Positions 1-64,000 of a DNA stretch of 64,000 bases are shown one piece after another. Within the stretch, counting starts at the first letter, position 1. Each line of letters begins with the position of its first letter. Where the stretch lies: positions 1 through 64,000 of the IMG/VR virus record IMGVR_UViG_3300032897_000001; one strand, given 5' to 3'. The stretch is from a virus. Made by a program: the position numbers and the translations under genes. Under the pieces are notes generated by a model that saw nothing but the letters and a program-made list of their open reading frames with translations, did no database searches and was not told the origin of the DNA.

Positions 1-1
1 A

Positions 2-721
2 GGAAATAATCATTATGCTAAAGTGGCTCGGGGTTTCCGAAACCCCGATCCACTTCCTACGCTTGACGACGCAGGCATAGACAAAAATCTAGCCAAACGT
101 GCCCGCAAACTTGAGCGCACTTCAGACGATGAATTCGAGAAAATCGTATCAAAAGGGCGCGAGGAAATTGATCGTGTTGTCGATAAAGCATTGATAAAGG
201 TACGCGGCACCCAAGGCAGCGGCGATAATGAGTGGTACACACCCACTGAATATGTCGAGCGTGCGCGCACCGTGTTGGGTGCTATTGATCTTGATCCTGC
301 CAGCAGTGTACTTGCTCAAGAAATCATAAGAGCACAGGAGTTCTTTTCCATTGACAACGATGGATTGAATCAAGAATGGTGGGGCCGTGTTTGGCTAAAT
401 CCCCCGTATGCCCAGCCCTGGATTGAACGATTCATTGATAAACTTGTCTCGGAATACAATTCCGAGAATATTGACGCTGCAGTATTACTGACACACAATT
501 ACACCGATACGGCATGGTTTCAAACCGTTGCGGCAAATGCAACTGCCTTGTGCTTTACCCGTGGGCGTATTCGCTTTTACAATGGCGATGAACTGGCATC
601 CCCGACACAAGGTCAGGTATTCTCTTACTTTGGCGCTGATATCGAATCCTTTTCACGTGTGTTCTCTGATGTAGGATTCATTGCCATTCCTAGAACAAAG
701 CCACTGGAGATCGGCTTTTAA
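2..721 (+). CDS. Phage DNA N6-adenine methyltransferase (Dam-like), probably 5'-truncated by the window edge
   Basis: Motifs NEWYTP, IDLDPAS, VWLNPPY and GRIRF. The frame is open upstream of the GTG at 23 to the window start. Confidence 0.85.
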   Translation, partial: GNNHYAKVARGFRNPDPLPTLDDAGIDKNLAKRARKLERTSDDEFEKIVSKGREEIDRVVDKALIKVRGTQGSGDNEWYTPTEYVERARTVLGAIDLDPASSVLAQEIIRAQEFFSIDNDGLNQEWWGRVWLNPPYAQPWIERFIDKLVSEYNSENIDAAVLLTHNYTDTAWFQTVAANATALCFTRGRIRFYNGDELASPTQGQVFSYFGADIESFSRVFSDVGFIAIPRTKPLEIGF

Positions 722-741
722 AGCAGAATAGGAGTGTTATT

Positions 742-969
742 ATGGCGGGTGAAAAACAAAGCAGTGGCACGAAGTGTCTTTCATGCAACCGCCAACTGAC
801 GTGGTTGGATCAAAAGCAGCAATTCGGACGTGCTATTAATAAGTACGGACTTTCCGTGGAAGAAGCCAAAAAGATCACGCCGCGTTGCGGCAAATGCCTG
901 ACAGAGCTTTACGGCACATCCCGTGCTGCCGTACATGCACGTAAATTGAAGTCATGGGGAGCGCGATAA
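742..969 (+). CDS. Small hypothetical protein with two CxxC pairs
   Basis: AGGAG RBS; CLSC and CGKC motifs. Confidence 0.55.
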   Translation: MAGEKQSSGTKCLSCNRQLTWLDQKQQFGRAINKYGLSVEEAKKITPRCGKCLTELYGTSRAAVHARKLKSWGAR

Positions 970-1096
970 GTGACACACAAACCCGCTTGTGTGTCTCTAT
1001 AAGGCGCCCTATGCCACACAAACCCGGCGCCCTACCCGAAGATAGCCCAGCCCGATCAACCGCACTGTAGAGCGTCGGCACAGCCGTTTTGAGGCT

Positions 1097-1154
1097 GTGC
1101 CAATGCTCGGGCAACCCCGAGCAAGTGCCAATGCTCGGGCAACCCCGAGCAAGT
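1097..1154. repeat. Tandem duplication of a 28-bp hairpin unit (tgctcggg-caac-cccgagca)
   Basis: gtgccaatgctcgggcaaccccgagcaa occurs twice in tandem, immediately upstream of the promoter at 1196. Confidence 0.85.
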
Positions 1155-1167
1155 CCCCGCCCCACAT

Positions 1168-1225
1168 CTTTTTCCAAATTTTTTCAAAAAATCTGTTGAC
1201 GCTTCCCCGGGAAAATGCGACACAT
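1168..1225 (+). promoter_or_regulatory. Copy of the repeated early-type sigma70 promoter cassette
   Basis: A/T tract, TTGACG at 1196, and a TTCC-N3-GGAA palindrome in the spacer. Same design as the seven copies at 33.4-40.2 kb, but the -10 is weak. Confidence 0.65.
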
Positions 1226-1258
1226 GGCTCAACGAAACGCCAACACCTGGAGGCTCCC

Positions 1259-1843
1259 ATGTTCCTTTGCACCAATTTCCCCGCCGTCCTTTCGCTCTTC
1301 AATGCCAACGCTCCGCGCGATGTCGTGGAAGTCATGAAGGAGCGCCATCCCAAGGCCACTTTTGATGGCGAGCGCTTCCACGCTCCCTGTGACGGCTATG
1401 TCTGCCCGATCACTGGCAACGTGTTCCGTGCGGGTGAGTTCCTGCCCGAACCCGCTTCGGAAGGCGGACAGAAGACCCACTTCACCGAATTCCTTGTGCA
1501 GGAAACCGGCAAGGTTCAGTCCCTCTCGGGCACACGTGCCCAGATTGAAGCTGTCCGGGAGGAACTTCGTGCACAGACCCGCGCGGTTGAAGCCGCACAG
1601 TCCAAGCATATCGGCACCGTGGGCGCCAAGATGGAGTTGAACCTGAAAATAAATAAAATCCTGGTGTTCGACGGCCGCTATGGTTGCACCTACATGCACT
1701 TGATGTCCCAGGGCACCAATGCCGTGTTCTACAAAGGCGCGAAGTGCCTGGGGAAGGAAGGCGACTCCATCACCATCAAAGCCAAGATCAAGGAGCACAC
1801 CGATTACGAAGGCGTGCCGCAGACGGTGATTGCCTTTCGGTAA
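1259..1843 (+). CDS. Conserved phage hypothetical protein with a C-terminal OB-fold-like region
   Basis: GGAGG RBS before ATG 1259. The C-terminus (HIGTVG...IKAKIKEHTDYEGVPQT) has a beta-rich, OB-like pattern. Confidence 0.6.
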   Translation: MFLCTNFPAVLSLFNANAPRDVVEVMKERHPKATFDGERFHAPCDGYVCPITGNVFRAGEFLPEPASEGGQKTHFTEFLVQETGKVQSLSGTRAQIEAVREELRAQTRAVEAAQSKHIGTVGAKMELNLKINKILVFDGRYGCTYMHLMSQGTNAVFYKGAKCLGKEGDSITIKAKIKEHTDYEGVPQTVIAFR

Positions 1844-1901
1844 GGCAAGGCGCCACACAAGATGGCCCGGAACGGCACATAAGGTGCCGTTCCGCAAGGC
1901 T

Positions 1902-1938
1902 GAAGAAATACCCCGGCCTGCCGGGTTAAAAGCAGGAG
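1902..1938 (+). repeat. Solitary perfect copy of the 37-nt CRISPR-like repeat
   Basis: gaagaaataccccggcctgccgggttaaaagcaggag, preceded by the hairpin ggaacggcac-ataag-gtgccgttcc. Confidence 0.9.
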
Positions 1939-2069
1939 GCACTTGTCGGGCCTGCCCGCCCGAATTGGACTGTGTGGGGTAATCAGGCCGCTGCCAGCTA
2001 TCATCCCACTTGGGAAACTTATGCCTACAACTCAACGTGCGGCGCACATATCCTGAAAGGAAAACAACA

Positions 2070-2369
2070 ATGATCTACTCTGACTGGAAGATCGGGGACA
2101 CAGCGCTTGTGGCTGATTACACCTTGGCAGATGCCACTGTGGCGGTGTCTAGAACACGTCCTGTGAAGGTGGTGGCATGGACAGGCAATGACACAGACGG
2201 GCGCAACCATTGTTGTGTCGTCGAACATACAGACGGGCGCCGCGAAGCTGTGCACTTCGTCCGGCTGTCTCGGATTGAGGAAGGGTTGAGAACGGCTATC
2301 GAAGGCTTGATGTCGCAATATGGCTGGTCGGCAGTTGCGGCGGAAGTCGGCAGATATGCACCAAAGTAA
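2070..2369 (+). CDS. Hypothetical protein, paralogue of 2429..2770
   Basis: Shares WKIGDTALV...DGRN...SQYGWSAVA with the next ORF. Confidence 0.75.
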   Translation: MIYSDWKIGDTALVADYTLADATVAVSRTRPVKVVAWTGNDTDGRNHCCVVEHTDGRREAVHFVRLSRIEEGLRTAIEGLMSQYGWSAVAAEVGRYAPK

Positions 2370-2428
2370 TCTGGAAGGCGCACATTTCGAGGCGCCGCGA
2401 CACTTGGTATCCGAATAGGAGACGAATA

Positions 2429-2770
2429 ATGATTCGCCATGAATGGAAGATCGGGGACACAGCACTTGTGGTCGATTACGTGAGCACAAACGAGCCTTTC
2501 ACCGCGGTTAGAACGCACCCTGTGAAGATAGTGGGGTGGCGGCCAGAAGACGCCACAGACGGGCGTAATCAAGTCTGTGCCGTCGAATTCCCGAACGGTG
2601 TCCGGGGATATGTGCACGTTGCCCGGTTGTCCCGTGTCGAGGAAGAACTGAAAACGACTATCAACGACTTGGTGTCACAATACGGTTGGTCGGCGGTTGC
2701 TTCGGAAGTCAGCAGGCATGCGCCATATGGGGAGGTTGCCTGGGCGCTGGATGCGCGGCGCAAAACGTAG
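2429..2770 (+). CDS. Hypothetical protein, paralogue of 2070..2369
   Basis: AGGAG RBS; high similarity to the previous ORF. Confidence 0.75.
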   Translation: MIRHEWKIGDTALVVDYVSTNEPFTAVRTHPVKIVGWRPEDATDGRNQVCAVEFPNGVRGYVHVARLSRVEEELKTTINDLVSQYGWSAVASEVSRHAPYGEVAWALDARRKT

Positions 2771-2875
2771 GTTTGGTGGTGCGGGGAGCGGGAGGGCTTG
2801 ACAGGGCACATTTACCCATGCTTTAAGCCACACACTCTGCAAAAAGAACTTGCTAGTGGTATATAGTTCTGTGGA

Positions 2876-3060
2876 GAGTAGATATCCCGGCCTGCCGGGT
2901 CAAAAGCAGGAGGATACAGAGGGATATGTATATTTTCCGACGTATCCCGAAGGAATATCCCGGCCTGCCGGGTTAAAAGCAGGAGTTGGACAGAGTCGAT
3001 TTCCCTACTGCGGTAATGCGGTTGAAGAAATACCCCGGCCTGCCGGGTTAAAAGCGGGAG
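2876..3060 (+). CRISPR. CRISPR-like array 1: 3 repeats of 37 nt, 2 spacers of 36 and 38 nt
   Basis: Repeats at 2876-2912 (degenerate 5' end), 2949-2985 and 3024-3060, directly upstream of the TnpB-like gene. Confidence 0.85.
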
Positions 3061-3063
3061 CTA

Positions 3064-4521
3064 GTGGTGTACACAGAATCAGAAGATTCTAACATAGATA
3101 GTGTGCTCAATTCGAGGGAAGCTAACACAGATCAGCCGCGCATTGATCGCCGTTATTCGTGGAAGTTGCACCCCACAGCACAGCAAGATGCGCGCTTACA
3201 CGAACAGGCCCGCATGTGCACCGAATTGTGGAACGCACTACTCGAAATTGATTTTATATTACAGAATGTCCGGGCATGGGTTTTTGATAAGGACGCCTTG
3301 GGGCCATTGGTATTCGATTTAGCGGGGAACCTGCGGGTTGTGTCCTTGGCAGATATTTTGCTGCGCAGGCAATACGGCTTGCGCACACGTGCAGAGCATC
3401 TGGTTACTGCGATCGGTGCCGCTGGTGCAATTCAGTATCAGCCGGGACAAGATATCCGCACACGGTTGCCTAGCGCGTATGATCGCGGGTACTGGATCAC
3501 GCAGTTACGCGACTTGCAGCCCGAATGGCTGGCATTGTCAACATGGACACCTAGACAGGTTAGCGAAAATCTCGCCAAGGCATGGAAACACTGTTTTACG
3601 CCCCGCGCTAAGCGCATTCCCGGAAGAAAGTACGGCGCACCGCGGTTCAAATCGCTGGCGAATGCCTTTGCCATACCCCATCGGTTTGCCAGTGGCTGCC
3701 GGTTGGAACATGCCGGTATGCACGAACGCAGTTGGTGGCTTTATCTAGACGGTGTTTCCGATCAGAAGCTGTGGCGCCGTGGGCGCGGACGCGGCGACGT
3801 GTGGGCACGCGGAAAGCTGCCATCACCAGCGCTTAAGTGGACGGACGCGGATGTGCGTCATGTTGATGGACACTGGGAAATATCCGCTGCTGTTGTCATG
3901 GAACAGCGCCGCACTTTGATCGGGCGCGGTATTCCGATCACGGTTGAGTTCTGTGTCATTGGTGGTCTTGCACTGGTCAATAACGAGCAAGTGGAACTTG
4001 TCGAATTGATAAAGGCACAGGAACTGGACGTTAAACATGCAAATATGCAGCGTGAATTTGATCGGAATTGGCCACGCAACAAGCGCTGGACCGATGATGA
4101 ATGGAATAACCGTTGTGAGGATAAGGCCGAAATCGGCAGGCTTGCGTCACACATCGCCCGAGTGCGCCGCAACGCACTCCATGTGTGGACTAAGCAACTG
4201 GTAGAACGCGCAAGTGTGTTGACTATTATTAAACCGGCTTCTATCAAGGATTTTACACAGACGGCCCGCGGAAATGTGAAAAACTGGGGTGCGGCCGTTG
4301 AGATAGTGTCGGAAATTAACCGCGACACGCTATCACATGCGCCGGCTATGGCTGTGCAGATGCTGGAATACAAGGCGGAAGAACTTGGCATTCCGTGTCA
4401 AGTCATTGAAGATGATACACCAGAAATTTCCATTAGTAAGGCATTTGTTGCCAGTCGTAAGGTATCCCGACGCAGCGCGCGCGAGACAAAGAAAGGCGTG
4501 AGTGAAAATGAGAAAGATTAA
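3064..4521 (+). CDS. TnpB/Cas12-family RNA-guided protein, predicted nuclease-dead and C-terminally truncated
   Basis: N-terminal RRYSWKLHPTAQQ...LWNALLE (IS605 OrfB HTH-like), GAPRFKS and INRDTLS...QMLEYKAEELG. The RuvC-I position reads ITVEFC instead of GIDLG and RuvC-II reads TIIKP instead of xEDL. No CxxC zinc finger and no RuvC-III DxNAA. Exact start codon uncertain. Confidence 0.85.
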   Translation: MVYTESEDSNIDSVLNSREANTDQPRIDRRYSWKLHPTAQQDARLHEQARMCTELWNALLEIDFILQNVRAWVFDKDALGPLVFDLAGNLRVVSLADILLRRQYGLRTRAEHLVTAIGAAGAIQYQPGQDIRTRLPSAYDRGYWITQLRDLQPEWLALSTWTPRQVSENLAKAWKHCFTPRAKRIPGRKYGAPRFKSLANAFAIPHRFASGCRLEHAGMHERSWWLYLDGVSDQKLWRRGRGRGDVWARGKLPSPALKWTDADVRHVDGHWEISAAVVMEQRRTLIGRGIPITVEFCVIGGLALVNNEQVELVELIKAQELDVKHANMQREFDRNWPRNKRWTDDEWNNRCEDKAEIGRLASHIARVRRNALHVWTKQLVERASVLTIIKPASIKDFTQTARGNVKNWGAAVEIVSEINRDTLSHAPAMAVQMLEYKAEELGIPCQVIEDDTPEISISKAFVASRKVSRRSARETKKGVSENEKD

Positions 4522-4744
4522 TCCCGCGATCAAGACTGAAATCGACATTCTTGCTGAATCCGTGGACATGGCCAGAACAGCCTCTAAGAGAGTTCTTGAT
4601 GGCTGTGCGCCGAATGCCTGCAATGTGGCTGTGCGTGCATCACGCTCACTTCAAGGTGCTGCAATGGGGATGATCCGTGCACGGCTTGTAGGTAACAAGA
4701 TTGCCTATCTGGAGTCGAATCTGGACGACACCGGAGAAAAATGA
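4502..4744 (+). CDS. Small helical hypothetical protein overlapping the end of the TnpB-like gene
   Basis: 80-aa ORF lying between the effector gene and array 2. Confidence 0.5.
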   Translation: MKMRKINPAIKTEIDILAESVDMARTASKRVLDGCAPNACNVAVRASRSLQGAAMGMIRARLVGNKIAYLESNLDDTGEK

Positions 4745-4779
4745 TTGACGCTGCGAGCGCTGTAATGCTAACAAAAAGC

Positions 4780-4918
4780 CGGCCAGCGCTAGCATGTTGA
4801 AATAACAGCGGATTTCGGCGAAATCCGCTGGCGCTGCCTAGCAAGGCGAGTGCCATGACATGGAGCACTCGCAAACGGGCGAAATAGCGCAATAAATTGC
4901 GGGTGTTGGCATAAGGCT
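4780..4918 (+). ncRNA. Structured leader, candidate tracr- or omega-like scaffold RNA
   Basis: TTGACG (4745) followed by GCTAAC resembles a promoter. Hairpins at 4806-4830 and 4846-4872 plus cgcaat/attgcg. GGGTGTT (4901-4907) is complementary to AATACCC in the repeat. Confidence 0.5.
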
Positions 4919-5252
4919 GAAGAAATACCCCGGCCTGCCGGGTTAAAAGCAGGAGGGCAAGTGATGCGCCCACGTCTAGCCATGGATCGCGCCGAAGAAA
5001 TACCCCGGCCTGCCGGGTTAAAAGCAGGAGGCCCGACGCGAGGCAAAGCAACGCCGGCAATTGGAGAAGAAATACCCCGGCCTGCCGGGTTAAAAGCAGG
5101 AGTAGGGCGGGCGAACGACATCATAGGCAGTGTAGGACAGCTTGAAGAAATACCCCGGCCTGCCGGGTTAAAAGCAGGAGATCGCGGGCGGACAACTCGT
5201 CATCCGGCTGGTTGTGAAGAAATACCCCGGCCTGCCGGGTTAAAAGCAGGAG
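4919..5252 (+). CRISPR. CRISPR-like array 2: 5 identical 37-nt repeats, 4 spacers of 38, 35, 41 and 35 nt
   Basis: Repeats at 4919, 4994, 5066, 5144 and 5216, separated by unique spacers. Confidence 0.92.
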
Positions 5253-7676
5253 CAACAACGAAGAACTAACGGAGAAATACTATGGACGCACTAGACTTAG
5301 CCGGGTTGTTGATGCTGATTGGCGCCCTGTTTATCGGGTTTTGCTGGGGAAAGACGGGGAACAGCGGCGGTTTTGTCGCCGGCTGCCTGATCTTTTTCGG
5401 CGGTTGGGTTATATTTTGCCTAGGATGGCTGGCAACATATGTGGGCGGGACGGCGCTGATTATTGCGCCCGCACCCGTGTTTGTCATTGCGTTTTTCGCC
5501 ACGCTGAACAAGAAACACAACCCATATCGTGAGGACTAAGGAGGTTGACATGTGTGGGGTACGGGTAAGTGATGTTCGCCCGGGAACGAAGCTGATTGGC
5601 GATGGCTTGTGCTGCACAACTGCGAACGTTCCCATGGAAGTGCGCAAAGAAGGCGGGCGCCTTTATGTGCTTTGTGAAGACGGACGGCATTGGCTGGTGC
5701 CACAGGATGGCCGTTACGTCGGGTTTCGGTTGGCTTGATAACTTGATAAGGAGTGGCCACAACATGAGTTGGAAACTGATCGGACGCTTTACCCACATCA
5801 AGCATGATGGTGATTACTTGATGTCCGTCGTACCAGACGACGATAAATGGGAGTGGCGCTTGCTTCACAGCAAGAATGTCCTTGCAAGCGAGAGCGGATA
5901 CGACACCAAGGAAGACGCACAGGATGCTGTGATGAAACAGCTTACCAAATACAGGGAACTCGAATGATGTCCTTTCGTATGATAGCACTTGTGGCCATTC
6001 TGGCCCTTCCTACCTGCAGCGCACGCGCTGCAGACTGCCAGAATAAGGACTACTCCCCTTATTCCGAAGATCACGCCTGTGTTAATAAGTATTACGAGGT
6101 TATGGAGATTGCCCATAACCTTGGCCGTGTCCTCTATTATGAGGAAAAGTGCGGTCTGCAATATGAACCAACGGCTGTTGCCCGTTACATCCGGGAACAC
6201 ACACCGAATGATCGCTTTGATTTTTCCGGGTGGGTGAACACCGCAGCCAGTTATGAAAGGACCATGGAGAAGACTTTTGATAAAGGTTCTGTGAGTCCGA
6301 ATACTCTGCTTGCTGTATGCACAAGCATACAGATGGCTGCAAAGCATTATGGGTTTGTGAAATGAACAAAGAAGGCGCCACACGTCGTGTGAAAACAACT
6401 TGGGAATTGATGTTCGAAGGCTTGGCGTGCCCGCATTGTGGGCTTATCAGGATGCACAAGCACTATTACCCTGGTCCGATTGACACCGCCCTGCAGCACG
6501 ATGAAAACGGCAACTATTGGACATGGAGTCCCCGGGACAATGAACAAGAACCCATCTGAGCAAGCCGTGTTATCCGTTGCCGAAGGAATACACGGCACGT
6601 GGTACTATCATCTATGGGTTCAGCCAAAGAATTCTTCCGGTGGAAAAGCGTTGTGTGGTGCCCAGGTGATGGTCACAAGCATTCCCATGTCGGCATGGGG
6701 AACACGGACGCATCTCAATGAGCGTTGGTGCAGTCTGTGTAAGAAGCTGACAGAGCCGCGGGTTGATCCGCAGGCTGTGGCAGCATTTGCAAATACTGAT
6801 GTGCCACTACCCACCAATCTGCCTGAACGCCTGGAAGAAGCCGCAACACGTCTAGACACAGACGATGACTTGCCTTTCGGATTCGTGCAGGTTTTTCGAG
6901 AGGCAGCGGCACGTATCAGAGAACTTGAGAAGCAGTGCAACCGGCTGGAATTACTTGTGCCCAGCCCGCAGGGGGAGGATACGGGTTTTGTGTGAGAAAA
7001 CGAGCCGTGCTCTTGAGCAGGCGATTCGTAAATGGGAAGCAATTGTTGCGGGTTCAGGCCGCGATCTAGGACCTGAAAATTGTGCTCTATGCCAGTTATT
7101 CTATTATAAAAACTGTGTTGGCTGTCCTGTTTATCAAAGCACGGGTCTGCGTTATTGTGCAGGTTCGCCATATGAAGAGTGGTCCTATTATGGGTATAGG
7201 TCCGCCACAGATGGCGGCGATATTGTCCCCTATGAACTTGCCAAGAAAGAGTTGGAGTTTTTGAAATCTCTTAGAAATCCTGTAACTGACTTTAGTAAGG
7301 GAGTCCCCCATACATAGGGTAATAAACCATCGGAAGGGATAAGAACGTCATGGATGAGCAAACGAAACAGGCTCTTGAAGGATCAATCGACAAGTGGGAA
7401 GCCATCGTTGCTGGCACCGGTGTTGACCGGGGTCGTCATAACTGTCCGTTGTGTAGGCTATTTTACATCCTTGGATGTAAAGGCTGCCCGGTTTACCTGA
7501 AAACCGGCGCACAGAATTGCAGGAAAACGCCTTACGAAAGATGGAAAATTCACGGTTACCGGCTTTATGGCTGTAGCACGATTGAAGGGACAAAAATTAT
7601 GGAGATGGCGCGGGATGAACTGGAGTTTTTGAAATCGCTGCGGGAACCGTCTGCCAACGTTTCGTAGGAGGTTCTC

Positions 7677-7850
7677 TTGGACGACAAGCCGTGCCCATTT
7701 TGTGGAAACAAAGAACTCATTGTTTTTCACAAGGATATGAATGCAGCACCGGATTTACGCGTCCAAATTTGGTGCATGAAATGCTACGCAATGGGACCGT
7801 CAGCCAAGCACGAAGTAGAAGCCCTGGAAAAATGGAATAAGCGACCATGA
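7677..7850 (+). CDS. Lar-like restriction alleviation protein (not in the ORF track)
   Basis: AGGAGG RBS and TTG start. Translation DDKPCPFCG...WCMKC...GP...EALEKWNKR matches the Lar family pattern. Confidence 0.75.
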   Translation: MDDKPCPFCGNKELIVFHKDMNAAPDLRVQIWCMKCYAMGPSAKHEVEALEKWNKRP

Positions 7851-8233
7851 ATACACTCCTGAGCAGGCTTGAAGCCTTGACGGCACCAAGCCGGGAAATC
7901 GACGCAGAACTTTTCGCGCTGTCTGGCACAGTAAACGAGGATCATTGCCGCGAATGGTGCACCATGGATGGCCGCAAGGACTTGGTGCGGAAACGGTATC
8001 TTTTGGCATGGGCGCCGCGATACACAGAGTCCGTTGACGCGGCGCGGACGATGATTCCCAAGGATTTCTTTATTAAGCTTGATTTGTGTGGCCGATCCGA
8101 TAAGCAAACAGGACTTATGCGATACACATATGAAGTAGAATTCCGCGATAGGGACGTTTGCGGGATAGTGGTAGCAGCTAATCCCGCTATCGCGCTCCTT
8201 ATTGCCATAACCCGGATATAGTGCTGTAAACAA

Positions 8234-8270
8234 GTTTGAATAACCCGGCCTGTCGGGTCAAAAGCAGGAG
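8234..8270 (+). repeat. Solitary degenerate copy of the 37-nt repeat
   Basis: gtttgaataacccggcctgtcgggtcaaaagcaggag, intergenic. Confidence 0.8.
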
Positions 8271-8960
8271 ATAAGCCGCAATTGGGAAAACGCCCTGCGG
8301 GAGTATGGCGTATGGTCGGAACCTCCCGAGGGAGAGAAACCAGTCAAACATCACGGATTATATTAATCTGTGAATAAGCGTGAAACACAAACGGAGTTTG
8401 TAGTTATGATCAGAACAGTTTGCGTTATTGTATTTGGTTTGATGGCTTGTTCCTGTGAAGTGAGCCACGGCCCCTATTGTGAAGATCTTGGAGGAAGATT
8501 TAATGGAAAAACCTGTATTTGTGAAGAAGATGGCGGTCATTGGGTAAATGACATTTGTGAGCATCGCTCTGATCACTAAGATAGTGGGAGAAAGAACATG
8601 ACGGAACCTGAGTTATGGGTTGTGGAAGTCCTTAAGGGGAAAGAATGGGTTCCAGACAGTGTCTGGAGTACCCCACGAGAGGCAGACATACAAAAAGCCT
8701 TGATTGAAGCGAACGGGCACACTGTCCGTGTAACAAGAGGAAGGGATTAATATGGCGAACGAAGTATATGTTGTTGAAGTCCTGTTAGACACAGGAAAAT
8801 GGGTGATAGCGTCGGATAAGCCGCATTATGCCAATAAGGCGGATGCTGATGCACATAAGGAACGTTTACAAGAGGACAAGTATGTTTCCCGTGTAAGACG
8901 GCTGTAATTAACAGTAACGAGACCACTTGCCATGAAACGGGTGGTCTCCAGTACGCCGCT

Positions 8961-9041
8961 GTTGACGTGCCGCAAGGGTAGCGGACCATTCTGTGACCAC
9001 GCACAGAGCGGAAGTCGCGGGTTCGAATCCCGTCGTTGACA
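8961..9041 (+). tRNA. tRNA-His(GUG)-like gene with a 9-nt insertion in the anticodon loop
   Basis: Acceptor GTTGACG/CGTTGAC, D arm CCGC/GCGG, T arm GCGGG-TTCGAAT-CCCGT. The anticodon arm is 26 nt instead of 17. No encoded CCA. Confidence 0.7.
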
Positions 9042-11382
9042 GCGGCGTGCGCCTTTGGGGGATAACCCGTAGGGTTATCTTTTATTATGCCCGATGGGAG
9101 GATGACCAGACATGAGTTCCGAAGTTGGTCGTGACACGACTTATGTGTTTGTTCGACGCACGGAACACGAAGCATTGCTGGCCGCGGCAAGAACGTGGAT
9201 AGATGAAAACTGGGATATCGTGCGAAGCGCGGACAAGTCCGAAATTCAATGCCAGTGCAGTTTCTGTCAAACGCGGCACGCGATCTATATGGCACTGCGT
9301 GCCGCCGGCATAGAGCACAAACCATGACATCCGATGACATACATCTTATCAAGAGCGATCTTTTGACGGACTACTATGAAGACTGGTCAAAGGTCCGCTC
9401 TCCAAGCCGCGCGCGTCGGCGTATGCGGTATGGTCACAAACAAAACGTGATTCTGCGAAGAAAGATGGTGGATTATCAAATCGGGCGATCGTTGATGCTG
9501 TATTCGGATGTGTGGATGAGGTTGAAAAATGATAACAGTTACGGATTCAAAGATTGAACTTGTGGCACGGGCGTTGCGCAGGAAGCGCGCGGAACTTATT
9601 GCCCGACCATTGGAGCGCATATATCCTGATCTTGCTAGGACCGCCTTAGAAGTGATCCTGGAGGATTCCACGAAAGGATCAGTCATGTTTGAACTCAATG
9701 CACAAGTGCTTCCAGAGACTCCAACCATACTATCACCACCATAACCTCCTGTTGCCTACAATCAGGAACAGGCATACCGATTTTTCGAAAAAGATCACCA
9801 AGTAGTTCTTTGTGTAACCGTTCCATCTGCGCTCTACACCACCAACTGCGCAGAAGCTCACGCGTTTTTCGAGGAATGCGAGCGAAAGGAAGATGAGGTA
9901 ACAACGATACAGGATGTTATCGAAGATATCGGGTTTGATATGCACGATTCGGAAGCAATCCTGAATGCCTTGGTACCGGCGCCCGAGGCAGTGCGGCGGG
10001 AACTCGCAGGGTTGTTGCTGCCGGAGGAACCCGCACAACAGTCTTTCACTGAAGAAACAATCAGGCGTGCCGCACTTGCTTTCGCGATTGCAGATGGGTG
10101 TGGGATGTCCTTTAACGGCGAATCTGTGTTGTGTTGCGATCCACGCACGGAACAGCCGAATGCTCCGGATCGTTGCTCATGTCTGGTTGGAACGCGCGCC
10201 GCTCTTGAAACCACTCGCAAAAAGGATGTGAAATCATGATAGTGTTCTACATGCTACAGGTAATCGTGTGCCACGACTACCAAGACCCGGATTCGTGTGT
10301 TTGGCGCGATCAACCGCCTGCTTACCGCAGGGAAAGTGATTGTTGGCAAGCGGCACGCGCCTGGAAGAATCAGCACGGCACTGCGGCGACGTGCACACCA
10401 GATGTACACAGGAATCCGTGATGACTGAAAAAACACTGTGCATCACAATGGAATGGCGAGCGGATGACACTTTCACCCCAATCAAGAGTGTCCGATTTTT
10501 TATTCCGGAAGGCACGCTAAGGGAAGCAAAGGATGTGTCTTACCTGATTTCACAGTATGCTATCGAGATGTTTAAGGATCTTAGGATGTATGCAGCGGAT
10601 TAACTGGAGGAAGATCAAATATGGCAGACAATAGTAAACCGTCGTTGTGGGTATGCTCTCATTGCGGTTTCAGCATTCGGAGCGAGACAAAGCCAAGCAA
10701 ACTTACTTGTAACTCAAATCCTGCAGGAAAATCCGCAGGACACGATTACCAAGTGAAATCAGCATAACAATGTGGGTTAGTAACCGACATTATGTCGGTT
10801 ATTAACGATCTAACCGACATAGAGGGGGAAACGATGGCAGATGAACCAACTAAGCCAACATGTATCGGATGCGAGCATGTTCGCGTGCACGACTGGCATT
10901 ACTTCTATTGTCGTGATATTGGCAACAAGTCGCTTCCCGAAGACTGGACATGGTGGTTTTCTGGTGCCACGGTGCGGGTGTGGAGTTATCCAAAACCACA
11001 TAAATACTGCAAGTTATCCAATGTTATGCAGAACACAGAGGAATCAGGTTTAGTACAATGACGGTGCGGTGGCGTCTCGAAAACAAGCTGACCGGCCTGA
11101 CGTATGTCCGGGAAATCAAGGTTCTCCCGGGTTCGTCTGAAGAGGAAATCGCCCGTGCGGTAAAAGAAGACATGTGGAACGTGTTTTCTCTGTCATGGAA
11201 AGAAAAGCATGACTGATTGGATAAAACGCAGACGGGAATGCACCAAGTGCTTTGGCGGATACTGCGAAGGCGGGTTTCCAGGCTATCGGTGGGTAGTAGT
11301 ATGCGAGTGCCAACCGCGGACTATGCCGGAGTTGATTGAGGCAGCGGCACAGGAACGCGCGGCGAACGTTGCTGTCAAGCAG

Positions 11383-11419
11383 TCTTGAATACCCCGGCCT
11401 GCCGGGTTAAAAGCAGGAG
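11383..11419 (+). repeat. Solitary copy of the 37-nt repeat overlapping the RBS of the gcrA-like gene
   Basis: aataccccggcctgccgggttaaaagcaggag ends 12 nt before ATG 11432. Confidence 0.88.
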
Positions 11420-11431
11420 AAAAAGTAGACC

Positions 11432-12100
11432 ATGACAGAGCAACAACAGCGTTTGGATTTTTGGGCACAGTGCACACCGCTTCTTAGGAAGCTGGCCGCG
11501 GAAGGCGTCACCGCGCCCAAAATCGCCATGCGTTTGTTTGAAGAGACAGGAACCCCGATTTCCTCGCGATCGGTACGGGAGAAGGCACAGCGTCTCGGAA
11601 TCAAACTCGTCTCAACGATTTCGGAATCCCCGTGGGATGGCAAGACTGAACAGCTTAAGGAAATGTGGGAACAGGGCGTAAGTGCATCACAGATCGGTGC
11701 TAAGCTTGGCTTGTCCCGTAGTGCAATTATTGCCAAGGTGCATAGGCTGGGTTTGCCACGGCGCATGTGGGTGACGCCAGCGATTAAACCACAACTCGCG
11801 CCACAGCGGCCATTGTCGAATGTCAAGCCTGCAACTAAGGCATTGCCGAAACCTGCGGCAAAGCCTGTGTCGCAGGTTAAGTCTGATGATACGGACTTTC
11901 CCGTAGAAAGTGGACATGGGGAATCCGACACTACAGAGACGCGTACATCAAAAAACTGCTCTATCATGGAGTTGGACAGCCAGCACTGTCGCTGGCCTAT
12001 CGGGAAGCCCGGGACACCGGATTTTTGCTATTGTGGAGAAACACCGGTACGCGGCAATGTGTATTGTGCTAAGCACCATCGCATGGCGTACAATCTGTAA
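11432..12100 (+). CDS. gcrA: GcrA-family cell-cycle transcriptional regulator
   Basis: LKEMWEQGVSASQIGAKLGLSRSAIIAKVHRLGL plus C-terminal CRWPIGKP...FCYCG...YCAKHHRMAY. Carries an extra N-terminal HTH-like segment. Confidence 0.9.
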   Translation: MTEQQQRLDFWAQCTPLLRKLAAEGVTAPKIAMRLFEETGTPISSRSVREKAQRLGIKLVSTISESPWDGKTEQLKEMWEQGVSASQIGAKLGLSRSAIIAKVHRLGLPRRMWVTPAIKPQLAPQRPLSNVKPATKALPKPAAKPVSQVKSDDTDFPVESGHGESDTTETRTSKNCSIMELDSQHCRWPIGKPGTPDFCYCGETPVRGNVYCAKHHRMAYNL

Positions 12101-13971
12101 ACGTGCGGGGGACTGTGATGACGTTTGATGAACTGACGGAAAAGCTAAGCTTGGCGTCGGCAGGAGATTCCGAACTTGATCGTGAGATTGCGCGCATCGC
12201 GACGGAGCATCCACGACATCTCGTCAATTACTACACCAGTTCTATCGACACAGCATTGAAACTGGTGCCGGATGGTTGCAACTGGTCAATTCGTTACTAC
12301 AAGGACAAGCGAAGTTATGGCGCATGTGTCGGCGATGATTCGTTGTTCCATGGCAAGACGGCTGCACTGGCTCTGTGTATCGCGGCGATGTTTGCGTGGT
12401 ATCGCGCACAGAAGCAAAGAGAACTCACATCAATGACTGTTGATCAGGCTATCGCCCTTGTAGAAATGGCCGCGGCGGGTCGAACGAAATATGAGGGCGC
12501 GCCAAGCCGTGCGGATGAAGTTCTGGTTGCAGAGGTAAAGCGGCTCAGAAAGTGCGTTACCAGTATGGAAGATCTACTACACGACGCCCGGGAAAACCTT
12601 GACGATCGCGGCGAATGTTCTCAACGGATTGAGCAGTATCTAAACCAACATCGCGGCTGAGCATTCCCCCCGTCTCAGCGGCGACTACGCCTCTCCGCAG
12701 CCCGGAATCCTCCTGCGGAGAGGCGGCCCCTGTTCACGTGGAACACAGGAAGCGCCCCAGCATGTCCTCACGCGCATTCGATCTATCCCGCGGTTTACGG
12801 CTAATGGTGTCTACATTACCGCCAGAAATGGCGCGGCGCACGCTGGCGTGGAAGTCTGCGGAAACTCTTGAAAATCAGCAAAAAATCATTTATGAACTGA
12901 TTAGGGCAGTTGACAAGCTACACGCTCCGGACAGTCTAAAGGAAATCATCGGCAGTTACGGCGACGCGTTATCCGATGATGAAGTGTTCCGCAGGTTGGT
13001 GGCATGGAGTGAAGAGGATCGGGAATGCTCACAGGAATCGACTACATAATCTTAGACACACTCAAGGAATCCCGCGCATGGCGCACAGGTAAGGTGTCCA
13101 ATAAGGTGACTTTATACACCGGACATAAGACTGCCCGTGAGAGGACCGCGTTTTTCCGTGGGCAATTGCTACGATTGAAGGGTATGGGACTTGTCGAATA
13201 TTTAGACACAGGTCCGGTTATACAATGGATTCGGACTTCCGCGGGGACACAAGAGTTAGAGAAGGCATACCGAAATGGGTGGCCCGATAGAGAATAGGAA
13301 ATGACAAAACCTAATCCCCTGATCGCACAAGCGGCCGAAGACTGGTTGGACAACGATCATAAATGCTTTGTCTGTGGATCTACTGTTTCGGTCTATGCCT
13401 GCCACCCTTTAGAGACATCCGGGGACATTATCAAATACCGTCCGGAGGCTGTTGAAGAAGATTGGTGGGTGGCATGTGACAATGCCGACTGTGCCCATGC
13501 CTATGGGCAGGGCACAACCCAATGGGGTGTTTCTTGGGTAAGACGTTTTGACAAGACATTGTCTTGATATCCTGTCAATGGAGTCACAGCACATGTCAGA
13601 TATTAGTCACACGAGGATTTTTATCCGATGTCTGATGGAACGAAAAGGCACCCAGTGGCAGGCATTTTCTCTTGAATTTGGACTAGCTGCACAAGGCGAT
13701 TCCTATAACGAAGTATACCAAAAGTTGGAATTGATGGCCGCATGGTATGTTCACGATTCTTTGTTTGACCAGGATAAAGAGCATGCATATAAACTTATGC
13801 GACGCAGGGCGCGTTGGCAAATCTTTGCCCGCTATTACATAGCACGAATGTTTCATAATAGACTTGACACGATCACACGAATCATGTCTTTGTGCGCACC
13901 ATGTCTAACGAGACTCCCCTTCGGCTCTTACGACTGCGCAGCGGAATCTAATAGATTCCGCTAATAATTAC

Positions 13972-14048
13972 GCGCGCGTAGACCAACGGTAGAGTCCGGT
14001 TCCTCAAAAGAACTCCAAGTATCGGTTCGAATCCGATCGCGCGCACCA
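13972..14048 (+). tRNA. tRNA-Leu(CAA) with a short variable region
   Basis: Cloverleaf with acceptor GCGCGCG/CGCGCGC, anticodon loop CT-CAA-AA, TTCGAAT T-loop and encoded ACCA. Confidence 0.88.
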
Positions 14049-14099
14049 CGTGTTAACAACTTCGGTTGTTTTTAACACGTCTCGCCGACGTGTTAATGC

Positions 14100-14173
14100 G
14101 GCTCCCTAGTCCAATTGGCAGAGACGACGGTTTTAGAAACCGTGCGTTCCGGGTTCGAATCCCGGGGGAGCCA
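14100..14173 (+). tRNA. tRNA-Leu(TAG) with a short variable region
   Basis: Cloverleaf with acceptor GGCTCCC/GGGAGCC, anticodon loop TT-TAG-AA, TTCGAAT T-loop and discriminator A. No CCA. Confidence 0.88.
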
Positions 14174-14198
14174 TTTAATAGCATGTTCCACACATACA

Positions 14199-16574
14199 TT
14201 AGAACGGCGGCAACTCGTCTGAGACCGTATCCCGTACTTCGGGCTGTGTCGCCCGCGCCATTACCATGGCTGCGTCAAGCCTCTCCCGTACCGACAAATC
14301 CGTGCGCCCATAGATCATTTGCCGCTTGGTGGCACCTGCGGCATTGATAGGAAGTCTCCACAGTCCTTGTTTAGAGTCCGGATTATTAACGGGTACATAG
14401 CCGGCATTCTCCATGCGATGCGGGATGACGCGTGCGCTCTTGCGATCGGACAGCCATCGGGCAAAATCCGAGTCTGCTGCTTCGGCAAGCACCATTGCCA
14501 ATGTGAGCACAGGAGGCTTTCCTAGCCTCTCCAAAACGTCTTCAAGTTCTGCGTCATCATTGGATCTGCCAGCATTCACCGCAGCCCAGAACGCCTCTGT
14601 CTTAGGAGGCGGAGCCTTTGGATCGAATCCGGACAGGTCCAGCGCCAAAAGATACGCCATCACGTCAGCGGCGCCACCTTGTTCATAATATTGGTACAGT
14701 TCATTGAAGTAGGAGACACTGAGCGTTCCCGCCGTCATTTCGGACCACGTCATATAATGGCGCCTGTCATCGGCAGGCATGTAGAGTGCATCCCGATGGT
14801 TCGTGGTCATGATCACGCCAACGGCGTTGACAATGCTGTATTCCCGTGTGTTCTTTTCATCAATGCGGAGCACATCCGGAGGCGCGGCAAGTAGGATCTT
14901 GGTGTGGTCGTAGAATTGATATCTGTCCACATCTCCCATGTCCCGTGCCTCGGAGACACGGAGGATGACGGATTTGAGGAACCCGTTGAACCTGCCCAAC
15001 AATGAAACAGGTGTTGTTTCCTGGAAATTCCACGGTCCTATAGCAATTTTGACCGGTTCCAAAATGGAATCCTTACCGATTCCCGGCTCGCCTCCAAGCA
15101 CAAGAGCATGGTTTAGCTTCTGTCCTGGACGCTGCACACGGTGGGCAAGCCATAGAACAATTCTCTCGGCATAATCCGGATAGATGTTTCGGACATGCTG
15201 GAGCCACTTTTCCGCACCTGCGGCATTTCCTGGGGTAAGTGTCGGCGGACGGTAGAAGTTGAAGCAATTCACGCCTTCCCGATCAATCCAACCGCCCTCG
15301 GATGTCAACCTGTCCCGGATGATCATTGGCAGTCCGGGCGCCCATGTTGTCTGTTCCACGGGACGGTTTTTATCCAGCCATGATGACGCTTTTTTCCCAA
15401 GCCGCGCGTCTACGCTGGTTTTGGGCCACATTTCCCGCGTTGGTATAAAAATAAATGTGTGCGTCGGCATGTGTGCATAAAAATCATTCAATGTCAGCTT
15501 TGCCCGGCTTTTGGGCGGTTCTTCATCATTATTGGGCGTAACCGTGCCATTTGGCAGACGATCCGGGCGGACAGCATTGGACAACGCTGTACGTGTCGGT
15601 TCGTCACCACGAACACGACGCATGTCGTTGAAATCAGTATCTTTTTCATTGCGGATTACACCTGAAAAGTCAGGAACAGCCACCAGCCCTTCAAGTGCAA
15701 TGGCTGCTTTGGTTGCTGCCTCCATGCCCGGGTTCATAGGTTTTCCATTGACAACGGTTTTCCAGTCGTCATCAGCGGCAAAAATCAACTCAGAGTCTGG
15801 CCACAGGTTCCGGGCATATTCGCCCGCTTCCATGACTTTGTTTGACGCGAACGCGACGATTACGGCACAGCCTGTGAGTTCTGCGATGGTCGCCGCTGTG
15901 GCAAATCCTTCGGCAACGTAAACACGCGGCGTTTCACGTGAAACGTCTGCTTGCTCGGCAGGGATGACATAAAGGCTTCCTCGGACCCTACTGCCTTTCG
16001 CATAAAGCTTGCTGCCACTTGTCGAGATGGTTTGCAGAGACCAAATCAACCCGTCATCCCCATATAACGGGATAAGCAGCGTATCGCCCTCTTGCCTTAT
16101 GTCATAGGTGCCAATGCTCTTTTTTACGAGATAGGCATGTTCCGCGTTAGCGGGCTTGGCAGCCTCGAAACGTTGGCGGCACGCCATGGCCACACGTTCC
16201 CAGGCAGCTTGTTGGCGCGCCTTGGCTTCTTCCTGTTCCCGGCGATTAGCCGCGATGGCGCGGTCAATTTGCTCTTGTTCTTCCTGGGTAAGAGGGCGGT
16301 CTGTTTTTTGATAATAAGAGGATTCCCAACCCAGCGAATCCGTATAATTTATGATTGTCCACCGCGGCCAGCCGTCTGTGTCATACACATATTGCGCGTC
16401 ACCGCGCCCGGAACGGCCTTTGTTGGCAGCGTTGGCACGGGGCCAGGAACCGTCTGAGGCGCGGCCAATGACGACGTTGCTCCGGGCAAGACTGATTTGG
16501 CGTTTTTCAAGATCCTGTCTAAATTGTCTTTCTGCTTCAGCTAAATCATTACGTGTAAGCGGACCCTGAAGCAT
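14199..16574 (-). CDS. TOPRIM primase fused to an SF3/DUF5906-type helicase
   Basis: YVAEGFATA and ADDD TOPRIM motifs, TDFND, and Walker A GGEPGIGKDS. Confidence 0.88.
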   Translation of the reverse strand: MLQGPLTRNDLAEAERQFRQDLEKRQISLARSNVVIGRASDGSWPRANAANKGRSGRGDAQYVYDTDGWPRWTIINYTDSLGWESSYYQKTDRPLTQEEQEQIDRAIAANRREQEEAKARQQAAWERVAMACRQRFEAAKPANAEHAYLVKKSIGTYDIRQEGDTLLIPLYGDDGLIWSLQTISTSGSKLYAKGSRVRGSLYVIPAEQADVSRETPRVYVAEGFATAATIAELTGCAVIVAFASNKVMEAGEYARNLWPDSELIFAADDDWKTVVNGKPMNPGMEAATKAAIALEGLVAVPDFSGVIRNEKDTDFNDMRRVRGDEPTRTALSNAVRPDRLPNGTVTPNNDEEPPKSRAKLTLNDFYAHMPTHTFIFIPTREMWPKTSVDARLGKKASSWLDKNRPVEQTTWAPGLPMIIRDRLTSEGGWIDREGVNCFNFYRPPTLTPGNAAGAEKWLQHVRNIYPDYAERIVLWLAHRVQRPGQKLNHALVLGGEPGIGKDSILEPVKIAIGPWNFQETTPVSLLGRFNGFLKSVILRVSEARDMGDVDRYQFYDHTKILLAAPPDVLRIDEKNTREYSIVNAVGVIMTTNHRDALYMPADDRRHYMTWSEMTAGTLSVSYFNELYQYYEQGGAADVMAYLLALDLSGFDPKAPPPKTEAFWAAVNAGRSNDDAELEDVLERLGKPPVLTLAMVLAEAADSDFARWLSDRKSARVIPHRMENAGYVPVNNPDSKQGLWRLPINAAGATKRQMIYGRTDLSVRERLDAAMVMARATQPEVRDTVSDELPPF

Positions 16575-16637
16575 ATGCAGTCTCGTTTATTTTTTTAGGA
16601 TTGCGGAGGGGGCGAGACGTGATAGAACTGCGTTCCC

Positions 16638-16707
16638 GGCAGGTGTGTCGGGATTTAGGCGGGGTTTGGCCGGGCAAGCCTGGGTCGATTGAGGTGTGGC
16701 CGGTTAA
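16638..16707 (+). repeat. Dispersed GGY-NN pentamer unit
   Basis: ggca ggtgt gtcgg gattt a ggcgg ggttt ggccg ggcaa gcctg ggtcg attga ggtgt ggccg gttaa; intergenic. Confidence 0.65.
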
Positions 16708-17161
16708 AAACTTTAAAAACAAGTGCCCCGGCAGGGTCTAATCTGCCGGGGCAATCTTGGTGTGAATCCGCCGCACTTCATCATAGCGCCGCGATGCACG
16801 CGCACGTAGAATGTGGCGCTGAAATAAATTTCTCAGCGGCGTTTTCGGAATACCGACATCATTGGCGAAACGATCCAACTGATGCGCGCCCGCGGCATTG
16901 GCGAGTTCTGCCAGTTCTGCCTCCAGTGCGTGATATTGTGGCATCAGTTCTCGGGCGGCACGCACCGCCTTGTCATATGCCGTGTCATCCATGGTATATC
17001 CCCTTACATAGACCCGCCGCAACACCGCGGCTCATGGCTAGTGTATAGCCTATGTGCGCGAGGGTGGCGAGAGGGATTTTTGAATTTTTTTTCAAAAAAG
17101 CATTTACATAGCGACGCGACGCATGCTAGACGTGTTTTCAGAACAACGGGGAGACAAATAG

Positions 17162-18721
17162 ATGAACCGGGATTGGCAGCTTTGCAAGCGGTACGAAGTC
17201 CACAAGTTCCAGGATGGTGTCTTGGTTCCGCTCTTTGATCATGAGACCGGACAGCCTTTGCGCTATCATGGGGAGTCGTTGGCACGGTGGGTTGCGGACA
17301 ACGAACCGTGTGTTTGCACGGTCGTGGAAGTGCTGTGGCCGGTGAAGCTTGCCAATTATCCCAACTAGAGGAAGACAACAACAATGTCTGACATCCTTGA
17401 ACATCCGTTCAAACCCGGTGTCCGCGTCGTCATAAAGCGGCACACGGGTTATCGGGATAGTCCCATTTACTACAGAGAATCCACGGTGGACAAGGTCCGC
17501 AAGGATGGTCGGTTCACTGTCAACGGTTTAGACGGGCAGTGGACGCCCTCCACAATGCACCGCCCGCGATGGACAGCATATCGCCGCGGTGATCAAAACA
17601 CGGTCTACCTTCGTGATAAAGCGATGGAACAGGAGTTGTTGGCCGCGCGTGCGACGCGTATCCGGGAAACCAAGTTCTATGACGCCTTGAAAGCGTTAAA
17701 CGAAGTGCGGCGGAATAGAATCACGGATCAACTCGCTGCTGCCTTGGAAAATGCAGTCCTCGCGATCACGGTTTCCGACTCTGAAACGGAAGGTGAAATA
17801 TGATTGACACGGACATCATGAAAACGTTGCGGCTTGCCGAAGACGCCTTGAACGAAGCGCTGGATGTGGAAGGAAATCCGCTGTTTCTTCCGGATTGGGA
17901 TAAGATCCGGCGTGCGATCAAGTCGGTGCGGAGCACGGTTGTCAGTATGAAGGTTGCTTCGCAACAGAGTACTGTAGCAACTGCTGACGCCACAATTCAG
18001 CGCGTAGCGCTGGCAATGATTAACGCTGTGCGGAAGCAACACGGATTTGACACCATATTATGGACGGACCCGAGGCTGTCGCCAGAAGATACGATGAATT
18101 ATCTTATGCTCGCGCGCACTGCGCTGGAAGTTGTGGCACAACAAGGGAGATTCATCCGATGAATGAAACTATAATCAAGCACACGTTGAAGATACTGGCC
18201 GCGTTATTCGGGCTGTTCCTATTGATCATTGCCCGAACTTTCTCGGGCGCCTTTACGGGGTGGGTAGTCGGGCTGGCATTCAGTGGTGCCATTCTGGGTA
18301 TCCTTGATCAAATCGGCCTGCATTCTGTGTCCATGTGGCAGTTTGGCGCCCTTCTGGGCTTTGTAAGTGGCTTTTTTAGCCGACTTGAGGACAGGAAATG
18401 AATCAACAGGAAATCGAAGCACGGTTGATTTCTAACAGCCTCGCTGCGTGGGAATCACATAGTAAGGAAGTCAAGACGTTCCCGGGGGAAATGCGGGAGA
18501 CATATGCAGCCGTTGGGGCGTTGCTCCGGTGGATACAATCACAGGGCATGTCTCCAGCACAAGTCTGCGAGGTTTCAACCATAGTGAACAGCCTGCTTGC
18601 TCAGCAGGCATGCCAAAGTTTTCCGGCTTATGAGAGAATCTGGAAAGCTGTCATAAAGGCACAAGACAGTGCATTCGAAGTGCTTGGCAAGGCGCGTTGG
18701 GGAGAGCAAGACAATGATTAA
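17162..18721 (+). other. Five short hypothetical ORFs downstream of an A/T-rich promoter-like element at about 17077-17110
   Basis: ORFs starting at 17162, 17384, 17800, 18159 and 18398, with RBSs and overlaps. Confidence 0.65.
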
Positions 18722-19178
18722 GTTGCGTTTCGTCACAGGCAACGACTTCGTATCGTCAGTTATCCGGGCTGCCGAACGTGATGGTTGGTGCAGTCACGTG
18801 GAAGCCGTTCTTGCAGACGGTTCCTTGTTGGGAGCGCACTTCAACGGCGGTGTTGCGATCCGTCCCGCAGGTTACGACAAGGACACGTTGAAACGGGAAC
18901 TTTTTGTGGAGTTGCCCGGTTCACAGTTTCATGTAGGGATGTTCTACGAATTTCTGCACGAACAAGTCGGTAAGCCATATGACACGACGGGTGTTGTTGG
19001 CTTGGCAGTTGGCAGAGACTGGCGGGAACAGGATAGCTGGTTCTGTTCCGAATTGATTGCCGCGGCATTAGAAGAGTGCAGCTATGTTCACAGGCTCTCG
19101 TCTGTGAGCAACCACATATCACCGCGTGATCTGTTGCTGGTGTTATCCGGTATTGCACCGATACTGGACGCGATGTAG
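18714..19178 (+). CDS. Permuted papain-like NlpC/P60 (YiiX-like) peptidase/amidase
   Basis: CSHVE...VGKPYD...WFCSELI, with His before Cys (permuted order). Confidence 0.8.
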   Translation: MIKLRFVTGNDFVSSVIRAAERDGWCSHVEAVLADGSLLGAHFNGGVAIRPAGYDKDTLKRELFVELPGSQFHVGMFYEFLHEQVGKPYDTTGVVGLAVGRDWREQDSWFCSELIAAALEECSYVHRLSSVSNHISPRDLLLVLSGIAPILDAM

Positions 19179-19396
19179 GGGAGAGGTAGCGCCATGAATG
19201 TCGAATTGAGCAAAGAAGAAATTGTGGCCTTGGCTGAATGGCACCGCAAGCGTGCAAGAGACATGGCAGAGGATGAGTTTTACGAATCGGCAGTAGCCTA
19301 CAAATCACGGTGTGATCAATTACTGGAACTGAATCGCATTGAAGAGGAAAAGGTAAAGGCGGAGCAGGTGGCTACATCTGGCAAGCGGGGAGCACG

Positions 19397-20020
19397 ATGA
19401 AGAACGACACATCTGCACAGGACGCAGCAACTTTCCTTGTGTCTCTAGAGATGCGCGTTGCTGATCCTGCACCAAACAATGACGCAACACGGCGGGTCCG
19501 CGATCTGGTGGCATTGGCCCTTGAATATGACAGAGAAAAAGCCGCGTTAGAGGACAGGCTAGAACACATCAATGCAGCCAGGATCAATATCCGACACAAG
19601 GAGTTGCCGCTGGCCATGGACACAGCGGGGTTGCTTGATACGACTTTCCCCGCGGAAAAGGGCGTTCCCGAAGCGCGAGTTTGCTTGAAGCCTTATTTCA
19701 AGGCGAATATTGCGGCGGACTGGGATGAGAGCAGGCGCCGCGCCGCGTTTGATCACTTAGCCGAATTGGGCGCCCAGGACTTGATCAAGACCGAAGTCAC
19801 GGTTTATTTTCCGCGAGAACAGCGAAAAGCAGCCGTTGACTTTGCCGCTGAAATCCGCGATCGGTATGGCGACATTCGCGTGCAGATCTCAGAAAATGTC
19901 CCGTGGATGACGTTGACGAGTTGGCTGAAGGAGCGCGTAAAGAAAAACGTGGTGACAGCGAAGACGCTGGAATTAATTGGAGGTATTATTGGACGGATAG
20001 TTGATATCAGGATTAGGTAA
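19397..20020 (+). CDS. Conserved phage replication-region protein
   Basis: 207-aa ORF with coiled-coil N-terminus and a VPWMTLTSWLKER motif. Confidence 0.6.
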   Translation: MKNDTSAQDAATFLVSLEMRVADPAPNNDATRRVRDLVALALEYDREKAALEDRLEHINAARINIRHKELPLAMDTAGLLDTTFPAEKGVPEARVCLKPYFKANIAADWDESRRRAAFDHLAELGAQDLIKTEVTVYFPREQRKAAVDFAAEIRDRYGDIRVQISENVPWMTLTSWLKERVKKNVVTAKTLELIGGIIGRIVDIRIR

Positions 20021-20137
20021 GGCAGGCGTGGTCGGGCGTGGCGTGGATGGGCATGGTGCGGCTGGGTGAGGCAGGCGGGGTATGGCTCGTTTCGGTGCGG
20101 CTAGGCGCGGTGGGACCGGGCACGGTTAGGCAGGCCG
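20016..20137 (+). repeat. GGY-NN pentamer array A: 2 units of 9 and 11 pentamers, punctuated by GGCA
   Basis: Strict 5-nt phase, reset by GGCA at 20021, 20070 and 20129. Confidence 0.9.
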
Positions 20138-20168
20138 CTAATTTTCAACTTTAACCTGGAGAAGACAA

Positions 20169-20987
20169 ATGGCAAAAAAAGCAGAACTAACAACCGTGAT
20201 CTTTGATGAAATCAAGACGCGGCGGGTTATTGCCCACATCGTGGGCACAAGTCCACTAATCATGCACCGATTCGCGTTCAAGGCATGGCAGGAACTGCTT
20301 TGTCCGTCGCCGCGGAAGAACGCCGCGGAGCGTGCACAGACGCTTAAGCACAACCCACTGGAGGAATATCGCGGCTGTTTTTACAGGAATCGCAATCCCA
20401 ACGCACCAGCACTATTTCATTTGCCAAATGGAATGCCACATCAGAGCATTGCGGCTGCGGCGCTTGATATTCCGGGAACAACGCGCGCGGCCATGGAAAG
20501 GTGGACGCAAGTCGTTGACATTAATATTGATCTTTATGGCGTTCCACAATTGTTCATGGCAATGGTCAGGAACAGCGACATGAACAGAACACCGGACGTT
20601 CGCACGCGCCCAATTTTCCCGCGATGGGCATGCAAGCTGGAAATTGAGTACAAGCAGAACCCGCTGACAGATCAGAACGTCCTCAATTTGATTGCTGCGG
20701 CGGGTCTGATCGTTGGTTTTGGCGATTGGAGACCGCAAAAAGGTGGTCCTTATGGAAAATACCGCCTTGCTGAAGCACGCGATACTGAGTTCTTGGATAT
20801 CGTCAAGCGAGAGGCACGCGCACCGCAACAAGCAGCATACGATCAGCCGGCATACTATGACGATGACACGGCGGATTTGATGCTGTGGTTCACAGAGGAA
20901 ATGGCACGTCGTCGGCAGGATGACCCGGAAAGCCCGGGCAACTCGTTTGACGATGGTATCGAAATCGCTCCGGGCGGTTTGCAGTAA
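20169..20987 (+). CDS. Stand-alone Cas7-like/RAMP-fold RNA-binding protein
   Basis: N-terminal strand IAHIVGTSPLIMH, HLPNGMPHQSIAAAA helix, VRTRPIFPRW region and C-terminal glycine-rich loop AGLIVGFGDWRPQKGGPYGKY, in the order seen in RAMP proteins. No other cas genes nearby. Confidence 0.75.
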   Translation: MAKKAELTTVIFDEIKTRRVIAHIVGTSPLIMHRFAFKAWQELLCPSPRKNAAERAQTLKHNPLEEYRGCFYRNRNPNAPALFHLPNGMPHQSIAAAALDIPGTTRAAMERWTQVVDINIDLYGVPQLFMAMVRNSDMNRTPDVRTRPIFPRWACKLEIEYKQNPLTDQNVLNLIAAAGLIVGFGDWRPQKGGPYGKYRLAEARDTEFLDIVKREARAPQQAAYDQPAYYDDDTADLMLWFTEEMARRRQDDPESPGNSFDDGIEIAPGGLQ

Positions 20988-21046
20988 CACCATTTACGAA
21001 AATGCTTCCCATGGTGCTTGTGTTTTGCGTTCGCCGTGGGAAGTCA

Positions 21047-21370
21047 GGCAAGGTTAGGCAGGCGGGGTCCGGTTGGGTCCGATATGGCTGGGTAATGTGG
21101 GGCACGGCATGGTGGGGCAGGCAGGGCTGGGTGAGCATTGGCAAGGCTGGGTCCGACATGGCAAGGCAGGCATGGTGCGGCAGGTTTCGGCAGGGCATGA
21201 TAAGTCTTGGCAAGGCAGGCGGGTTCTGGTGGGGTGGTTCACGGCGGGTTTCGGCTAGACGTGGCAGGCGGGGCATGCTCGGGTAGGGTAGGGCAAGATG
21301 CGGCATGACATGGCAAGGCAGGCTTGGTGCGGCTAGATCGGGCATGATCTGGCAAGGCGTGTAACGGCAA
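21047..21370 (+). repeat. GGY-NN pentamer array B: 6 units of 11, 9, 9, 9, 10 and 8 pentamers
   Basis: GGCA punctuators at 21057, 21116, 21165, 21214, 21263 and 21317, preceded by a hairpin at 21005-21043. Confidence 0.92.
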
Positions 21371-21385
21371 AATCGGGGAAAACAA

Positions 21386-21904
21386 ATGGCAGTGAGTCAA
21401 GAGGATCTACAGAAAGCAATTGATGAAATCGCCGAAAAAGGAGGGCTGTCCAGTAAAGCTGTAACAACACGCATGGTCGTGGATGCGGCAAGGAACGAAA
21501 ATCACATTCTACACGATGAGTTTGATTGGAACGACGCTTCGGCAGCCGACAAACACAGGCTGGCCGTTGCAGCCAGCCTGATCCGAAAATATCAGTATGT
21601 TGGTTTTGACGTGAAACGAGAGCCTATCGTTGCGCGGGGTTATGTCTACAGTCCGCCATCCCGGGCATATGTGCCGCTCTCGCGCACGATACAGGATGCA
21701 AAACGTTCTCACGCGCTCTTGCTAAGCGAAATTTCCGCCATCACTGGCCGGGTTCGAAGTGCACAGAGGATCGCGGATGTTCTATTCATGCGGCAAGAAC
21801 TTGATCGGGCGTTGCACAACGTGATTGATGAGTTGCTGTTTGAAATTCCGGCGCCCGGTGCGGTGCGGAAAGTGGTGGGTGTTGAAGAGGGGGATGAGGA
21901 ATAG
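21386..21904 (+). CDS. Conserved phage protein between pentamer arrays B and C (candidate accessory factor)
   Basis: GGGGA RBS; motif VVDAARNENHILHDEFDWNDASAADKHRL...LIR. Confidence 0.75.
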   Translation: MAVSQEDLQKAIDEIAEKGGLSSKAVTTRMVVDAARNENHILHDEFDWNDASAADKHRLAVAASLIRKYQYVGFDVKREPIVARGYVYSPPSRAYVPLSRTIQDAKRSHALLLSEISAITGRVRSAQRIADVLFMRQELDRALHNVIDELLFEIPAPGAVRKVVGVEEGDEE

Positions 21905-22054
21905 GCATGGCAGGTGTGGCATGGCCGGGCGTGTTATGGTCCGGTGTGATATGGCAGGCATGGCAAGGCGGGACAGGATAAGGCGGGGTATGGCAGGCAT
22001 GGCCTGATTGGGCATGGTGAGGTGGGGCGGGATGGGGTATGGCAGGCGGGGTTT
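21904..22054 (+). repeat. GGY-NN pentamer array C: 3 units of 8, 7 and 9 pentamers
   Basis: GGCA punctuators at 21909, 21953, 21992 and 22041. Confidence 0.9.
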
Positions 22055-22565
22055 TACACAGTAAAACTGTATTTCACAATTGTCTGGAGACAATCATGGA
22101 AGAAGTTTGGACTCAAATCGGTGACGGCCCATTGAAAAAGGTGGGAGCACTTCGGCAAAACATGCGGAAACCGTTTTCCGTATGGTTGGCACATCACGGT
22201 GTGCGCATTGAAAGTGTTGAAAAAATCTTCTGGTCTGAGTCAATCAAGGCGTATATCGTCAAGATTGACCATCCCCCACAGCACAGCGTGTCCCCAGGGA
22301 GACATTGAAAATGGCTATCTCACAAAAAGCGTTCATGATCGCCCTGGGTGTTGCCGCGGCAACTGCAGGCTATATTGCAGGCACGGCACAGAGCGATATA
22401 GTCAGCGGATTCCGCCATAGCCGGTCTCGCGGGGATATCAGCGATGATGCGCGTGAAATGCCTGTTGCACCGCGGCAACCTTCTCGCAGTGTGAAATGCA
22501 CAGGCAGTATGTTTAATCAACATCCCAATTGTGGCCCCATGCGTCCGGGACCGTGGGATTAACAG

Positions 22566-22937
22566 ATGATCCGGTGTAACGGGCAACTGTTTATTAATCG
22601 TAAAACAGGTGTTGTCCGGAGCGGGGAATCTGTGGTCTGCTTTAAGCCGGCAGGTATCAGATTCAAAGTGTTCTGTCATTTGGTAATGGGACCACACATT
22701 ACAGCAGAACAGTTGTTCTGTAAGATCTACTCTGACAGAGAAGACGGCGGACCGTTAGCAGGACACAGCATAATCAATGTACACATCTCACAATTGAGAC
22801 CCGTCTTTGCTAAACTGAACTTGACACTAGGCCATTTATACGGTCCGCCGTGTAAATGGTGGTTGGAAATCAAACAAGCGGGAGAAACGAAATGGCAAGA
22901 ACACCTAGACAGCGAAAACTGGGAGACAGTGACGTGA
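22566..22937 (+). CDS. Winged-helix (OmpR C-terminal-like) DNA-binding protein
   Basis: KIYSDREDGGP...IINVHISQLR motif. Confidence 0.6.
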   Translation: MIRCNGQLFINRKTGVVRSGESVVCFKPAGIRFKVFCHLVMGPHITAEQLFCKIYSDREDGGPLAGHSIINVHISQLRPVFAKLNLTLGHLYGPPCKWWLEIKQAGETKWQEHLDSENWETVT

Positions 22938-24109
22938 TCATCACCGAAACCGCTACTGATGCTTTTGTTGATACCATCACGGAACATGAGACTGCGGAGA
23001 TATCTGCGGGAACACAGGTGATGGTCGCGCCGGAAACCGCGCCCTTGGCTATTGTGGATGACAATACCGCGGCGAATGCCGTTGATTTTTTCGACGACTT
23101 GGAGCAGATTTCCGAAGGCCGCGGTGTGTCCCGTGCCGCGGAAGACATCATCATCCCCAGTCTGTATGTGCTGCAGGGACTGTCTCCACAGGTGGACCCG
23201 CAGAATCCTGCCTATATCGAAGGTGCCCGGCCCGGAGATATCTGGTTGAAGAATTTTCGCACACCTGTAGTGCGCGGCAATGTCGGGTTCCTCTTCCAGC
23301 TTTGTGGGTTCTACACGGACTGGTTTGAGTGGATTCCGCGCACGCGTGGCGGTGGCTTTGTCGCCGTGCATCCGTCTGTTGTTCCTGTGAGGAACAACCA
23401 GGGGCGTGTTGTTGCACTGCGCACGCCTGATGGCACCATGGCAAAGGAAATGCCTGATCCGCGTGATCCAACCGGAAAGAAGAAGTTTTGGCAAACACCG
23501 GGTGATAATGAGTTGTCGGAGATGAGACATCACATCGGTTTCATTATGGACAAGAACGGTACGTTCTTTCCCTATGCAATGAACCTGACTTCCACTGGGC
23601 ACACTGCCTCGAAACAGCTTATGGCCACCTTGGGCGTGCAGTTTCTGCCCAATGGGCGCCCGCTGGATAGCTACGCGAAGCTGTACAAGTTCACGACGTT
23701 CCAGCGGGAACGCAATGGGAAAAAGTGGTATTCGTTCCAGCATGCGGATGCGACTTTGGCGGACATCGTTCCCGGCACCTATTATATTGACGATACCGGG
23801 CGGGTGATCGAAACACGTAACGGTGAACTCGTGAAGATTGCCGCCGATAAGTCGTGGGTACAGCGTGACAGCACGGTGCCCGAATATCACACGCGGTTGC
23901 GGACAGGGCTCTATGTGGACGCAGTAGGCATTACCCGGGGTAAGATGCTATTTGACGCCATCAATGGTGGGCGCCGTGTTGAAGTTGATGCTGAGGGCGT
24001 ATCCGGCGCCAATGAAGAGCAGTTGGCGGAGAATGTTCGTCAATCCAACAACAATGCGCCGGGTTACGAAGATGGTGATCCGGGGTACGACATGGATGTG
24101 CCGTTTTAA
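22892..24109 (+). CDS. Putative phage ssDNA-binding/annealing protein
   Basis: IIPSLYVLQGLSPQV...GARPGDI motif, acidic tail ending MDVPF, and location in the replication module. Confidence 0.55.
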   Translation: MARTPRQRKLGDSDVIITETATDAFVDTITEHETAEISAGTQVMVAPETAPLAIVDDNTAANAVDFFDDLEQISEGRGVSRAAEDIIIPSLYVLQGLSPQVDPQNPAYIEGARPGDIWLKNFRTPVVRGNVGFLFQLCGFYTDWFEWIPRTRGGGFVAVHPSVVPVRNNQGRVVALRTPDGTMAKEMPDPRDPTGKKKFWQTPGDNELSEMRHHIGFIMDKNGTFFPYAMNLTSTGHTASKQLMATLGVQFLPNGRPLDSYAKLYKFTTFQRERNGKKWYSFQHADATLADIVPGTYYIDDTGRVIETRNGELVKIAADKSWVQRDSTVPEYHTRLRTGLYVDAVGITRGKMLFDAINGGRRVEVDAEGVSGANEEQLAENVRQSNNNAPGYEDGDPGYDMDVPF

Positions 24110-24142
24110 CGCTGATCCTTAACACACGGCGTGCCGTGTGTT

Positions 24143-24339
24143 GTTCCCGCGGCAGGCGGAAAGCAGACGCCGCAGCAAGCAAGTGAGCCGGAATACGTGG
24201 GATAAAGGCTCTTGAGGTACGGAACCAGGACCACATTCGCGAAAGTCGCTCAAGTACCCTGCTCAACCGTGGTTGGGAAATCGCGGTTGAGTCCGTAGCT
24301 GGCTATTCCAAGCCGGGTTAGCGTCCGGCCCGCGGGAAC
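24143..24339 (+). ncRNA. Candidate ~200-nt structured non-coding RNA
   Basis: Closed by a perfect 10-bp stem gttcccgcgg/ccgcgggaac, with several internal helices. Intergenic and followed by a hairpin at 24342-24382. Strand assumed from the neighbouring genes. Confidence 0.55.
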
Positions 24340-24707
24340 CCTTTGCCATGTTTTTCAACAAAAACAGTAAAAGCATGGCAAAACCTTACACATCAACAGT
24401 TTAGCAACTGAAAGAACAACCCACATGGATGTCTTGACAGGCACCTTCTCCAATGAATCCGGAAAATGGAATTTCGACGATGATGAGGAACGCAGACGTG
24501 CCATAGAGGCGGAGGCAACAGAAAGACGTCGCATGGTCACAGCCAAACCCGAAGCAGATATCAGTCTGGCGCGCATCGCGGCGGATAAGGAAGTGCGAAT
24601 GACAGCGCTGCCTGTGGGTATAATCATACATCTTATCTGGGCACTCGCAGTAACGACAATTGGTGTCGCAGTTGCCTGTAATTGGCACAATTAAGGAGCA
24701 CGCTACC

Positions 24708-25166
24708 GTGGCACAGGACTGTGTAATTTGGGACTTGGACGGCACCCTGTTTGATACCACGCACCGTCAGCATCTTCTTCCGGACTGGAATGCGTTCTTC
24801 GTTGCATGCGTGGATGATCCGCCTATTGCACATGTGGTGCGCATTTTCGATCTGCTACATAAGGGGTATGACGAATCGGAGAGACTGTTGCCTGTCTTCG
24901 TTTCAGGACGATCAGAACAAGTCCGCGCACAAACAGAAGCATCCATTATCAAACATATTTACGAGCCTGCAGACAACCACACACTGCTTTTCATGCGTGC
25001 CCAAGGCGACCACAGGCCGGACAACCAAGTCAAGTCTGACATTCTTGACCAAATCCTGCACAGGGGTTTGAATCCTATTGTAGCATTTGATGACCGCGAT
25101 CAAGTCGTGAACATGTGGCGTTCCCGGGGAATACCATGTTTCCAGGTGGCAGAAGGAAAATTCTAA
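24708..25166 (+). CDS. HAD-family phosphatase resembling the phosphatase domain of T4 polynucleotide kinase
   Basis: WDLDGTL, VSGR, MRAQGDHRPD and FDDRDQVVNMWR motifs. Confidence 0.85.
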   Translation: MAQDCVIWDLDGTLFDTTHRQHLLPDWNAFFVACVDDPPIAHVVRIFDLLHKGYDESERLLPVFVSGRSEQVRAQTEASIIKHIYEPADNHTLLFMRAQGDHRPDNQVKSDILDQILHRGLNPIVAFDDRDQVVNMWRSRGIPCFQVAEGKF

Positions 25167-25616
25167 TGGCAATAAACAGAATTGAAAAACCTTCTCTCGA
25201 AACGATAGCTGAACGCGTGGCGATTCGAGTCCTGGGGGATCTTAGATCCAAGCGTGTCAAGACTGCTGACGCCAATGTGATCAAACATGCAGTTGAAGCG
25301 GACAGAGACTGTCCGACCGATGGTGCTGCACGCGGCTTGCTGATAGCAATGGTGAATACAAATATTGTCCGCAAGGCAGTAGACAATTATAAACGGCAAG
25401 ACAGTGCACAAGACAGTGCAAAGGAGTAACACGTTTGAGCTTAGAGCAGCGTATCAAGGACGTGCTTTCACCCACTAAATGGTGGGTGACCGGCACGATA
25501 GCGGCTTCTGTGGATTGTTCCATATTGGAAGCACATCATGCTTTGATTGCCCTGGAGCACAAACAAGTTGCAGTAGGGCAGCGCACCGATACAGGGCACA
25601 TGGAATGGAAGTTACG

Positions 25617-26222
25617 ATGAGTGACGGTGCTGTACACTGCATGTTGGATCTGGAAACGTGGGGCCAGCACACGGGATGTGCTATCCGCTCCATAGGTGCG
25701 GTTATTTTTGATCTTGAAGAGGATGGTGTTCCGGACAAGCCCGAAAACCGATTCTATGCCAATATCCGTGATCGGTCCTGTTGGCATGCCGGGCTGCATG
25801 TGAACAGAGATACCGCAGCATGGTGGGGCTGCCAATCGAAAGAGGCACAAGACGTTTTCGCGCAAAATCCCCAGGAACTCGGGGATGTTGTTCGCGCGTT
25901 CAATTCGTGGTTCCACGATAACCGTGTTAAGTATGTCTGGGCACAGGGTGCCAACTTCGATCCGCCCCTGTGGGAAGCCGCATCCCGTGCAATAGGCTCG
26001 GAACCTCCCTGGAAGTTTTACTTGGTGCGCGACACACGCACTGTGTATTATTTGGCTGATTTGGACCCTAGATCAATTACCCGGGCAGGTGTTTTTCATA
26101 ACGCGCTTGATGACGCTGTGCATCAAGTCCATTGCGTTCAGGCTGCTTATCGCATAATCAAGACGCGATCAGGTGACGCACAGGATGCTTTGATCAGTCA
26201 AGGACAAAAAACAAATGAGTGA
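25617..26222 (+). CDS. DEDDh 3'-5' exonuclease (Rv2179c/DUF5051-like)
   Basis: MLDLETWG, GANFD, RDTRT and HNALDDA motifs. Confidence 0.85.
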   Translation: MSDGAVHCMLDLETWGQHTGCAIRSIGAVIFDLEEDGVPDKPENRFYANIRDRSCWHAGLHVNRDTAAWWGCQSKEAQDVFAQNPQELGDVVRAFNSWFHDNRVKYVWAQGANFDPPLWEAASRAIGSEPPWKFYLVRDTRTVYYLADLDPRSITRAGVFHNALDDAVHQVHCVQAAYRIIKTRSGDAQDALISQGQKTNE

Positions 26223-27243
26223 AACAGAACTTCAAGAGTTGCTGGAAGAACACAACGAACTAGCACGGATCGCCGCAGAACTCGGATGCGATCACCATGA
26301 GCGCACGCACGCGTTTGAGCACCGTGAAGCCGCAATCGCGGAACTGAATGTCCTTGACAAGTCTCTTTATGAGGCGGTTTCCAAGATCTTGGACACATCT
26401 CCGCATATCAACGAGACAGAAGGACTTTCCGCGCCTCAGCTTTTGACGCTTTACGAAAATCTGCGTGCAGAAGCCGTTAACTTGGGCATTGATTGCCCGG
26501 TCATTGATACGCTTGTGGATCGGGATGACGGACTTTGGCACTGCCAACTTACCCGCGCACGTATTATTCATAAGCTTGTCGCAACAGAGATTGCGGCGAC
26601 TGCCGAATTCAATGCAAATGGTCCCGTGGCACAGACTATGGATGATAATCTGTGGCCGCCTCCATTTGAAGAATCTGCTGTTACCCCTGTAACCTATGAA
26701 TCCGGGCAGGAATCGCCACAGCGTGTGTGGGATGATGACGGATCTGTATCCGTTGTGCACACTCCTGATGAGGAAGAAAAACTTACCGAGGAACAGGAAG
26801 AAGAACTTCTAAAGGGTGTGGAACACGTCGCTACAAGTGCACCGCCAAAGAAGCCGGGCAAGCCACGTGGCAGGCCACGCAAGAACCCCGTAGAAGCAGT
26901 GCAAGCTACTACAGACAATGTTCCCCGGAAACGTGGCAGGCCGCTTGGTTCACGCAACAAAAAGGCTGCGGACAGCACAGAGAACCCACGTAAACTGTTG
27001 GGACAACAGGAACCGGTTAAGGTATCCAAGCGGCTTGGCAGGCCGCGTAAGAGCAACGGCACAGAAACCAAGACTCAGCGGGCTGTTGCTTTGATGAAGC
27101 GTGAAGGTGGTGCAACATATGCCGAAATCCTGGCAGAAACCGGGTGGACGGCTGTTTCTATCCCAGGGCTTGCTCGTAAGCAGGGAGTACAATTGCGTAT
27201 GGTAAAGGATCTGGGTTCTGTAACCGTTTACTATGCGTCCTGA
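26215..27243 (+). CDS. DNA-binding protein with AT-hook-like motifs and a C-terminal DUF3489-like wHTH
   Basis: KPRGRPRK, RKRGRP and LGRPRK; TKTQRAVALMKREGGATYAEILAETGW. Confidence 0.65.
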   Translation: MSETELQELLEEHNELARIAAELGCDHHERTHAFEHREAAIAELNVLDKSLYEAVSKILDTSPHINETEGLSAPQLLTLYENLRAEAVNLGIDCPVIDTLVDRDDGLWHCQLTRARIIHKLVATEIAATAEFNANGPVAQTMDDNLWPPPFEESAVTPVTYESGQESPQRVWDDDGSVSVVHTPDEEEKLTEEQEEELLKGVEHVATSAPPKKPGKPRGRPRKNPVEAVQATTDNVPRKRGRPLGSRNKKAADSTENPRKLLGQQEPVKVSKRLGRPRKSNGTETKTQRAVALMKREGGATYAEILAETGWTAVSIPGLARKQGVQLRMVKDLGSVTVYYAS

Positions 27244-27411
27244 TCCGACATATATTGTAGCGGCGCGCCACTGCCCTTCTGGGGAAGTTCACGAGTGGCG
27301 CACCGTTAACGAGCATGCTGCAAATTTGCTTTGCGGCATGCTCAAACGCAAGGAAAAACACGGCTATCCTTCGGACTACGTTGACATATCGTTGCGGCGG
27401 GAGAGTATAGA

Positions 27412-28569
27412 ATGCGATTCATGGCACAGCGGGGAGACATCCTTACCGCCCTGACACGTGTGGCCCGGGCAGTAGACGCCCGGGCAGACAAGGGGATGTT
27501 GCCTATCATGGGGAATGTCCTGATAACTCCCGATGAAGCGCGATCCTCAATAACGTTCACGGGAACGAATCTAAATGTAGAGGTTCGAGTTGAATCGGCC
27601 ATACAGGGGCTTCAACAGCCGGTCGAGATAGCGGCACCAGCGCACATCCTTTATGAGATTGTCCGCAGATTGCCGGATGGTGCGCGTATCGGCGCCGAAA
27701 CAGACGGCAACAAATTGGTCTTGCGTGCAGGACGCGCAAAGTTCTCCATGCAAATCCTGAATTGGCAGGATTTTCCGTTCTTGGGCAGCAAGGTTTCCGC
27801 GGAAAACTCCGCGCGGTTTGCTGTGAAAAGCGGAGAGTTTTGTAAGTTGTTGCGCACCGCGACATTTGCCGCGACGGACGATTCCCGCACCTTTCTCACA
27901 GGTGTCTATGTGCATGTCCCACGGGGACACATAGACGTGTTGCGGGCTGTGTCCACAGATGGACATCGTTTCATTCAGCAGGATGTTGGCATATACGATC
28001 CAGCATCAACGCACAGTTATAGTCCGGTATCCATACCGGGCTTTATCGTCCCCCGCAGAACAGCGGAGGAAGTGGCGGGACTTGCAAAAGATTTTGAAGG
28101 CATAGTGACGGTAGAAGTAACCCGCACATTGGTACGGTTCATGATCGGTGACACACGTATAACATCAAGGCTGGTTGACGGCACATTCCCTGAATATACG
28201 CGGATTATCCCACTGGGAAATGACAGGGTTATTGATGTAGATCGGTTGGCACTACGTGCAGCGCTGTCACGTGTTACAGCCGTGGCCGCAGAAGATGGTC
28301 AAGGCATTAAGACAGAAATAACAAATGACTTGCTGCGGCTGTCCGTGACATCGCAAACCGGCTGTAGTGCAACTGAAGAAATACCGGTTGAATATGACGA
28401 TGAATCCGTCATCCTTGGAATCAATTCACGATATCTTGGAGAGGTTTTGGACAATATCGGTGGGGAATTGGTGACACTGCGTCTGGAGGGTCCGCGGTCT
28501 CCGATTCTGGTTTCCAACAAAGACGACGCATCCACGTTGGCCGTGGTAATGCCAATGCAGCTTTCCTAA
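27412..28569 (+). CDS. dnaN: DNA polymerase III beta sliding clamp
   Basis: 385 aa; LPIMGNVLI, GTNL, AVSTDGHR, LVDGTFPEY and a C-terminal VVMPM. Confidence 0.93.
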   Translation: MRFMAQRGDILTALTRVARAVDARADKGMLPIMGNVLITPDEARSSITFTGTNLNVEVRVESAIQGLQQPVEIAAPAHILYEIVRRLPDGARIGAETDGNKLVLRAGRAKFSMQILNWQDFPFLGSKVSAENSARFAVKSGEFCKLLRTATFAATDDSRTFLTGVYVHVPRGHIDVLRAVSTDGHRFIQQDVGIYDPASTHSYSPVSIPGFIVPRRTAEEVAGLAKDFEGIVTVEVTRTLVRFMIGDTRITSRLVDGTFPEYTRIIPLGNDRVIDVDRLALRAALSRVTAVAAEDGQGIKTEITNDLLRLSVTSQTGCSATEEIPVEYDDESVILGINSRYLGEVLDNIGGELVTLRLEGPRSPILVSNKDDASTLAVVMPMQLS

Positions 28570-28582
28570 AGAGACGGGGACA

Positions 28583-29500
28583 ATGATCTATATGGGTTCG
28601 AAGGCGAGATATGCCGAAGAAATCATTGCTATTGCAACAGCGCACAGGAAGCCAAACCAGCCTTGGGTGGAACCATTTGTCGGCGGCGGCAACATAATAT
28701 GCCGTGTTCCCGCGCAACAGGGTCCACGTATTGGCGGGGATGTCAATTGGCGTATGATCGAACTATTAGACGCGATCGGTAATCAAGGCTGGGTGCCTCC
28801 CGAGAATGTGACGGAAGAACAGTACAAACATATCAAGGAAAATCCTGATTCGTATCCCCCGGAACTGGTGGCGTTCGTCGCGACGGCGGTTTCATTCGGT
28901 GCAAAATGGTTCGCAGGATACGCGCGCGGATCTGTAGATTATGCCGCCAATGGCGCTAAACAGGCTCTCCGAGAGGCGCCGCTTTTGCACGGTGCGAAGT
29001 TCGTTTATGCCCGATACGATGAACTTAGTATCCCACGGGATTCCATCATATACTGTGATCCTCCCTACACAGGAACTACAGGCTATGGCGGAGCCAAGAC
29101 GGATATCGATATAGGAGATGATCTAGCACTTAACACGTGGAACCGTGCCGCCTTTTGGCGGTGGGCAGATAAGATGGTGGCTGCGGGACACGACGTGTTC
29201 GTGTCGGAATACACGGGACCGCCTGCCAGCATCTATAAACCGTCTGCGGAACTTAAGCGCTTGCGTGCCGAAGCGGGCGAACGATATCGTATTGTGCAGA
29301 ATGACAAGTCGTCGCCCGAAGCATTACACACGGCATTCTCTGCTTTGCAGGCAATAGACGAGAGGATCAGTAAAGAAGCCGAAAAAGCAGCCGCACGGTG
29401 GGAAGTGCTGTGGCAGAAAGAAGTTGTCGGCGATTTTGATGCGCGCGGCGACAATAAACGAGAGATTGAGAAGCTTTTTCATAGGAGGGCGGGAACGTGA
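28583..29500 (+). CDS. D12-class N6-adenine DNA methyltransferase
   Basis: YMGSK, EPFVGGG and IYCDPPY motifs. Confidence 0.88.
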   Translation: MIYMGSKARYAEEIIAIATAHRKPNQPWVEPFVGGGNIICRVPAQQGPRIGGDVNWRMIELLDAIGNQGWVPPENVTEEQYKHIKENPDSYPPELVAFVATAVSFGAKWFAGYARGSVDYAANGAKQALREAPLLHGAKFVYARYDELSIPRDSIIYCDPPYTGTTGYGGAKTDIDIGDDLALNTWNRAAFWRWADKMVAAGHDVFVSEYTGPPASIYKPSAELKRLRAEAGERYRIVQNDKSSPEALHTAFSALQAIDERISKEAEKAAARWEVLWQKEVVGDFDARGDNKREIEKLFHRRAGT

Positions 29501-30087
29501 CATCTGCAATTGAGTTGCTGCCACCCGGAATACTTTCTACATGGAAGGCCGTTGTTGGCAGGAAGTGTGGGGAATGTTCGCTTTGCTGTAAGATCCTGCC
29601 TGTTCAAGATGCCAATCTTGATAAGGCACACGGCGTGCGCTGTAAGCACCAACGGCGCGGTGGGTGTAAGGTATATGCCTTCCGTCCGCAGAAATGCGCA
29701 CAATGGTCTTGCGGGTGGTTGTTGGGCATTGGCGTAGACGGGCTATCCCGCCCGGATCGCGCGGGATACATCATAGACCCTGTGGCGGATTACACGACTG
29801 TTTCCTGGTCAGGTCGCGCACCTTTTGATCTGCCGGCTGTGGTCGTATGGACAGAGGACCGTGAATCGTGGATGCACGATGAAGAGCTTAAAAAGTTCTT
29901 TGTTCGTTGGGCAGAACAGGGATTCAGTGCAATTGTCCGCTATTCTCCGACACTTGCGGTGTGCGTTTTTCCTCCCCCACTTACAGACGGTGGGTGGATT
30001 ATTACAGACCCTGTGGAAACGAAAGTACCGCTAGAAGACGCGGCACGCAAATTTGCGCGGGTTGCTGCAGCTATGGGAAAGAAATAA
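29497..30087 (+). CDS. YkgJ-like cysteine-cluster protein
   Basis: CGECSLCC...C...GCKVYAFRPQKC. Confidence 0.7.
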   Translation: MTSAIELLPPGILSTWKAVVGRKCGECSLCCKILPVQDANLDKAHGVRCKHQRRGGCKVYAFRPQKCAQWSCGWLLGIGVDGLSRPDRAGYIIDPVADYTTVSWSGRAPFDLPAVVVWTEDRESWMHDEELKKFFVRWAEQGFSAIVRYSPTLAVCVFPPPLTDGGWIITDPVETKVPLEDAARKFARVAAAMGKK

Positions 30088-30175
30088 CAAGATGGTTTTG
30101 ACAAATTTTTAAAATTTAATACTGGACAGATTACGGCACACCCACTACAAAAACAACTCTTCTGGAGAACAACAC

Positions 30176-30613
30176 ATGAGCAGCGTCAACAAGGTGATTT
30201 TGGTTGGGAATCTCGGGCGTGATCCTGAGATGCGGCGCACGATGAATGGCGGAGTGATCGCTAATCTTAGCATCGCGACATCCGAGTCGTGGAAAAGTAA
30301 GGCTACTGGTGCAAAGCAGGAACGCACAGAATGGCACCGTGTCGTTTGTTTCAATGAGGGTCTTTGCAAGGTTATTGAGAAGTATCTACACAAAGGATCA
30401 AAAGTATATATTGAAGGGAAACTTCAAACCCGAAAGTGGACAGATCAACAGGGCGTCGAACGCTATACGACGGAAGTCGTGTTGCCGCAATTCGGCGCAA
30501 CACTCGTCATGCTCAGTGGTAACAATAACGCCGATTCTGAGGATACCGCACAAGACGAGCAAACAGCCAGCCCAGCCCGTTACTACAGCATGGATGATGA
30601 AGTGCCGTTCTAA
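30176..30613 (+). CDS. ssb: Single-stranded DNA-binding protein
   Basis: [32 protein letters not shown] and tail DDEVPF. Confidence 0.96.
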
Positions 30614-30624
30614 TTCCCGAATCA

Positions 30625-30673
30625 GGCAAGGCATGTTGTGGTGTGGTGAGATAAATCGGGGTAAGGCAGGATG
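30625..30673 (+). repeat. Dispersed GGY-NN pentamer unit between ssb and the polymerase gene
   Basis: ggcaa ggcat gttgt ggtgt ggtga gataa atcgg ggtaa, then the punctuator ggca. Confidence 0.75.
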
Positions 30674-32644
30674 GCAAGCCGCGAACAACGGTATGAGTCT
30701 CGCGGCCAGATGGGACTGGGATTTTCAATAGAGGAAATAACAAGGGTTCCGCAATCCAACTGGGTTGCGCCCGATCCGTCTACATGGCCTGACAGGCTTG
30801 TAGGAGACATCGGGATTGACACAGAAACCCACGACTTAGGCTTGAATGCCAAACAAGGCGCGGGCTGGGCGTGGCGTGGCGGCGGGGAAGTTGTTGGCTA
30901 TTCCATCACTGCCGACAACTTCTCTGCTTATTTGCCCGTGGGACACGAAGGCGGCGGCAACTTGGATCGGAACCAAGTCCGCCGCTATCTTAACCATGTA
31001 CTTGCTGACACAAAGCAACGCAAGATTTTTGCCAATGCCGGATATGACATACCATGGGCTGAAAACGATGGCGTAAAAATCGCTGGCCCTGTCATAGACA
31101 TTCAAATGACAGAAGCGCTGCTTGATGAATACCGGCGCTCTTATTCCCTGGAAAATATTGCCCAGGACCGTTTAGGCCGCGGTAAGAATGAAGCGATGTT
31201 GGCGGATGCTGCGAAGGCTTTTGGATACGATCCAAAAGGCGAATTGTGGCGCCTGCATGCCAAATTTGTCGGTCCTTATGCGATCGAAGATTCTTCACTC
31301 CCCCGAGACATTTGGAATGTGCACAAACCTCTGATTGAAAAAGAGGGTCTTACTCGTATCTGCGATCTGGAACATGCATTGCTGCCGATGTACGCTGACA
31401 TGCGGCGCCGCGGTGTACGTGTTGACTTGGATCGGGTTGACCAATTGAAAACACGGTTCCGGGAAGATGTGCAGCACGAAATTGCGCAGATCAAGGATTC
31501 TACGGGCATAGATGTCGCTCTGTGGGAACCACAGAGCGTCGCACGTGTTTTGGATTATGTGGGTATCAAATACGATGTCACGGCTAAGACTCGGCAACCC
31601 TCCATAAAGAATGAACTGCTCAAAGCAACAGATCACTGGATCGCGAAAGCACTGCTCCGTGCCCGTGAAAAAGATAAACTTATCGGCACGTTTCTAGACG
31701 GGCAGTTACTTGGTAAGTGCCATGATGGCCGCGTGCACGGGTCCATTAATCCGCTGAAATCCGATGACGGGGGAACAGTTACCGGCAGAATTTCAATGTC
31801 GGACCCTAACCTGATGTTCATTCCTGCGCGCACTGCGGAAGGAAAACTAATCCGCGCGTGTCTTATCCCCGAGGAAGGTGAGGAATGGATATCGGTCGAT
31901 TACAGTCAACAGGAAGTACGGCTTCTGGTACACTTCGCTATTGTAGCATCCCGATACGTAAAATTCCCTCGGGAACTGCGGGAACGGTTGGCAACCGCTG
32001 TGGAGGCACAGCGCCGTTATCTAGAAGACCCGAACCTGAATTATCACAAATTTGTCGCGGAAATCACCGCGCTGGCCTATTCTATGGCCAAAGGCTTGAA
32101 TTTCGCGATCATCTATGGCCGCGGCATTGAAGAGACATCGCGCGCACTCGGCATAAGCTATGATGAAGCCAAGCGGCTGTTTAGCCAACACCGGGAAAAA
32201 ATGCCGTTTGCCCGGGCTATGGCTGACGCAGCACAGCGTATCGTCCGGGAACGTGGCTATATTACCACACTCTTAGGAAGACGGCAGAGATTCCCGTTTT
32301 GGGAGCCAGACGATTGGAATAAGCGCACCGATCGGTTGCTTCATGAACAAGAGGCACGTATGATGTGGCCGAATCAAAAGCTGGTGCGGGCCAGAATCCA
32401 TAAAGCATTGAATTCGGTTGTACAGCCATCGGCTGCGGACCAAATGAAGAAGGCAATGCTTGATATCTGGAATGCCGGCTATGGTGGGAGTGTCTTAATC
32501 CAGGTACACGATGAATTGAACCTATCCACGGGCAGTCGTAAGATTGCCAACAATGTCGCGGAAATCATGCGATCCACAGTGGAACTGGAAGTCCCTGTGT
32601 TAACAGACATCGCATATGGAAAGAACTGGGGTGAAGCAACATGA
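30671..32644 (+). CDS. Family A DNA polymerase with a 3'-5' exonuclease domain
   Basis: IDTET, TVTGRIS, DYSQQEVR (motif A), KGLNFAIIYG (motif B) and QVHDEL (motif C). Confidence 0.93.
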   Translation: MASREQRYESRGQMGLGFSIEEITRVPQSNWVAPDPSTWPDRLVGDIGIDTETHDLGLNAKQGAGWAWRGGGEVVGYSITADNFSAYLPVGHEGGGNLDRNQVRRYLNHVLADTKQRKIFANAGYDIPWAENDGVKIAGPVIDIQMTEALLDEYRRSYSLENIAQDRLGRGKNEAMLADAAKAFGYDPKGELWRLHAKFVGPYAIEDSSLPRDIWNVHKPLIEKEGLTRICDLEHALLPMYADMRRRGVRVDLDRVDQLKTRFREDVQHEIAQIKDSTGIDVALWEPQSVARVLDYVGIKYDVTAKTRQPSIKNELLKATDHWIAKALLRAREKDKLIGTFLDGQLLGKCHDGRVHGSINPLKSDDGGTVTGRISMSDPNLMFIPARTAEGKLIRACLIPEEGEEWISVDYSQQEVRLLVHFAIVASRYVKFPRELRERLATAVEAQRRYLEDPNLNYHKFVAEITALAYSMAKGLNFAIIYGRGIEETSRALGISYDEAKRLFSQHREKMPFARAMADAAQRIVRERGYITTLLGRRQRFPFWEPDDWNKRTDRLLHEQEARMMWPNQKLVRARIHKALNSVVQPSAADQMKKAMLDIWNAGYGGSVLIQVHDELNLSTGSRKIANNVAEIMRSTVELEVPVLTDIAYGKNWGEAT

Positions 32645-33014
32645 GCAACAACAACAACAATAATAATAATGGCACGCTATCTACACTGATAACCGTGCTG
32701 TTCATCATCAGTGTGATCATGCTGATCATGTCCATACTTGGGACGAATCATTAAGTATGTTTATGAAACGCGCATCAAGGCGACGTATTAAAGCCCGTGT
32801 ACGTTTGTATGGATGGGTGTCAAAGCCTGTGCTTTGGGAATACGACTTACCGCTGCCGAAAGGGTGGGTGCGCGATCCGCGGGGACTGGAAATCTGGTGG
32901 AGCCCCGATAAACTGCCGGATTTTCTTGAAAAAATGCAGCGATTCATCGCTGCTGAGCGAACGCTGTGGGAGGAAATCTCCCACAGCAACCTTTGATTGA
33001 ATAACGATATTTTA

Positions 33015-33335
33015 CTATACTGAACCGCGTTTCCGGGCAGCCGCACGGAACTTGCGCGCGTCTCGGGAACTGTACCAGCCAAACACGCCACAGCTATCTC
33101 TGTAAGCACAGTGGTCCTTTATGGCTGCATCTTCCACAGCGGTTATTGCCGCCCGAGTGCGATCAAGCGCGGCGAATGCCAAATCCATGCACGAGAGTTT
33201 GCGCAACTCATTTGGTGTAATGCGATCGTGGTACACATTGTGTGCTTGTGCCGCAGTCCAAATGCCTTCGTAGCACTCCTGGTGCTCTTTGCGCGCGCGA
33301 TTCATCAACTGCATGTGTTCTGTGAGTGTGGGCAT
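33015..33335 (-). CDS. Hypothetical protein divergent from the early region
   Basis: AAGGAGG RBS on the minus strand. Confidence 0.65.
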   Translation of the reverse strand: MPTLTEHMQLMNRARKEHQECYEGIWTAAQAHNVYHDRITPNELRKLSCMDLAFAALDRTRAAITAVEDAAIKDHCAYRDSCGVFGWYSSRDARKFRAAARKRGSV

Positions 33336-33465
33336 ATCTGCCTCCTTTCTCCGTCTTGTGTGTAGCGCGATATTCGAAATGCCTCCAGTGGATTTTTTGG
33401 ATTTTTTTCAAAAAACTTGTTGACGTTTCCTGGGGAACGATTATTATCTGTCTTGTCAGACAGAG

Positions 33466-33557
33466 ACGAAAGGCGGTGACACGGGCAGGTCCAATGGTAA
33501 TCGGCAGAACTCAGTCCCCTAACGTATGAACGGGAAAGGACTGGTGGGAGGCGAAAA
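33466..33557 (+). ncRNA. Conserved 92-nt leader RNA, copy 1 of 4 (others at 34825-34916, 37712-37803 and 40222-40313)
   Basis: Near-identical copies between promoter and hammerhead, with a compensatory stem swap cagtcc/ggactg versus agactc/gagtct. Confidence 0.75.
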
Positions 33558-33613
33558 GGTCGAAACGGCGGAGATTCCGCCGTCGTGCCGTGAGGCGGCA
33601 CCTGATGATGGCC
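33558..33613 (+). ncRNA. Type II hammerhead ribozyme 1
   Basis: ggtc GAAA cggcgga-gat-tccgccg UC gtgccg-tgagg-cggcac CUGAUGA u ggcc. Confidence 0.9.
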
Positions 33614-33630
33614 AAACAGGGAGAACAACT

Positions 33631-34089
33631 ATGTCGGTTTGTCAAATTTGTGGTAGAGCGGTCAAATCCAAAAATGGCGTGATCGCACACCACGGCTTCA
33701 AACGTCCCGGGCAGGGCTGGCAGACTGCTTCGTGTTACGGAGCGAAATATCGCCCCTACGAAGTAGCGAAAGACGCTTTAGAGAACTACTTGCCTGAAGT
33801 CAAAAAGTGGATGAAAATCAAACAGGAGTCGTTGAATTCTCTCCTGGACTGTCCGCCCGATAAGCTTGACGCAGTCATCAAGCTTGATGCTTCGGGCAAA
33901 ATGAAGAGTGTCGTTTATACCAAACCCGACAATTTCGATAAGAATGACAACCAGCACTACGTGCAACCGCACTCATATGCGGGGGAGTACCGAAGCAAGG
34001 TACGGCACCTGCGGATTCAGATTGCGGAGATGGTTCAAGACATCGGATATCTGACGCAGCGGATAGCCGATTGGAAAGGAGAGGCGTAA
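33631..34089 (+). CDS. Early hypothetical protein with a Cys/His motif
   Basis: RBS after hammerhead 1; CQICGR...IAHHG...ASCYG. Confidence 0.75.
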   Translation: MSVCQICGRAVKSKNGVIAHHGFKRPGQGWQTASCYGAKYRPYEVAKDALENYLPEVKKWMKIKQESLNSLLDCPPDKLDAVIKLDASGKMKSVVYTKPDNFDKNDNQHYVQPHSYAGEYRSKVRHLRIQIAEMVQDIGYLTQRIADWKGEA

Positions 34090-34467
34090 GCCTCTCCCAT
34101 GCTTTGCTCGGGGTGATTTGAAAGTTTTTTGAAAAATCTTCAAAAAACAGGTTGACGTTTCCTGGGGAATGATTATTATCAATCTTGTCAGACGGGCCGG
34201 ACGGGCCAGCCCAAAAAGGGGAGTAACGATTATGGCGGAACAGACAATGACTTGGCGGATCGTGCGGCGCGCATATTCCCAATACCATCTTGTTGAAGAG
34301 GGAATCGCGTCATGGCAGGATGCACAGATCCGGTCAATGGATTTGCAGTACAAGAATAAAGACGGGGAGTATCTCGTGATCCGGGCGGATGCACCTAATC
34401 ACGATTACAGTGGCCCCAATTACGGCCAGTCCCCCTTTGATTACCTCTAGGAAAAGGAAGAACCTCT

Positions 34468-34737
34468 ATGAAACTTTCGGCAGAACAACTCGCGATTCTT
34501 CGTGCTCTTGATGGCGGACCCGAGGAAACTGGCATTATCGCCATTTTCGCCAATGTGTCGGGGTACAGTGTGGGAGCACGGAACCGAAAGGCACGGAACC
34601 TGCTTTTGGAACTGAAATACCACGGTTTCGTCGAGTACGCGGATAGTGAGAAGCCGTGGATCTGGCAGCGTACCGAAGCAGGAACCGCGGCTATTGCGGG
34701 AAGCCCGACACAGCGCCAACCCCGCAGAAAGGCGTAA
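34468..34737 (+). CDS. Small wHTH-like protein related to 13025..13297
   Basis: Shared G.VEY.D....W.RT.AG motif. Confidence 0.55.
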   Translation: MKLSAEQLAILRALDGGPEETGIIAIFANVSGYSVGARNRKARNLLLELKYHGFVEYADSEKPWIWQRTEAGTAAIAGSPTQRQPRRKA

Positions 34738-34916
34738 ATGGGCGCCAAAAGTTTTTTGAAGTTTTTTCAAAAAATTTGTTGACGTTTCCTGGGGAATGTT
34801 TATTATCAGTCTTGTCAGACAGAGACGAAAGGCGGTGACACGGGCAGGTCCAATGGTAATCGGCAGAACTCAGTCCCCTAACGTATGAACGGGAAAGGAC
34901 TGGTGGGAGGCGAAAA

Positions 34917-34972
34917 GGTCGAAACGGCGGAGACTCCGCCGTCGTGTCGTAAGGCGGCACCTGATGATGACC
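34917..34972 (+). ncRNA. Type II hammerhead ribozyme 2
   Basis: Full core GAAA...GUC...CUGAUGA; stem II ggtc/gacc. Confidence 0.9.
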
Positions 34973-35219
34973 AAAGGAGAAAGACACCATGCCACGTATG
35001 AGAATCACAATCGAAGTCGAGACCGCTTCATTCAAGAACATGGGAGAGCGGAACAGATTCAACAAAAAGGTGTTGGAAGTGGCCCAGGCCGCTTTCCCCA
35101 CCATCGGGAAACAAGAACTCGTTTTTGTCTCGACTGAAGACATGTCCGGGCATGCCATCTGCCTGGGTGAAGACGGTATGCCAACCAACGCCGTTCGTTA
35201 TTGAAAGGAGCAATGATCC

Positions 35220-36107
35220 ATGAAAATCACTCTCAACACCGCTGCTTTTTGGGCAGCGTGCGCGATGTCGGCATTTGCAGGCATTGTCGCAACGTCCGGG
35301 CTTGCCAGCTTCATTCCCGGTGTCAACGTCCTGGGCGTTAATGCCGTGTGGGTGATGGGTATCTTATTCGAGGTTGGCATGCTGGTTGCGTTTGCCTATC
35401 TTCACAAGCATTGGCAGACGATCAGCCCCAGTCTCAAATACGGACTTGCCGTGCTGGCAAGCATTGTTATTGTGCTTGACATCATCGGGGTAGCCGGCCA
35501 ATTTAGCCAAGGCTACCAAGCACGGCGGCACGCCGCTGATGCGGCAAACATGGTGGCAGTGACCAATGCAGCGGCGCACATTGCGCAAGCCGAAGACGCT
35601 GTTGCAGAGCTTGACAGACAGCTTGCTGCGGTAAGCGAGGAAATCAACAAAATTTCCGATGCACAGATCCGCGCCAAGGACGATAGAGACCGTGTCAAAG
35701 CAGCACGGGCACTCAAAATTGAGGCAGAGTCCCGGAAGACTGCTTTGCTCCAGAAACGGGCGGAAGCGTCTAGCGTTCTGCTTGCGGCACGGACCGAAAA
35801 GGGTGCGGCTGATGCATCTGCGGTTACCGGATCGGGAGAGTTTGCCGCGATCCAGTTTGCGGCACAGTCACTCGGATGGAGCGAAGATGCTGTTGCCCGT
35901 GTGATAATCTGGATCTTGTCCGGGCTGGCGTGCTTGTTTGCACCATGCTTGATTGCAGTGTCAGGACACGAAACTACTCCCATCAAAGTCAAGGCGCCCG
36001 AAAAGGTGCTGACTGCCCGGCAGATTGCGGCGCGTAAGGGCGCGGAAACCCGGAAGCGCAACAAGGCTCTCAATGCCAAAAAGAATGTTGTGGCGTTGAA
36101 GGCGTAA
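35220..36107 (+). CDS. Membrane protein with a coiled-coil region
   Basis: Three N-terminal hydrophobic helices, a coiled coil, one further TM helix and a basic tail. Confidence 0.75.
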   Translation: MKITLNTAAFWAACAMSAFAGIVATSGLASFIPGVNVLGVNAVWVMGILFEVGMLVAFAYLHKHWQTISPSLKYGLAVLASIVIVLDIIGVAGQFSQGYQARRHAADAANMVAVTNAAAHIAQAEDAVAELDRQLAAVSEEINKISDAQIRAKDDRDRVKAARALKIEAESRKTALLQKRAEASSVLLAARTEKGAADASAVTGSGEFAAIQFAAQSLGWSEDAVARVIIWILSGLACLFAPCLIAVSGHETTPIKVKAPEKVLTARQIAARKGAETRKRNKALNAKKNVVALKA

Positions 36108-36166
36108 GGCCGAAACACAGGACAGGTGCCCTGTGTCGCACCGTAAGGCGGTGCCTGATGATGGCC
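36108..36166 (+). ncRNA. Type II hammerhead ribozyme 3
   Basis: Core intact; stem III cacagg/cctgtg and stem I gcaccg/cggtgc. Confidence 0.9.
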
Positions 36167-36597
36167 AAAGGAGAGCACAACATGTGTGGTGACAAGAAAA
36201 CACAGATCGCGGGAATCATTGATTTCTGCAGAGAAAATGACCTGACATATATGAGGTACAACGGAAGGGGGATGTTCAGTCGGGAATGCTTTGCGGTTAG
36301 CATCCCGGACATAGGCACGCTGTGGGACTTGGCAGCATTCCTTGGTGACCCTGCGTTGCCCACACCTAGCACAGACCAGCTTGGCAGAGGCTACGTGGCC
36401 TATTGGCCCGATCATTTCCCTATGACTGGCCCTCTCGGGACCTATGTTGACTTACAGCTTCGCGGGGAAGGCGTGGATTGATCCTGGCGCCGAAGATTTT
36501 TTGAAAAATCTTCAAAAGCCTGTTGACGTTTCCTGGGGAAAGGCGCACAGTGACTTTGTTGGCACCGGGGTGGCGCCTGGAAAGAGGAGGAACTGTC

Positions 36598-36867
36598 ATG
36601 GTGATGCGTGCACTGCGCTGGAAGCGCAAGTTTCGTGCAGTAAAGCTTTCCAAACCCACCAAGACCCTGTTTTACGGCGTGTTCTGCCGTGGCAACCTTG
36701 TTGTCAAGTGCCGCAACGAAGCTAGCGCGATCGACTTTATCGAACGCCAGACCGCAGAGGATCGCGAATGGCGCCGCAGGCAGGTTCTTGAATATCTCGC
36801 AGAACGTGCTCAGCGGGCTGTTGTGGTTGACACTGAGCAGGCGCCCGACCAGTTGGAACTGTTCTAA
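36598..36867 (+). CDS. Small basic early protein ending in a beta-clamp-binding-like motif (QLELF)
   Basis: GAGGAGG RBS; C-terminus APDQLELF. Confidence 0.65.
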   Translation: MVMRALRWKRKFRAVKLSKPTKTLFYGVFCRGNLVVKCRNEASAIDFIERQTAEDREWRRRQVLEYLAERAQRAVVVDTEQAPDQLELF

Positions 36868-36869
36868 AA

Positions 36870-36924
36870 GGCCGAAACACGGGATATCCCGTGTCGCACC
36901 GTAAGGCGGTGCCTGATGATGGCC
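36870..36924 (+). ncRNA. Type II hammerhead ribozyme 4
   Basis: Core intact; stem III cacggga/tcccgtg. Confidence 0.9.
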
Positions 36925-37803
36925 AGAAAGAGGAGACAAACAAATGCGTGTATATTTTAACCCCGATGTGGTCGCGGCATATGGCGATATGGCCGATACC
37001 CCTGAATTCAAAGTCGGTTTTATGGATTTCTATTTAGGAGTTCTCAACAATTCTGTGCCGGATCTTTTGCGGGATGAAAAATCCGCAATCGCTTGGCGTT
37101 CTGGGTGGCATGCCGCACAAGCGTGCGCCGAAAGTTTTTTGAAAAATATTCAAAAAGACTGTTGACGTTTCCTGGGGAATGCTTATTATCAATCTTGTCA
37201 GACGGGCCGGACAGACCGAGCCAGACCAGAAAGAGGGGAGACGGTTATGGGTTCCTATGAAATCATCCGCCACGAAATCAAGAATGTGAAGGCAGCGAAA
37301 GCGGCGTTCGCCCGGCTGGAAGCCGCATACAAAATGGTTGATGCGGAATACGTCAACGATGAGTCTTGGCAGGAGTTCCACGGCGTTGAGTACAAATTCG
37401 GCGGTTTGGCGTGGTGGAAGGCCCGTGTGCTGGCAATGACCATCAGGATTGAGTGGCAGGCTAGTACCCGCGTGTTCATCTCTCCCCCTTCCGAGGAAAG
37501 CCGCAACAAGGACTCTTTTGAAGGTGGTCACCACGAAGTATACACCGATCGCAAGGCATTGGCTGCAGCGCAAATCAAGGTGGCCGCGTTGCTCCGCGGC
37601 TAACCCCACGGCGCCCATGGACTTTGTGGGCGCCAAAAGTTTTTTGAAGTTTTTTCAAAAAACTTATTGACCTTTCCTGGGGAATGCCCTAGAGTAGCTT
37701 TGTTGGTTGGAACGAAAGGCGGTGACACGGGCAGGTCCAATGGTAATCGGCAGAACTAGACTCCCTAACGTATGAACGGGAAAGAGTCTGTGAGAGGCGA
37801 AAA

Positions 37804-37859
37804 GGTCGAAACGGCAGAGACTCTGCCGTCGTGTCGTAAGGCGGCACCTGATGATGACC
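37804..37859 (+). ncRNA. Type II hammerhead ribozyme 5
   Basis: Core intact; stem III cggcaga/tctgccg. Confidence 0.9.
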
Positions 37860-37875
37860 AAAGGGAGTACCGATC

Positions 37876-38172
37876 ATGAAAAACGAAGCATTTGAAGCCG
37901 CTCTTGCAGCATTCTTGGTTGCCGCACAAGCTTTGTGCGATGCCAGCGGCTCTTACAGCTATACCAAACTGTCTATGCAATACGGGCGCCGTTATGTCCG
38001 TATCGTCGCAGAACGCTCCGGACAACAGTCCGTATGGGGATTTGTGGACACCACAAACGGGAATGTGCTTAAGGCAGCCAGCTGGAAAGCACCCGCTACC
38101 AAATATGCACGCGGCTGCATTTATGACGAAAATCGGGGTTGTGGCCGGGCAAGGTGGATGGGTGTTGCTTAA
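37876..38172 (+). CDS. Conserved phage early protein
   Basis: GRRYVRIV...SVWGFVD...GNVLKAASWKAPA...ARG, a pattern I recognise as a recurrent small phage protein. Confidence 0.7.
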   Translation: MKNEAFEAALAAFLVAAQALCDASGSYSYTKLSMQYGRRYVRIVAERSGQQSVWGFVDTTNGNVLKAASWKAPATKYARGCIYDENRGCGRARWMGVA

Positions 38173-38176
38173 AGCA

Positions 38177-38232
38177 GGCCGAAACGGCGGAGATTCCGCC
38201 GTCGCACCGTAAGGCGGTGCCTGATGATGGCC
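38177..38232 (+). ncRNA. Type II hammerhead ribozyme 6
   Basis: Core intact; stem II ggcc/ggcc. Confidence 0.9.
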
Positions 38233-38473
38233 AAAAGGAGAAAGACAATGGCAGAATTTATCGTGTCAAAATACAAAATCGGCGACATCGTAACTTTGAA
38301 AAGCGGCGAGGTGTTGCGCATTACCGCGATCCGCGATCGCGCCCACTACACCAAGGCCGCATATAGTGCGGTGGAAGTCCGTAAGGGTAAGCGTCCTGGT
38401 AAAGAACGTCTCTTCATTGAGGCGGACGCGTCATGACGCGGCATAACGAAATTCAAAACGCTGGGGAACAAAA

Positions 38474-40105
38474 ATGACACAGACCAAAAGCCAGATTGTT
38501 GCGGCGGATGTCGCCGCTTTGTTGCGGGCGCGGAACCCGCTGATTTGGATCGTTACCCGGGAAGAATCTCGGGTTGAAACCAACATTGTGCAGGCCGCGG
38601 CTGCAGCGGGATATGGTGCCTGCACATGGGATGTCGCACAAGGCGCACGCACTATCGACGGGGCACGGGTGCCGGGTAGTGATGGCACTGAGGATGTCAG
38701 CGCCATGTTCGCGATGATAAAGGCACAATCCGAAAATGTGCAGCGTGCACAACGGTGCGTGTGGATCATGCGAGACTTGGCGCCATGGCTGCAAGGGCCA
38801 ATCGGCATGGTCACGTTGCGACAGCTTCGGAACCTTGCCCGGGCACTGCCCGGGACCGGGCGGAGCACGTCACAGGCAATCGTCGTGTTGACGACTTCCC
38901 CAAATGTCCCGGACGAATTGGAGGGACACGCGGTAGTGATCGAATGGCCCTTGCCCGATCGCGAGGAAATTGCGGCAATCCTTGACGCTGCAATCACGGC
39001 ACTGCCCGAAAACGATGAGAAAGGCGTGCCCGTTCGCGGTCCCGCAACACCAATCAATGGGGTTCGCGAGGCAGCAATTGATGCGGCGGTGGGGCTTTCC
39101 GGAGAGGAAGCCGCGGCGTGTTTTGCAAAATCCTTGGTACAGATCCGGAAGATCGACCCGCCGCTGATTACCAAGGAAAAGCGCCGCGTCATCTCCAAGG
39201 CAGGTGTTTTGGAGTGGTTCGAACCGCTTTCTGGCGGGTTGGGCGCTGTGGGTGGTCTCGACAATCTAAAAGATTGGCTGATTGCCCGGCGCGCCGCTTA
39301 TTCGCCACGTGCGCGGGCTTATGGTCTGCCAGCGCCAAAAGGTGCACTCCTTGTTGGTGTCCCCGGGTGTGGTAAGTCGCTCACAGCAAAGGCTGTTGCA
39401 ACAGCCTGGGGCGTGCCCTTACTTCGGATGGACCTGGGCGCATTGAAGAGTAAATATGTGGGCGAATCCGAAGGGAACCTTCGGAAAGCGTTCCAGATCA
39501 TTGAAGCCATGGGGCGGTGCGTCGTGTGGCTGGATGAAATTGAAAAAGCCTTGGCAGGCGCAACGCAAGGCGCTGCAGATGGTGGCGTGTCATCGGATGC
39601 TTTGGGCGCCATTCTAGGGTGGATGCAAGATCGTAGCGGACAGGCGTTTGTCGTAGCTACTGCAAACGACATCTCTGCGCTGCCTCCGGAATTGCTCCGT
39701 AAGGGGCGATTTGATGAAGTGTGGTTCGTTGATTTGCCGAACCCTGATGAACGGGCAAGCATCCTGTCCGCCGCATTACGGGCACACGGTCGGGACACCA
39801 AAACGCTTGTGTCCAAAGAACAGGATTCCGCTGCTGTAGTTGCAGCAACGGAAGGCTTTTCCGGAGCCGAAATTGCGGCACTGGTTCCGGACGCCATGTA
39901 TACGGCATTCGGAGATGGGGAACGGGAAATTACCGTGGATGATCTGTGGTTTGCTGCAAGGCAGACTGTGCCGTCAACCCGGACATCAGCAGAGAAGATT
40001 GAGAAATTACGGGAATGGTCCCGCAGTGGTCGCGCAAGGCTTGCCACACGGACAGTTTCCAAGGCGGAGACTACACAAGGAACCGGGCGCAAACTCGACA
40101 TCTGA
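38474..40105 (+). CDS. Ycf46-like AAA+ ATPase
   Basis: Walker A GVPGCGKS, Walker B VVWLDEIEK, SRH TAND...LPPELLRKGRFDE, and a degenerate N-terminal AAA domain. Confidence 0.88.
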   Translation: MTQTKSQIVAADVAALLRARNPLIWIVTREESRVETNIVQAAAAAGYGACTWDVAQGARTIDGARVPGSDGTEDVSAMFAMIKAQSENVQRAQRCVWIMRDLAPWLQGPIGMVTLRQLRNLARALPGTGRSTSQAIVVLTTSPNVPDELEGHAVVIEWPLPDREEIAAILDAAITALPENDEKGVPVRGPATPINGVREAAIDAAVGLSGEEAAACFAKSLVQIRKIDPPLITKEKRRVISKAGVLEWFEPLSGGLGAVGGLDNLKDWLIARRAAYSPRARAYGLPAPKGALLVGVPGCGKSLTAKAVATAWGVPLLRMDLGALKSKYVGESEGNLRKAFQIIEAMGRCVVWLDEIEKALAGATQGAADGGVSSDALGAILGWMQDRSGQAFVVATANDISALPPELLRKGRFDEVWFVDLPNPDERASILSAALRAHGRDTKTLVSKEQDSAAVVAATEGFSGAEIAALVPDAMYTAFGDGEREITVDDLWFAARQTVPSTRTSAEKIEKLREWSRSGRARLATRTVSKAETTQGTGRKLDI

Positions 40106-40313
40106 TGCTGGTTAGCGAAGCTGTGGCGGGTGCTGACAGCTTCGCTAAGTTTTTTGAAAAATATTCAAAAAACTTGTTGACGTTTCCCGAGGGAACCCTT
40201 AGGATAGCTTTATTAGTTGGAACGAAAGGCGGTGACACGGGCAGGCCCAATGGTAATCGGCAGAACTCAGTCCCCTAACGTAGGAACGGGAAAGGACTGG
40301 TGAGAGGCGAAAA

Positions 40314-40368
40314 GGTCGAAACGGCGGGTTCCCGCCGTCGTGTCGTGAGGCGGCACCTGATGATGACC
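40314..40368 (+). ncRNA. Type II hammerhead ribozyme 7
   Basis: Core intact; upstream of the 56-aa ORF at 40386..40556. Confidence 0.9.
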
Positions 40369-40557
40369 AAAGAGGAGCAAACACAATGAATACCAAAATG
40401 AAGAAGTTCAGTGCCGTTGCCTTCAAGGGCGAAGATCGGTTCATGTTTTCGTTCGATTGGCCCAACTGGTATCGTATCGAAGAAGAGGCGCGGCGCGTGC
40501 TGGATGAGAAGGGTTTCCCGGATTGGGAGTTCCGTAGCATCGATATTCGCGCATAAA

Positions 40558-40613
40558 GGCCGAAACGGCGGATATTCCGCCGTCGTGCCGTGAGGCGGCA
40601 CCTGATGATGGCC
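40558..40613 (+). ncRNA. Type II hammerhead ribozyme 8
   Basis: Core intact; lies between the stop at 40556 and the RBS of 40631. Confidence 0.9.
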
Positions 40614-40630
40614 GAAAGGAAAGAAAACAC

Positions 40631-41488
40631 ATGGCGATCCAAGCTTCAACGCTACGTCCGGGACTTTTGGTTTCCCTGCGGACCAGCATCCAGGGCAATG
40701 TCAAATATGACAAAATTGACCTGGAAGAAGACCACGTAACAGAAGACGGACAAAGGAAGGCACGTTGGGAGACGGTGCGAACCATTGAAGATCCGGAAGA
40801 ACATGAACGCGCCCACAAGGCGCGGGACCGGGTAAAGCTGTTGGTCCGCAGTGCGTGCGTGTTCTCGGAATTCGGACTGCTTTGCCCGGATGGAAAGACA
40901 GGCGTCCTTGATGAACAAATCAAGGAAGCCCGGCGCGTGGCAGACGAGTTCAACGCCACATCCACTATAAGCAAGGTGCGGGTCTATGTGCTTGTTGGGC
41001 GTATCGCGCCCGATGATGCTGAGGCAGTGAAGGCGATTTCCAGTGAAATTCGGGAATTGCTCTCCACAATGGAGACTGGGATTTCAAACCTTGATGTGAA
41101 GTCCGTGCGTGCGGCTGCAGATCGTGCCAAAAATCTTGGTACAATGCTTTCCCCGGACGCTCAGGAACGCGTTCTAGAAGCTGTGGAAGCGGCGCGGGCA
41201 GTTGCCCGTAAAATTGTGAAGGCTGGGGAACAGGCCGCACAGGAGATAGACAGGACAACGATTGCGCGGATTGCCGCCGCACGAACGATGTTCCTGGATA
41301 TCGACACTGTGCCGACCGAAATCGGCACAGCAGAATCGGTTGGGCGTGCTGTTGATCTGGCTCCCGAGGTTCCCGAGGAAGTGCCGACACAGGATCAAGT
41401 GAAACACGAATCCTCTGTGCTGGATTTGGAACCCGTTGCGGATATCGGTGCAACGGTTGCGCCGCAAACCCGTAACGTCGAATTTTGA
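40631..41488 (+). CDS. Helical hypothetical protein in the AAA-ATPase neighbourhood
   Basis: 285-aa ORF with an RBS after hammerhead 8. Confidence 0.75.
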   Translation: MAIQASTLRPGLLVSLRTSIQGNVKYDKIDLEEDHVTEDGQRKARWETVRTIEDPEEHERAHKARDRVKLLVRSACVFSEFGLLCPDGKTGVLDEQIKEARRVADEFNATSTISKVRVYVLVGRIAPDDAEAVKAISSEIRELLSTMETGISNLDVKSVRAAADRAKNLGTMLSPDAQERVLEAVEAARAVARKIVKAGEQAAQEIDRTTIARIAAARTMFLDIDTVPTEIGTAESVGRAVDLAPEVPEEVPTQDQVKHESSVLDLEPVADIGATVAPQTRNVEF

Positions 41489-42554
41489 GAGGAGAACAAC
41501 AATGCCTTGTGAAACCAAACTTGCGCCCGGGCAGACGATTTCCGGGAGAATCGCCGAAATCAAGGCGGCAGTTGAAAAGCTTTCGGCACTGTTAGCTGCC
41601 GACAAAGTCAAGGTGATAATTGGTCCGCAAGGATCGATTGCCTTTCAAGGCTGGGTTGAACCAGACCGCAATGGCGTATCGGACCTGTGCGCATATCGGC
41701 GCATTATGGCGAACGGATCTGTTCTGGCTCGACAAAAGATTGCTCGGGCAGAACAGCTTGCAGGGCGAACGGTTAATCGGCAGGCAGTCGCCCAGGGATG
41801 TCACAGTCATGACGGCGGTCACACGTGGCACGATCACAAGGGATAAAACTAGACCCGCAGTTACACGCCATTCTTGATGAATGGCGTGTGGCATTCGAAA
41901 TCGTCAACAAACGGTGTCACGCACAGATAAAAATAGACGGACGAGTCGTCCTTACAATACCTCGCAACGGGAAAATTCATCCCGTTGCGACACCAAACGC
42001 AAAAGCCGCATTGCGGCGGTTTCTCAGAAACAGGGAAGTGAAATGAGCGATACGGGAATTTATCGACTCGGTGCCCGTCCAGCATTGCTTGGAGAGGTGC
42101 GAAATGCGTGGCTTGGCGCCATGTACGTTTGGAATGATGTAGCGATACGCCATCTCGGATTGCACGGATTCGGAATGGACCCTGCACAGCACAAGCGCAT
42201 ATGGAATGCGCACCACCATGTGAAAATGCCCGGGCATGAAATAATTGTGCTTTTAAGCACGATGGATTATGCTATCGCCCGGGCGAAAGATCGCAGGCAG
42301 GTGGTGGCGGCACTTGCCCGTTACGGGCAACAGCACCCGCGATCGAATCTAGGAACCCAGGCAAGGATTATCCGGGAAGCCTCCTTGGAAGATGGAGACT
42401 TCATTGCTTGGCTGGGGACATCTGCGGGTAATTATTGGTTTCTCTCCCGATCCGAAAATGAAGATCCGCCGCGGTTTTACGATCCGCGCCAAGAAACCAA
42501 GCACTTTGACATTGTCGCCGAAGCGCTAGCTTACAGCAAGGAGGAGTCAGCAAC

Positions 42555-42938
42555 ATGACTGTCTATATCTCGAATGCGTTTAGTCTCAACATGCTTGACG
42601 GTGTTAAGCAGACACAGAGCAGCAAGCCTTTTGTTGCTTTTCTCAACCAAATGAGAACGAAAATAACAACGGATGGTTCTGAGATAAGTGTCCCCTGGCT
42701 TCCTGATGCAGAAGGGGAAATCGTGTCCATTGTCGGACATGAACAGAGTGCGGCGATTTTCTCCGCTATCCTTGGTAAAGAAGTGAAATTCAACCGTCAG
42801 ACTATTGTGCTCTCCCCCGGAGATACCCTCATTGTTGGGCAGTACACGGGTCCGCGACTTCCCAAGGGTGCCACAACACTGCCCGAAGGCGCCTCCATTG
42901 TGTGGTGGCGCGTATGTGAATTATCCGTTAACGATTGA
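42555..42938 (+). CDS. DUF1874/STIV B116 family protein, AcrIII-1-like cyclic-oligoadenylate ring nuclease
   Basis: YISNAFSLNML, SIVGH (catalytic His position), FNR and RLPKG match the family pattern. Confidence 0.8.
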   Translation: MTVYISNAFSLNMLDGVKQTQSSKPFVAFLNQMRTKITTDGSEISVPWLPDAEGEIVSIVGHEQSAAIFSAILGKEVKFNRQTIVLSPGDTLIVGQYTGPRLPKGATTLPEGASIVWWRVCELSVND

Positions 42939-43765
42939 CAGCGGTGTTGACAACAGCCCGGATATGGTCCCTGATTAGGGCACGTCTGAAAAGACATGGC
43001 GCGATTCCTGCCGATTTACTGCCTGTGCAGTTGAAAGGTCCGATCGCGCCATGGAGAAGCGGGGCGGCGGGGAAACCAGTGGAGAATGGTTATGCCCAAC
43101 AAATCCCGAGAATGGACCAGCGGCCCGTGCAATGGCGTCGTGTACATCGCCACAAAGCCGCAGAGATTCCGGTTCCGTCTTATTTGGGGTTACCGAATAA
43201 TCGGTAACCCCGACCCCTACACGGTCTATGCTGTTGAATGGCAGCATGTCCCCGACGCTGTGCGCCACGACGCACAGCGGCACTTTAGAATTGAATAGGT
43301 GAACAGTGAGCAAAGAGCGGGAGTTATACCGCAGGGAGGCAGAAATGCTTTCCGCGGCCATCAAAGAAGCGGCGGACGCCCAACAAGCCCGAGAGGAGGC
43401 GCGCCGAGTTGAATTGGAGGCCGCCCGCCGCGCGGGCGCCGAACGGGAGTAAAAGCAATGAGCAAAGACGATGATCTTTGGGAGGATTGGGCACAGATGT
43501 CTGATGCTGCCATTCAACGGGAGATGGACGAACTAGACAGGCAATTGGAGGCAGCACAAGCTGTCATTGACAAACTGCCTATATTAAATCAAGTCGCGCA
43601 CTACCGCACGAACATTCTGCGGGATATTCTCAATAATCGGCGCCGCGCACATAGTAACGAATCTGCACTGAAAATGTTCAACGAACATTGGCGTAAATCT
43701 ATCCGCCGCAACCAGATTCGCCTGCTCAAGTTACGGATTTGGCGGACAACTGGTGTTTATCCCGG

Positions 43766-44182
43766 TCAAGCTTGACGGGGATATTCCCGTGTAAGAATTT
43801 CGCGAACGGCAACCCAGTCCCATTTGGCTTTGCCGCCCTGCCACATCCCCAGCGGTTCCGCGCCCACGAGTCCGTGATCGCGGACCGCGATTACATCAGC
43901 ACCGCGGAACAGATAGAGTTCATCGCGTTTGGTTTGCCGGACAGCGATGAAACAACGCCCGCCAAGGCGCCAATAGCGGGACAACCACGCAATCTGCAGG
44001 GTCCGGAACTTTACGGCGTTTGCCGCGGTCTTTTTACTTTCGATCCAACCTGCAATTCCGCACGGGAACAGGTAGTGTGCATCCGGCACGCCTCCTTCCG
44101 TAAGTCCCGTTTCGACGGATACCCACATGGCAGTGGGAAGTTTCTGCCGAAAAGTAATACGCAAGGCACCGTCACGGGACAT
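43766..44182 (-). CDS. PD-(D/E)xK nuclease, VRR-NUC/Holliday-junction-resolvase-like
   Basis: VETG...GVPD...WIESK...QIAWL...GG motifs. Confidence 0.8.
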   Translation of the reverse strand: MSRDGALRITFRQKLPTAMWVSVETGLTEGGVPDAHYLFPCGIAGWIESKKTAANAVKFRTLQIAWLSRYWRLGGRCFIAVRQTKRDELYLFRGADVIAVRDHGLVGAEPLGMWQGGKAKWDWVAVREILTREYPRQA

Positions 44183-44213
44183 ATGAGAACCTCTACAAAC
44201 ACAAGGAACCTTT

Positions 44214-45881
44214 ATGCCGGACTACGTTTCCCGCCGCAAGCCGCGCGCGCATCAAGTGGATGCACTGAAAGCGATTGACGGACAACGTGCTTTTGCTGTG
44301 CTTATGGGCATGCGTTGCGGAAAGAGCAAGGTGATTACCGATGATTTCGGCAAAATGGTCACAGAGCGTCGCGCGCTTGATCTTCTCATAATCGCTCCGG
44401 CAGGCGCATACTTGCCCTGGCAAGGTGCACTGCAAGATGATCTTCCGGAAAGCATCTTCCGGGCGCTCCGAATGCACGTGTGGGTATCGTCTAAAGCACG
44501 GTCTAAAGGCGCACAGAGTGCCCGAGAGGCGTTCATGCTGTACCGTGGCCCGCGGGCACTTATCATCAACACAGAAGCCTTGTCGAGCGTCCTGACGGCA
44601 CGGCAATTCGTTGATGATTTTGTTTGTCAACGGCGGGAGCAGTGCGTTGCGGTGATTGATGAAAGCGTTACGATAAAAAATCCTGAATCAAATGCCGGAA
44701 AATTCGTTGCCGCACGTCTTGGTACAGTGGCGGGATGGCGTCGCATCATGTCAGGACTCGTCTCTCCACGCTCTCCCACAGATTTGTGGAACCAGTTCAA
44801 ATTTCTTGATCCGAGTATCCTGGGCTTTGAAGACTTCGTGGCGTTTCGGGCGCGTTACGAAAAAGTCAAATACGTGTGTATGGCGCCCAGTAGCCTTCTA
44901 CGGGAAAAATTGCGCGCGTTAGTGGGCGATTTGCAGACGCTGCCGGGCGCCCAAATGGCACTGGTGGCCCGGCGTATCAATCCAGATATCAACCCACAAG
45001 GCATGGGGAGAGCACAGCTTAGGAACTGGATTGACGCTCAAGTTGAAGGCATGCCGCGGGATTCTATGATTGACGCCATTCAACGGTTCGGCGGATATGT
45101 GCAGAGCGTCGCGGTAGTGGAAGGCTTTCAAAATCTCGGGGAACTGCGGGATAAGATCGCACCCTACTCTTTCCGGGTCCGTCTTGAAGATTGCTTCGAT
45201 ATGCCCCCCGTGGATTACTCGTTTCGCGATGTCGAGATGACACAGGAACAGGCGCGGATTTATCGCGAGATGAAACAGAATGCTACAGCGATCCTGGAAA
45301 GTCTTGATCACGTAACGGCGACACACGTCGTAACGCAGATGCTCCGATTACACCAAGTGCTGTGCGGCCATGCTGTGGATGAAGAAGGTACGATCCACGA
45401 CGTACCGGAAAAACGTACTGCGGAACTGTGCAGCATGTTGGAAGATTATGATGCAAAAGCAATCATTTGGGTAAGCTATGATCGCAGCATGCAGAAAGTC
45501 GTAGCAGCACTAGAAAAACGATATGGTGCAGGCAGTGTGGCGAGGTTCTGGGGCGGCAATGTCAAGACTCGCGAGGCAGAGGAAGTACTATTCAAGACTG
45601 ATCCGCAGTGCCGATTCATGGTGGCAACACCAGACGCGGGCGGGATGGGGCGGGATTGGAGCGTTGCCGATTGGGTGATATACTTTTCCACAAAGAACAA
45701 TCTGCACCATCGCTATCAATCCGAGGACCGGGCAAAGGCTGTTGGTAAAATGCGCCCGATCGCATACACGGATATGCGCGTACCCGGAACAGTGGAGGAT
45801 AAGAACCTGCAGTGTCTCCGGAATAAAATAGACATGGCAACAGTGATCGCTGGTGACGATTGGAGAAAGTGGCTGATATGA
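44214..45881 (+). CDS. SNF2-like superfamily 2 helicase
   Basis: PRAHQ, MRCGKS, IDESVTIKN, MSG...DLWNQF and QSEDR motifs. Confidence 0.85.
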   Translation: MPDYVSRRKPRAHQVDALKAIDGQRAFAVLMGMRCGKSKVITDDFGKMVTERRALDLLIIAPAGAYLPWQGALQDDLPESIFRALRMHVWVSSKARSKGAQSAREAFMLYRGPRALIINTEALSSVLTARQFVDDFVCQRREQCVAVIDESVTIKNPESNAGKFVAARLGTVAGWRRIMSGLVSPRSPTDLWNQFKFLDPSILGFEDFVAFRARYEKVKYVCMAPSSLLREKLRALVGDLQTLPGAQMALVARRINPDINPQGMGRAQLRNWIDAQVEGMPRDSMIDAIQRFGGYVQSVAVVEGFQNLGELRDKIAPYSFRVRLEDCFDMPPVDYSFRDVEMTQEQARIYREMKQNATAILESLDHVTATHVVTQMLRLHQVLCGHAVDEEGTIHDVPEKRTAELCSMLEDYDAKAIIWVSYDRSMQKVVAALEKRYGAGSVARFWGGNVKTREAEEVLFKTDPQCRFMVATPDAGGMGRDWSVADWVIYFSTKNNLHHRYQSEDRAKAVGKMRPIAYTDMRVPGTVEDKNLQCLRNKIDMATVIAGDDWRKWLI

Positions 45882-48800
45882 GTGTGGACGATATTTTACC
45901 TATGTCGCTGGAACTCTCCGTGCGACTTCGTGTCATGGAGTACGAAGCCCGCGGCGGGCCGGTTGCCCAAGATTGGGAGCGTACCAAGCCTTTCTCCCAA
46001 GTCTTGGTCGAGAAGGGCGATGTGCTGCAATTCGGCGGCAAACGAAGCAAGTCCGGAGAAATCGCGGCGCTCTTCAATCAATTGGCAGATGCTGTTGCAG
46101 TCATGGCATTTGCACCAGGAGGCGTGTCTTTGTTTGGGGTAAAATATCAGGGAAAAGCAAGCTGATTTTTTGAAAAAATTTCGCTTTACAACGGAAACTG
46201 AGCCGATATGGTGACACCCGCATATGGAGAATGCGAAATGTCTGAAGATACCGAAAAGCGCAACGAAGAAGCCCGCGAACGTATTCGTCTGCTAGCGGAA
46301 CAGGAACGCAAGCGGCAAAAGATCACCAATCCCGAGACCGGCATTGACACGGGACCGGTGGAAGTAAACCGCGGCGGATCGCAACACAGCGCGAGCTAGG
46401 AGAAATAAAATGGCGATTTTTGTTGTGGCGTATGTGGACCCCTACGACAACAAGGTTTTCCTGGAAAAGATAGAAGCATCTGATGAGATGGAAGCACTGC
46501 GCAAACACACCAAGATTCAGGTATGGGATTTTGGTGGTTGCGCCACACCGCAACAGGTGAAGGAACTTCTATCTGGTGGAGACTACATGGTTGAAACAAT
46601 CCAAGTATGACTGGTGCCACATGTTTGCATGGATTGTCTTGATTTTGATTTGTGATGCAGGCGCACCTTGTGACTGGGTGCCTGCGTCGGCGCCAATGGC
46701 ACAGAATGCCTGTGAAAAGGAAGTTAAAGAACTTCTGAAACGGCATATCATTGCCAAATGCGAACCAAACCGGAGCTAAGCAAATGATTGAACTTGCTTT
46801 CGCGTTGTTGTGGTCTGGGTGCGCCTCCGTGTTTATCATGGAGGCGGCACACTTCTATAGGGACTTGATATGAAAAAGGATGTGCTGGACGAACTAATGC
46901 CCAACAATCCCAGGACGTTCCTTCTAGCAGAGGAATTGATGGGAAAAAAGTGGGACCATATTGCGTTGTTGCCTAGCAGCAGTGGTTCAGAGTATTGGTT
47001 TAATAGCCCGCTGTATGCGGGCTGGTTTACGCGCGAGGGTCTATTGTATTTGGTGGACTTCGTTGAAAATTACAGATTCCCTGTTCCCATGTTAGCGGAA
47101 GGTAACTACAACCCAGAACCATCTCCGCCACGGATTGATGACAGGTGCTTTCCGATTATTTTTGAGGGTCTTTTCTATAAGACCGAAAACCAGTATCTAA
47201 CAAGCGTTGGATGGCCTGCAGGAACGCGTTGCTGGTTTACATTTGTGGGGTGTGGCTGGCGGTATAGTGTTTCTGCCGAAAATCCGGAACTCATGGTAGC
47301 ACGAACTATCGTGTTTATGCACGCATCTCTCCGGTGGAGAGATGCGCCGCTACACCACAGGCACAATTTCCGGGATACGCTCACAACTTTTGTGCGGGAA
47401 AGGCAATAAAGAGTGCCTAAAAAGATTTCCTTTTCAGCGGAAGATACCCGTAGAATTCGGGATATCGTGGCGACAAAGTCAATTGCACAGGCTGCGAAGG
47501 AAATGCGCATTTCCGTTCAGGCAATGCGAAGATTCTGCTATAAGCAGGGTTTTTACATATCAAAGGATTCCCCACAGCGGAAATATCAGGTAATCGTCAA
47601 TATACCTACAGCTGCAGCAATATTGGCTGCGGCCAATGTGCGTGATATCGTACCCAACGAATTGGTAACACGCTTATTGGAAACCTTGGCTGAGGATAAG
47701 CTTTTTGATGCTGTCCTAGCTGATAGTGTCTTCGAAAATAAGACAGTGAAAAACACAGTGGCGAGGTAAAACCATGGTAAATCGCATTCGGATTGATCTG
47801 CAAAAGTCCCTGGAGGAAAATGGAATGGTTGACTCATATCCTTACGATACGCCACCCTCTCCGCCATCTGCACCCTATGTTGGCGATATCCATGACTTAA
47901 GCAGTATCCAGGAACGTCGGGACTTCGTACAGCAACGTGTATCCACAAACGCGACGCCGCGTGTTCCTGTTGCTCCTGATCCTTTTGTTGAAGATCTTCG
48001 CCGCACAGCCAAGGAACGTATTCAAACATTGCCGCGGACCATTGTTGCTGCCGACAAAGACGCAATGGATATCGGCGCCGTCGCCGAATGGTTCGCCTCA
48101 ATGAGCGTGCGCGGTTCCCGGGGAGTTTTCCGGGAAGTCGTCGAAATGGAAGGCTGGAACAAGGAAGGTTGGCCAACGCCAATGCAACTCGCTGAGTTCA
48201 TGGCGGACTGGGCACACAAGAGGATGCAGCGATCAGTCGTAGAACCTGATGAATCCAGCGAACCCGTATGAGACGCTTGTGTTGCGCCATCGCGTTTAGC
48301 GCGGCTGTCTATAGTCCCGCTTATGCGGACTGGCTCCAAAACCTCATGACAACCCCGGCGCCTGCGTTGAAGCAGGCGCCACACAATGAGTGCCAGTCAG
48401 AAAGCAGCATCCGTGCCGCGGGATCTTACCCCATGTACACAAGGCGCCTTCCGGGCTATGTGGGGCGGCGTTGTTGGTATGCTGCACACAATGAAAAGCC
48501 AACCGTGCATTCGAAACGAAACACGCGGCAAGTGGTGGATCATCCTCGAATAGAAACCACAGGCACGGCTTCACGTGTTCCGGATTCGAGTCCTCAAGAC
48601 ACCGATCGTGAATTTTTGGCCGGACGCAGACAGCTTATCGCGGACTTCCCCGACATGGCCTTTGACCTCGCGATCGAACCCCCCGCGCGAACAACTCCGG
48701 CACAAGGTAGGGCGCTGGCTGACTTGTTGTTTGACGAAATGCTGCAAGTCAACCGAAGTTGGTTTCTCATAACGGTGGAAACCGTGTTGATGACCACACA

Positions 48801-49050
48801 CAGTCAACACCGACAACCATTCTGGTAAGGAGACGGGGGTATGTCCACAAAAACCGTGGAACTGGAAGAAGATGTGTTGGAATTCGCGAGACAGCGCTGT
48901 GAAGCAGATATCGAATTAGGAATGCGCACAATCGCCCGAATCTCTGAACGCCGTGGACAGGACGTTCGTGCGGTACAAGACGGGAAAAAGGTAATGGATT
49001 ATGTAATAATGGCTCGCAGGCTTAAGGGAGCCTTGGACAAGGCGCGCTAA
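45878..49050 (+). other. Cluster of short hypothetical ORFs, including an HTH-like protein at 47413..47769
   Basis: Consecutive plus-strand ORFs with RBSs. Confidence 0.6.
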
Positions 49051-49071
49051 GCACGGGATGTGTCGAGACAA

Positions 49072-49099
49072 CAAAAAACCCAGCCCTTTCGGGCTGGGT
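49072..49099 (-). terminator. Intrinsic terminator of the minus-strand late operon
   Basis: Hairpin acccagccc-gaaa-gggctgggt followed by a U tract on the minus strand, at the convergence of the two gene blocks. Confidence 0.85.
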
Positions 49100-49136
49100 C
49101 AAGTTCAGGGAGGAAACGTCAACGAATCAAGCTATA

Positions 49137-49865
49137 TCAAAATTTATAGCTTGCGCCAAGCCTAAAAACGTCTGCTTGGAAGGGTGCCGACAACGAAATT
49201 CCGTATGCAGTATTCGCAACCGTCGCGTTGCCGAGATCTACTCGTAGCCATTCTGCACGCACCAACCAATGATCGCTAAGTGCGCCCTCAATACCGCCAC
49301 CGGCAGCCCAACCGATCTTCGTGGAAGATGCTCCGAACACGCCAATGTTACCCTTGCTGTCCACAAGGGTAACGGACGCGGAAGGATCGCCATAAGCAAC
49401 ACCCGCCGTGCCATAAATCAGCCAGTCTCGCACCAAGAACACACCAAACCGTGCGCGCGTAGTGCCAAACCAGTCATCTTTTGAACTTGCAGTGATGAGT
49501 CCCGAGGCTAGTCCACCGCTGCCACTACCTTGCAAATTAGCAAGATCGATGTCGGTCTCAATGCCGGCATAAAACAAGTTATTCCCGAAACGGGTTCCCA
49601 CACCCGTATGGAAACCGCCAACGAACCCCTGCGGAGATGCAGACAGGGTAGCCGCATCATTGGCGGAGAACGCACTGGTGCCCGTTGTATTGAAGCCATA
49701 GCCAATGTGTCCGCCGACATAGAACCCGGTAAACGGATCTGTAACAGGAAGATACGTCGCAGGCGCCTTTACTGCCACAGCCTTCGGCAAGTCTACTGCC
49801 GCGGCGACTCCCGATGTAATAAGCATTGCCGCAAATGTCGTAATTGCTGCGATACGCTTTTTCAT
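49137..49865 (-). CDS. Omp25/Omp31/RopB-family outer-membrane beta-barrel protein
   Basis: Signal peptide, DLPKA..VKAP, FTGFYVGGHIGYG, GWAAGGGIE and a C-terminal YKF. Confidence 0.9.
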   Translation of the reverse strand: MKKRIAAITTFAAMLITSGVAAAVDLPKAVAVKAPATYLPVTDPFTGFYVGGHIGYGFNTTGTSAFSANDAATLSASPQGFVGGFHTGVGTRFGNNLFYAGIETDIDLANLQGSGSGGLASGLITASSKDDWFGTTRARFGVFLVRDWLIYGTAGVAYGDPSASVTLVDSKGNIGVFGASSTKIGWAAGGGIEGALSDHWLVRAEWLRVDLGNATVANTAYGISLSAPFQADVFRLGASYKF

Positions 49866-49967
49866 GACTACATGTCTCCAGACGCAGGTGCGCGCCGACA
49901 TCCGCACACTACTCTAGTTCGTCTCCGGCAGGTGTCATAAATTTACAACACCTGCCGAAGAAAGTAG

Positions 49968-50273
49968 TCACGACGCGGAAGACGTGTTCGCTCCGGAGAG
50001 GACAGGAGAATTTGCCTGTCCCTGCGTTACATGGTTTGCGAGTTCCACGGATGCTGCAACCAAGTTGCCACCATTAGCCTGTGCCAAAACAGCTAGGGCA
50101 TTCAAGAACACCGGCTGCAGGGAATCCAATACCTGCACAACAGACGCTGCTGGTGCGCCGATGGCAGGAACCAACGGGAGCAGCTTTTCAACCCACGGCG
50201 CCGCCGTGTGAAACTCTTGAGCCACTGTTGCTGCATCAGTAACAATGGTGTTGATGGTGCTAGATACGCTCAT
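49968..50273 (-). CDS. Hypothetical lysis-region protein
   Basis: AGGAG RBS; amphipathic 101-aa ORF. Confidence 0.6.
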   Translation of the reverse strand: MSVSSTINTIVTDAATVAQEFHTAAPWVEKLLPLVPAIGAPAASVVQVLDSLQPVFLNALAVLAQANGGNLVAASVELANHVTQGQANSPVLSGANTSSAS

Positions 50274-50316
50274 TTACACGTGCTCCTGTGTATGCCCGTA
50301 ACACGGGCATTTATTA

Positions 50317-50631
50317 TCACGGATTCAAGGCCGCAGTCAGTCCAGTAATGGGCGACGGCGCCGCGGTGGACGGTACAGTAATCGTTGCAGGATTGCTAGA
50401 CGCACTGACGCGCCCGCCCGAATCCTTGGCAAAAGCCGTAAAGATGTGTGCTCCTTCAACAAGCACACCGGTTGTGTATGTGGTGGCGGGTCCCGACACA
50501 GTCGCAATTTGTGATGCTGCAGCGCCATTGACTGCGTCGAAAATATCGACTTCCACGATATCAGTCAAAAGCAGCGCGGACCCGTCCGTGCGCGTCGTCG
50601 GCAGCGTCCAAATCAACGTAACAGTAGCCAT
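50317..50631 (-). CDS. Fibronectin-III/Ig-like single-domain protein
   Basis: VTLIWTLPTTRTDGS...SASSN...APSP beta-rich pattern. Confidence 0.65.
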   Translation of the reverse strand: MATVTLIWTLPTTRTDGSALLLTDIVEVDIFDAVNGAAASQIATVSGPATTYTTGVLVEGAHIFTAFAKDSGGRVSASSNPATITVPSTAAPSPITGLTAALNP

Positions 50632-50751
50632 ACTCTGTGTTCCTAATATCGCCTTAAGGTTACGAATCCTAGAAGGTGGCGAATGGTGCCTTCTGGATAT
50701 TGCTAATAACATTCCCAGGAGATTCGACAAAAACACGGTTTACCGCCTTGG

Positions 50752-51390
50752 CTATACTCCTAAATCTATACGCCACAACTTCAACTGTCTGCGACGTTCT
50801 GCAAGACCGTTGGTGCCACCATTGAGTTTTTTGGTTTCCGTAAGGATGTCATCGGCAAGCGCCGGAGCAAGACAGCCACACGCCACAAAGTCCGCAACAC
50901 CGCACTCAAGTGTGTGTTCCGGATCAATGATCAATTCAGGATTTTCGAGCACGTTGAACCCGGCTGCATGTTCATCAAGTACCTTTTGGAGTAGTTTGAC
51001 GCCATCCCGCCCAGTAACCTGTGTCAGTCCCGCCCCACGAAAATCATAGCCGTCTGTGCTGGGTGGTGGCGCATTGCCCATGCGTCCACCATAGGCAATC
51101 TCTCCTATCATTCGCTCATTGTGTGCCCAACGATGTGCCATAGCTGGGGTAAAGTGGTTGGGGAAGACTTCAAGCAGGCGTGTCGCTGTGTAATTCAGGC
51201 TCTCAATCATTTCGAGACCCTGCCCGCACTCTTCGGATGCCTGGGCCATGAAATGTGCGATCGCTAGTGGCGTGTCCAAACCGTATTTATGAAACACGGC
51301 TGGTGCTGTGGACACGATTCCTTCAAGCAGCCCTGGGATATGCTGATTACCCTGGGGCCAACGCTTCTTCATCAGTTCTATTGTAAGCAC
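50752..51390 (-). CDS. Glycoside hydrolase family 19 endolysin
   Basis: AHFMAQASEE, ESLNY, FRGAGLTQVTGR and NGGTNGLAERR motifs. Confidence 0.9.
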   Translation of the reverse strand: MLTIELMKKRWPQGNQHIPGLLEGIVSTAPAVFHKYGLDTPLAIAHFMAQASEECGQGLEMIESLNYTATRLLEVFPNHFTPAMAHRWAHNERMIGEIAYGGRMGNAPPPSTDGYDFRGAGLTQVTGRDGVKLLQKVLDEHAAGFNVLENPELIIDPEHTLECGVADFVACGCLAPALADDILTETKKLNGGTNGLAERRRQLKLWRIDLGV

Positions 51391-51402
51391 GCTGATTACT
51401 CA

Positions 51403-52506
51403 TTAATAGTTGGGAGATATGGTGTTACCGGAACCCTGATTTGAGATAGCATATATATTGTTGCTTAGTGTATTCGACACTACAGCAACATTATGTGATG
51501 CCGCCTGCAGATAGATGCCTGATGTGAATCCAAAGACATCATTACCCGTGATGATACCCTTTGCCTGTGTCGCTCCTATGACAATTCCATTTGTCCCGGA
51601 ATTTATACTTGATGTCACACAATTACCCGTGATCGTGAAGTGTCCGCACGATTCAAGAAATACTGCATTAGCACCAGAAGCAGTGACAATAAACAGACTG
51701 TTGGTTATCTGCGTCACCACAACCATTGTGCCTGTAACAATGCCGTTTCCTGCTTGGAATATGCCGAATTGGCTGTTGCTCACACCAAGTTGTGCTAGAA
51801 CGCCGGTTTCGCCGACTGCTGACTTGATACCGGATATATTACCTGTAAAGTTACCCTGATCAACAGTAATGCCTTGTACATATGATCCATACAACAAACC
51901 TGTGTTCAACCAATTAAAGTCGGACTTTGCAACATTTAGCACAACAGCATAAGTACTGGATGACGGCAACCCAACAATGTAAATTCCCTGTCCGGCAGGA
52001 GAGGCTGCACCAAAGAACGCGCACGAATCAACATTGATGTTGCTCACATTTGCGATATTAAGTCCTGTAGTCCAATAGTCCACACCCGCATAAGCATCAT
52101 CACCCCTGAATGTAACACGGACAATGTCCGATGACGCAGTTATGGCGGGACCAGCAACCGACAAAGGCAGATTAAGTGTTAATGCGTTGCCGCCATCGGT
52201 TGTCCCTGTAGTCAGGGACAAGTCCCGAATATGGAAAGAACTCGCAATAGTCTGATAGTTGAATGTCAACCCACCGTGTGCACTAGGCCACGTCAAGATT
52301 GTTGCGTCGGACCCGTCACCAACGATAGACACAGAAAACTGTCCCGTGGGAAATGTCAGCGCTACATTTGACGAAAACTTGTACTTTCCCGCAGGAAAGT
52401 AAATCTGTCCTCCTGTTGCACCAAGTGCCGCGAATGCCAGCATTAATGGCGTAACGTTATCCGTTACGCCATCACCAGCGCCACCATATGATTGTATATT
52501 TAGCAT
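51403..52506 (-). CDS. Beta-helix (pectate-lyase-like) tailspike/depolymerase
   Basis: YGGAGDGVTDN, IYFPAGKY and repeated ITGN/SNN beta-helix turns. Confidence 0.8.
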   Translation of the reverse strand: MLNIQSYGGAGDGVTDNVTPLMLAFAALGATGGQIYFPAGKYKFSSNVALTFPTGQFSVSIVGDGSDATILTWPSAHGGLTFNYQTIASSFHIRDLSLTTGTTDGGNALTLNLPLSVAGPAITASSDIVRVTFRGDDAYAGVDYWTTGLNIANVSNINVDSCAFFGAASPAGQGIYIVGLPSSSTYAVVLNVAKSDFNWLNTGLLYGSYVQGITVDQGNFTGNISGIKSAVGETGVLAQLGVSNSQFGIFQAGNGIVTGTMVVVTQITNSLFIVTASGANAVFLESCGHFTITGNCVTSSINSGTNGIVIGATQAKGIITGNDVFGFTSGIYLQAASHNVAVVSNTLSNNIYAISNQGSGNTISPNY

Positions 52507-52521
52507 GCCAAACTCTCCTGT

Positions 52522-53646
52522 TTAAATAGTTGATGTTAGTACAACTATTCCTTGGGAACCTGCACCGCTTGTTGTGGAACCCGTCGCATTGTTGTTTCCA
52601 GCCCCACCGCCTCCTGCACCATAATTACCGCCCGCGCCCGCAGTAAGTGCGCCAGACCCGCCAGAACCCGCGGAACCGCCACCACCTCCGCCTGAGCCTG
52701 CTGTTCCTCCAGCCGTCGCTGTCCATTCTGTCCCACTTCCCCCGGGATTGCCTGTTTGCGCTACGCCTGCGACACCACCAGACCCAGCATCTCCCGATCC
52801 GCCGTTAGTCTGTCCTACACCTGTGATATTGACACCCGGGTTGCCCGCTCCATTCAGTCCGGCAGCGCCACCACCACCCGTACCCAAAATCGTAACTCCG
52901 CTCAGAGTCCCGGTTCCACCATTCCCACCGGAATATTTAGTTGCACCGACTCCTGAAGTAGATACGCCACCCACACCGCCGATAACTGTTACAGTAAAAC
53001 TTGCCGCACCACCACTGCCACCCACTGCACCCACAGATGCTGCACCCAATGAAGCACCATTGAACCAAGTTGAACCACCTGTGACACCATTCAAACTGTT
53101 ATTTATTGCAGGTACTTGCGCCGCGCCACCCGTTCCAACACCATATGTAACGGAAGTTCCTGGGGTAAGAGCAATGTTTGTTTGCTTGGAATACCCGCCC
53201 CCGCCACCACCTGCAGCAAGTGATGAAGAACTGGGACTATTCCAAGCAGCGCCACCTGATCCTCCACCGCCAATGGTTTCCCCGGAATTATTTGCACTGT
53301 TCCAGCACTGAGGTACTGTATATGAGTTTGTTCCGGTTGTTGTAAGGAATACAACAGTTGTGCCGCGCAGACATCCCGGAAACACAGGCATTGGAGCGAA
53401 TGTGGGAGAGAAAACCTGAGACAATCTCTGCCACATGCTGCGGGGAGGTTCCGCAACAACGTCGTTTTGTTCCTGCCACGAATTCCCGAGGAACTGTTTT
53501 TTGAGAGAACCGACTTGATCACGAGGAACCGTGAATGAATACCCTAGAATTTTCCCCCGTGCGTCATAAACCAACGGCGATTCACATGCCGTTGCCGATG
53601 AAACAAGGATTGCTGCAGAAAATGCAATAATGCCTGTTTTGCTCAT
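52522..53646 (-). CDS. Glycine-rich virion/tail-fibre-associated protein
   Basis: Extensive GGGGG tracts ending in GSQGIVVL. Confidence 0.7.
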   Translation of the reverse strand: MSKTGIIAFSAAILVSSATACESPLVYDARGKILGYSFTVPRDQVGSLKKQFLGNSWQEQNDVVAEPPRSMWQRLSQVFSPTFAPMPVFPGCLRGTTVVFLTTTGTNSYTVPQCWNSANNSGETIGGGGSGGAAWNSPSSSSLAAGGGGGGYSKQTNIALTPGTSVTYGVGTGGAAQVPAINNSLNGVTGGSTWFNGASLGAASVGAVGGSGGAASFTVTVIGGVGGVSTSGVGATKYSGGNGGTGTLSGVTILGTGGGGAAGLNGAGNPGVNITGVGQTNGGSGDAGSGGVAGVAQTGNPGGSGTEWTATAGGTAGSGGGGGGSAGSGGSGALTAGAGGNYGAGGGGAGNNNATGSTTSGAGSQGIVVLTSTI

Positions 53647-54446
53647 TGATGTGCCGCCACACGATAGCCTGCGACACCACCAGCACGCCATATGCTGATA
53701 GTAAACTTATTCGTATTTGTCGTGGTCAGCGGGTCGCCAGTACTTGCACCAACAGTAAACCCGCTAAATGTGATTGTTCCCGCAGCCGCACCGTTGGTAA
53801 CCAGCAATATGCACGAACTATCGTTCGCAGGCGCGGTTATCGTAAATATGCCATTATTAGTAATTGATTGTATTGGCCGTGCTCCACAATCAATTGTCAC
53901 ATTGCCTGTTGTCAAACCAAGTGTCGTGACGATTGCGCCACCCGTAACAACTTGATCTGCTGTAGACAGACTCGCAAGTGTCGCCGTTACCGTGGGAAAC
54001 GTGTACACAACAGTTGTGCTTGGAAACGCGAGTGTTGTCGGTCCGGTTCCTGTGGTTGTCAGTGCACCAGCAGTTGTTAACGGACCACCAAGAGTTAGTG
54101 TGTTTGCATTCCCCAAAGTGACGTTTGTTCCTGCAACCCGCGCAAAAACACCGGCTGACGTCACCCATATATCACCATTATTCGGGGATGCTGGAGCTAC
54201 TCCAGGTCCGATATTAAATCCAGCATTTGTTGCCGTAGACGGCGCGGTGATAATTTCTCCCGTAAAAACACCGCCCGCAGGTCCCACAGGGACAAAACCT
54301 GGATAATCAAGTTTTGCAGCAAAATAGCTGTTCCACTGTGCAGGTGTCGGAACCTGTCCATAGGTGAGTCCTGGGCTAGATTGTGCAAGCACATCTGTGC
54401 TCCACAAGGCCGCGACACCACAAAAAAGCAGGATCTTTGATTTCAT
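53643..54446 (-). CDS. Tail-fibre-like Thr/Gly-rich protein
   Basis: Composition and position in the tail module. Confidence 0.6.
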   Translation of the reverse strand: MKSKILLFCGVAALWSTDVLAQSSPGLTYGQVPTPAQWNSYFAAKLDYPGFVPVGPAGGVFTGEIITAPSTATNAGFNIGPGVAPASPNNGDIWVTSAGVFARVAGTNVTLGNANTLTLGGPLTTAGALTTTGTGPTTLAFPSTTVVYTFPTVTATLASLSTADQVVTGGAIVTTLGLTTGNVTIDCGARPIQSITNNGIFTITAPANDSSCILLVTNGAAAGTITFSGFTVGASTGDPLTTTNTNKFTISIWRAGGVAGYRVAAHQ

Positions 54447-55369
54447 CAGAAGGGTGCTCCCGAAGCGTGCATTGCTGTATGGATAAGGACAGCCGCGTTT
54501 GCCATGCCGACATCATTCAAGTGGGTGTTGTCACTGACGCGGTTTGTCAAACCAAGCGTATCAAGATTCCCGCCTGCAAACACGGTTGTGTTGTTTACTG
54601 CGGCAATCTGTGCCGCTTGGACAGGCGCACTGATCGCACCATTGAACCACGTTTCAACATTGACGAAAAATCTTCCAGAAAATCCACATTGCTGTGCCTG
54701 CATAACAACACTATTGAGCGATGCAGTATAGGTTGCTTGTGGTGTCGCAAATAGATTGTCTGTCTCTCCCTGTCCCCATAGAATGGCTACAGTCACATTT
54801 GATTGGGGAACCAATCCCCGGGCAGGAAGTCTCGCTAATGCCGCACAGATACGGTTAGACAGGATTCCTGAACCCCATTGTGCGGCAGATGATGCGCCAA
54901 CCGCGATCGGAACCAAGATAACCCGATCGAATGTTCCTGCTGTGAGAAACAAATCCGCAATGCGTCCGCCAATGCTACCTGCACCGTGTCCGGGAACAGA
55001 CGTTCCTGTCCATGTTGATCCGAGAGGTGGGTCCGCCATGGCATACACCGCACCATCATATATGTTCACCTGATCCACCGCATTTGCGTGTGTTGGAACA
55101 TAAGATGTTGGTGCTTCTGCACCCATCAAGGATTGCCCAGCAATAATGAGGACAAGATTGCGTACCCCTGTGTTTACAGAAAGATTGCGAATCACACGGC
55201 CATGTGTGTCGGTATAACCATGATTACATCCCCAAGCGCCGTTGCATATGAAGTACTCTGCAAGAGCCAGTTGACTGGATTGACCAGAAGGATTCAGCAA
55301 ACGTGCTGATTGCGCATAGGCCATATCTGCCATCAGACACACGATGATTAACGCAAGAAACTTTTTCAC
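54446..55369 (-). CDS. SGNH/SASA-family carbohydrate acetylesterase
   Basis: AGQSL, WGQGETD and DNTHLN catalytic motifs. Confidence 0.8.
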   Translation of the reverse strand: MKKFLALIIVCLMADMAYAQSARLLNPSGQSSQLALAEYFICNGAWGCNHGYTDTHGRVIRNLSVNTGVRNLVLIIAGQSLMGAEAPTSYVPTHANAVDQVNIYDGAVYAMADPPLGSTWTGTSVPGHGAGSIGGRIADLFLTAGTFDRVILVPIAVGASSAAQWGSGILSNRICAALARLPARGLVPQSNVTVAILWGQGETDNLFATPQATYTASLNSVVMQAQQCGFSGRFFVNVETWFNGAISAPVQAAQIAAVNNTTVFAGGNLDTLGLTNRVSDNTHLNDVGMANAAVLIHTAMHASGAPF

Positions 55370-55371
55370 TA

Positions 55372-56382
55372 TCACCACCACCATGTTGCCAGAATTCCTT
55401 CTGTGGAAGGCGCTGCCCAATTCGTTTGAAATTGAATAGATGTTGAGGTTGCAAATTGCAGGGCTTGGAGGAAATTAAAACCAATGGGTACGTTGCCACG
55501 GCATATGCCAATGCCTTGGCCGAAAACAGCACCATTATTGAATCCTACGAAACACCGTGGCCAGACGGCATTGGTGTTGTTTAATCCGAATGAAATATAA
55601 GATCCTGTTGCGGCAAGACTGTATACGGCAGAAGATACCGTTACATCAATTGGATCATCGCCCATACCAGTAACAAAAGATATTCTATTGGTGGGAGAAT
55701 TATCCAGCATCTGATATGTGTTGACAGCGGAAACAGTCCAAATTCCCGTGGAATCAAAGACACCAAACGCGCCCGGCGTCCGATTATACATATTCCATAC
55801 AGAAGCTTGTACTGCTCCGCCGCCAAGGGCAATTGTACCGAATTGAAATGACACCTGTCCAGCTATTCCGGATGTGAGGAATGTTCCAAGATATGTGCAC
55901 TGATTAGCCGGGCAGGAAAAAGCAGCCACACTTGTTTGACAAGACAATGTTGCGGCATTAGTCCATATGCCCTTGAACAAGGCTAGTCCGGCACCTGCGG
56001 ACCGACTGCTAATGCCTGCACCGGAATTACCCCAGGCAGGTCCCGTGCACAAAGAGACTGTGGCGCCATTCATGCCCACAAACACGTCATAGAGCGTATT
56101 TGCAGACCAATTTGAACCAAGTGAGAGCACCAATCCGCTAGTATCGGTGTCAGATGATGTAAAAATTTTAAGCATGAACGATGTCGTGCCGTCATAGATC
56201 GGCACAGTGTTTCCCGTGCAAGGCGCATAATAGAGCGTGGTTGCAGCAACGACATCAGCCGTCATTACACATGATCCATTCGACAAAGTAAGTCTTCCTC
56301 CAGGAAGACTCGTTTGCGCACAAGCACTCACGCACATAAGAGACAAAAACGCTATTACAGTTGTAAGCATTGTTTGCAACAT
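55372..56382 (-). CDS. Virion/tail-associated protein
   Basis: GGRLTLS...YLGTF...VWNMYNR; position in the tail module. Confidence 0.6.
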   Translation of the reverse strand: MLQTMLTTVIAFLSLMCVSACAQTSLPGGRLTLSNGSCVMTADVVAATTLYYAPCTGNTVPIYDGTTSFMLKIFTSSDTDTSGLVLSLGSNWSANTLYDVFVGMNGATVSLCTGPAWGNSGAGISSRSAGAGLALFKGIWTNAATLSCQTSVAAFSCPANQCTYLGTFLTSGIAGQVSFQFGTIALGGGAVQASVWNMYNRTPGAFGVFDSTGIWTVSAVNTYQMLDNSPTNRISFVTGMGDDPIDVTVSSAVYSLAATGSYISFGLNNTNAVWPRCFVGFNNGAVFGQGIGICRGNVPIGFNFLQALQFATSTSIQFQTNWAAPSTEGILATWWW

Positions 56383-56394
56383 AGTTGTGTCCTC

Positions 56395-57591
56395 TTACAC
56401 AGTCGTAATAATTCCACCGGTTACAGCCGTTGGAGTGCCGAAGTAACCTCCTGTTAATTCCAGCACAGAATTAAGTGACGCATAAAAATCACCTAAACCT
56501 GTATTACCCGATCCTAGCACACGGCCGCGAAACAAACCATAGCTGCGACCATTAGCAACCAAGCCACCTGACGAATTCCCGATTAGAACTATTGGCGCAC
56601 TAAATTGGAACATGGCCGTACCGCCTCCAATAATTGTCAAACCATAAACAAATTGGCATACAGCCAGTCCATTGGCTTGTGGAGTACCTTGAGCAATCTG
56701 CAAGGATGATGTGCCGCAGAGAAACGCGAGTCCTTGGCCATCTTTTACAAAAGGTCCTGCGGATGTTCCGTCTCCTGTTATCAGGAGAGCATCAATAACA
56801 CCAACCTGGACCACATCCACTTCTATTCCGGCTCCCCCGGTAAAGTGAAGTTCTGTGGTGAACTTGCTTCGTAAATACGCCATACTGGCAGCAACACTGC
56901 CGCTATAGGCAGAACCTGTTGTGTCTATTGGTCCAGTAAGTGCTGCACCAAGAATAGATATAAGATTGTTCTGCGGATGGTTCATATAGACCATGCTGGA
57001 ATAATTAAACACACCTGCCGCATATTGCAGGATAACACGGCCAGTATCAGCAATCGTAAAATTGGTGAGATATGCGAACGCTGCATTAAGATCTATGAAC
57101 TGGGACGCGGTCCCTCCAACCGTATATGTAACTGTTGTTGTAATCAGACCAGGAACCGGCACCCAATTTGCGCTATTGAACGTCGCATCCGGATTGACTG
57201 TGTTGTTATCAACAGTGGATATCCATAGGTGCGCTCCGCCCTGTGGAGAGCCCGCAGTAACACCATTAGTCGCCACCAGCACCGCGCCATAAGGGTAACC
57301 TCCTATGGCAGTTGAGAATGCCGAATCGAATTGCGTCAATCCGCCCGCGCAATTGCTGTATCTCGACCACGCCGTGATCTGGTTAAACAGCCCGTTGAAG
57401 TCCCTTCCCCACGGCGGGATTCCTCCTGCACCCACGGGAATAAACGTCAAGGGTGGGAACCCATCCACCAGGGACGCTGCACCGGCTGTTATACCGATCT
57501 GCGATGCCTGCGGAATTGCATTAGTGTTCGCCGCAACAGCATTATTTGCAAATGGTATAGGGAACTTTGTGGGCAAGGATGCTGCAAGCAT
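56395..57591 (-). CDS. Tail fibre protein
   Basis: N-terminal anchor PIPFA...ASLVDGFPPLT...AGGIPP..DFNG...AIGGYP.GA, typical of myovirus fibres that follow a DUF2612 gene. Confidence 0.82.
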   Translation of the reverse strand: MLAASLPTKFPIPFANNAVAANTNAIPQASQIGITAGAASLVDGFPPLTFIPVGAGGIPPWGRDFNGLFNQITAWSRYSNCAGGLTQFDSAFSTAIGGYPYGAVLVATNGVTAGSPQGGAHLWISTVDNNTVNPDATFNSANWVPVPGLITTTVTYTVGGTASQFIDLNAAFAYLTNFTIADTGRVILQYAAGVFNYSSMVYMNHPQNNLISILGAALTGPIDTTGSAYSGSVAASMAYLRSKFTTELHFTGGAGIEVDVVQVGVIDALLITGDGTSAGPFVKDGQGLAFLCGTSSLQIAQGTPQANGLAVCQFVYGLTIIGGGTAMFQFSAPIVLIGNSSGGLVANGRSYGLFRGRVLGSGNTGLGDFYASLNSVLELTGGYFGTPTAVTGGIITTV

Positions 57592-57604
57592 GCCGCTGTC
57601 TCTA

Positions 57605-58384
57605 TTAGTTAGAGTATCCGGGGAACACGACTGTTGCAGTAACTCCCGTTGGTTTCGGAAGTACGCCGGATGTCGTGATGATTGCGTATTCAACACGGGA
57701 CAGAAGGAATCTGAATGTGTATGTCATTGTCATATTCAGTCCATCTGTGACATAACAGTTGCCACGTCCCGGGAATAGACTTCTCAAGATGGCATTAATG
57801 CTTGGAATAGATCCGTTTGAAATATTCGACATTGCCTTTGCAATGATCAATGCACGAAATGATTGATCCGACATCGTGAAACTGAATGTCATTCCTACTG
57901 TGTTAGACGCACCCACACCGGCATAAAAACAGCCTACGCCACCAGGACCAAAATCCTCGACTGTGGCCGGTGTCTGTTCGTTGAATCCAAAGAACTTGGC
58001 AACGATAGTCTGTGTTGCAGATTGAACCTGGATTACCCGCTGAACACCGACGATCCTCCCCCACACATCCAGGCCATAACCCTGCGCTGTGGTTACGTTC
58101 CAGATATTATCGTACAGCATTTCCATATTCAGTGTTTGATCAATATATTGATCGAAATTTCCTATCAAAGACGTGAGAACACGCGAATTAGCGTATTGAC
58201 TGATTATTGTGCTCCAATAAGAGAAGGGGATAACATCCCCGACTTGGCTGGTGCCAACAACAAAAGTCCCGATAGTGGGTTGAAATGGTGATTGCGGTGC
58301 AGGAGGATACGGCGGACCCGATTCGATCTGCGTTGCAAAATCTACGGCGCTGAAGTCTGTTGAATTAAAATCAGGGAATGCCAT
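57605..58384 (-). CDS. DUF2612-family baseplate protein
   Basis: ISQYANS, TAQGYGLDVWGRIVG and LPKPTGV motifs. Confidence 0.85.
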   Translation of the reverse strand: MAFPDFNSTDFSAVDFATQIESGPPYPPAPQSPFQPTIGTFVVGTSQVGDVIPFSYWSTIISQYANSRVLTSLIGNFDQYIDQTLNMEMLYDNIWNVTTAQGYGLDVWGRIVGVQRVIQVQSATQTIVAKFFGFNEQTPATVEDFGPGGVGCFYAGVGASNTVGMTFSFTMSDQSFRALIIAKAMSNISNGSIPSINAILRSLFPGRGNCYVTDGLNMTMTYTFRFLLSRVEYAIITTSGVLPKPTGVTATVVFPGYSN

Positions 58385-58611
58385 TTATCAGCCTTGAGAA
58401 TATCAGCCTTGAGAACGCGCCTCTATATCGCGAATAATGCGCTCAGCAGCCTCCGCACGGGCTCTTGTTTGTTGAAGTTCTGCCTGCAGTCTATCAACGG
58501 CTGCACCAAGTTTTGCGTTTTCAACAACGATCTGACCAATTACACCAGCGAGCCTTTGTTCAGCATCAAGAATCGGCGGGTTTGTCATGATAGTGCGCAA
58601 CCTTTCTTCTA

Positions 58612-59568
58612 TCAGGCAGGCAAGTAATTAACTACTATCAAAGCTGTGCCAACATTAGATAAGGTGCCGCTTTGAGTCAGTGTCAAGAAATAATTAGGAG
58701 AGCCTGCTGGCATAGAACTTTGTCCCGCACCCGTTATATTAATACTATGCACGCCAAGCGTCGTAATCGTTGTGGCAGAAAAATACGTCGTGTCTGTGGC
58801 CACAGTTCCCCCGGATAGCGTGACACCGCCTGTGGCGCCAAATGCTGTTGTTGTGTATGCCGTTACTTCTGTGACAGTCGCACCTGTGGGAATAGATAGT
58901 CCGTATGTTGTAGTTCCTGTAACACCAACGGTTCCATTAACACGCTGCGCTACCTCCGCTGATGCGGCATTGATATATATGCCCGTGGCAACATTAAGCG
59001 TTCCCGCACCTTTATCGCCGCCCGTGGGAGATCCGATCTGTACGCCATTAAGCACAGTTGCACTGATTGCACCTGACGGTGCCAACAATTCGACGGCACC
59101 GCTCCCACCCTGCCCTTGCAACTCCAGATTAACGTTTGCATCGGTGCCGATAGCCTTGACGATAGGGTCAACACCGGTGATCGCCGCAGTTATGCTGATT
59201 TGATTTGCAATGATGGCATTCGGACCGGTGAAAGTCACCAATGGACCGTACACAGACTGATTGATATTTAGACTGGAACCCGTCGTCGTGGGTACAAGTG
59301 CGATACTGCCACTTGTCGAGCCATTGAAGGTGATCGCGCCACCAAGTCCGCCATTGACACCAAGTGATGGTGTTGGTGTCCACACGGTTGTGCTTGCAGT
59401 TGTCGCGCTCAATATGGAACCGACACTGGGTGTCGTGGTTGGCGGGATGCTCTGAAACACCGCAGCATTCATATCATGCAGAACCTGCCGCAAAACAGAA
59501 GCTGTTATGTTTGATCCAGATGGCAACTGTGCATTTATTTCTGCATCGATACTTGCTTGCGTGCTCAT
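58612..59568 (-). CDS. Virion structural protein (fibre-like)
   Basis: Thr/Gly-rich 318-aa ORF within the baseplate cluster. Confidence 0.6.
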   Translation of the reverse strand: MSTQASIDAEINAQLPSGSNITASVLRQVLHDMNAAVFQSIPPTTTPSVGSILSATTASTTVWTPTPSLGVNGGLGGAITFNGSTSGSIALVPTTTGSSLNINQSVYGPLVTFTGPNAIIANQISITAAITGVDPIVKAIGTDANVNLELQGQGGSGAVELLAPSGAISATVLNGVQIGSPTGGDKGAGTLNVATGIYINAASAEVAQRVNGTVGVTGTTTYGLSIPTGATVTEVTAYTTTAFGATGGVTLSGGTVATDTTYFSATTITTLGVHSINITGAGQSSMPAGSPNYFLTLTQSGTLSNVGTALIVVNYLPA

Positions 59569-59577
59569 GTTTCCATC

Positions 59578-61635
59578 TTACACGAACGTTACAGCGATGT
59601 TGTTCGCTGAAATGGAAGGGATTTGGTTCAACTGAACCTGCACAAAGGTTTGATTTGCCGTAGCAAATCCGCATAGAACCTGTGTCGCGGCTGTTGTAGT
59701 TGTTGGCACATAAGTAGATGGTGCCGCGGCTTGCTCGAATTGTGCACCAAATATCTGAATGTTTGTCGTGCTGGATGGATCGACACCTGTACTCAATAAC
59801 ACATTGTTAGAAAAACCACATAAAGCCAACAATGATGAAGATGCTGTGTTCAACATGGCGGTGATAGAACACCTGTAAAATCCATTAGTTGCCGCTGTTA
59901 TTACTGCATAGAAATTAGTTACAGGAGCGGTTGACCCCGTCGCTGTAGGTACCGTTGCAATTATTCCCTGAGATACATCAAATGTTGCTTCTACAAAATT
60001 TGAATTCGCACCATCTCCAAGATGAAGTGACAAAAAATTACCATTTCCCGGCTTTGCGTACACACTGAATGTGTAAACGAGTGCGACGGGAGGTTTATTT
60101 ATTGTCTGGTTTATGTTACAATTAATCGTCCCGCCTCTTTGCCACAACCACGCATCCGTTGTTCCATCAGGAGACAGACTGTAGCTGCCCGTAAGAGTAA
60201 CGGTGCCCGACACTGTCCAAGATGTGTTGAATGTATTCGATTGCAAAATTTGATTTGTTGCACCAAGGCTTGTTTGTGCTGTGCTTATCGTATATACACC
60301 AGTTCCGCCTACTGTACCGCTGATTTGGGACACAATAGTTGTTGCGGGAACTATTGTTCCTGATCCATTGGATATGGAAAGCGTCTGTCCAGCAGAAATA
60401 GTTCCCGACACAAGTGATGTCACAGTCATCACTGTGCCGTTACAGTACATATAGGCAGAAGCAGCACCAGGGTTGTTATTAGAACCAATTGTGACACTGA
60501 TAACTTGTCCCTCTGCCCATGTTCCGAGTGCAGATATGGATGGTACAAACCGCGATGCCCAAATTTTGGCACCGATTGCCGCCTGGGGACCGTCCACAAC
60601 ATTAAGTGCATTGGGTGCACCATTCCCCGCATTAATAATGGCCTGTTGTATCAGCGTCGTCGCTGTTGCGGGAACTTGAATGCTGTTGACAATCTGAACA
60701 GAGAACAGAAGAGGCAGGGGATTCGGAATTTGATATGTGACTGAGTATGATGGATACGGCACCATCGCACTGGTGTCTTGCACAGTGACTGTTGTGTTAC
60801 CCGCGGCATAGCCACAGCCGGGCGCCTTCCGAGACCATATAGCCTTGCCAACGGCCGATGGCGTGCCTCCGGCAGCCACGACATACACCGAATTCGCTGC
60901 CAATGTGACACCGTTTTGAGTGACAGGCGCGGCTGTAGCGTTCTCCAGGACGACTGCCTGTGTCACGCCAGGGACACCCAACACGGCTCCTAGTATTGAT
61001 GGCAAAGATCCCAGTGAATTCGCTGCTGTTGAAAGTTCTCTCCGATCTTCAAATGCAGCGGTGCTCTCAACATTTTGTCCCTGTACTCCTGACAATATGG
61101 AAACCGTGTCCCACCCAGGAATTGCCTGATAAATCGACACAGTGGATGGAATGGCGAGCAATCCCGGAATCCGCGCGGCAAATGTTATGGATGTCGATCC
61201 GGTTACCCCGATCGTTCCTGCAGCAAGGCTTTGATATTGATTGTTGCTCTGATCAACAACCAAAGACCCCACCGGAATAACGGTACCGACTGCACCAACA
61301 CATTGGAGTGCCAATGTCGTCGGTGTCGCCGGTATCCGCTCCATAAAATAGATGCGGCCAATTGCGTCTTGAAACCTTCCCTCAGCATAAGCCGGGTCCG
61401 TCTGCGTCGAATAGAATAGAAATGTCGCATTAGCGTTGGCAATGATTGCTGCCATACTTGCCGCAAGTTGTCCCTGCGGTGTCGCGTTTGTCAGAGACCC
61501 TTGTGTTGTGCTGAAATTTAAATTTCCACCGAATGCAGCATTTATGTCAGCCTGCACACCTGTAAGAATAGCAGACTCTGCCGGAACAACAAATCCCGTT
61601 GGGCCAAATGTAGGGACAGGGACATTAGTCGTCAC
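59578..61635 (-). CDS. Baseplate J-like protein with a long C-terminal insertion
   Basis: TPQGQL, DP..AEGRFQDAIGRIYF, ES...FEDRR and AIWSRKAPG, followed by an extra SPDGT...GAQFEQ...STYVPTT domain. Confidence 0.85.
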   Translation of the reverse strand: MTTNVPVPTFGPTGFVVPAESAILTGVQADINAAFGGNLNFSTTQGSLTNATPQGQLAASMAAIIANANATFLFYSTQTDPAYAEGRFQDAIGRIYFMERIPATPTTLALQCVGAVGTVIPVGSLVVDQSNNQYQSLAAGTIGVTGSTSITFAARIPGLLAIPSTVSIYQAIPGWDTVSILSGVQGQNVESTAAFEDRRELSTAANSLGSLPSILGAVLGVPGVTQAVVLENATAAPVTQNGVTLAANSVYVVAAGGTPSAVGKAIWSRKAPGCGYAAGNTTVTVQDTSAMVPYPSYSVTYQIPNPLPLLFSVQIVNSIQVPATATTLIQQAIINAGNGAPNALNVVDGPQAAIGAKIWASRFVPSISALGTWAEGQVISVTIGSNNNPGAASAYMYCNGTVMTVTSLVSGTISAGQTLSISNGSGTIVPATTIVSQISGTVGGTGVYTISTAQTSLGATNQILQSNTFNTSWTVSGTVTLTGSYSLSPDGTTDAWLWQRGGTINCNINQTINKPPVALVYTFSVYAKPGNGNFLSLHLGDGANSNFVEATFDVSQGIIATVPTATGSTAPVTNFYAVITAATNGFYRCSITAMLNTASSSLLALCGFSNNVLLSTGVDPSSTTNIQIFGAQFEQAAAPSTYVPTTTTAATQVLCGFATANQTFVQVQLNQIPSISANNIAVTFV

Positions 61636-62030
61636 GGGCTGACTACTCCATAAATAGCCGGGCTTTGCGAAGTTGTCCCGAAAGTCGCCACAGATGTTCC
61701 TTTAGGACCGGTAATTTGAATTTGCCCGCTAACGACGCGATTAGCCGTTATGGCTGCTATATACACATTTACGCTTAAGACATCGGGAACAGTCTGTGCG
61801 GCGGCAACATAGCGTGCTTTAAGATATGCCAACGGCGGCATTTGGCCTAGAATTGCTTGAAAGTAGGGCACACCTTGTGTGGTGTCGTACCACAATTCCC
61901 CCTGGAACAGTCGGCACGCACTAGCCGCATCCTGTGCCAATGAATAGGGTTCCGTCGCCATGGCGATATTGCCGCTGGAATCAACGACAAGATCCCAAGT
62001 GACTGTATCAAGTAAAAGAGTCGCCGCCAT
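61632..62030 (-). CDS. Baseplate wedge protein (gp25-like)
   Basis: WDLVVD..GNIA...AQD...LFQGELWYDT..GVPY. Confidence 0.8.
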   Translation of the reverse strand: MAATLLLDTVTWDLVVDSSGNIAMATEPYSLAQDAASACRLFQGELWYDTTQGVPYFQAILGQMPPLAYLKARYVAAAQTVPDVLSVNVYIAAITANRVVSGQIQITGPKGTSVATFGTTSQSPAIYGVVSP

Positions 62031-62041
62031 TTATATAACTG

Positions 62042-62770
62042 TCAACTTCCGGGGTTAGGTGTACCACTAGGACCACTTCCACCGGAATTAGCATGTGTAT
62101 GCGTCTGCAGCCCGATTTGATCGCTACCACCATAACCCGCAATGACAGACCCTGTCACTTGAAGATTACCGCTAACTTTCACTGTATTGTTTGCAGGAGT
62201 GATCGTAATTCCCGAGGATGTCAGTTCAATCTTATTGTTGTTCTTGTCAACTATCGTGATTCCTTTGTCCGTTGCAGTGATGTACTGCTTCGGAGCATTG
62301 TTGAGAACACCGCCGATATAGAGCGAATCCGACATGCTGTTGCGGCGCTGTGAACCCGGCGTAACGGTTTGTGTGCTGCCTTGTTTGACCTGATCTTTGA
62401 ATGTCGAGATGTCCCGGTCTGCACAATGGATGTAACCAATATCATTGACTACAGGATCGCAGATAATGGCGAAATCCCCGCCATATACCCGTGTGTAAGG
62501 TATGTGGTAGATTGTGACGTGATCTTGCTTGACGTTTCCCCCGTCAATCTGTGACACAACTGGCTGCACATCTACAAAGCCTGCACCTGCCACATCTCCG
62601 CGCTTTGCCGTAGTCTTTCCATCTTGAGCATAGACTTTGACCACGCGAACCGGCAGCATGGTCCGCATTTTCGCGACCATACGTTTTGCCTGAAACAGGA
62701 CGCGATTATAATCGCTGTTAGTGTCAGGAGGCAGCATATACCCTGTGCCGCTTGTGGTTCCATTGCTCAT
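62042..62770 (-). CDS. Baseplate spike (Gp138/gpV-like)
   Basis: VDVQP, DP..NDIG...ADRDIS and a C-terminal THTH. Confidence 0.85.
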   Translation of the reverse strand: MSNGTTSGTGYMLPPDTNSDYNRVLFQAKRMVAKMRTMLPVRVVKVYAQDGKTTAKRGDVAGAGFVDVQPVVSQIDGGNVKQDHVTIYHIPYTRVYGGDFAIICDPVVNDIGYIHCADRDISTFKDQVKQGSTQTVTPGSQRRNSMSDSLYIGGVLNNAPKQYITATDKGITIVDKNNNKIELTSSGITITPANNTVKVSGNLQVTGSVIAGYGGSDQIGLQTHTHANSGGSGPSGTPNPGS

Positions 62771-63111
62771 GTACTGACACCATAAACAGGGGGACTTTGT
62801 CCGTATGTTGTAGGCAAATCAGCCGGCACAAGATGAAATAGCTGAAAGCGGCTGCCTAGTCCTGTATAAGTAGGATCACTGGTGCCTTGTGTATCATAGA
62901 AAGCAAGATCCCCCGTGAATCCTAGATATATAGAACGGACAATATAGTTTGCATTCAAACACAACACACCTTGTATGATCGGTGAATTATTGACAAATAC
63001 ATCACAAAACAATCCCCAAAAACTTTGATATATGTTTAGTGTACAGTTCTGCCCAGAAAGCACTATGTGCAATGTTTGAGATGGTACAGCGTTAAGAGGT
63101 ACGATAAGCAC
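62767..63111 (-). CDS. Baseplate plug-like protein
   Basis: VPLNAVPSQ...GFTGDLAFYDTQGTSDP.YTGLGSRF. Confidence 0.75.
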   Translation of the reverse strand: MLIVPLNAVPSQTLHIVLSGQNCTLNIYQSFWGLFCDVFVNNSPIIQGVLCLNANYIVRSIYLGFTGDLAFYDTQGTSDPTYTGLGSRFQLFHLVPADLPTTYGQSPPVYGVST

Positions 63112-63115
63112 AGCT

Positions 63116-63739
63116 TCACCCGAAAGAACTGGTTGACGGGAACACGACACCGGAACTAGAACTCTGTGGTGTGACAAACCCGTTTTGTGCTGAAGACGCA
63201 CTGGCTGGATTTTGAACACTTGTTGCGTTCAAGCCACCTGCAGTCTGTACCAACACTTGCGACACCCACACATCAACCACAACAAGTCCCACACCTTGAT
63301 TAGATATTCGTCTGTAGTCATAGTGCGTGATGTTGCATCCGATGTAAGTGAATTCCGGGGTTGACACGTCGTACTGATTTAGCGTCGCTGCTGCCGCAGC
63401 TACACTCGTTAAGAGATTCGTCCTGGATTGTGGAGACGCTCCCGAGGAAAAGCGTACTTTTGCGAGAAACGGTGTCAACACCTTATCATAGGATTCAAAC
63501 TGTCCCTGTTCCACCGGATAATCAGAAATCGTCCATTCAGCACGGTATTCAAATCCGATCACAGATTCGGCTGTGATCACGGGCGCGCCAGATAAAAAAA
63601 TTCCCCACTGTGGCCCGAATACTGCCGAAAATTGTGATACAAGATCCTGCGTCAGAAGTGCTGGCTGGGTAAAGCCCGCAGCAAAATTGACGTTGGGAAC
63701 GCCTGCAACGTTGGGTACGTTGACAGAAACTGTTGCCAT
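63116..63739 (-). CDS. Baseplate/distal-tail (Dit-like) protein
   Basis: ISDYPVEQG..SYDKV..P motif. Confidence 0.75.
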   Translation of the reverse strand: MATVSVNVPNVAGVPNVNFAAGFTQPALLTQDLVSQFSAVFGPQWGIFLSGAPVITAESVIGFEYRAEWTISDYPVEQGQFESYDKVLTPFLAKVRFSSGASPQSRTNLLTSVAAAAATLNQYDVSTPEFTYIGCNITHYDYRRISNQGVGLVVVDVWVSQVLVQTAGGLNATSVQNPASASSAQNGFVTPQSSSSGVVFPSTSSFG

Positions 63740-64000
63740 CAGTAGCCACACACCTGGACAGGAGTAACCACCATGTTATCCATTGTATGGATCATATTAT
63801 CCGTTATCGTTGGTCGCATCGCTACAGAACGAGGCCGCGGTTATGCGGAATGGACACTGTTTGCATTGCTCGTGTCCCCCATCATTGCCCTATTGTTTCT
63901 TTCAGTAGCGCCTATTAGAGCCCCTATTCACACACAAGTCATGGAGCCCGCTTTGATGTCACCTAAGCAAGGAACCGGCATTACACAACAAGAATTCGTT

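Follow-up and report, generated by a model that had tools for sequence, protein, structure and literature searches.

A shortened TnpB-like protein of an alphaproteobacterial phage, its small helical partner and the accompanying arrays of pseudoknot-forming repeats

Introduction

TldRs are TnpB-derived proteins with a disrupted RuvC triad and a shortened C-terminus, and some of them are encoded by phages (Wiegand et al. 2024, bioRxiv 10.1101/2023.11.30.569447; PMC13622181). [quoted passage not shown] Cas12m (type V-M), which occurs on mobile elements, binds DNA and blocks transcription without cleavage (PMC11656645). dCas12f-sigmaE of Bacteroidota has an ECF sigma factor as its partner and activates transcription with long guide RNAs (PMC13472631). 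Cas12n (type V-N, formerly V-U4) is a small, monomeric, array-associated effector near TnpB; it has a zinc finger and RuvC-III, is active as a nuclease and works with a tracrRNA of 170 nt whose sequence overlaps the Cas12n ORF (PMC12216341). The V-U groups of Altae-Tran et al. 2023 (PMC10691335) comprise TnpB derivatives that are associated with arrays and have no adaptation genes; some are inactivated, and some come with a small companion gene. In V-U24, RuvC-I is non-canonical and the companion is a small HTH protein.

The DNA analyzed here (the window) is a 64,000-nt stretch, positions 1–64,000 of IMG/VR record IMGVR_UViG_3300032897_000001, whose 100,794 bp represent a wetland phage of alphaproteobacteria. 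A first-pass annotation had described a nuclease-dead TnpB/Cas12-like effector between two CRISPR arrays in this window and proposed that it functions as an RNA-guided repressor. In this study, the effector, its neighbors, its relatives and its putative guides were analyzed computationally.

Results

Organization of the locus

The locus consists of an effector gene, an accessory gene, two arrays and three single repeat units.

1902–1938, plus strand: single repeat unit outside the arrays, ~130 nt ahead of an ATG at 2070 (covariance model, 42.8 bits)
2876–2912, 2949–2985 and 3024–3060, plus strand: array 1, three repeat units, with spacers at 2913–2948 and 2986–3023
3064–4521, plus strand: effector gene encoding a 485-residue TnpB-like protein with WED, REC and partial RuvC
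4508–4744, plus strand: accessory gene encoding a 78-residue helical protein of no known family; overlaps the effector stop codon by 14 nt
4745–4918, plus strand: structured stretch (z −3.45) separating array 2 from the accessory gene; leader or promoter region
4919–4955, 4994–5030, 5066–5102, 5144–5180 and 5216–5252, plus strand: array 2, five near-identical repeat units
4956–4993, 5031–5065, 5103–5143 and 5181–5215, plus strand: spacers between the units of array 2
8234–8270, plus strand: single repeat unit with two base changes, both pairing-neutral (G-U)
11383–11419, plus strand: single repeat unit that ends 12 nt ahead of the ATG with which a phage homologue of gcrA begins (11432–12100)

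Fold of the effector

The effector ORF contains the PRFK, ITVEFC and LEYKA motifs. An alternative start, used by the gene-caller entry P0002, lies at the next GTG (3067) and yields a 484-residue protein. The effector matched PHROG 506 ("transposase") with an E value of 6e-14 and the NCBIfam guided_TnpB family with 52.4 bits (E 5e-14), below the family cut-off of 100 bits, which a relative (P0016, 75.3 bits) also misses; its match to Pfam OrfB_IS605 reached only E 0.088. Among solved structures, the family profile found its best sequence match in RdCas12n (PDB 9j09; E 3e-19), and ISDra2 TnpB was matched at E 1e-13.

The AlphaFold2 model of the effector (pLDDT 87.8, pTM 0.82) has its best structural match in ISDra2 TnpB (8exa/8h1j; Z 22.6, rmsd 3.2 Å, 315 residues). 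In this superposition, model residues 26–450 lie on residues 2–323 of the TnpB chain, and the aligned part ends ahead of the zinc finger. Matches were also obtained with ISFba1 TnpB (8iaz; Z 17.0) and dCas12f (9n9c/9n9m; Z 16–16.6), and the match to Cas12m was weaker (Z 13–14), below TnpB and Cas12f. The top Foldseek matches of the model were TnpB, dCas12f, Cas12f, Cas12p, Cas12m and LaTranC, with an E value of 2.5e-11 in the test for the TnpB/Cas12 superfamily. By sequence profile and by its modeled structure, the effector belongs to the TnpB/Cas12 superfamily and has a WED-REC-RuvC architecture. The closest fold is TnpB itself, yet the closest solved structure by sequence is Cas12n, and the two comparisons thus point in different directions on the independent TnpB-to-CRISPR transition that the first-pass annotation had raised as a possibility. 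The initial description of a 485-residue, TnpB-like ORF with PRFK and LEYKA is borne out by the ORF, by the profiles and by the comparison with TnpB, Cas12f and Cas12m structures that the first-pass annotation had proposed.

Catalytic residues of the effector

The RuvC-I Asp is replaced by Cys297 in the effector, and position 300 is Gly. In an alignment of 131 family members, the RuvC-I column contains Asp in 95 sequences and Cys in this effector alone; the Asp is absent from 36 members (27%), this effector among them. This Asp and a second one are still retained in 73–83% of the members. The RuvC-II Glu is missing, its position being occupied by a conserved Pro (125 of 131 members; Pro391 in the effector). 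The effector polypeptide stops ahead of the zinc finger and RuvC-III, 45 residues past the YKA motif, and its tail forms a long helix (residues 454–484). No CxxC pair follows the YKA motif in any of the 131 members. The alignment agrees with the earlier claim that the RuvC-I Asp is replaced and that the RuvC-II Glu, the zinc finger and RuvC-III are absent. Judged from its sequence, the effector, without a catalytic triad and a zinc finger, is most likely nuclease-dead.

Effector family and phage context

The effector has 72 homologues at 31–51% identity, and its family comprises 276 cluster representatives at E ≤ 1e-3, which are nearly phage-only and shortened throughout. The nearest relatives were found via a metagenome scan. 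The single DNA sequencing run listed with the locus is a wetland metagenome, probably its source, whose contigs break at the repeats; the listing shows no RNA run. Most family loci bear related repeat arrays. An array lies beside an effector homologue in at least 14 other loci, and related repeats were located on the gene strand in L009, L010, L012/13, L014–L021, L031, L068, L069 and L071; in L069, as in the window, repeat units flank the effector gene on both sides. The effector was also considered as a decaying pseudogene, and this was rejected because it belongs to a conserved family with several hundred members. Of the findings that the first-pass annotation had named as speaking against it, pseudogene-like decay was not seen, and homologues in other phages bear arrays of a related repeat on the same strand. 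The absence of cas1, cas2 and tnpA, first noted in the window, extends to the complete 100,794-bp record, in which no Cas1, Cas2 or Y1 TnpA was found.

Partner protein

The accessory gene is conserved in its position. An HMM of the partner protein located it directly after the effector in at least 21 loci, 11 of which lie outside the set used to build the model. One Glu and one Arg are invariant in the partner. The partner has no Pfam, PHROG or PDB family, no sigma-factor signature and no HTH match, and an Atlas search with it returned generic helical hairpins alone. No fusion of the partner to a longer protein was found, which is weak evidence.

In complex prediction, the effector and partner scored 0.65, compared with 0.00 for the best control; this mark is attained by 58 of 80 solved complexes and by 2 of 110 mismatched pairs. 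The prediction runs agreed in at least 84% of the contacts, with a partner pLDDT of at least 72. The predicted interface involves effector residues 298–316, 410–421 and 452–482. In the predicted complex, the partner packs on the C-terminal helix of the effector and would sit where the zinc finger and RuvC-III module was formerly located.

The predicted interface takes in the former RuvC-I strand (effector residues 298–301), as would be expected if the partner or a host factor supplied the missing catalytic residues in trans and a split RuvC still cleaved its targets. Such a nuclease, for which phage Cas12p with its need for host thioredoxin (PDB 9jfs) provides a precedent, would also accommodate the invariant Glu and Arg of the partner and the Asp found at the RuvC-I column in most members. 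However, the effector has Cys297 and Gly300 while the partner retains its Glu and Arg, so the partner residues do not covary with effector residues as a catalytic set. Moreover, more than a quarter of the members (27%) have lost the RuvC-I Asp, and neither protein shows a RuvC-III-like motif or a zinc finger. Persisting nuclease activity is thus very improbable.

Repeat units and arrays

The 27-nt core of the repeat occurs in 11 copies in the window, all on the plus strand, compared with 0 copies in 100 shuffles. A covariance model recovered the same 11 copies and none besides, and an Rfam search of the window yielded three tRNAs only. In array 1, units one and two have a degenerate 5′ part, and the 3′ end of the last unit lies 3–6 nt ahead of the effector start codon, so the GGGAG of this unit could act as a ribosome-binding site. 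The last unit of array 2 lies 29 nt ahead of an ATG at 5282. The six internal spacers measure 36, 38, 38, 35, 41 and 35 nt, and no two are alike. The arrays are therefore as first annotated in coordinates and lengths, with three and five copies of one 37-nt repeat and unique spacers of 35–41 nt; the single units at 1902–1938, 8234–8270 and 11383–11419 were missing from that picture.

The units are spaced by 73 and 75 nt in array 1 and by 75, 72, 78 and 72 nt in array 2. Spacing as regular as that of the window (72–78 nt) is also observed in L010, L012, L014, L019 and L020. In L009, L015, L017, L018 and L021, the spacing is irregular (36–121 nt), and the "spacers" of some relatives are accordingly just 5–25 nt long. 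Arrays differ wholesale between phages with ~95% identical flanks, and the spacers thus undergo fast turnover.

Array 2 was also weighed as something other than a guide system. Its spacings are all multiples of three, and a 102-residue ORF (4961–5269) spans it, as in a gene for a repeat protein; the spacings of array 1 and of relatives (e.g. 72, 74, 76, 76 and 73 nt) break the reading frame, and the repeat protein was rejected. The minus strand offers a hairpin followed by a T-rich run, the form of an antisense terminator, but the repeats of relatives lack the T-run, and this candidate was discarded as well. The type III antitoxin ToxI consists of 36-nt pseudoknot repeats (PMC8860590). ToxI repeats are contiguous, have no spacers and are paired with a ToxN-fold toxin, whereas here unique spacers part the units and the effector has a TnpB fold; a type III toxin–antitoxin system was likewise rejected. 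It is barely credible that any of these accounts for array 2.

Structure of the repeat RNA

The 3′ 27 nt of the 37-nt repeat fold as a compact pseudoknot. Across 23 units from 12 phages, 99% of the alignment cells pair and seven of the nine pairs exhibit compensatory changes, which was matched by none of 500 shuffles. In this phage, a Shine–Dalgarno-like GGAG forms the end of the second stem's 3′ strand, where relatives have GAGAT or GCGAG. No anti-repeat of at least 9 nt was found within 13 kb or in the gap at 4745–4918, and duplex energies were not distinctive; a tracrRNA with wobble pairing may exist. Relatives do not conserve this gap, which is missing from L009, L017 and L018, so a place for a tracrRNA is not conserved.

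Several repeat units precede genes. Besides the units 3–6 nt ahead of the effector start and 12 nt ahead of gcrA, units of phage G403 at 98 and 37570/37667 precede ATGs, and the last unit of L031 merges into a ribosome-binding site. Together with the GGAG at the end of the second stem and the irregular spacing in several relatives, these positions suggest a role at the RNA level, in which the pseudoknot units would be effector binding or processing sites in early transcripts, punctuating polycistronic RNA or controlling downstream translation, with no guide role for the variable stretches. This role is unlikely. Arrays of 5–21 units with regular 71–78-nt spacing hold no genes to regulate, the GGAG is not conserved, and, in the manner of guide RNAs, the repeat has a sharp 3′ end beyond which the sequence is hypervariable. 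In addition, the effector model retains the entire TnpB DNA-recognition architecture.

Search for guide targets

The 11 guides of this phage gave no BLAST match above 12–13 nt in its own genome. Array 2 had no match in 50,697 phage records and 72,556 plasmids, and 20-mers from three spacers had 0 matches in IMG/VR viral contigs. In 401 genomes from the order of a Hyphomicrobiaceae MAG, array 2 gave ten weak matches, the best of which is a 21-nt exact match of spacer 5103–5143 in a conserved AMP-binding-enzyme motif, with ~0.2–1 such matches expected by chance by our estimate. The 21-spacer arrays of L010 yielded nothing in their spacers against phages and plasmids, and the guides of L031 reached only E ≥ 0.4 against the MAG binned with L031. 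Across five complete phage genomes, that of this phage among them, ~70 guides gave no 5′-anchored match of 13–16 nt outside the arrays; each of the 13 5′-anchored matches involved a duplicated spacer or repeat, which recurred in another array unit or a terminal-repeat copy or, in one case, formed a tandem repeat inside a spacer. The spacer search with a shared PAM or TAM that had been suggested at the outset thus came back empty, with no protospacer and no shared motif in the phage itself, the phage and plasmid collections, the viral contigs or ~400 related bacterial genomes; the targets may be missing from these databases.

These searches also bear on self-regulation, in which the guides would steer the dead effector to the phage's own genome and time early and late transcription in a TldR-like manner. 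The single-unit guide of L017 matches a same-strand site 95 nt upstream over 23 of 24 nt from its first base, with a T-rich 5′ flank, and the related L018 has an unrelated insert at this position. Against this example stand the lack of 5′-anchored matches among the ~70 guides and the 12–13-nt ceiling for the 11 guides in their own genome. No promoter complementary to the guides was found in the phage genomes searched. Self-regulation is accordingly quite improbable.

Discussion

The module, which comprises a shortened TnpB-like effector, a partner of ~80 residues and guide units without adaptation genes, is probably a type V-like DNA binder that is nuclease-dead, consists of two proteins and is guided by crRNA alone; binding of chosen DNA without cleavage is its most likely activity. 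The effector's homology and fold, the family-wide catalytic loss, the covarying pseudoknot, the linkage of effector, partner and array, and the spacer turnover directly support this reading. The effector and the arrays of the first-pass annotation stand; the conserved partner, the pseudoknot and the dispersed single units were omitted there; with these, the locus is a system of two proteins and looks less like CRISPR than first described.

A guide unit would consist of the 37-nt repeat with its 27-nt 3′ pseudoknot, followed by a variable guide. An early-region transcript may be cut into such handle-plus-guide units, which the two-protein complex would load in the way that Cas12 effectors and TnpB load RNAs with a 5′ scaffold and a 3′ guide. 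The loaded complex may then bind complementary DNA, leave it uncut and prevent host genes or rival mobile elements from being transcribed or replicated. Because neither a target nor a PAM was found, we infer repression, and the same holds for the processing and loading of the RNA, for the binding of DNA and for what the targets are.

Some observations weigh against a DNA binder of this type. Single units are located in gene leaders, a setting with no obvious role for a guide, and the spacing is irregular in some relatives. The searches gave no guide target and no shared PAM or TAM, and 73–83% of the family keep the RuvC-I Asp and a second Asp. The scaffolds of TnpB, Cas12f and Cas12n are 130–200 nt long, whereas the only scaffold evident here is the 27-nt pseudoknot.

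The kind of protein is already known from TldR, Cas12m and dCas12f; the effector family itself was described nowhere in the literature searched. Like TldRs, the effector is a shortened, triad-disrupted TnpB derivative with an expected action of RNA-guided binding without cutting. It differs in its arrays and dispersed 27-nt pseudoknot units, its obligate-looking partner and the absence of a detected target, and the hosts differ, with alphaproteobacterial phages here and Enterobacteriaceae and Firmicutes as TldR hosts (PMC13622181). IS200/IS605 TnpB shares the WED-REC-RuvC order and a pseudoknot right before the guide. In contrast, the effector scores below the NCBIfam cut-off and is devoid of the RuvC-II and RuvC-III residues and the zinc finger, short guide units occur in number in place of one ~130-nt omega RNA overlapping the gene end, and the gene belongs to a conserved phage module with a partner and arrays, in a 100.8-kb phage without TnpA.

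Among array-associated systems, Cas12m, a type V effector, resembles the module in its small size, its CRISPR arrays and its lack of adaptation genes. Cas12m retains its zinc finger and RuvC residues, which are used for crRNA processing. At ~600 residues, it is also larger than the 485-residue effector, which has no RuvC-II, RuvC-III or zinc finger, and Cas12m is not known to have a partner protein. dCas12f-sigmaE likewise pairs a dead miniature Cas12/TnpB-like protein with a partner, but the partner here is a 78-residue helical hairpin. Cas12n, closest in sequence of the solved structures, is distinguished by the incomplete RuvC of the effector and by the absence of an anti-repeat of at least 9 nt within 13 kb. 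V-U24, compared by description only, differs in its small HTH protein, for which the partner shows no match. As in type V CRISPR-Cas systems, a TnpB-derived effector lies beside direct repeats with unique spacers in the same direction; the Cas1/Cas2 adaptation module is missing, which does not exclude type V membership since many type V subtypes also have none (PMC10691335).

More tentatively, and with less than even confidence, the module may constitute a novel phage-specific type V-like subtype. Its TnpB core would form a heterodimer with the ~80-residue partner, which would stand in for the zinc finger and RuvC-III, and use a 27-nt scaffold without a tracrRNA; its guides, also present singly in early-region mRNA leaders, would be gained and lost without Cas1/Cas2 and serve hard-wired, rapidly evolving and multiplexed silencing of genes of the host or of rival elements.

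If the preferred reading of a nuclease-dead DNA binder is true, the family would represent a further domestication of TnpB, in lytic-type alphaproteobacterial phages, and would join the natural RNA-guided DNA binders Cas12k, Cas12m, TldR and dCas12f. With an effector of ~430–485 residues, a 78-residue partner and a 27-nt handle, it would be among the smallest natural multiplex systems, a compact size that would be attractive for CRISPRi-type tools. The partner may serve as an example of replacement in trans after loss of the zinc-finger and RuvC-III module, and the turnover of arrays between near-identical phages without Cas1/Cas2 would make the origin of arrays from omega-RNA-like units directly testable.

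Architecture of the effector locus

The first-pass annotation described a 485-aa ORF with TnpB motifs between a 3-repeat and a 5-repeat array, and ORF, motif and repeat searches bear out this arrangement. The effector ORF (3064-4521, + strand, 485 aa) carries the PRFK, ITVEFC and LEYKA motifs, and the six internal spacers of the arrays (36, 38, 38, 35, 41 and 35 nt) are all unique. The 27-nt core of the repeat occurs in 11 copies, all on the + strand, and in none of 100 shuffles. An unfiltered covariance-model scan of the whole window retrieves exactly the same 11 units. The effector gene is accompanied by the following features.

2876-3060, + strand: array 1, three 37-nt repeat units upstream of the effector
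4508-4744, + strand: partner gene, 78-aa ORF overlapping the effector stop codon by 14 nt
4919-5252, + strand: array 2, five 37-nt repeat units downstream of the effector
1902, 8234 and 11383, + strand: single repeat units outside the arrays, located by the core search and the covariance model

The underlying IMG/VR virus record, rated complete by CheckV, is 100,794 bp long, and its first 64 kb make up the window. Over that whole length the phage encodes neither Cas1 nor Cas2 nor a Y1 TnpA, in keeping with the annotation's statement on cas1/cas2 and tnpA. The sole public sequencing run containing the phage is a wetland metagenome. A homologue of the cell-cycle regulator GcrA (11432-12100; Pfam GcrA, E 4e-35) fits an alphaproteobacterial host, as does a contig of the effector family from a Hyphomicrobiaceae metagenome-assembled genome (MAG). 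A Dam-type N6-adenine methyltransferase gene lies at 2-721.

Other elements are found in the same region. Array 1 and the single unit at 1902 enclose two tandem paralogous small genes (2049-2369 and 2408-2770; DNA 71-78% identical, ribosome-binding sites included). A perfect 28-nt tandem duplication with a short hairpin (1097-1152) marks the start of ORF 1097-1843, whose 248-aa product matches several PHROGs without assigned function. Directly 3' of array 2, 29 nt past its last repeat, a small ORF (5282-5539) with its own Shine-Dalgarno sequence encodes an 85-aa hydrophobic, membrane-like protein. At gathering thresholds, Rfam detects three tRNA genes (8961-9041, 13972-14045 and 14100-14173) in the window and nothing else.

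The effector is a truncated TnpB-like protein

Searches of family databases relate the effector to Pfam OrfB_IS605 (E 0.088 only), to PHROG 506 'transposase' (E 6e-14) and to NCBIfam guided_TnpB (E 5e-14, but 52 bits where the cut-off is 100). A family profile of 131 relatives matches the solved structures of RdCas12n (9j09; E 3e-19) and ISDra2 TnpB (E 1e-13). The AlphaFold2 model built from the 131-sequence alignment is confident (pLDDT 87.8, pTM 0.82), and its top structural match is ISDra2 TnpB (Z 22.6, rmsd 3.2 Å, 315 residues), followed at Z 13-17 by dCas12f, LaTranC, Cas12f, Fanzor2, Cas12p and Cas12m. Profile and structure comparison thus uphold the proposed TnpB likeness. Model residues 26-450 align with TnpB chain residues 2-323 only, and the match therefore stops before the TnpB zinc finger. 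The C-terminal end of the effector, after the TnpB-matching part, is modelled as a long helix (residues 454-484).

The loss of nuclease parts extends across the family. In the 131-sequence alignment, the RuvC-I column holds Asp in 95 sequences, Gly in 15 and Asn in 12, with Cys in the window protein alone; at RuvC-II, a Pro is conserved in 125 of the 131. Beyond the YKA motif the tails are short (median 45 residues), and none of them holds two CxxC motifs. The Pro at RuvC-II, the short tails and the lack of paired CxxC motifs indicate that RuvC-II, RuvC-III and the zinc finger are absent family-wide; the annotated loss of the RuvC-I Asp, RuvC-II Glu, RuvC-III and zinc finger holds for the window protein. 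Most members contain an HCxxC...C..H insertion in the REC region (query residues ~70-135 in the family alignments), which is suggestive of zinc binding. This Cys/His motif is lacking in the window protein and its nearest relatives, whose insert at that place is unrelated and of low confidence.

The effector has 72 homologues at 31-51% identity, and an exhaustive search yields 276 cluster representatives at E <= 1e-3. Nearly all of the full-length representatives listed end at the same place as the window effector. Judged by these sequences, the family is a conserved lineage rather than a set of decaying copies, and the pseudogene-like decay considered in the first-pass annotation is not observed. 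The family is nearly restricted to viral sequence, with 22 loci in IMG/VR and just two short MAG contigs, including the Hyphomicrobiaceae one, among 185,579 species genomes.

A small helical partner follows the effector

Helical homologues of the partner follow the effector in 11 of the 11 loci first inspected. An HMM from those loci places the gene immediately after the effector, in the same orientation, in at least 21 loci, including 11 outside the model-building set and loci without a detected array. At L022, L032, L070 and L072, units are not detected and the accessory gene is kept. The partner has no Pfam, PHROG or PDB family match.

Complex prediction supports binding of the partner to the effector, with a score of 0.65 against 0.00 for the best control; 58 of 80 solved complexes attain this mark, as do 2 of 110 mismatched pairs. 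Contact agreement between runs is at least 84%, and partner pLDDT is at least 72. The predicted interface comprises the effector C-terminal helix and the surroundings of the former RuvC-I strand, the place taken in TnpB by the zinc-finger and RuvC-III module. A nuclease completed in trans by the partner is very improbable, since the window partner retains its invariant Glu and Arg although the window effector has lost both Asp residues.

The repeats share a pseudoknot

Related units on the gene strand follow, and sometimes precede, the homologues in other phages (loci L009, L010, L012/13, L014-L021, L031, L068, L069 and L071); at L069 they flank the gene on both sides, as in the window. The repeats diverge in sequence but retain two helices that interlock: a hairpin of 4-5 bp, and a stem formed by the hairpin loop and a segment 6-7 nt downstream. 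Pairing holds in 99% of cells across 23 units drawn from 12 phages, and seven of nine pairs show compensatory changes, which no shuffle or slid register approaches; some units were chosen by a structure-aware scan, with the loci coming from protein homology and most repeats from plain repetition.

The conserved core stops sharply after ...GAG or ...GAT and gives way to variable sequence, the same scaffold-then-guide order as in TnpB and Cas12 RNAs. Non-guide readings are given next to no weight. No anti-repeat was found near the window locus, and several relatives lack the gap between accessory gene and array, which in the window is structured (z -3.45). A crRNA-only design would thus be the simplest reading, with a wobble-paired tracrRNA as a possible alternative. 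At L018 (7190-7245), a unit overlaps the effector stop codon, and the 14-nt anti-repeat behind it could form a duplex with that unit's 3' half; another unit stands immediately before the ribosome-binding site of the accessory gene. L011 (8147-8308) has five contiguous 27-nt hairpin repeats without spacers in place of pseudoknot units.

Unit placement and turnover

Flanking genes of L018 and L021 are ~95% identical, and their array regions are unlike in length and content. The two arrays of L010 have two spacers in common. Several relatives show irregular spacing (36-121 nt) and dozens of units over kilobases on both sides of the gene. Nothing in the array comparisons resembles Cas1-Cas2 spacer uptake; units may instead be gained and lost through recombination between units. 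Where complete genomes have terminal repeats, the module lies at or near a genome end, with units within the terminal repeat. G403, the phage genome of L010, has single units far from the effector locus (98-124, 37570, 37667 and, on the minus strand, 4439-4893), one of them upstream of the first gene, within the terminal repeat, and three of them on the other strand. In the phage genomes G405 and G406, arrays extend across the genome ends.

In the window phage, gene leaders hold single copies: array 1 ends with a unit abutting the effector start codon, and another unit ends 12 nt before the gcrA ATG. This placement favours the main rival to a guide function, action of the units at the RNA level, which is rated unlikely overall. 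The two roles could coexist: binding at this last array 1 unit would cover the effector's ribosome-binding site as well and could provide autoregulation.

Putative targets and function

Target searches, in part along the lines proposed in the first-pass annotation, found no protospacer in the collections covered: the phage's own genome, phages, plasmids, IMG/VR and 401 genomes of the Hyphomicrobiaceae MAG's order. The 11 guides have no match beyond 12-13 nt in their own genome, array 2 has none in phage and plasmid collections, and 20-mers from three spacers are absent from IMG/VR. The best match in the 401 genomes, a 21-nt identity in a conserved AMP-binding-enzyme motif, was rejected as a target, being at about chance level by our own estimate. 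A search with ~70 guides of five complete phage genomes for 5'-anchored matches of 13-16 nt turned up none beyond the arrays themselves. The single exception observed is at L017 (3240-3263 and 3359-3382). A single-unit guide agrees there, from its first nucleotide on and at 23 of 24 nt, with a same-strand site located 95 nt upstream; this site has a T-rich flank and falls within the final part of the preceding gene. In the related L018, the corresponding unit is followed by an unrelated insert of 52 nt. Self-regulation thus appears possible in single cases and not a general rule; self-targeted timing as the module's function is considered improbable.

By fold the system is nearest to TnpB, and its putative function resembles that of TldR, Cas12m, Cas12k and dCas12f. 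Of the features that define active TnpB, the window system lacks the catalytic triad and the zinc finger, and it has no TnpA transposase. It also lacks the single long guide and defined promoter target of described TldRs; the TldR paper PMC13622181 never uses the word 'array'. The defining features of Cas12m and of Cas12n are likewise absent. Among the 40 V-U groups left unnamed by Altae-Tran et al. 2023 (PMC10691335), one combines a non-canonical RuvC-I with a small companion protein. The literature searched contains no description of the effector family, the pseudoknot repeat or the partner. The system can be classed loosely as a type V-like, array-associated effector that has no adaptation module.

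Of the first reading, the TnpB-like dead effector with arrays and no adaptation genes stands, and targets for the proposed repressor function were not found in the collections searched. On balance, the module is probably a two-protein, crRNA-only, nuclease-dead RNA-guided DNA binder for multiplexed silencing, and its putative guides are likelier to address external DNA, of the host or of rival elements, than the phage's own.

Follow-up and report, generated by a model that had tools for sequence, protein, structure and literature searches.

The window, a stretch of 64,000 nucleotides, belongs to an IMG/VR record of 100,794 bp (100.8 kb) that CheckV rates as a virus of 100% completeness and that carries virus-type genes for a primase, a DNA polymerase, a helicase, a baseplate and a tail fibre. 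The host of this uncultivated tailed phage is probably an alphaproteobacterium. Our analysis covered protein homology, fold, array grammar, synteny and in-silico targets. The features are listed below; array coordinates come from a dynamic-programming parse and a unit table.

16638..16707, plus strand: orphan GGCA-initiated tract, ~12 pentamers plus one extra base, at 3.3 kb distance from vipr
19397..20020, plus strand: Pam3 gp33-like gene (DUF7307; PF23984, E 7.7e-11; phrog_2378)
about 20016..20137, plus strand: array A
from 20016, plus strand: leader of array A, short, ending in GGCAG
20025-20074, plus strand: unit A1, 10 pentamers
20074-20133, plus strand: unit A2, 12 pentamers
20169..20987, plus strand: vipr, encoding a 272-aa Cas7-like RAMP
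21004..21043, plus strand: hairpin between vipr and array B (13-bp stem, MFE -23.6 kcal/mol, z -1.63)
21046..21370, plus strand: array B
from 21046, plus strand: leader of array B, 3 pentamers, then six guide units
21061-21120, plus strand: unit B1
21120-21169, plus strand: unit B2
21169-21218, plus strand: unit B3
21218-21267, plus strand: unit B4
21267-21321, plus strand: unit B5
21321-21370, plus strand: unit B6
21386..21904, plus strand: vap-like partner gene, 172 aa (phrog_15946, E 7.9e-14)
21903..22054, plus strand: array C
from 21903, plus strand: leader of array C, preceding unit C1
21913-21957, plus strand: unit C1
21957-21996, plus strand: unit C2
21996-22045, plus strand: unit C3, NN string AT CT TG AT GA GG GG GG AT
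after 22045, to 22054, plus strand: remnant of array C, 2 pentamers
22856..24109, plus strand: Pam3 gp34-like gene (PF23977, E 5.9e-28; phrog_2402)
30620..30674, plus strand: weaker GGY tract (tract scan, at least 6/10)

Array A, vipr, the hairpin, array B, the 172-aa gene and array C follow one another in this order, every element on the plus strand, and these coordinates confirm the layout described in the first-pass annotation. The Pam3 gp33-like gene is the left boundary of the inserted cassette and the gp34-like gene the right boundary of the inserted block; no homologue of the former adjoins vipr in the relatives. That annotation had also claimed that cas1/5/6/8/10 are missing nearby; no Cas family was found among the scanned ORFs that neighbour vipr. 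An Rfam search over 16-23 kb, with E values up to 1, gave no known RNA family (the single sub-threshold row is a chance match) and no hammerhead in the window arrays. The promoter and terminator scan returned nothing beyond shuffled expectation. The hairpin has no T-run 3' of its stem and was not called by the terminator scan; it may serve in processing or attenuation.

The 272-aa protein comprises an RRM core, a thumb with R147, a G-loop (G183, G185, D186, W187, R188) and a C-terminal helical extension of ~65 aa that belongs to the Vipr of the window clade. Both motifs that had been read as RAMP hallmarks are present, SPLIMH at residues 28-33 and GFGDWRPQKGGPYG at residues 183-196. A Cas7-like identity had been proposed, and it is supported by the fold, which is common to the Cas7 backbone subunits of Class 1 CRISPR, and by a phmmer match to PDB chain 36pp_D ('SUSP1 Vipr protein', E 2.2e-4). 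The family profile aligned to SUSP1 Vipr with a probability of 96.7% (hhalign, E 3.4e-10), and the tblastn matches, in genes of SUSP1, SUSP2 and Felixounavirus, fall on the same motif. In SUSP1, residues H17, R138, D177, W178 and R179 read GGY (10.64898/2026.04.26.720927). These align with H33, R147, D186, W187 and R188 of the window protein, of which H33, R147, W187 and R188 are invariant in six aligned sequences, SUSP1 and Gordonia phage Ecliptus included. D186 (D177 in SUSP1) is an aspartate in every aligned sequence except Ecliptus, where it is a glutamate.

Assignment of the locus to class 1 CRISPR-Cas, as a type III/VII effector with its repeat-spacer array and cas operon of several subunits (Cas10 or Cas5, Cas11, Cas6), was rejected on the 5-nt repeat unit, the one RAMP gene and the lack of a Cas family in the flanks. 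The Class 1 systems (Csm3, Cmr4, type VII Cas7, gRAMP) have CRISPR repeats and several subunits, whereas the window has a single RAMP with no Cas1/2/5/6/8/10/11 nearby. The locus is minimal, with vipr and an adjacent accessory gene, no cas operon and no CRISPR array attached. The geometry differs as well: VIPR advances by 5 nt, of which 3 nt are sequestered, with a 1-nt target skip, and Class 1 CRISPR advances by 6 nt and flips one base.

The pentamer arrays were examined by a window-wide scan for tracts with at least 6/10 GGY in phase. Five places were found, namely arrays A-C and two weaker tracts (16638-16712 and 30620-30674), all on the plus strand and none on the minus strand; 20 shuffles of the window gave a maximum of 5/10, and a scan of the entire 100.8-kb contig had the same outcome. 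Arrays A-C occupy intergenic gaps, so that their proposed strand bias and placement both stand. The 5-base spectral power is 6-9x the mean in the arrays vs 0-1x in both genes. Among 102 pentamers, G fills position 1 in 98% and position 2 in 76%, and C or T stands at position 3 in 97%. The information content is 0.14 bits at position 4 and 0.06 bits at position 5, and 15 of the 16 possible NN dinucleotides are present. The description of a near-constant GGY followed by a freely varying dinucleotide is thus accurate. Canonical GGY is found in 76/102 pentamers; the remaining 26 deviate mostly at G2. The arrays had also been called strictly 5-nt periodic. The period was recovered but not the strictness, since the phase slips by -1 at every 4-nt GGCA (13 slips in the window arrays).

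Could such tracts be G-rich simple repeats made by slippage, or codes for Gly/Trp-rich peptides, that lie beside a RAMP-like gene by accident? Mechanical ORFs do overlap the arrays (for example 21002-21286), but no reading frame can survive a 5-nt period that slips by -1, and the association with vipr persists from Proteobacteria-type phages to actinophages. Moreover, no two of the 11 guide units have five or more in-register NN dinucleotides in common, and the units are therefore not slippage copies. We consider this explanation close to negligible.

The eleven guide units comprise 8-12 pentamers each and each terminates in GGCAG, the final G of which is the first G of the following unit (a 1-nt overlap, GGCAG|G). 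The units abut at these junctions with no non-repeat tail between them. GGCA accounts for 13/13 phase resets in the window, 15/16 and 16/18 in two relatives (L009 and L017), and none in SUSP1; judging by these parses, phase resets throughout the clade are predominantly GGCA. Punctuation by GGCA with a shared G fits the 'staggered vrRNA arrays' of other VIPR types, described in fig. S18 of 10.64898/2026.04.26.720920, in which neighbouring vrRNAs share one nucleotide, the end of one being the start of the next. By their grammar, the window arrays are of this staggered kind, punctuated by GGCA and devoid of the type II 3' tail. In that paper, experimental confirmation is stated for two architectures, the ribozyme-interspersed and the single-vrRNA one, staggered arrays not being among them.

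The first-pass annotation had suggested checking whether homologues of the protein are flanked by pentamer tracts. Same-strand tracts were found at 17/19 IMG/VR homologue loci, the two exceptions being cut by a contig end, as well as in Ecliptus and SUSP1; no opposite-strand tract was seen in any of the 21 loci examined. The association of vipr with tracts spans Proteobacteria-type phages to actinophages, and the clade contains at least 584 clusters at 90% identity. The closest relatives (P0002) have a Vipr 73% identical to that of the window, and a scan of genome contigs with the Vipr profile gave two distant MAG matches only.

A reading of the tracts as DNA-level elements, where the RAMP-like protein or its partner would have binding arrays, regulatory sites or recombination sites, would suit the finding that no strong sigma-70-like promoter precedes the arrays. 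It would also suit the search of public runs, in which the probable source metagenome was the sole run with this DNA and no RNA run was listed. The strict strand bias in the 21 loci argues that the arrays yield an RNA product instead, the homologous SUSP1 tracts were experimentally shown to be Vipr-bound RNAs, and by the skip rule described below there are foreign genes that fit the hypervariable NN strings. We hold such a DNA-level role to be highly improbable.

The partner gene encodes a protein with a conserved N-terminal LH.EF.W motif and a long C-terminal helical hairpin. A homologue lies directly 3' of vipr in 15/19 IMG/VR loci, and another adjoins vipr in Ecliptus (gp20). Two pairs of these loci, L012/L013 and L014/L015, seem to be duplicates. 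No sequence similarity to vap1 of SUSP1 was detected, and identity with vap1 was rejected on that ground; the partner is, as far as sequence goes, a member of a vap family other than SUSP1 vap1, which was the only one of the published vap1-6 compared. An AF2 model gave no clear PDB match, and its structure atlas rows were confined to viral families of hypothetical proteins, the winged-helix rows being weak. By analogy with the SUSP1 work, the partner may act as a helper.

In Ecliptus (OP820472), gp19 is a Vipr homologue (33% identity, E 4e-22) and gp20 is homologous to the 172-aa partner (29% identity, E 9e-12). As in the window, vipr, array and vap follow in this order, and the 230-nt GGY-NN array contains GGCA slips. 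Unlike the window phage, Ecliptus is a 56-kb actinophage with a single array, and its Vipr lacks the C-terminal extension. Both Ecliptus genes are annotated merely as hypothetical proteins. Relatives of gp19-gp20 are found in Mycobacterium and Gordonia phages.

The resemblance to 'VIPR' that had been suggested was correct, VIPR having been published and the 272-aa protein matching the SUSP1 chain. The literature check for which that annotation had asked spoke against novelty: VIPR was published between April and October 2026, and the kind of system is therefore not new. Several traits are shared with VIPR type II, known from Escherichia phage SUSP1 and a Pseudomonas fulva prophage (bioRxiv 10.64898/2026.04.26.720920, 10.64898/2026.04.26.720927 and 10.64898/2026.10.15.759431). 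These include a G-loop GDWRP, the thumb arginine and the beta-1 histidine, guides that consist of some 10-12 GGY-NN repeats and lie on the gene strand, a phage two-gene cassette with arrays upstream and downstream, and one-base-skip, wobble-aligned targets in rival mobile elements, vipr genes included. However, the window Vipr is only ~24% identical overall to that of type II, with similarity detectable only around the thumb and G-loop, and it has the extra C-terminal extension. An invariant 3' tail closes every vrRNA of type II, taking the form of a pseudoknot in SUSP1, whose arrays have no GGCA slips, whereas the window arrays have neither 3' tail or pseudoknot nor a leader for each guide, and their guides abut through the shared G. 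There are ~11 guides in the window vs four in SUSP1, and the window partner is unrelated in sequence to vap1. Type II membership was rejected, given the missing 3' tail and a partner that is not vap1-like.

Taken together, the locus is very probably a VIPR (Viral Interference Programmable Repeat) system with guides from GGCAG-punctuated arrays. VIPR guides are tandem GGY-NN (YNNGG) pentamers, about 9-16 per guide. The Vipr filament has one protomer per GGY-NN repeat, and the NN dinucleotides read double-stranded DNA, skipping every third base (10.64898/2026.04.26.720920, 10.64898/2026.04.26.720927). The target is double-stranded DNA, which is silenced rather than cleaved (VIPR papers). Transcription, processing, filament formation and silencing at the window locus would be expected by analogy with SUSP1. 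The three arrays would be transcribed along with the genes, and the transcripts cut or delimited at GGCAG|G to give ~11 vrRNAs of 8-12 GGY-NN repeats. One Vipr protomer would bind each repeat, with G1 read by H33 and D186, G2 held by R147 and W187, and the pyrimidine held by R188 and the neighbouring protomer. The filament would then present the NN dinucleotides for pairing with double-stranded DNA. With every third base skipped, a guide would read codon positions 1 and 2 and ignore the wobble base. Binding of the filament is predicted to block transcription of rival phage or prophage genes.

The skip rule was examined with 58 guides and 16 phage records (875 kb), comparing skips of 0-3 bases. 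With a one-base skip, two guides of related phages matched another phage's vipr at 18/18 and 21/22 specified bases and a third matched another phage's YqaJ/RecE-like exonuclease gene at 25/26, all wobble-aligned. Among guides that specify 18 bases or more, no match of similar quality arose in the 875 kb when 0, 2 or 3 bases were skipped. In silico, the published one-base-skip rule holds in the window clade.

Among the 11 window guides, C3 is the sole one with a predicted target. It has eight exact (18/18) one-base-skip matches in IMG/VR, all on the sense strand, at the ILCIDGGG(I/M) codons of CapV-like patatin phospholipase genes. Seven of the eight are in clear ORFs and wobble-aligned; the remaining one (L074) has an identical sequence and lies where a contig ends. 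The genes, assigned to patatin by PF01734, PADLOC PDLC00758 and NF041079, represent at least three lineages with a GC content of 39% to 67% and lie in other phages and proviruses. No patatin gene occurs in the phage's own genome. Chance agreement with a Gly-rich conserved motif has a probability of a few per cent, on a rough estimate. Together with the matches of the relatives' guides, these matches bear out in silico the earlier proposal that the NNs specify a gapped target in rival elements.

No target was found for the ten other guides; the collection scans sought exact matches and covered A1, A2, B1, B3, B5 and B6 of these. One-base-skip scans with A2 and B1 gave no match in viral or metagenome contigs, nor did those with A1, B5 and B6 in viral contigs. 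The single exact match of B3 is out of phase and was rejected as chance, as was the best match of the window guides in the 16 records (B4, 16/18 in G003), which is out of codon phase. Against five patatin-target records C3 alone matched; B6 showed a weak in-frame partial match (14/14, then breaks). No guide, read as a degenerate peptide, matched any of 120 Vipr homologues. No self-target of the window guides was found, no self-match reaching 80%, which agrees with other VIPR systems (VIPR paper).

With about a quarter of the pentamers non-canonical, some guide units may be decayed. As ten of eleven guides also lack a target in these collections, the whole cassette might even be retired, its genes intact but many of its guides drifted and its arrays relics. 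However, both ORFs are intact with conserved RNA-contacting residues, the G of position 1 and the pyrimidine of position 3 are retained at 97-98%, and internal degeneracy is frequent in vrRNAs according to the VIPR publication. C3 matches a conserved gene motif perfectly, and missing targets are expected if the rival elements are unsequenced, the more so with scans for exact matches. A retired cassette is thus very unlikely, and we retain the reading of the locus as a VIPR system.

The CapV-like patatin family is best known as a membrane-destroying effector of CBASS anti-phage immunity, and the genes matched by C3 are carried by prophages and large phages. C3 would be directed at the first codons (ILCIDGGG) of these genes. 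We propose tentatively, as a combined reading that is possible but rather doubtful, that C3 is a broad-spectrum protein-motif guide that, by skipping wobble bases, silences CapV-like patatin genes whatever their codon usage, and that GGCAG|G is a self-contained punctuation packing tail-less guides head to tail. If so, VIPR would serve the phage as a programmable weapon for anti-defence or anti-exclusion, besides its use against the replication of rival phages. A use of the wobble-skipping code would lie in the same 18 specified bases matching genes across the GC range above. On the evidence of independent environmental sequence, the published VIPR logic (Cas7-like filament, GGY-NN guides and DNA read with a one-base skip) extends to a large uncultivated clade, with vipr vs vipr, vipr vs recombination exonuclease and guide vs patatin catalytic-motif codons as candidate guide-target pairs. 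Compact arrays of this kind could aid the design of multiplexed VIPR guide cassettes.

Finally, the orphan tract at 16638 gave no match in a target search. It is located in the gap upstream of the primase gene (minus strand), and may be a solo guide.

The 272-aa protein, which the first-pass annotation took for a stand-alone RAMP and likened to viral GGY/NN-repeat systems named VIPR, is a RAMP of the Vipr kind. A Pfam search assigned it to no family, and in PHROGs it belongs to phrog_4652, a family of unknown function. A sequence search of the PDB gave a single match, 36pp_D 'SUSP1 Vipr protein' (E 2.2e-4, thumb and G-loop region), and a family profile of 31 sequences aligned with SUSP1 Vipr at an hhalign probability of 96.7% (E 3.4e-10). 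SUSP1 is an Escherichia phage with a characterised type II VIPR (Viral Interference Programmable Repeat) system. Its repeat-reading residues, H17 and D177 for G1, R138 and W178 for G2, and R179 for Y (10.64898/2026.04.26.720927), align with H33, D186, R147, W187, and R188 of the window protein, respectively. H33, R147, W187, and R188 are invariant from the window phage through the Gordonia phage Ecliptus (OP820472) to SUSP1, and the D186 position is E in Ecliptus. The window clade carries a C-terminal helical extension of ~65 residues, with no counterpart in SUSP1 and Ecliptus. Clustered at 90% identity, the family forms at least 584 groups, nearly all metagenomic.

The systems so named do exist in 2026 bioRxiv preprints: VIPR is described in 10.64898/2026.04.26.720920, with a cryo-EM companion study (10.64898/2026.04.26.720927); satellites, solo guides, and vipr-targeting guides are treated in 10.64898/2026.10.15.759431, and 99 VIPR-like clusters were recovered in 10.64898/2026.10.21.760802. 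In the published systems, Vipr is the only RAMP and combines an RRM core with a G-loop and a thumb; its guide RNAs (vrRNAs) hold 9-16 GGY-NN repeats, an accessory vap gene is present, the setting is mostly viral, and recognition of double-stranded DNA passes over one base in three, usually the wobble base (VIPR preprints).

Features of the VIPR block and of the genes used to place it
19397-20020, Pam3 gp33 homologue (PF23984), left flank of the block
from 20016, plus strand, array A, 5' of vipr, first element of the 20016-22054 block
20169-20987, plus strand, vipr, 272-aa ORF (ORF call)
21004-21043, plus strand, 13-bp hairpin between vipr and array B
between the hairpin and the 172-aa ORF, plus strand, array B, GGY-NN tract
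21386-21904, plus strand, partner gene, 172-aa ORF (ORF call)
after the 172-aa ORF, up to 22054, plus strand, array C, GGY-NN tract
22856-24109, Pam3 gp34 homologue (PF23977), right flank of the block
11432-12100 and 28583-29500, GcrA cell-cycle regulator homologue (PF07750, E 4e-35) and D12-class N6-adenine methyltransferase

A scan for at least 6/10 in-phase GGY recovered arrays A-C and two weaker plus-strand tracts (16638-16712 and 30620-30674), with no GGY-periodic tract on the minus strand by this criterion; 20 shuffled controls reached at most 5/10. The three tracts first noticed by reading, all on the plus strand, are confirmed. Among the 102 pentamers, G occupies the first position in 98% and the second in 76%, and a pyrimidine occupies the third in 97%; the fourth and fifth positions are close to random (0.14 and 0.06 bits), in agreement with the initial description of a near-constant GGY and a free NN. 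The 5-nt periodicity, described there as strict, is not continuous: the phase is reset 13 times, each by a 4-nt GGCA. Eleven units result (A1-A2, B1-B6, C1-C3), 8-12 pentamers long and each ending in GGCAG, the terminal G of which doubles as the first G of the following unit. The expectation that pentamer tracts flank homologues was likewise upheld: same-strand GGY tracts lie within 3 kb of vipr in 17/19 IMG/VR relative loci and opposite-strand tracts in 0/19, with two of the exceptions truncated by the contig end. Elsewhere in the clade, too, GGCA far outnumbers any other phase-reset unit (15/16 in L009, 16/18 in L017, 21/30 in L003, and 11/13 in L014, all IMG/VR loci). No GGCA resets were found in SUSP1, whose guides have a leader and a tail instead.

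Seven VIPR types have been published, with array architectures that include type II tails, 'staggered' (1-nt overlap), and ribozyme-separated forms; the architectures reported there as experimentally confirmed are the ribozyme-interspersed and single-vrRNA ones, and not the staggered arrays (10.64898/2026.04.26.720920). The shared G at GGCAG in the window and the GGCA grammar of the clade match this staggered form; the locus differs from type II VIPR, having neither the tail nor vap1. Judged from sequence, it shows every VIPR feature that can be examined in silico and is a staggered-array form of the published system. By analogy with the SUSP1 experiments, the locus would be transcribed, processed between GGCAG and the following G, assembled into filaments, and active in silencing.

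The 172-aa gene has a homologue directly 3' of vipr in 15/19 IMG/VR loci. Ecliptus has the same gene order as the window, with vipr (gp19), a 230-nt array, and a homologue of the partner (gp20; 29% identity, E 9e-12). The partner has no sequence relationship to SUSP1 vap1. Its model consists of a small N-terminal domain, which bears a conserved LH.EF.W motif, followed by a long helical hairpin, and structural comparison gave no convincing match; by analogy with vap1, it may act as a helper. Two loci, L018 (IMGVR_UViG_3300036791_000324) and L008 (IMGVR_UViG_3300031890_000019), encode Vipr homologues with 53-56% identity. Within 3 kb, L018 lacks a GGY tract and L008 has weak tracts only, and a partner-gene homologue was detected in neither; a variant repeat may be in use at these loci, or the arrays may have been lost.

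The one-base-skip code was examined with 58 GGCA-delimited guides from 16 phage records (875 kb); each guide was compared with every one of these records, arrays masked, under skips of 0, 1, 2, or 3 bases. For guides specifying 18 bases or more, strong matches arose from the one-base skip only. A guide of G002 (IMGVR_UViG_3300046838_000270) matches a YqaJ/RecE-like exonuclease gene of the related phage G001 at 25/26, and a G002 guide matches the vipr of another phage, G011, at 21/22, across MVRNSDINHTPD codons; a guide of G003 (IMGVR_UViG_3300036826_000261) agrees with that G011 vipr at 18/18, in antisense orientation, across FAEYRGAFY codons. The skipped base is the wobble position in all three. 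The AG that invariably closes GGCAG is unmatched in these three targets, so it seems to serve as punctuation and not as part of the guide. Wobble-aligned, vipr-targeting guides have been reported for the SUSP1 family (October 2026 preprint, 10.64898/2026.10.15.759431). The two G011 sites aimed at by these two phages (5587-5621 and 5803-5831) are the most conserved vipr motifs, MVRNSD.N.TPD and EYRGAFY; the window vipr differs from each at 4 specified bases, partly through AGR for CGN arginine codons.

For the window guides, no self-targets were found (best 14-16 of 20-24, control skips being as good). Exact collection scans gave no match for A1, A2, B1, B5, and B6 and a single, out-of-phase match for B3. 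Guide C3 (21996-22045) has 8 exact matches in IMG/VR, all on the sense strand at one site, codons about 4-13, encoding ILCIDGGG(I/M). Seven of the eight lie in wobble phase in clear patatin-like phospholipase ORFs; the eighth (L074) is identical in sequence and lies at a contig end. The target proteins match Pfam Patatin (PF01734), the PADLOC phospholipase effector model PDLC00758 (E 1e-75), and NCBIfam NF041079 'CBASS cGAMP-activated phospholipase' (2/4 above cut-off). The matches span at least three lineages, namely T4-like phages (39-41% GC), proviruses (61-64% GC), and a 222-kb phage (53% GC), between which the wobble bases vary and the 18 specified bases are constant. By rough estimate, a few per cent of random guides would coincide in phase with a motif this strongly conserved. 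The window phage itself lacks a patatin gene, and no other window guide matched the patatin-target records. CapV-like patatin genes of proviruses and large phages lie at L076:10371-11303, L075:1506-2555, L079:8767-9642, and L077:7181-8086; in the proviruses, the gene is near the element end, after tail-fibre-like genes. No Pfam or NCBIfam family was found in the upstream neighbour ORFs scanned, so that CBASS operon status is unsupported for these loci.

The VIPR principle is already published, and the window locus adds a member; useful, testable additions are the GGCA grammar shared across the clade, the guide-target pairs between phages, and the candidate anti-patatin guide.

The window covers the first 64 kb of a single 100,794-bp virus contig (51.8% GC). 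The VIPR module looks like an insertion into an early or replication region between two normally adjacent genes, because Pam3 gp33/gp34-type flanks are absent beside vipr in the relatives examined and the names suggest that gp33 and gp34 are adjacent in phage Pam3. The block also holds three small ORFs (22096-22937) with no annotation. GcrA occurrence serves as a host pointer, and the phage GcrA homologue with the D12 adenine methyltransferase suggests an alphaproteobacterial host.

The orphan plus-strand tract at 16638-16707, GGCA-initiated with ~12 pentamers and one extra base, sits in the gap upstream of a minus-strand primase gene, adjoining a strong hairpin (16724-16753). This tract, for which no target was found, may represent a solo vrRNA. 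A decayed guide or chance could explain the short, weak GGY periodicity at 30620-30674 (plus strand, 6/10 in phase), which includes GGCAAGGCA and has a 145-aa ORF on one side and the DNA polymerase gene on the other. A transposase-family match was obtained at 3064-4521 in the PHROGs scan.

What the first reader, a model, noticed from the sequence alone, without database searches (positions are those of the whole stretch)
21047..21370. Grammar of the pentamer arrays: GGCA punctuators delimit 11 distinct guide-sized units
Seen: the 5-nt phase is reset only by the 4-mer GGCA (as GGCAGGY). This gives units of 9 and 11 (A), 11, 9, 9, 9, 10 and 8 (B), and 8, 7 and 9 (C) pentamers, about 39-59 nt each. 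The NN strings differ between units: A1 GT-CG-GT-GT-TG-AT-GC-TG-GA; A2 GG-AT-TC-TC-GC-TA-GC-GG-CG-AC-TA; B1 GG-CC-TG-CC-AT-TG-AA-GG-AC-AT-GG; B4 GG-CT-GG-GG-AC-GG-TC-TA-GT; C1 GT-AT-CG-GT-AT-CC-GT-AT. Deviations in the constant triplet mostly affect position 2 (GAY, GTY) and keep the pyrimidine. Each unit carries 14-22 variable nt, similar to the information in a CRISPR guide. A slippage microsatellite would homogenise rather than diversify these positions. Inference: GGCA marks processing or filament boundaries.
Basis: partly seen in the sequence, partly recalled or inferred. Interest (0 to 1): 0.85.

Follow-up and report, generated by a model that had tools for sequence, protein, structure and literature searches.

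The report
Staggered VIPR guide arrays in phage
The five-letter repeat arrays are the guide-RNA arrays of a phage VIPR system, a CRISPR-related RNA-guided DNA silencer first described in 2026, so this is a clean new example of a known kind and not a new kind of element.

Summary
Three same-strand intergenic arrays (20021-20137, 21047-21370, 21905-22054) are built from GGY-NN pentamers. Position 1 is G in 98%, position 3 is a pyrimidine in 98%, and NN varies. The 5-nt phase is reset only by 4-nt GGCA steps, which gives 11 units of 7-11 pentamers.

The gene between arrays A and B (20169-20987) is a Vipr protein. Its profile hits PDB 36pp, 'SUSP1 Vipr protein' (E=3e-6), with the GGY-contact residues conserved. 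Its AF2 model matches only Cas7-type RAMPs. A 172-aa partner gene follows it, as in the relatives.

This is a VIPR system (bioRxiv 10.64898/2026.04.26.720920) of the 'staggered array' architecture named in that paper's fig. S18 legend: neighbouring vrRNAs overlap by 1 nt and have no long tail. In about 45 related loci, 85-89% of phase resets are the same 4-nt step at a GGCR|G motif. Distant Vipr clades lack it.

No RNA data exist, so cleavage at GGCA is untested, and no target element was found. Two guides read as codon positions 1-2 of conserved protein motifs. B1 spells a zinc knuckle (33 hits against 7 and 1 in controls). B4 spells a ThiF/E1 loop, with one 18/18 match.

The scan has noted VIPR-like loci before, in at least 299 other genomes.

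The parts
20021..20137 (+). vrRNA array A. It starts with a leading GGCA directly after the stop codon of the upstream gene, then unit A1 (20025-20073, 9 pentamers + GGCA) and unit A2 (20074-20132, 11 pentamers + GGCA), then a trailing GGCCG.
20169..20987 (+). vipr gene, 272 aa: a single-RRM Cas7-like RAMP. R147, D186, W187 and R188 align with the SUSP1 Vipr residues R138, D177, W178 and R179 that hold the GGY motif.
   Evidence: PDB 36pp_D 'SUSP1 Vipr protein', profile E=3.3e-6. (AF2 pLDDT 75.8). (69 Foldseek hits at E<=1e-3; every listed hit is a type III/VII Cas7-family RAMP). (paper: contact residues). phrog_4652.
21004..21043 (+). Hairpin between the vipr stop codon and array B. Its role is unknown.
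   Evidence: -23.6 kcal/mol, z = -1.63 against shuffles, so it is not significant on its own.
21047..21370 (+). vrRNA array B. Leader GGCAAGGTTAGGCA (21047-21060), then units B1 21061-21119 (11 pentamers), B2 21120-21168 (9), B3 21169-21217 (9), B4 21218-21266 (9), B5 21267-21320 (10) and B6 21321 to about 21364 (8, with no closing GGCA|GG).
21386..21904 (+). Candidate vap (vipr-accessory) gene, 172 aa, phrog_15946. It is mostly helical and matches no known family or fold.
   Evidence: A homologue lies directly downstream of vipr in the nine distinct IMG/VR relatives that have a detectable homologue; L002-L004 share one array sequence, so they count once. No Pfam or PDB match. AF2 pLDDT 71; no Foldseek hit at E<=1e-3, only weak XRE/HTH-like rows.
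21905..22054 (+). vrRNA array C. GCATGGCA follows the vap stop codon, then units C1 21913-21956 (8 pentamers), C2 21957-21995 (7) and C3 21996-22044 (9), then a trailing GGCGGGGTTT.

Best explanation
The locus 20021-22054 is a phage-encoded VIPR (Viral Interference Programmable Repeat) system: three vrRNA arrays, vipr, and a vap-like gene, laid out as array A - vipr - array B - vap - array C. Each unit of 7-11 GGY-NN pentamers is one guide. By homology with the solved SUSP1 complex, one Vipr protomer binds each pentamer. It buries G-G-Y through the thumb Arg and the G-loop D-W-R, and presents the NN pair. The concatenated NN pairs recognise double-stranded DNA that reads NN-x-NN-x (the 1-nt skip rule), and binding represses transcription of rival mobile elements or other target genes. 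The arrays are of the 'staggered' architecture. Units abut with no structured tail and are separated only by a 4-nt step, GGCA|GGC. This equals a terminal GGCAG pentamer that shares its last G with the next unit. The step breaks the 5-nt register, so a filament cannot run on into the next unit, and it marks the vrRNA boundary. What is shown here: the anatomy, the Vipr homology and fold, conservation of the contact residues, conservation of the grammar across the clade, and the hypervariability of NN. What is inferred from the literature: RNA binding, the skip rule, and silencing. What is not shown: transcription, cleavage at GGCA, and the real targets.
For: Vipr identity: PDB 36pp SUSP1 Vipr; RAMP fold; contact residues R138/D177/W178/R179, equivalent to R147/D186/W187/R188 here. 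Array anatomy. Published definition of VIPR, vrRNAs of 9-16 repeats, the 1-nt skip rule, seven types and staggered arrays with 1-nt overlap. Conservation: 13 IMG/VR loci and 50 genome loci encode relatives of this Vipr. Same-strand pentamer arrays sit next to the gene in nearly all loci that have enough flank: 7 of 8 and 32 of 38 in the close clade. The 4-nt step accounts for 62/70 and 159/187 internal phase resets in the close clade, but only 8/63 in distant Vipr clades. The punctuator varies by lineage while always keeping the 4-nt step: GGCA|GGC, GGCA|GTC, GGCG|GTC, GGCA|GCA. Unit sizes are 6-16 pentamers with a mode of 9-12 over 87 units. No NN strings are shared between phages. The vipr-vap pair is syntenic. 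No self-targets were found, as the paper also reports. Guide B1 read as NNx codons gives GPCP(I/M)C(K/N)GT(I/M)G. Its 16-nt core has 33 IMG/VR hits, 24 of which read PCP[IM]C[KN]GT with both Cys codons, against 7 hits for the reversed pattern and 1 for a 2-nt gap. Guide B4 gives GLGGTGSYV. It hits ThiF/E1 nucleotide-binding loops in frame in lineages that differ at the wobble positions, including one 18/18 match.
Against: There are no RNA data for this phage, so transcription, vrRNA ends and Vipr loading are untested (one search lists only the source DNA run). No target element was identified. Extensions of core hits and multi-guide convergence were at chance in the phage's own genome, in relatives, in IMG/VR and in JGI metagenomes. 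The 18/18 B4 match alone is not significant: about 0.15 random perfect hits are expected per 18-nt pattern. G-rich NN strings also tend to spell glycine-rich loops. Several units carry many non-canonical pentamers (4 of 9 in B3 and in B4) and may load poorly. GGCAGG also occurs in phase without a reset, so the boundary signal must involve more than this hexamer. The sequence match to SUSP1 Vipr covers only about 48 residues. The VIPR literature consists of 2026 preprints, and by the paper's own wording the staggered architecture was not confirmed by small-RNA sequencing.
Confidence: 0.85

Rival explanations
1. It is a VIPR locus, but the arrays are partly decayed or are not used as 11 separate guides. 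The GGCA steps would be relics of how units are duplicated or acquired, not functional boundaries, and only some units load Vipr.
For: Many pentamers are degenerate (position 2 is non-G in 23%; 4 of 9 in B3 and in B4). No targets were found. In-phase GGCAGG occurs without a reset.
Against: The 4-nt step and its motif are conserved across lineages with only 35-50% Vipr identity while the NN strings turn over completely. Unit sizes stay within the published vrRNA range. [quoted passage not shown]
Confidence: 0.08
2. It is a non-guide nucleic-acid element: an RNA sponge or TRAP-like ring-protein binding site (triplet plus 2-nt spacer), an R-loop or origin element like immunoglobulin switch regions, a G-quadruplex tract, or, on the antisense strand, a C-rich Rho trap.
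For: The arrays have a 5-nt period, a strongly G-rich coding strand (40-44% G over the padded array windows) and an intergenic position. These were my working ideas.
Against: The flanking gene is a Vipr/RAMP with the GGY-binding residues. The arrays travel with that gene in dozens of otherwise unrelated phages and prophages. The hypervariable NN pairs with a fixed GGY are what the solved VIPR complex requires.
Confidence: 0.03
3. It is a slippage microsatellite or a chance G-rich repeat with no function.
For: Tandem Repeats Finder sees only short period-15/20 fragments here.
Against: Positions 1-3 are fixed while positions 4-5 are diverse. The arrays are confined to one strand. They keep their position next to vipr in distant relatives whose array sequences are unrelated.
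Confidence: 0.01

Closest known systems
VIPR systems with 'staggered' vrRNA arrays (bioRxiv 10.64898/2026.04.26.720920, Results and fig. S18 legend)
   Same: Both have a Vipr RAMP plus an accessory gene, GGY/NN pentamer guides, and neighbouring vrRNAs that overlap by 1 nt so that the end of one marks the start of the next. That overlap is the 4-nt GGCA step seen here.
   Different: The paper gives no junction motif in its text, and states that the other two architectures, not this one, were confirmed by small-RNA sequencing. Here the junction consensus (GGCR|G), its lineage variants and the unit-size distribution are worked out over about 45 loci. This phage also splits its guides into three arrays around vipr and vap. 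Which of the seven types it belongs to could not be determined, because the supplementary tables are not held.
Type II VIPR of Escherichia phage SUSP1 / Pseudomonas fulva prophage (PDB 36pp; bioRxiv 10.64898/2026.04.26.720927 and 10.64898/2026.10.15.759431)
   Same: Both have a homologous Vipr with the thumb Arg and the G-loop D-W-R, guides of 9-16 GGY/NN repeats, and a phage origin.
   Different: SUSP1 vrRNAs are about 100 nt, each with an invariant pseudoknot 3' tail of about 40 nt. Here there is no tail; units of 39-59 nt abut directly. The Vipr here is 272 aa against 202 aa, with a C-terminal helical extension. Sequence similarity is detectable only around the G-loop.
Class 1 CRISPR Cas7 backbone filaments (Csm3/Cmr4, Cas7-11, type VII Cas7)
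   Same: They share the RAMP fold (Foldseek E about 3e-5) and the arrangement of one protomer per short RNA segment with flipped bases.
   Different: Cas7 filaments have a 6-nt period on a contiguous spacer flanked by long repeats. They depend on Cas6-type processing, adaptation genes and other cas genes, none of which is present here.
TRAP (trp RNA-binding attenuation protein) binding sites
   Same: Both use triplets separated by 2-3 nt spacers, repeated about 11 times. This is an analogy of pattern only.
   Different: The protein fold is unrelated, the triplets are GAG/UAG, and TRAP sites have no guide function and no link to a RAMP gene.

Membership tests
VIPR system | Vipr protein: a minimal single-RRM RAMP with a G-loop and a thumb | tested here: met
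   Profile hit to PDB 36pp_D 'SUSP1 Vipr protein', E=3.3e-6; single sequence E=2e-4. The AF2 model's 69 Foldseek hits at E<=1e-3 are Cas7-type RAMPs in every listed row.
VIPR system | Residues that hold the GGY motif (SUSP1 R138, D177, W178, R179) | tested here: met
   They align with R147, D186, W187 and R188. R147, D186 and R188 are invariant in 10 clade members. SUSP1 H17 has no conserved counterpart.
VIPR system | vrRNA arrays of tandem GGY-NN pentamers (9-16 per guide) in the intergenic regions flanking vipr, with GGY conserved and NN hypervariable | tested here: met
   There are 11 units of 7-11 pentamers. No NN strings are shared between related phages.
VIPR system | Adjacent vipr-accessory (vap) gene | tested here: inconclusive
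   A 172-aa gene is syntenic directly after vipr in the nine distinct IMG/VR relatives with a detectable homologue. It has no family or fold match, so its identity with any of vap1-6 could not be checked.
VIPR system | Carried by a virus or provirus | tested here: met
   It lies on a 100.8-kb virus record with a phage primase-helicase and Pam3-like genes. Relatives are IMG/VR contigs and prophage-like loci.
VIPR system | vrRNAs are expressed, are discrete, and co-purify with Vipr | not testable with these tools
   The only sequencing run listed is the source DNA (wetland metagenome).
VIPR system | Targets obey the 1-nt skip rule (NNxNNx), with the skip at codon wobble positions | tested here: inconclusive
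   The B1 core has 33 hits, mostly in-frame zinc-knuckle codons, against 7 for the reversed pattern and 1 for a 2-nt skip. B4 matches 18/18 in frame in a ThiF/E1 gene. A1 and A2 are at background, and there is no multi-guide convergence.
VIPR type II (SUSP1 clade) | Each vrRNA ends in a conserved structured 3' tail of about 40 nt | tested here: not met
   Units abut directly and are separated only by the 4-nt GGCA step.
VIPR staggered-array architecture | Neighbouring vrRNAs overlap by 1 nt, so the end of one is the start of the next | tested here: met
   All unit lengths are 5n+4. 4-nt resets make up 85-89% of resets across the clade. RNA ends were not tested.
CRISPR-Cas | Direct repeats of 23-50 nt alternating with contiguous spacers, plus cas1/cas2 or effector modules | tested here: not met
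   There are no such repeats and no cas families among the neighbours.

The most novel reading that the evidence does not exclude
In this clade the guides are written against the codon-position-1,2 strings of conserved protein motifs. Here those would be an E1/ThiF adenylation loop, of the kind found in a multiubiquitin operon, and a primase/DnaJ-type zinc knuckle. Because the wobble base is skipped, one guide would cover many diverged alleles of a defence gene or a rival-element gene. In addition, the bare 4-nt GGCR step would act as a self-contained ruler that sets filament length without a structured handle or a dedicated processing nuclease.
Probability: 0.2. Interest if true: 0.6.

Novelty: new member of a known kind. 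Interest (0 to 1): 0.3.

Why it matters
VIPR is a very recent discovery: an RNA-guided DNA binder with a non-contiguous code, proposed as an ancestor of CRISPR RAMPs. The published experiments cover the tailed type II guides. This locus and its roughly 45 relatives give a clean description of the tail-less 'staggered' architecture. They supply a conserved GGCR|G junction, a rule that unit length is 5n+4 nt, units of 6-16 pentamers (mode 9-12), and lineage-specific junction variants. These are testable predictions for where vrRNA ends fall and how filament length is set. The clade is widespread in prophages of Alphaproteobacteria (Bradyrhizobium, Methylobacterium, Microvirga, Aureimonas) and Paraburkholderia, so it could be tested in culturable hosts. 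For this scan it is a confirmation, not a discovery.

Tried and rejected
1. Early hypotheses, before the PDB hit, were a TRAP-like or sponge RNA, an R-loop or origin element like Ig switch regions, Chi-like arrays, iterons for the neighbouring primase-helicase, an antisense Rho trap, and G-quadruplexes. All were dropped once the flanking gene proved to be a Vipr.
2. Rfam found nothing in the arrays. blastn against phage records found nothing.
3. Sequencing runs: no RNA holder is listed; the only run is the source DNA.
4. Target searches:
   - All 11 guides, at skips 0-3, were scanned against the phage's own genome and 11 related loci, with shuffled controls. Nothing exceeded the shuffles apart from one marginal 3-nt-skip hit (B3, 15/18 against a shuffle maximum of 14).
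   - IMG/VR 16-nt cores of A2 gave 2 hits and of A1 gave 3 hits, with extensions at chance.
   - The JGI metagenome scan of the A1 core gave at least 120 hits. The flanking NN matched in 5 of 121, which is chance, and the codon frame was not enriched.
   - No locus collected good matches to several guides.
   - A 22-nt guide from a Bradyrhizobium prophage relative gave 1 hit against 4 reversed-control hits in 301 genomes of that genus, and none in five host genomes.
   - B4 was not found, at up to 1 mismatch, in 91 genomes of the phylum of the Bradyrhizobium host genome G001.
5. The Vap structure has no significant fold match.
6. Promoter and terminator scans around the arrays were at shuffle level. 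The hairpin before array B is not significant.
7. The VIPR type (I-VII) could not be assigned, because the paper's supplementary tables are not held.
8. Complex prediction was not used, because Vipr-RNA binding cannot be submitted to it.

Full report
**What is in the sequence**

The window is the first 64 kb of a single 100,794-bp virus record. It was assembled from a wetland metagenome.

Between co-directional + strand genes lie three strongly G-rich arrays, A, B and C, at 20021-20137, 21047-21370 and 21905-22054. Read in 5-nt steps they are GGY-NN pentamers. Over 100 full pentamers:
- position 1 is G in 98%;
- position 2 is G in 77% (A 14, T 7, C 2);
- position 3 is C or T in 98%;
- positions 4-5 are mixed.

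The phase is reset only by 4-nt GGCA steps followed by GG(C/T). The unit lengths are 49 and 59 nt in A; 59, 49, 49, 49, 54 and about 44 nt in B; and 44, 39 and 49 nt in C. All are 5n+4.

A parser that is free to insert any 1-4 nt slip puts every internal reset in the window at GGCA. Lag-5 GG pairing is about twice the level seen in dinucleotide shuffles. The only other lag-5 signals in the 100-kb genome are two weak ones inside long ORFs.

One caveat: GGCAGG also occurs three times in phase without resetting (21120, 21179, 21189). The hexamer alone therefore cannot be the whole boundary signal.

**What it is**

The 272-aa gene between arrays A and B (20169-20987) is the key. A profile built from it and nine relatives hits PDB 36pp, 'SUSP1 Vipr protein', at E=3.3e-6 over the G-loop region (the single sequence gives 2e-4).

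In that alignment R147, D186, W187 and R188 match SUSP1 R138, D177, W178 and R179. The cryo-EM preprint shows these residues holding G1 and G2 and forming the pyrimidine pocket.

The AF2 model (pLDDT 75.8) returns 69 Foldseek hits at E<=1e-3. Every listed hit is a Cas7-family RAMP of type III or type VII CRISPR systems or of Cas7-11.

The literature search then gave three 2026 preprints on VIPR (Viral Interference Programmable Repeat) systems. They report:
- a phage-borne minimal RAMP (Vipr), an accessory gene (vap), and vrRNAs of 9-16 GGY/NN repeats;
- NN dinucleotides that pair with double-stranded DNA reading NNxNNx, with the skipped base usually at codon wobble positions;
- seven types with different array architectures, including 'staggered arrays with overlapping vrRNAs', in which neighbours overlap by 1 nt.

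The locus is therefore a VIPR system of the staggered architecture. It is not type II, because the units have no 40-nt pseudoknot tail.

**Comparative support**

Searching with the Vipr gave 13 IMG/VR loci (35-51% identity) and 50 loci in bacterial genomes and MAGs. The latter are mostly Alphaproteobacteria (Bradyrhizobium, Methylobacterium, Microvirga, Aureimonas, Sphingobium, Rhodobacteraceae), plus Paraburkholderia and others.

Wherever enough flank exists, pentamer arrays lie beside the gene on the same strand. They reach 1.5 kb and about 24-30 units in L003, where the array ends in a stem-loop followed by a T run that looks like an intrinsic terminator.

The 172-aa gene that follows vipr in the window (21386-21904) is syntenic directly after vipr in nine distinct IMG/VR relatives. 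No other neighbouring gene is conserved. It is the vap candidate, but it matches no family or fold.

In the close clade, 62 of 70 (IMG/VR) and 159 of 187 (genomes) internal phase resets are 4-nt steps. In distant Vipr clades (23-28% identity) the figure is only 8 of 63, and those clades have longer units and other slips.

The junction motif varies by lineage but keeps the 4-nt step: GGCA|GGC (the window, L003, Aureimonas, Bradyrhizobium), GGCA|GTC (L005), GGCG|GTC (L009), GGCA|GGAGTGACA (L010), and GGCA|GCA (L013, whose pentamers are mostly GGA-NN).

The 87 units from nine phages hold 6-16 pentamers, with a mode of 9-12. Three longer outliers are probably pairs of units with a degenerate junction. 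No two phages share a guide: the best NN similarity is 71% over 7 pairs, which is chance. Conserved scaffold, conserved junction and freely turning-over NN pairs are what guide arrays should look like.

**How it most likely works**

This follows by inference from the SUSP1 structures. One Vipr protomer binds each pentamer, so the protomers form a filament along each unit, and the NN pairs are presented for gapped pairing with DNA. At a 4-nt step the next GGY arrives one base early, so the filament register cannot continue. Each unit would therefore be a separate filament and, if the RNA is trimmed, a separate vrRNA of about 40-60 nt.

I could not test whether a nuclease cuts at GGCA|G or whether the register break alone defines the units. 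No RNA run holds this sequence. By the paper's own wording, the staggered type was not among those confirmed by small-RNA sequencing.

**Targets**

Scanning all 11 guides at skips 0-3 against the phage's own genome and the related loci gave nothing above shuffled guides, apart from one marginal 3-nt-skip hit. This agrees with the reported absence of self-targeting.

Exact 16-nt core scans of IMG/VR gave 2 hits (A2) and 3 hits (A1), with chance-level extensions. A JGI metagenome scan of the A1 core gave chance-level flanks and no frame enrichment.

A lead from earlier notes of this scan was to read guides as NNx codons. I followed it for two guides.

- B1 reads G-P-C-P-(I/M)-C-(K/N)-G-T-(I/M)-G. 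Its core has 33 IMG/VR hits. Of these, 24 read PCP[IM]C[KN]GT with both Cys codons; by my own grouping of the contexts they represent about 14 independent families. The reversed pattern gives 7 hits and the same NN string with a 2-nt gap gives 1. The hits are zinc knuckles of the C-x-x-C-x-G-x-G form in many different proteins. The best full-length match (19/22) is the Zn_Ribbon_Prim domain of a primase.
- B4 reads G-L-G-G-T-G-S-Y-V. Of its 9 hits, 4 are the GxGxxG loop of ThiF/E1-like genes, in frame, from lineages that differ at the wobble positions. One match is 18/18, in a DUF6791+ThiF gene flanked by a Multiubiquitin gene and a DUF6527 gene. The string is absent, at up to 1 mismatch, from 91 genomes sampled from the phylum of the Bradyrhizobium host genome G001.

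These results fit the wobble-skipping code and hint at motif-level targeting, but they are not proof. A single 18/18 hit is expected by chance about 0.15 times per guide, G-rich NN strings favour glycine loops, and no locus collects several guides. A guide from a Bradyrhizobium prophage relative also found nothing above the reversed control in 301 genomes of that genus.

**Verdict**

The kind is already known from the 2026 preprints, including the staggered architecture. This scan has itself noted VIPR-like loci in at least 299 other genomes. The locus is thus a new member of a known kind.

What this analysis adds is the explicit junction grammar of the tail-less clade and its phylogenetic limits, the split of the guides into three arrays around vipr and vap, and two candidate motif-level guide readings.

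Noticed in passing
window 33558-33617, 34917-34976, 38177-38236, 40558-40620 (+): There are four full-length matches to the type II hammerhead ribozyme (RF02276) at 26-32 bits, just under the gathering score of 37. None appears at the gathering threshold. The VIPR paper describes arrays with hammerheads between the guides in other types, but no pentamer array lies near these copies.
   Followed up: partly
L013:5280-5960: In this relative (48% Vipr identity) the pentamers are mostly GGA-NN (position 3 is A 69%, C 26%) instead of GGY-NN, and the junction is GGCA|GCA. This suggests an altered pocket for the third scaffold base.
   Followed up: no
L190:~5385-5410, L193:~5385-5410 and ~5650-5675, L195:~3650-3675: In the Microvirga, Methylobacterium and Aureimonas prophages a conserved leader of about 25 nt (GGYYGGCRAGGATCAYGGCRRGGCA) precedes the first unit of the arrays. 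It is absent from the window's arrays. It may be a promoter-proximal signal or a nucleation signal.
   Followed up: no
L239:4643-6715 (-): A viral contig carries a three-gene operon: Multiubiquitin (PF14452), DUF6791+ThiF (E1-like) and DUF6527. Guide B4 matches 18/18 at the E1 nucleotide-binding loop. From memory, such ubiquitin-like conjugation operons have been reported as anti-phage systems; I did not verify this here.
   Followed up: partly
L001 and L007 (IMG/VR contigs end at or inside the vipr homologue); L006 ends inside its array: Several metagenomic contigs break at the pentamer arrays or just before them. This suggests that the arrays hinder assembly and that VIPR arrays are under-represented in short-read assemblies.
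   Followed up: no
window 8961-9041, 13972-14045, 14100-14173 (+): There are three tRNA genes upstream of the primase-helicase gene (14199-16574, - strand).
   Followed up: no
window 1-50 and genome about 100745-100794: Nearly identical copies of about 50 nt, each containing a GGGGTTTCCGAAACCCC hairpin, lie at both ends of the 100.8-kb record. They could be repeated terminators or a sign of terminal redundancy or circular permutation.
   Followed up: no

Follow-up and report, generated by a model that had tools for sequence, protein, structure and literature searches.

An uncatalogued family of candidate promoter-proximal leader RNAs in soil and wetland phages, present in four copies beside hammerhead ribozymes in one genome

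Introduction

The put RNA of phage HK022 binds the zinc-binding domain of the RNA polymerase beta-prime subunit and suppresses pausing and termination. To our knowledge, RNAs that reprogram host machinery with no protein involved form a very small group, comprising put, EAR, and canT, the last described only recently; all three were discovered by genetics in cultured systems. The lambda nut site, composed of boxA and boxB, includes a hairpin with a variable stem and a constant loop. The phage SP82 leader and the cryIIIA STAB-SD element are polypurine or Shine-Dalgarno-like (SD-like) 5′ stabilizers that protect the mRNA to which they are attached, while RiboJ-type ribozyme insulators, laid out as promoter, variable leader, hammerhead, and ribosome-binding site, give each message a uniform 5′ end. 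The put RNAs lie just downstream of early promoters, occur twice per phage, and are active without a tether; they are ~70 nt long and adopt a V shape built from two long stem-loops, of which stem I contains a triplex (PMC9378689). Here, we describe four copies of an element that, by sequence comparison, represent a previously uncatalogued family of putative promoter-proximal leader RNAs in soil and wetland phages.

Results

The window analyzed here is a 64,000-nucleotide stretch (IMGVR_UViG_3300032897_000001:1-64000) of the 100.8-kb genome of a wetland phage, in which a folded, non-coding leader RNA of ~92 nt starts four operons, all on the plus strand. A genome scan with covariance model R1 placed the copies at 33466 to 33557 (copy 1, 84.6 bits), 34825 to 34916 (copy 2), 37712 to 37803 (copy 3), and 40222 to 40313 (copy 4), with scores of 83 to 85 bits and no match elsewhere in the 100.8 kb; this four-copy element is far beyond chance. 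Each copy lies behind a sigma-70-type promoter located by a consensus scan: 33420 to 33447 for copy 1 (TTGACG, 16 nt, TATTAT; 10 of 12 matches), 34779 to 34806 for copy 2, 37667 to 37695 for copy 3 (TTGACC, 17 nt, TAGAGT), and 40177 to 40205 for copy 4 (TTGACG, 17 nt, TAGGAT). The promoter motif TTGAC(G/C)TTTCC..., which precedes all four copies, occurs seven times in the genome, always within 33.4 to 40.2 kb. In each case, the leader starts 19 to 20 nt past the −10 hexamer, and a type II hammerhead ribozyme follows it with no intervening nucleotide.

Copies 1 and 2 do not differ at any of the 92 nt; copy 4 departs from them at 3 positions and copy 3 at 11. Ten of these 11 make up a stem swap from CAGUC/GACUG to AGACU/AGUCU, in which five pairs are exchanged and all pairing is kept. 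A preliminary description of this DNA had claimed both the four copies between promoter and hammerhead (at 33466, 34825, 37712, and 40222) and the compensatory nature of the copy 3 swap, and both are confirmed.

From 5′ to 3′, copy 1 consists of an SD-like tract (33470 to 33478), a small hairpin (33483 to 33492), a conserved single-stranded block (33493 to 33510), a hairpin (33511 to 33544), and a purine-rich tail (33545 to 33557); the counterparts of the larger hairpin in copies 2, 3, and 4 lie at 34870 to 34903, 37757 to 37790, and 40267 to 40300. The hairpin stem of copy 1 pairs 33511 to 33517 with 33538 to 33544, around an invariant core at 33518 to 33537. In the anatomy shared by the family, this stem is free in sequence, covaries, and is capped by the 22-nt invariant CCCUAACGUNNGAACGGGAAAG. 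Read from the alignments, the cap takes the form of an asymmetric loop plus a hairpin (UAA / CGU-NNGA-ACG / AAA). The conserved single-stranded block 5′ of the stem, RYGRNAAYCGGCNGRAC, spans ~17 nt, and purine-rich, SD-like tracts flank the hairpin at fixed distances on both sides.

Counted on 17 homologous sequences that come from other phages, pairing in the stem reaches 93.6%, and four of the stem pairs show 8 to 10 double changes each, a level of covariation reached by none of 500 shuffles. Covariation supports this one helix only, and the small hairpin is optional, being present in some lineages. Single-sequence folds of the leader did not differ from those of shuffled sequences. Alternative pairings occur in some lineages only, between the 5′ ACGAAAGG and the core, between the block and the core, and between the leader and hammerhead stem I. 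The motif may recall the 11-nt tetraloop receptor, the sarcin-ricin loop, 16S helix 45, and a NusA KH site (GAAC), and its apical U-N-N-G-A fits the T-loop pattern; we claim none of these likenesses.

In nearly all lineages, the SD-like tracts occupy positions −43 to −48 and +26 to +29 relative to the core, and would pair with the 16S tail at energies of −6.5 to −12.6 kcal/mol. An AUG follows the 5′ tract in 8 of 13 lineages, in four of which the stem begins 18 to 19 nt past the AUG, and in L025 and L032 the leader tail doubles as the Shine-Dalgarno sequence for the gene that follows. These features favor an explanation that we nonetheless rate as unlikely, namely that the 5′ tract, often with its AUG, would recruit a 30S subunit to the nascent RNA and place the hairpin at the mRNA entry channel, either protecting the untranslated leader from Rho or RNases or feeding ribosomes to the second SD-like tract. 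The AUG, however, reads ACG or GCG in five lineages (L030, L033, L189, L026, and L027), L034 has lost it, the spacing between the SD-like tract and the AUG is 12 to 14 nt in four lineages, and an mRNA gains nothing from a ribosome on a leader that a hammerhead follows. Neither the length nor the frame nor the peptide of the short open reading frame is conserved: it stops at four different places, and the copy 3 stem swap alters two of its residues. A leader-peptide (uORF) attenuator was rejected on the same lack of conservation and on the absence of the start codon from 5 of the 13 lineages.

The leader matched none of the 4227 models of Rfam 15, which include RAGATH motifs, riboswitches, and ribozymes. 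It remained unmatched in scans of the whole window at gathering scores, of 10 kb at E values up to 10 with RAGATH models included, and of 12 related loci at E values up to 1; at E values up to 10, the leader alone returned only noise of 6 to 11 bits, and the homologue from L032 was likewise unmatched. These scans bear out the earlier view that the leader stands outside the known families.

New ribozyme classes have previously been discovered next to hammerheads. This precedent would allow the leader to be a new self-cleaving ribozyme itself, an idea to which we give very little credence, as no known ribozyme model matches. It forms a small part of a broader and also quite improbable proposal that the leader has no function of its own and is a stable hairpin riding a mobile promoter cassette. 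Promoter, leader, and hammerhead have indeed been duplicated as a single cassette. Yet 22 invariant nucleotides and a compensated stem are unexpected of neutral sequence across phages that share no proteins.

The hammerheads of the wetland phage occupy 33558 to 33613 (RF02276, 30.5 bits, E = 0.0056), 34917 to 34972, 37804 to 37859 (repeat family D2), and 40314 to 40368. Copies 1, 2, and 4 were assigned with RF02276 together with parsing of core and stems, and copy 3 by parsing; over the hammerheads, RF02276 scores are 22 to 32 bits, which is under its gathering score of 37. Parsing of the type II cores supports the preliminary proposal that a hammerhead downstream of the leader would liberate it: the predicted cuts fall after 33584, 34943, 37830, and 40339, and would produce RNAs of ~128 to 131 nt counted from the predicted start sites. 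Release of the leader is inferred here from this anatomy, and the abundance that the preliminary description ascribes to the released RNA is an assumption. In L026 and L027, the leader adjoins a type III-like hammerhead (read by eye), and with either type the open helix of the hammerhead directly borders the leader tail. Approximately eight other lineages have a leader with no adjoining ribozyme; most family members are ribozyme-free. Since two hammerhead types would separate the leader from the mRNA, its function may not need attachment to the message.

One explanation of this arrangement is a free small RNA that acts in trans. The ~130-nt leader, with a 5′ triphosphate and a 3′ end predicted to carry a cyclic phosphate and to be closed by the stem III hairpin of the hammerhead, would accumulate early and bind or titrate a host factor such as a defense protein, an RNA chaperone, or an RNase. 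The predicted cuts do define ends and leave a terminal hairpin, the same RNA is made from four promoters, other lineages carry a cutting or helix element (hammerheads in L026 and L027, 16-bp helices in L007 and L010), and a core that stays invariant in unrelated phages points to a partner conserved among hosts. We nevertheless consider action in trans rather unlikely, because L025, L032, and L039 have no cutting device before the gene, a trans-acting RNA does not need a fixed promoter-adjacent place at the start of an operon, and the other phages have one copy each.

Pattern scans of viral and soil metagenome contigs found the leader motif in about ten further lineages, with one copy each. Wherever a sigma-70-like promoter is recognizable, the core lies ~45 to 85 nt (in most lineages 45 to 75 nt) past its predicted start. 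The homologues were collected by exact-pattern scans, an ascertainment that in part accounts for the invariance of the core; relaxing parts of the core gave one true variant, L189, in which CAA replaces UAA, together with a doubtful group (L184, L185, L187, and L190). A scan with a 23-nt pattern of the 5′ block gave zero matches, the pattern without its leading CC gave 13 extra matches, none with a flanking stem, and a block-plus-core pattern with a gap gave 118 matches, all by chance. A single chance match was returned by an exact-pattern scan of a genome collection of 185,579 species, which thus holds no prophage copies, and blastn with the cassette found no match among GenBank phages.

What follows the leader varies. 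In L025, L032, and L039 it leads straight into a gene, in L007 and L010 it is followed by 16-bp perfect helices, and hairpins or a terminator-like stem lie downstream in L033, L035, L007, and L034. The genes after the four copies of the wetland phage are all different, as are those in other lineages; L026 and L027 have the promoter, leader, and hammerhead cassette in common, with different genes attached. A small gene after the leader in L032, L027, and L005 has ~200 relatives by profile search, while a word search with the same gene recovered the query alone; two new viral loci with relatives of this gene lack the leader.

A conserved core with varied downstream elements is typical of riboswitch classes. 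Here, the core is joined to a Shine-Dalgarno sequence, to two hammerhead types whose open helix the leader tail abuts, and to hairpins or a terminator-like stem. The core and its flanks might then bind a small molecule or an ion and use the downstream element (the Shine-Dalgarno sequence of the gene, the hairpin, or the hammerhead) as an expression platform. We regard such an aptamer as improbable, and slightly more so a natural sensor of a metabolite, an ion, or a host signal that is coupled to interchangeable outputs, including both hammerhead types. No conserved alternative pairing that would mask the Shine-Dalgarno sequence or the ribozyme was found across the lineages, only one helix has covariation support, and the downstream genes are unrelated and unassigned in function, so that they suggest no ligand. 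Were the sensor real, the copies in the wetland phage would be hammerhead ribozymes under natural ligand control, the first of their kind, and would gate the expression of early phage genes.

An all-against-all blastp of the open reading frames of 15 carriers found no shared protein partner. The wetland phage and the other carriers have almost no proteins in common at E 1e-5, yet the 22-nt core is identical, and the partner of the leader is therefore probably a conserved host machine. One early gene, at 35220 to 36104, is shared; it has no Pfam or PHROG match, and its product looks like a membrane protein, judged by a hydrophobic N-terminal sequence. We accordingly find it doubtful that a phage-encoded RNA-binding protein recognizes the leader, for example an antiterminator of the N type or a translational repressor that turns early genes off. 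Its position at the head of early operons and its single-stranded block followed by a hairpin of variable stem and constant loop, which resembles nut sites, would suit such a protein. Against this stand the near absence of common proteins, the membrane protein-like character of the only shared early gene, and the identical loop in unrelated phages, which argues for a host partner.

The layout of the transcription units, which we label early by assumption, bears on a role in cis. In the wetland phage, the three leaderless promoter units measure at most 0.65 kb and the longest units are leader bearing; copy 4 heads a long rightward gene block, downstream of which the promoter motif does not recur. 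In G001, G003, and G004, a single leader copy stands at the head of a 13- to 19-kb block of genes in one direction.

Discussion

The explanation that we tentatively prefer, as one possibility among several, is that the leader is a nascent-RNA element that acts on the transcribing polymerase by analogy with HK022 put. The leader would fold while emerging from RNA polymerase and dock on a host machine that is conserved, most probably the elongating polymerase itself, which would thereby become resistant to the pause sites and terminators of the operon. As an untethered RNA would remain bound, the hammerhead could release an mRNA with a standard 5′ end and leave the leader active, and because the effect would be in cis, one copy per long operon would be needed.

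Several observations are consistent with such an element. The leader keeps its position behind sigma-70-like promoters and is not bound to any particular gene, and its identical 22-nt core in phages with almost no common proteins implies a conserved host target. Its function appears to survive cutting, as four intact copies, one with a compensatory swap, are kept despite the hammerheads. The copy pattern, with short leaderless units and 13- to 19-kb blocks in the other phages, fits action in cis, and put RNAs offer a precedent for a promoter-proximal RNA that works untethered (PMC9378689). On the other side, the leader has no likeness to put in sequence or fold, the unit of copy 1 is only 0.65 kb long, no intrinsic terminator recurred consistently in our scan of the 1.5 kb downstream of each leader, the leader tail serves as a Shine-Dalgarno sequence in L025 and L032, and the core invariance owes something to the way in which homologues were found. 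A polymerase target also leaves unexplained the fixed SD-like tracts, which point to the ribosome. The preliminary description had offered a put-like antiterminator or a decoy; as the motif occurs in unrelated phages, behind an early promoter and heading 13- to 19-kb blocks, we favor the cis-acting, put-like alternative over a private decoy, both functions being putative.

This compact covarying motif, with a 22-nt invariant core, would be the first part transcribed from an early promoter in unrelated uncultured phages, and so offers a concrete, short, and easily synthesized candidate for a new protein-free RNA of the put kind. If the leader instead binds the ribosome or a ligand, it would still be a new class of regulatory RNA. 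A self-cleaving ribozyme has been placed behind it twice in evolution, which makes it a rare natural case bearing on the purpose of phage hammerheads; that purpose may be to part a working leader RNA from the message.

Among described systems, the RAGATH motifs resemble the leader in being conserved structured RNAs directly beside a hammerhead, here in a phage; the leader differs in that no such model matches it and most of its members have no neighboring ribozyme. RiboJ-type insulators have the same layout as the cassette of the wetland phage. That likeness covers the role of the hammerhead, whereas in the phage the removed leader is the conserved part. Like the SP82 leader and STAB-SD, the leader carries purine-rich, SD-like 5′ tracts that do not require translation to start; unlike them, it is predicted to be cut off and has an invariant structured core. 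With lambda-type nut sites and rrn antitermination leaders it shares a linear block followed by a hairpin near the start of an early operon, but it has no visible boxA consensus or GNRA-like pentaloop, and nut loops vary by phage to match the phage's own N protein, whereas the leader loop is identical in unrelated phages.

The closest comparison is with putL and putR of HK022. Model R1 scored nothing above 6.5 bits in HK022 24000 to 34000, a stretch in which put sites are unannotated and which, by lambdoid gene order, would be expected to contain the immunity region. The put RNAs have two long stem-loops and a triplex, in contrast to the single supported hairpin and the long single-stranded, purine-rich flanks of the leader. 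Like the leader, they lie past an early promoter, in more than one copy per phage and one per operon, and, as we propose for the leader, they need no phage protein and work when cut off the transcript (PMC9378689).

A leader RNA present in four copies, each joined to a hammerhead ribozyme

The source phage (W; a 100,794-bp record from a wetland metagenome, of which the window covers the first 64 kb) carries four + strand copies of a 92-nt noncoding leader, starting at 33466, 34825, 37712 and 40222. As the preliminary description had reported, each copy is promoter-proximal and runs directly into a hammerhead. The leader starts 19 to 20 nt after the -10 hexamer, and the hammerhead that begins at its 3' end is of type II. 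Copies 1 and 2 do not differ over the 92 nt, copy 4 is changed at three positions, and copy 3 is changed at eleven, ten of which exchange five adjacent stem pairs (CAGUC/GACUG becomes AGACU/AGUCU). All five exchanged pairs remain paired, in agreement with the compensatory change claimed earlier, and the changes are not scattered substitutions. Relative to copy 1 (33511-33544), the inner four base pairs of copy 3 (37757-37790) are turned end for end (AGUC/GACU to GACU/AGUC), and the loop orientation is unchanged. This points to replacement of a whole patch rather than to gradual drift.

Seven copies of the promoter, TTGAC(G/C)TTTCC..., are present in the W genome, all on the + strand and confined to the interval from 33.4 to 40.2 kb. 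Five of these seven early promoters are preceded by a perfect palindrome, TTTTTTGAA-N5-TTCAAAAA(A), located approximately 25 nt before the -35 hexamer (34125-34149, 34752-34776, 37135-37159, 37640-37664 and 40150-40174). The palindrome may serve as an operator for a regulator or as an UP element, and the terminators that close the preceding units finish in its T-run.

The genome contains eight type II hammerheads, all within 33.5 to 40.6 kb, whose stems I, II and III covary; five of the eight were reported by the Rfam type II model at 22 to 32 bits, under its gathering score of 37. Between 33558 and 40613 they fall into two subfamilies: the leader-linked hammerheads combine GGUC with GACC or GGCC in stem II and have GUG(C/U)CG in stem I, and three of the four intergenic hammerheads carry GGCC/GGCC together with GCACCG in stem I. 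This division indicates that the promoter, leader and hammerhead were duplicated together, as a single cassette. Cleavage, predicted after 33584, 34943, 37830 and 40339, would detach the leader from its message and free RNAs of approximately 128 to 131 nt. Since all four copies are intact though predicted to be cut off, leader function cannot depend on attachment to the mRNA, which argues against a simple stabilizer or translational enhancer in W.

The leader belongs to a family defined by a covarying stem and an invariant core

Scanning viral contigs with the inner 20-mer of the hairpin revealed three more lineages (L005, L010 and L007, the last identical in sequence to L006, L008 and L009), and a metagenome scan added twelve contigs from about seven lineages (L025; L026/L027; L028/L038/L039; L030/L033; L031/L034; L032; L035). 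In each of these lineages a stem, differing in sequence, closes the 20-mer. Six further contigs (L024, L029, L036, L037, L040 and L041) lacked the stem and were discarded as chance background, as were the extra matches of a pattern without the leading CC and of a gapped block-plus-core pattern.

In an alignment of 17 sequences, the whole structure is 93.6% paired, and four stem pairs show 8 to 10 double changes each, with up to five pair types. None of 500 shuffles reached the observed covariation, and sliding the register reduced pairing to 12 to 47%. A covariance model built from this alignment gave four matches in the W genome (83 to 85 bits) and no others there, and exactly one match per other phage record or contig. 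By these comparisons the leader is a family and not a repeat private to W, with support from only about eleven independent lineages. A passenger hairpin carried along with the cassette, or a new ribozyme, is the least probable of the readings considered here. No Rfam 15 model matched the leader, even when it was searched alone at E values up to 10, so the family remains as unrecognized as the preliminary description had found it.

The loop-adjacent pair is always C-G, and the invariant part is thus 22 nt, CCCUAACGUNNGAACGGGAAAG. This invariance is partly by construction and inflated by ascertainment, because homologues were found with exact patterns; scans with parts of the core freed returned one true variant, L189, which is related to L030 and has CAA in place of UAA. 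One way to draw the core is with two paired segments, CC/GG and CGU/ACG, bulges of UAA and AAA, and an NNGA loop. These pairs never vary, and covariation therefore neither supports nor refutes them. A core-like CCCAUUCGUGGGAACGGGAAAG with complementary CAGAC/GUCUG arms is found some 45 nt downstream of a TATAGT box in L184 (2148-2169), L185 (11554-11575), L187 (7936-7957, - strand) and L190 (2199-2220), and a single 44-kb phage has two copies. The likeness may reflect distant kinship with the family or chance.

Where upstream sequence and a recognizable promoter are present, a sigma-70-like promoter places the predicted start about 45 to 85 nt before the core (45 to 75 nt in most lineages), as in L007, L026, L027, L030 to L035 and L039; spacing is less clear in L005 and L025, and the L010 leader is longer. 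Directly 5' of the stem is a conserved single-stranded block, consensus RYGRNAAYCGGCNGRAC, and directly 3' a purine-rich tail, typically GCGGAGAGGAGA and in W GUGGGAGGCGAAAA. In some lineages the block is preceded by a small hairpin whose changes are compensated (GGG/UCC and GGG/CCC in W, GGGGC/GCCCC in L030 and L033, GGGCC/GGCCC in L189).

Ribosome-like signals and downstream genes

The position of a Shine-Dalgarno-like tract relative to the core hardly varies, at -43 to -48 nt (-63 in L030, which has an approximately 17-nt hairpin insertion between tract and core), and a second tract lies at +26 to +29. The calculated energy of pairing between these tracts and the 16S 3' tail ranges from -6.5 to -12.6 kcal/mol. 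Ribosome docking, to which such tracts would be suited, seems to us improbable as the role of a leader predicted to be cut from its message. We rejected a conserved small protein, as start codon, frames and peptide vary: 8 of 13 lineages have an AUG after the 5' purine tract, its place is taken by ACG or GCG in L030, L033, L189, L026 and L027 and by AUA in L034, the frames end at four separate points, and the copy 3 stem swap alters the peptide.

The leader is not tied to one gene. In W it is followed by four mutually unrelated genes, for which Pfam and PHROGs searches gave no known function. In other carriers it precedes an approximately 75-amino-acid protein family (L032, L027 and L005), membrane proteins (L031 and L034) and others; in two further phages, relatives of the 75-amino-acid gene occur without a leader. 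The second leader unit of W encodes a 295-amino-acid protein without a family match (35220-36104, + strand), probably a membrane protein judging from its hydrophobic N-terminal sequence. It is 26% identical over 293 amino acids (E = 5e-6) to the first gene product after the L031 leader and is the only W early gene common to another carrier. On the leader-bearing strand of L032, about 540 nt further downstream, positions 264-348 (-) give a sub-threshold match to the alphaproteobacterial suhB/mmgR small RNA (31.3 bits; gathering score, 41). A CCUCCC motif and a terminator accompany this match, which possibly hints at the host group and at a second phage small RNA.

Separation from the message may take other forms elsewhere. 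Directly after the leader, L026 (2462-2510, +) and L027 (- strand of the locus, 20 to 67 nt 3' of the core) have a type III-like hammerhead, read by eye, with the layout GGGUC / stem I GCCCGG..CCGGGC / CUGAUGA / 2-bp stem II / GAAACCC. All core nucleotides are present, and the end of the leader tail supplies bases to its open stem III; Rfam gave no report for it at E values up to 1. In L027 the AUG of the next gene is 1 nt past this hammerhead, and the two contigs join one promoter-leader-hammerhead cassette to differing genes. On the - strand, L007 has a 16-bp perfect hairpin 36 to 76 nt 3' of the core, and L010 a 16-bp perfect long-range helix closing an approximately 95-nt domain 16 to 140 nt 3' of it; these are possibly RNase III sites, counterparts of W's hammerhead. 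A sensor with interchangeable outputs, a reading that we regard as quite improbable, could accommodate such varied downstream sequence.

A tentative put-like function

W and the other carriers have almost no proteins in common (E, 1e-5) and an identical 22-nt core, so the core most likely contacts something common to the hosts. From this comparison, its partner is likely a host component, and a site for a phage protein is correspondingly a poor candidate. The three leaderless W promoter units are short, none exceeding 0.65 kb. The leader is present in units of 1.7 and 2.4 kb and in the last unit, which runs into a long rightward gene block with no later promoter copy; in three other carrier phages (G001, G003 and G004), a single leader heads a one-direction gene block of 13 to 19 kb. 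This pattern fits action in cis on the transcribing enzyme. Action in trans, as a small RNA or decoy that the predicted cuts would release, we consider unlikely, though it deserves more weight than docking on the ribosome.

The put RNAs of phage HK022 lie just downstream of early promoters, in two copies, and are active when untethered from the transcript (PMC9378689). On the likely host partner, the separation from the message, the copy pattern and this precedent, we rank first, tentatively, the reading that the leader would be a put-like nascent RNA directed at polymerase. Against it, the leader is unlike put in sequence and fold, a scan of the 1.5 kb after each leader found no consistent terminators, and copy 1 heads a short unit. 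A put-like role also leaves the fixed Shine-Dalgarno-like tracts unexplained, and in L025 and L032 these are a real ribosome-binding site.

As judged from sequence and predicted fold, the element is a promoter-proximal phage leader RNA whose motif matches no Rfam family. Membership tests failed for put, for nut and for every Rfam family, but its arrangement is most like that of the put or nut leaders.
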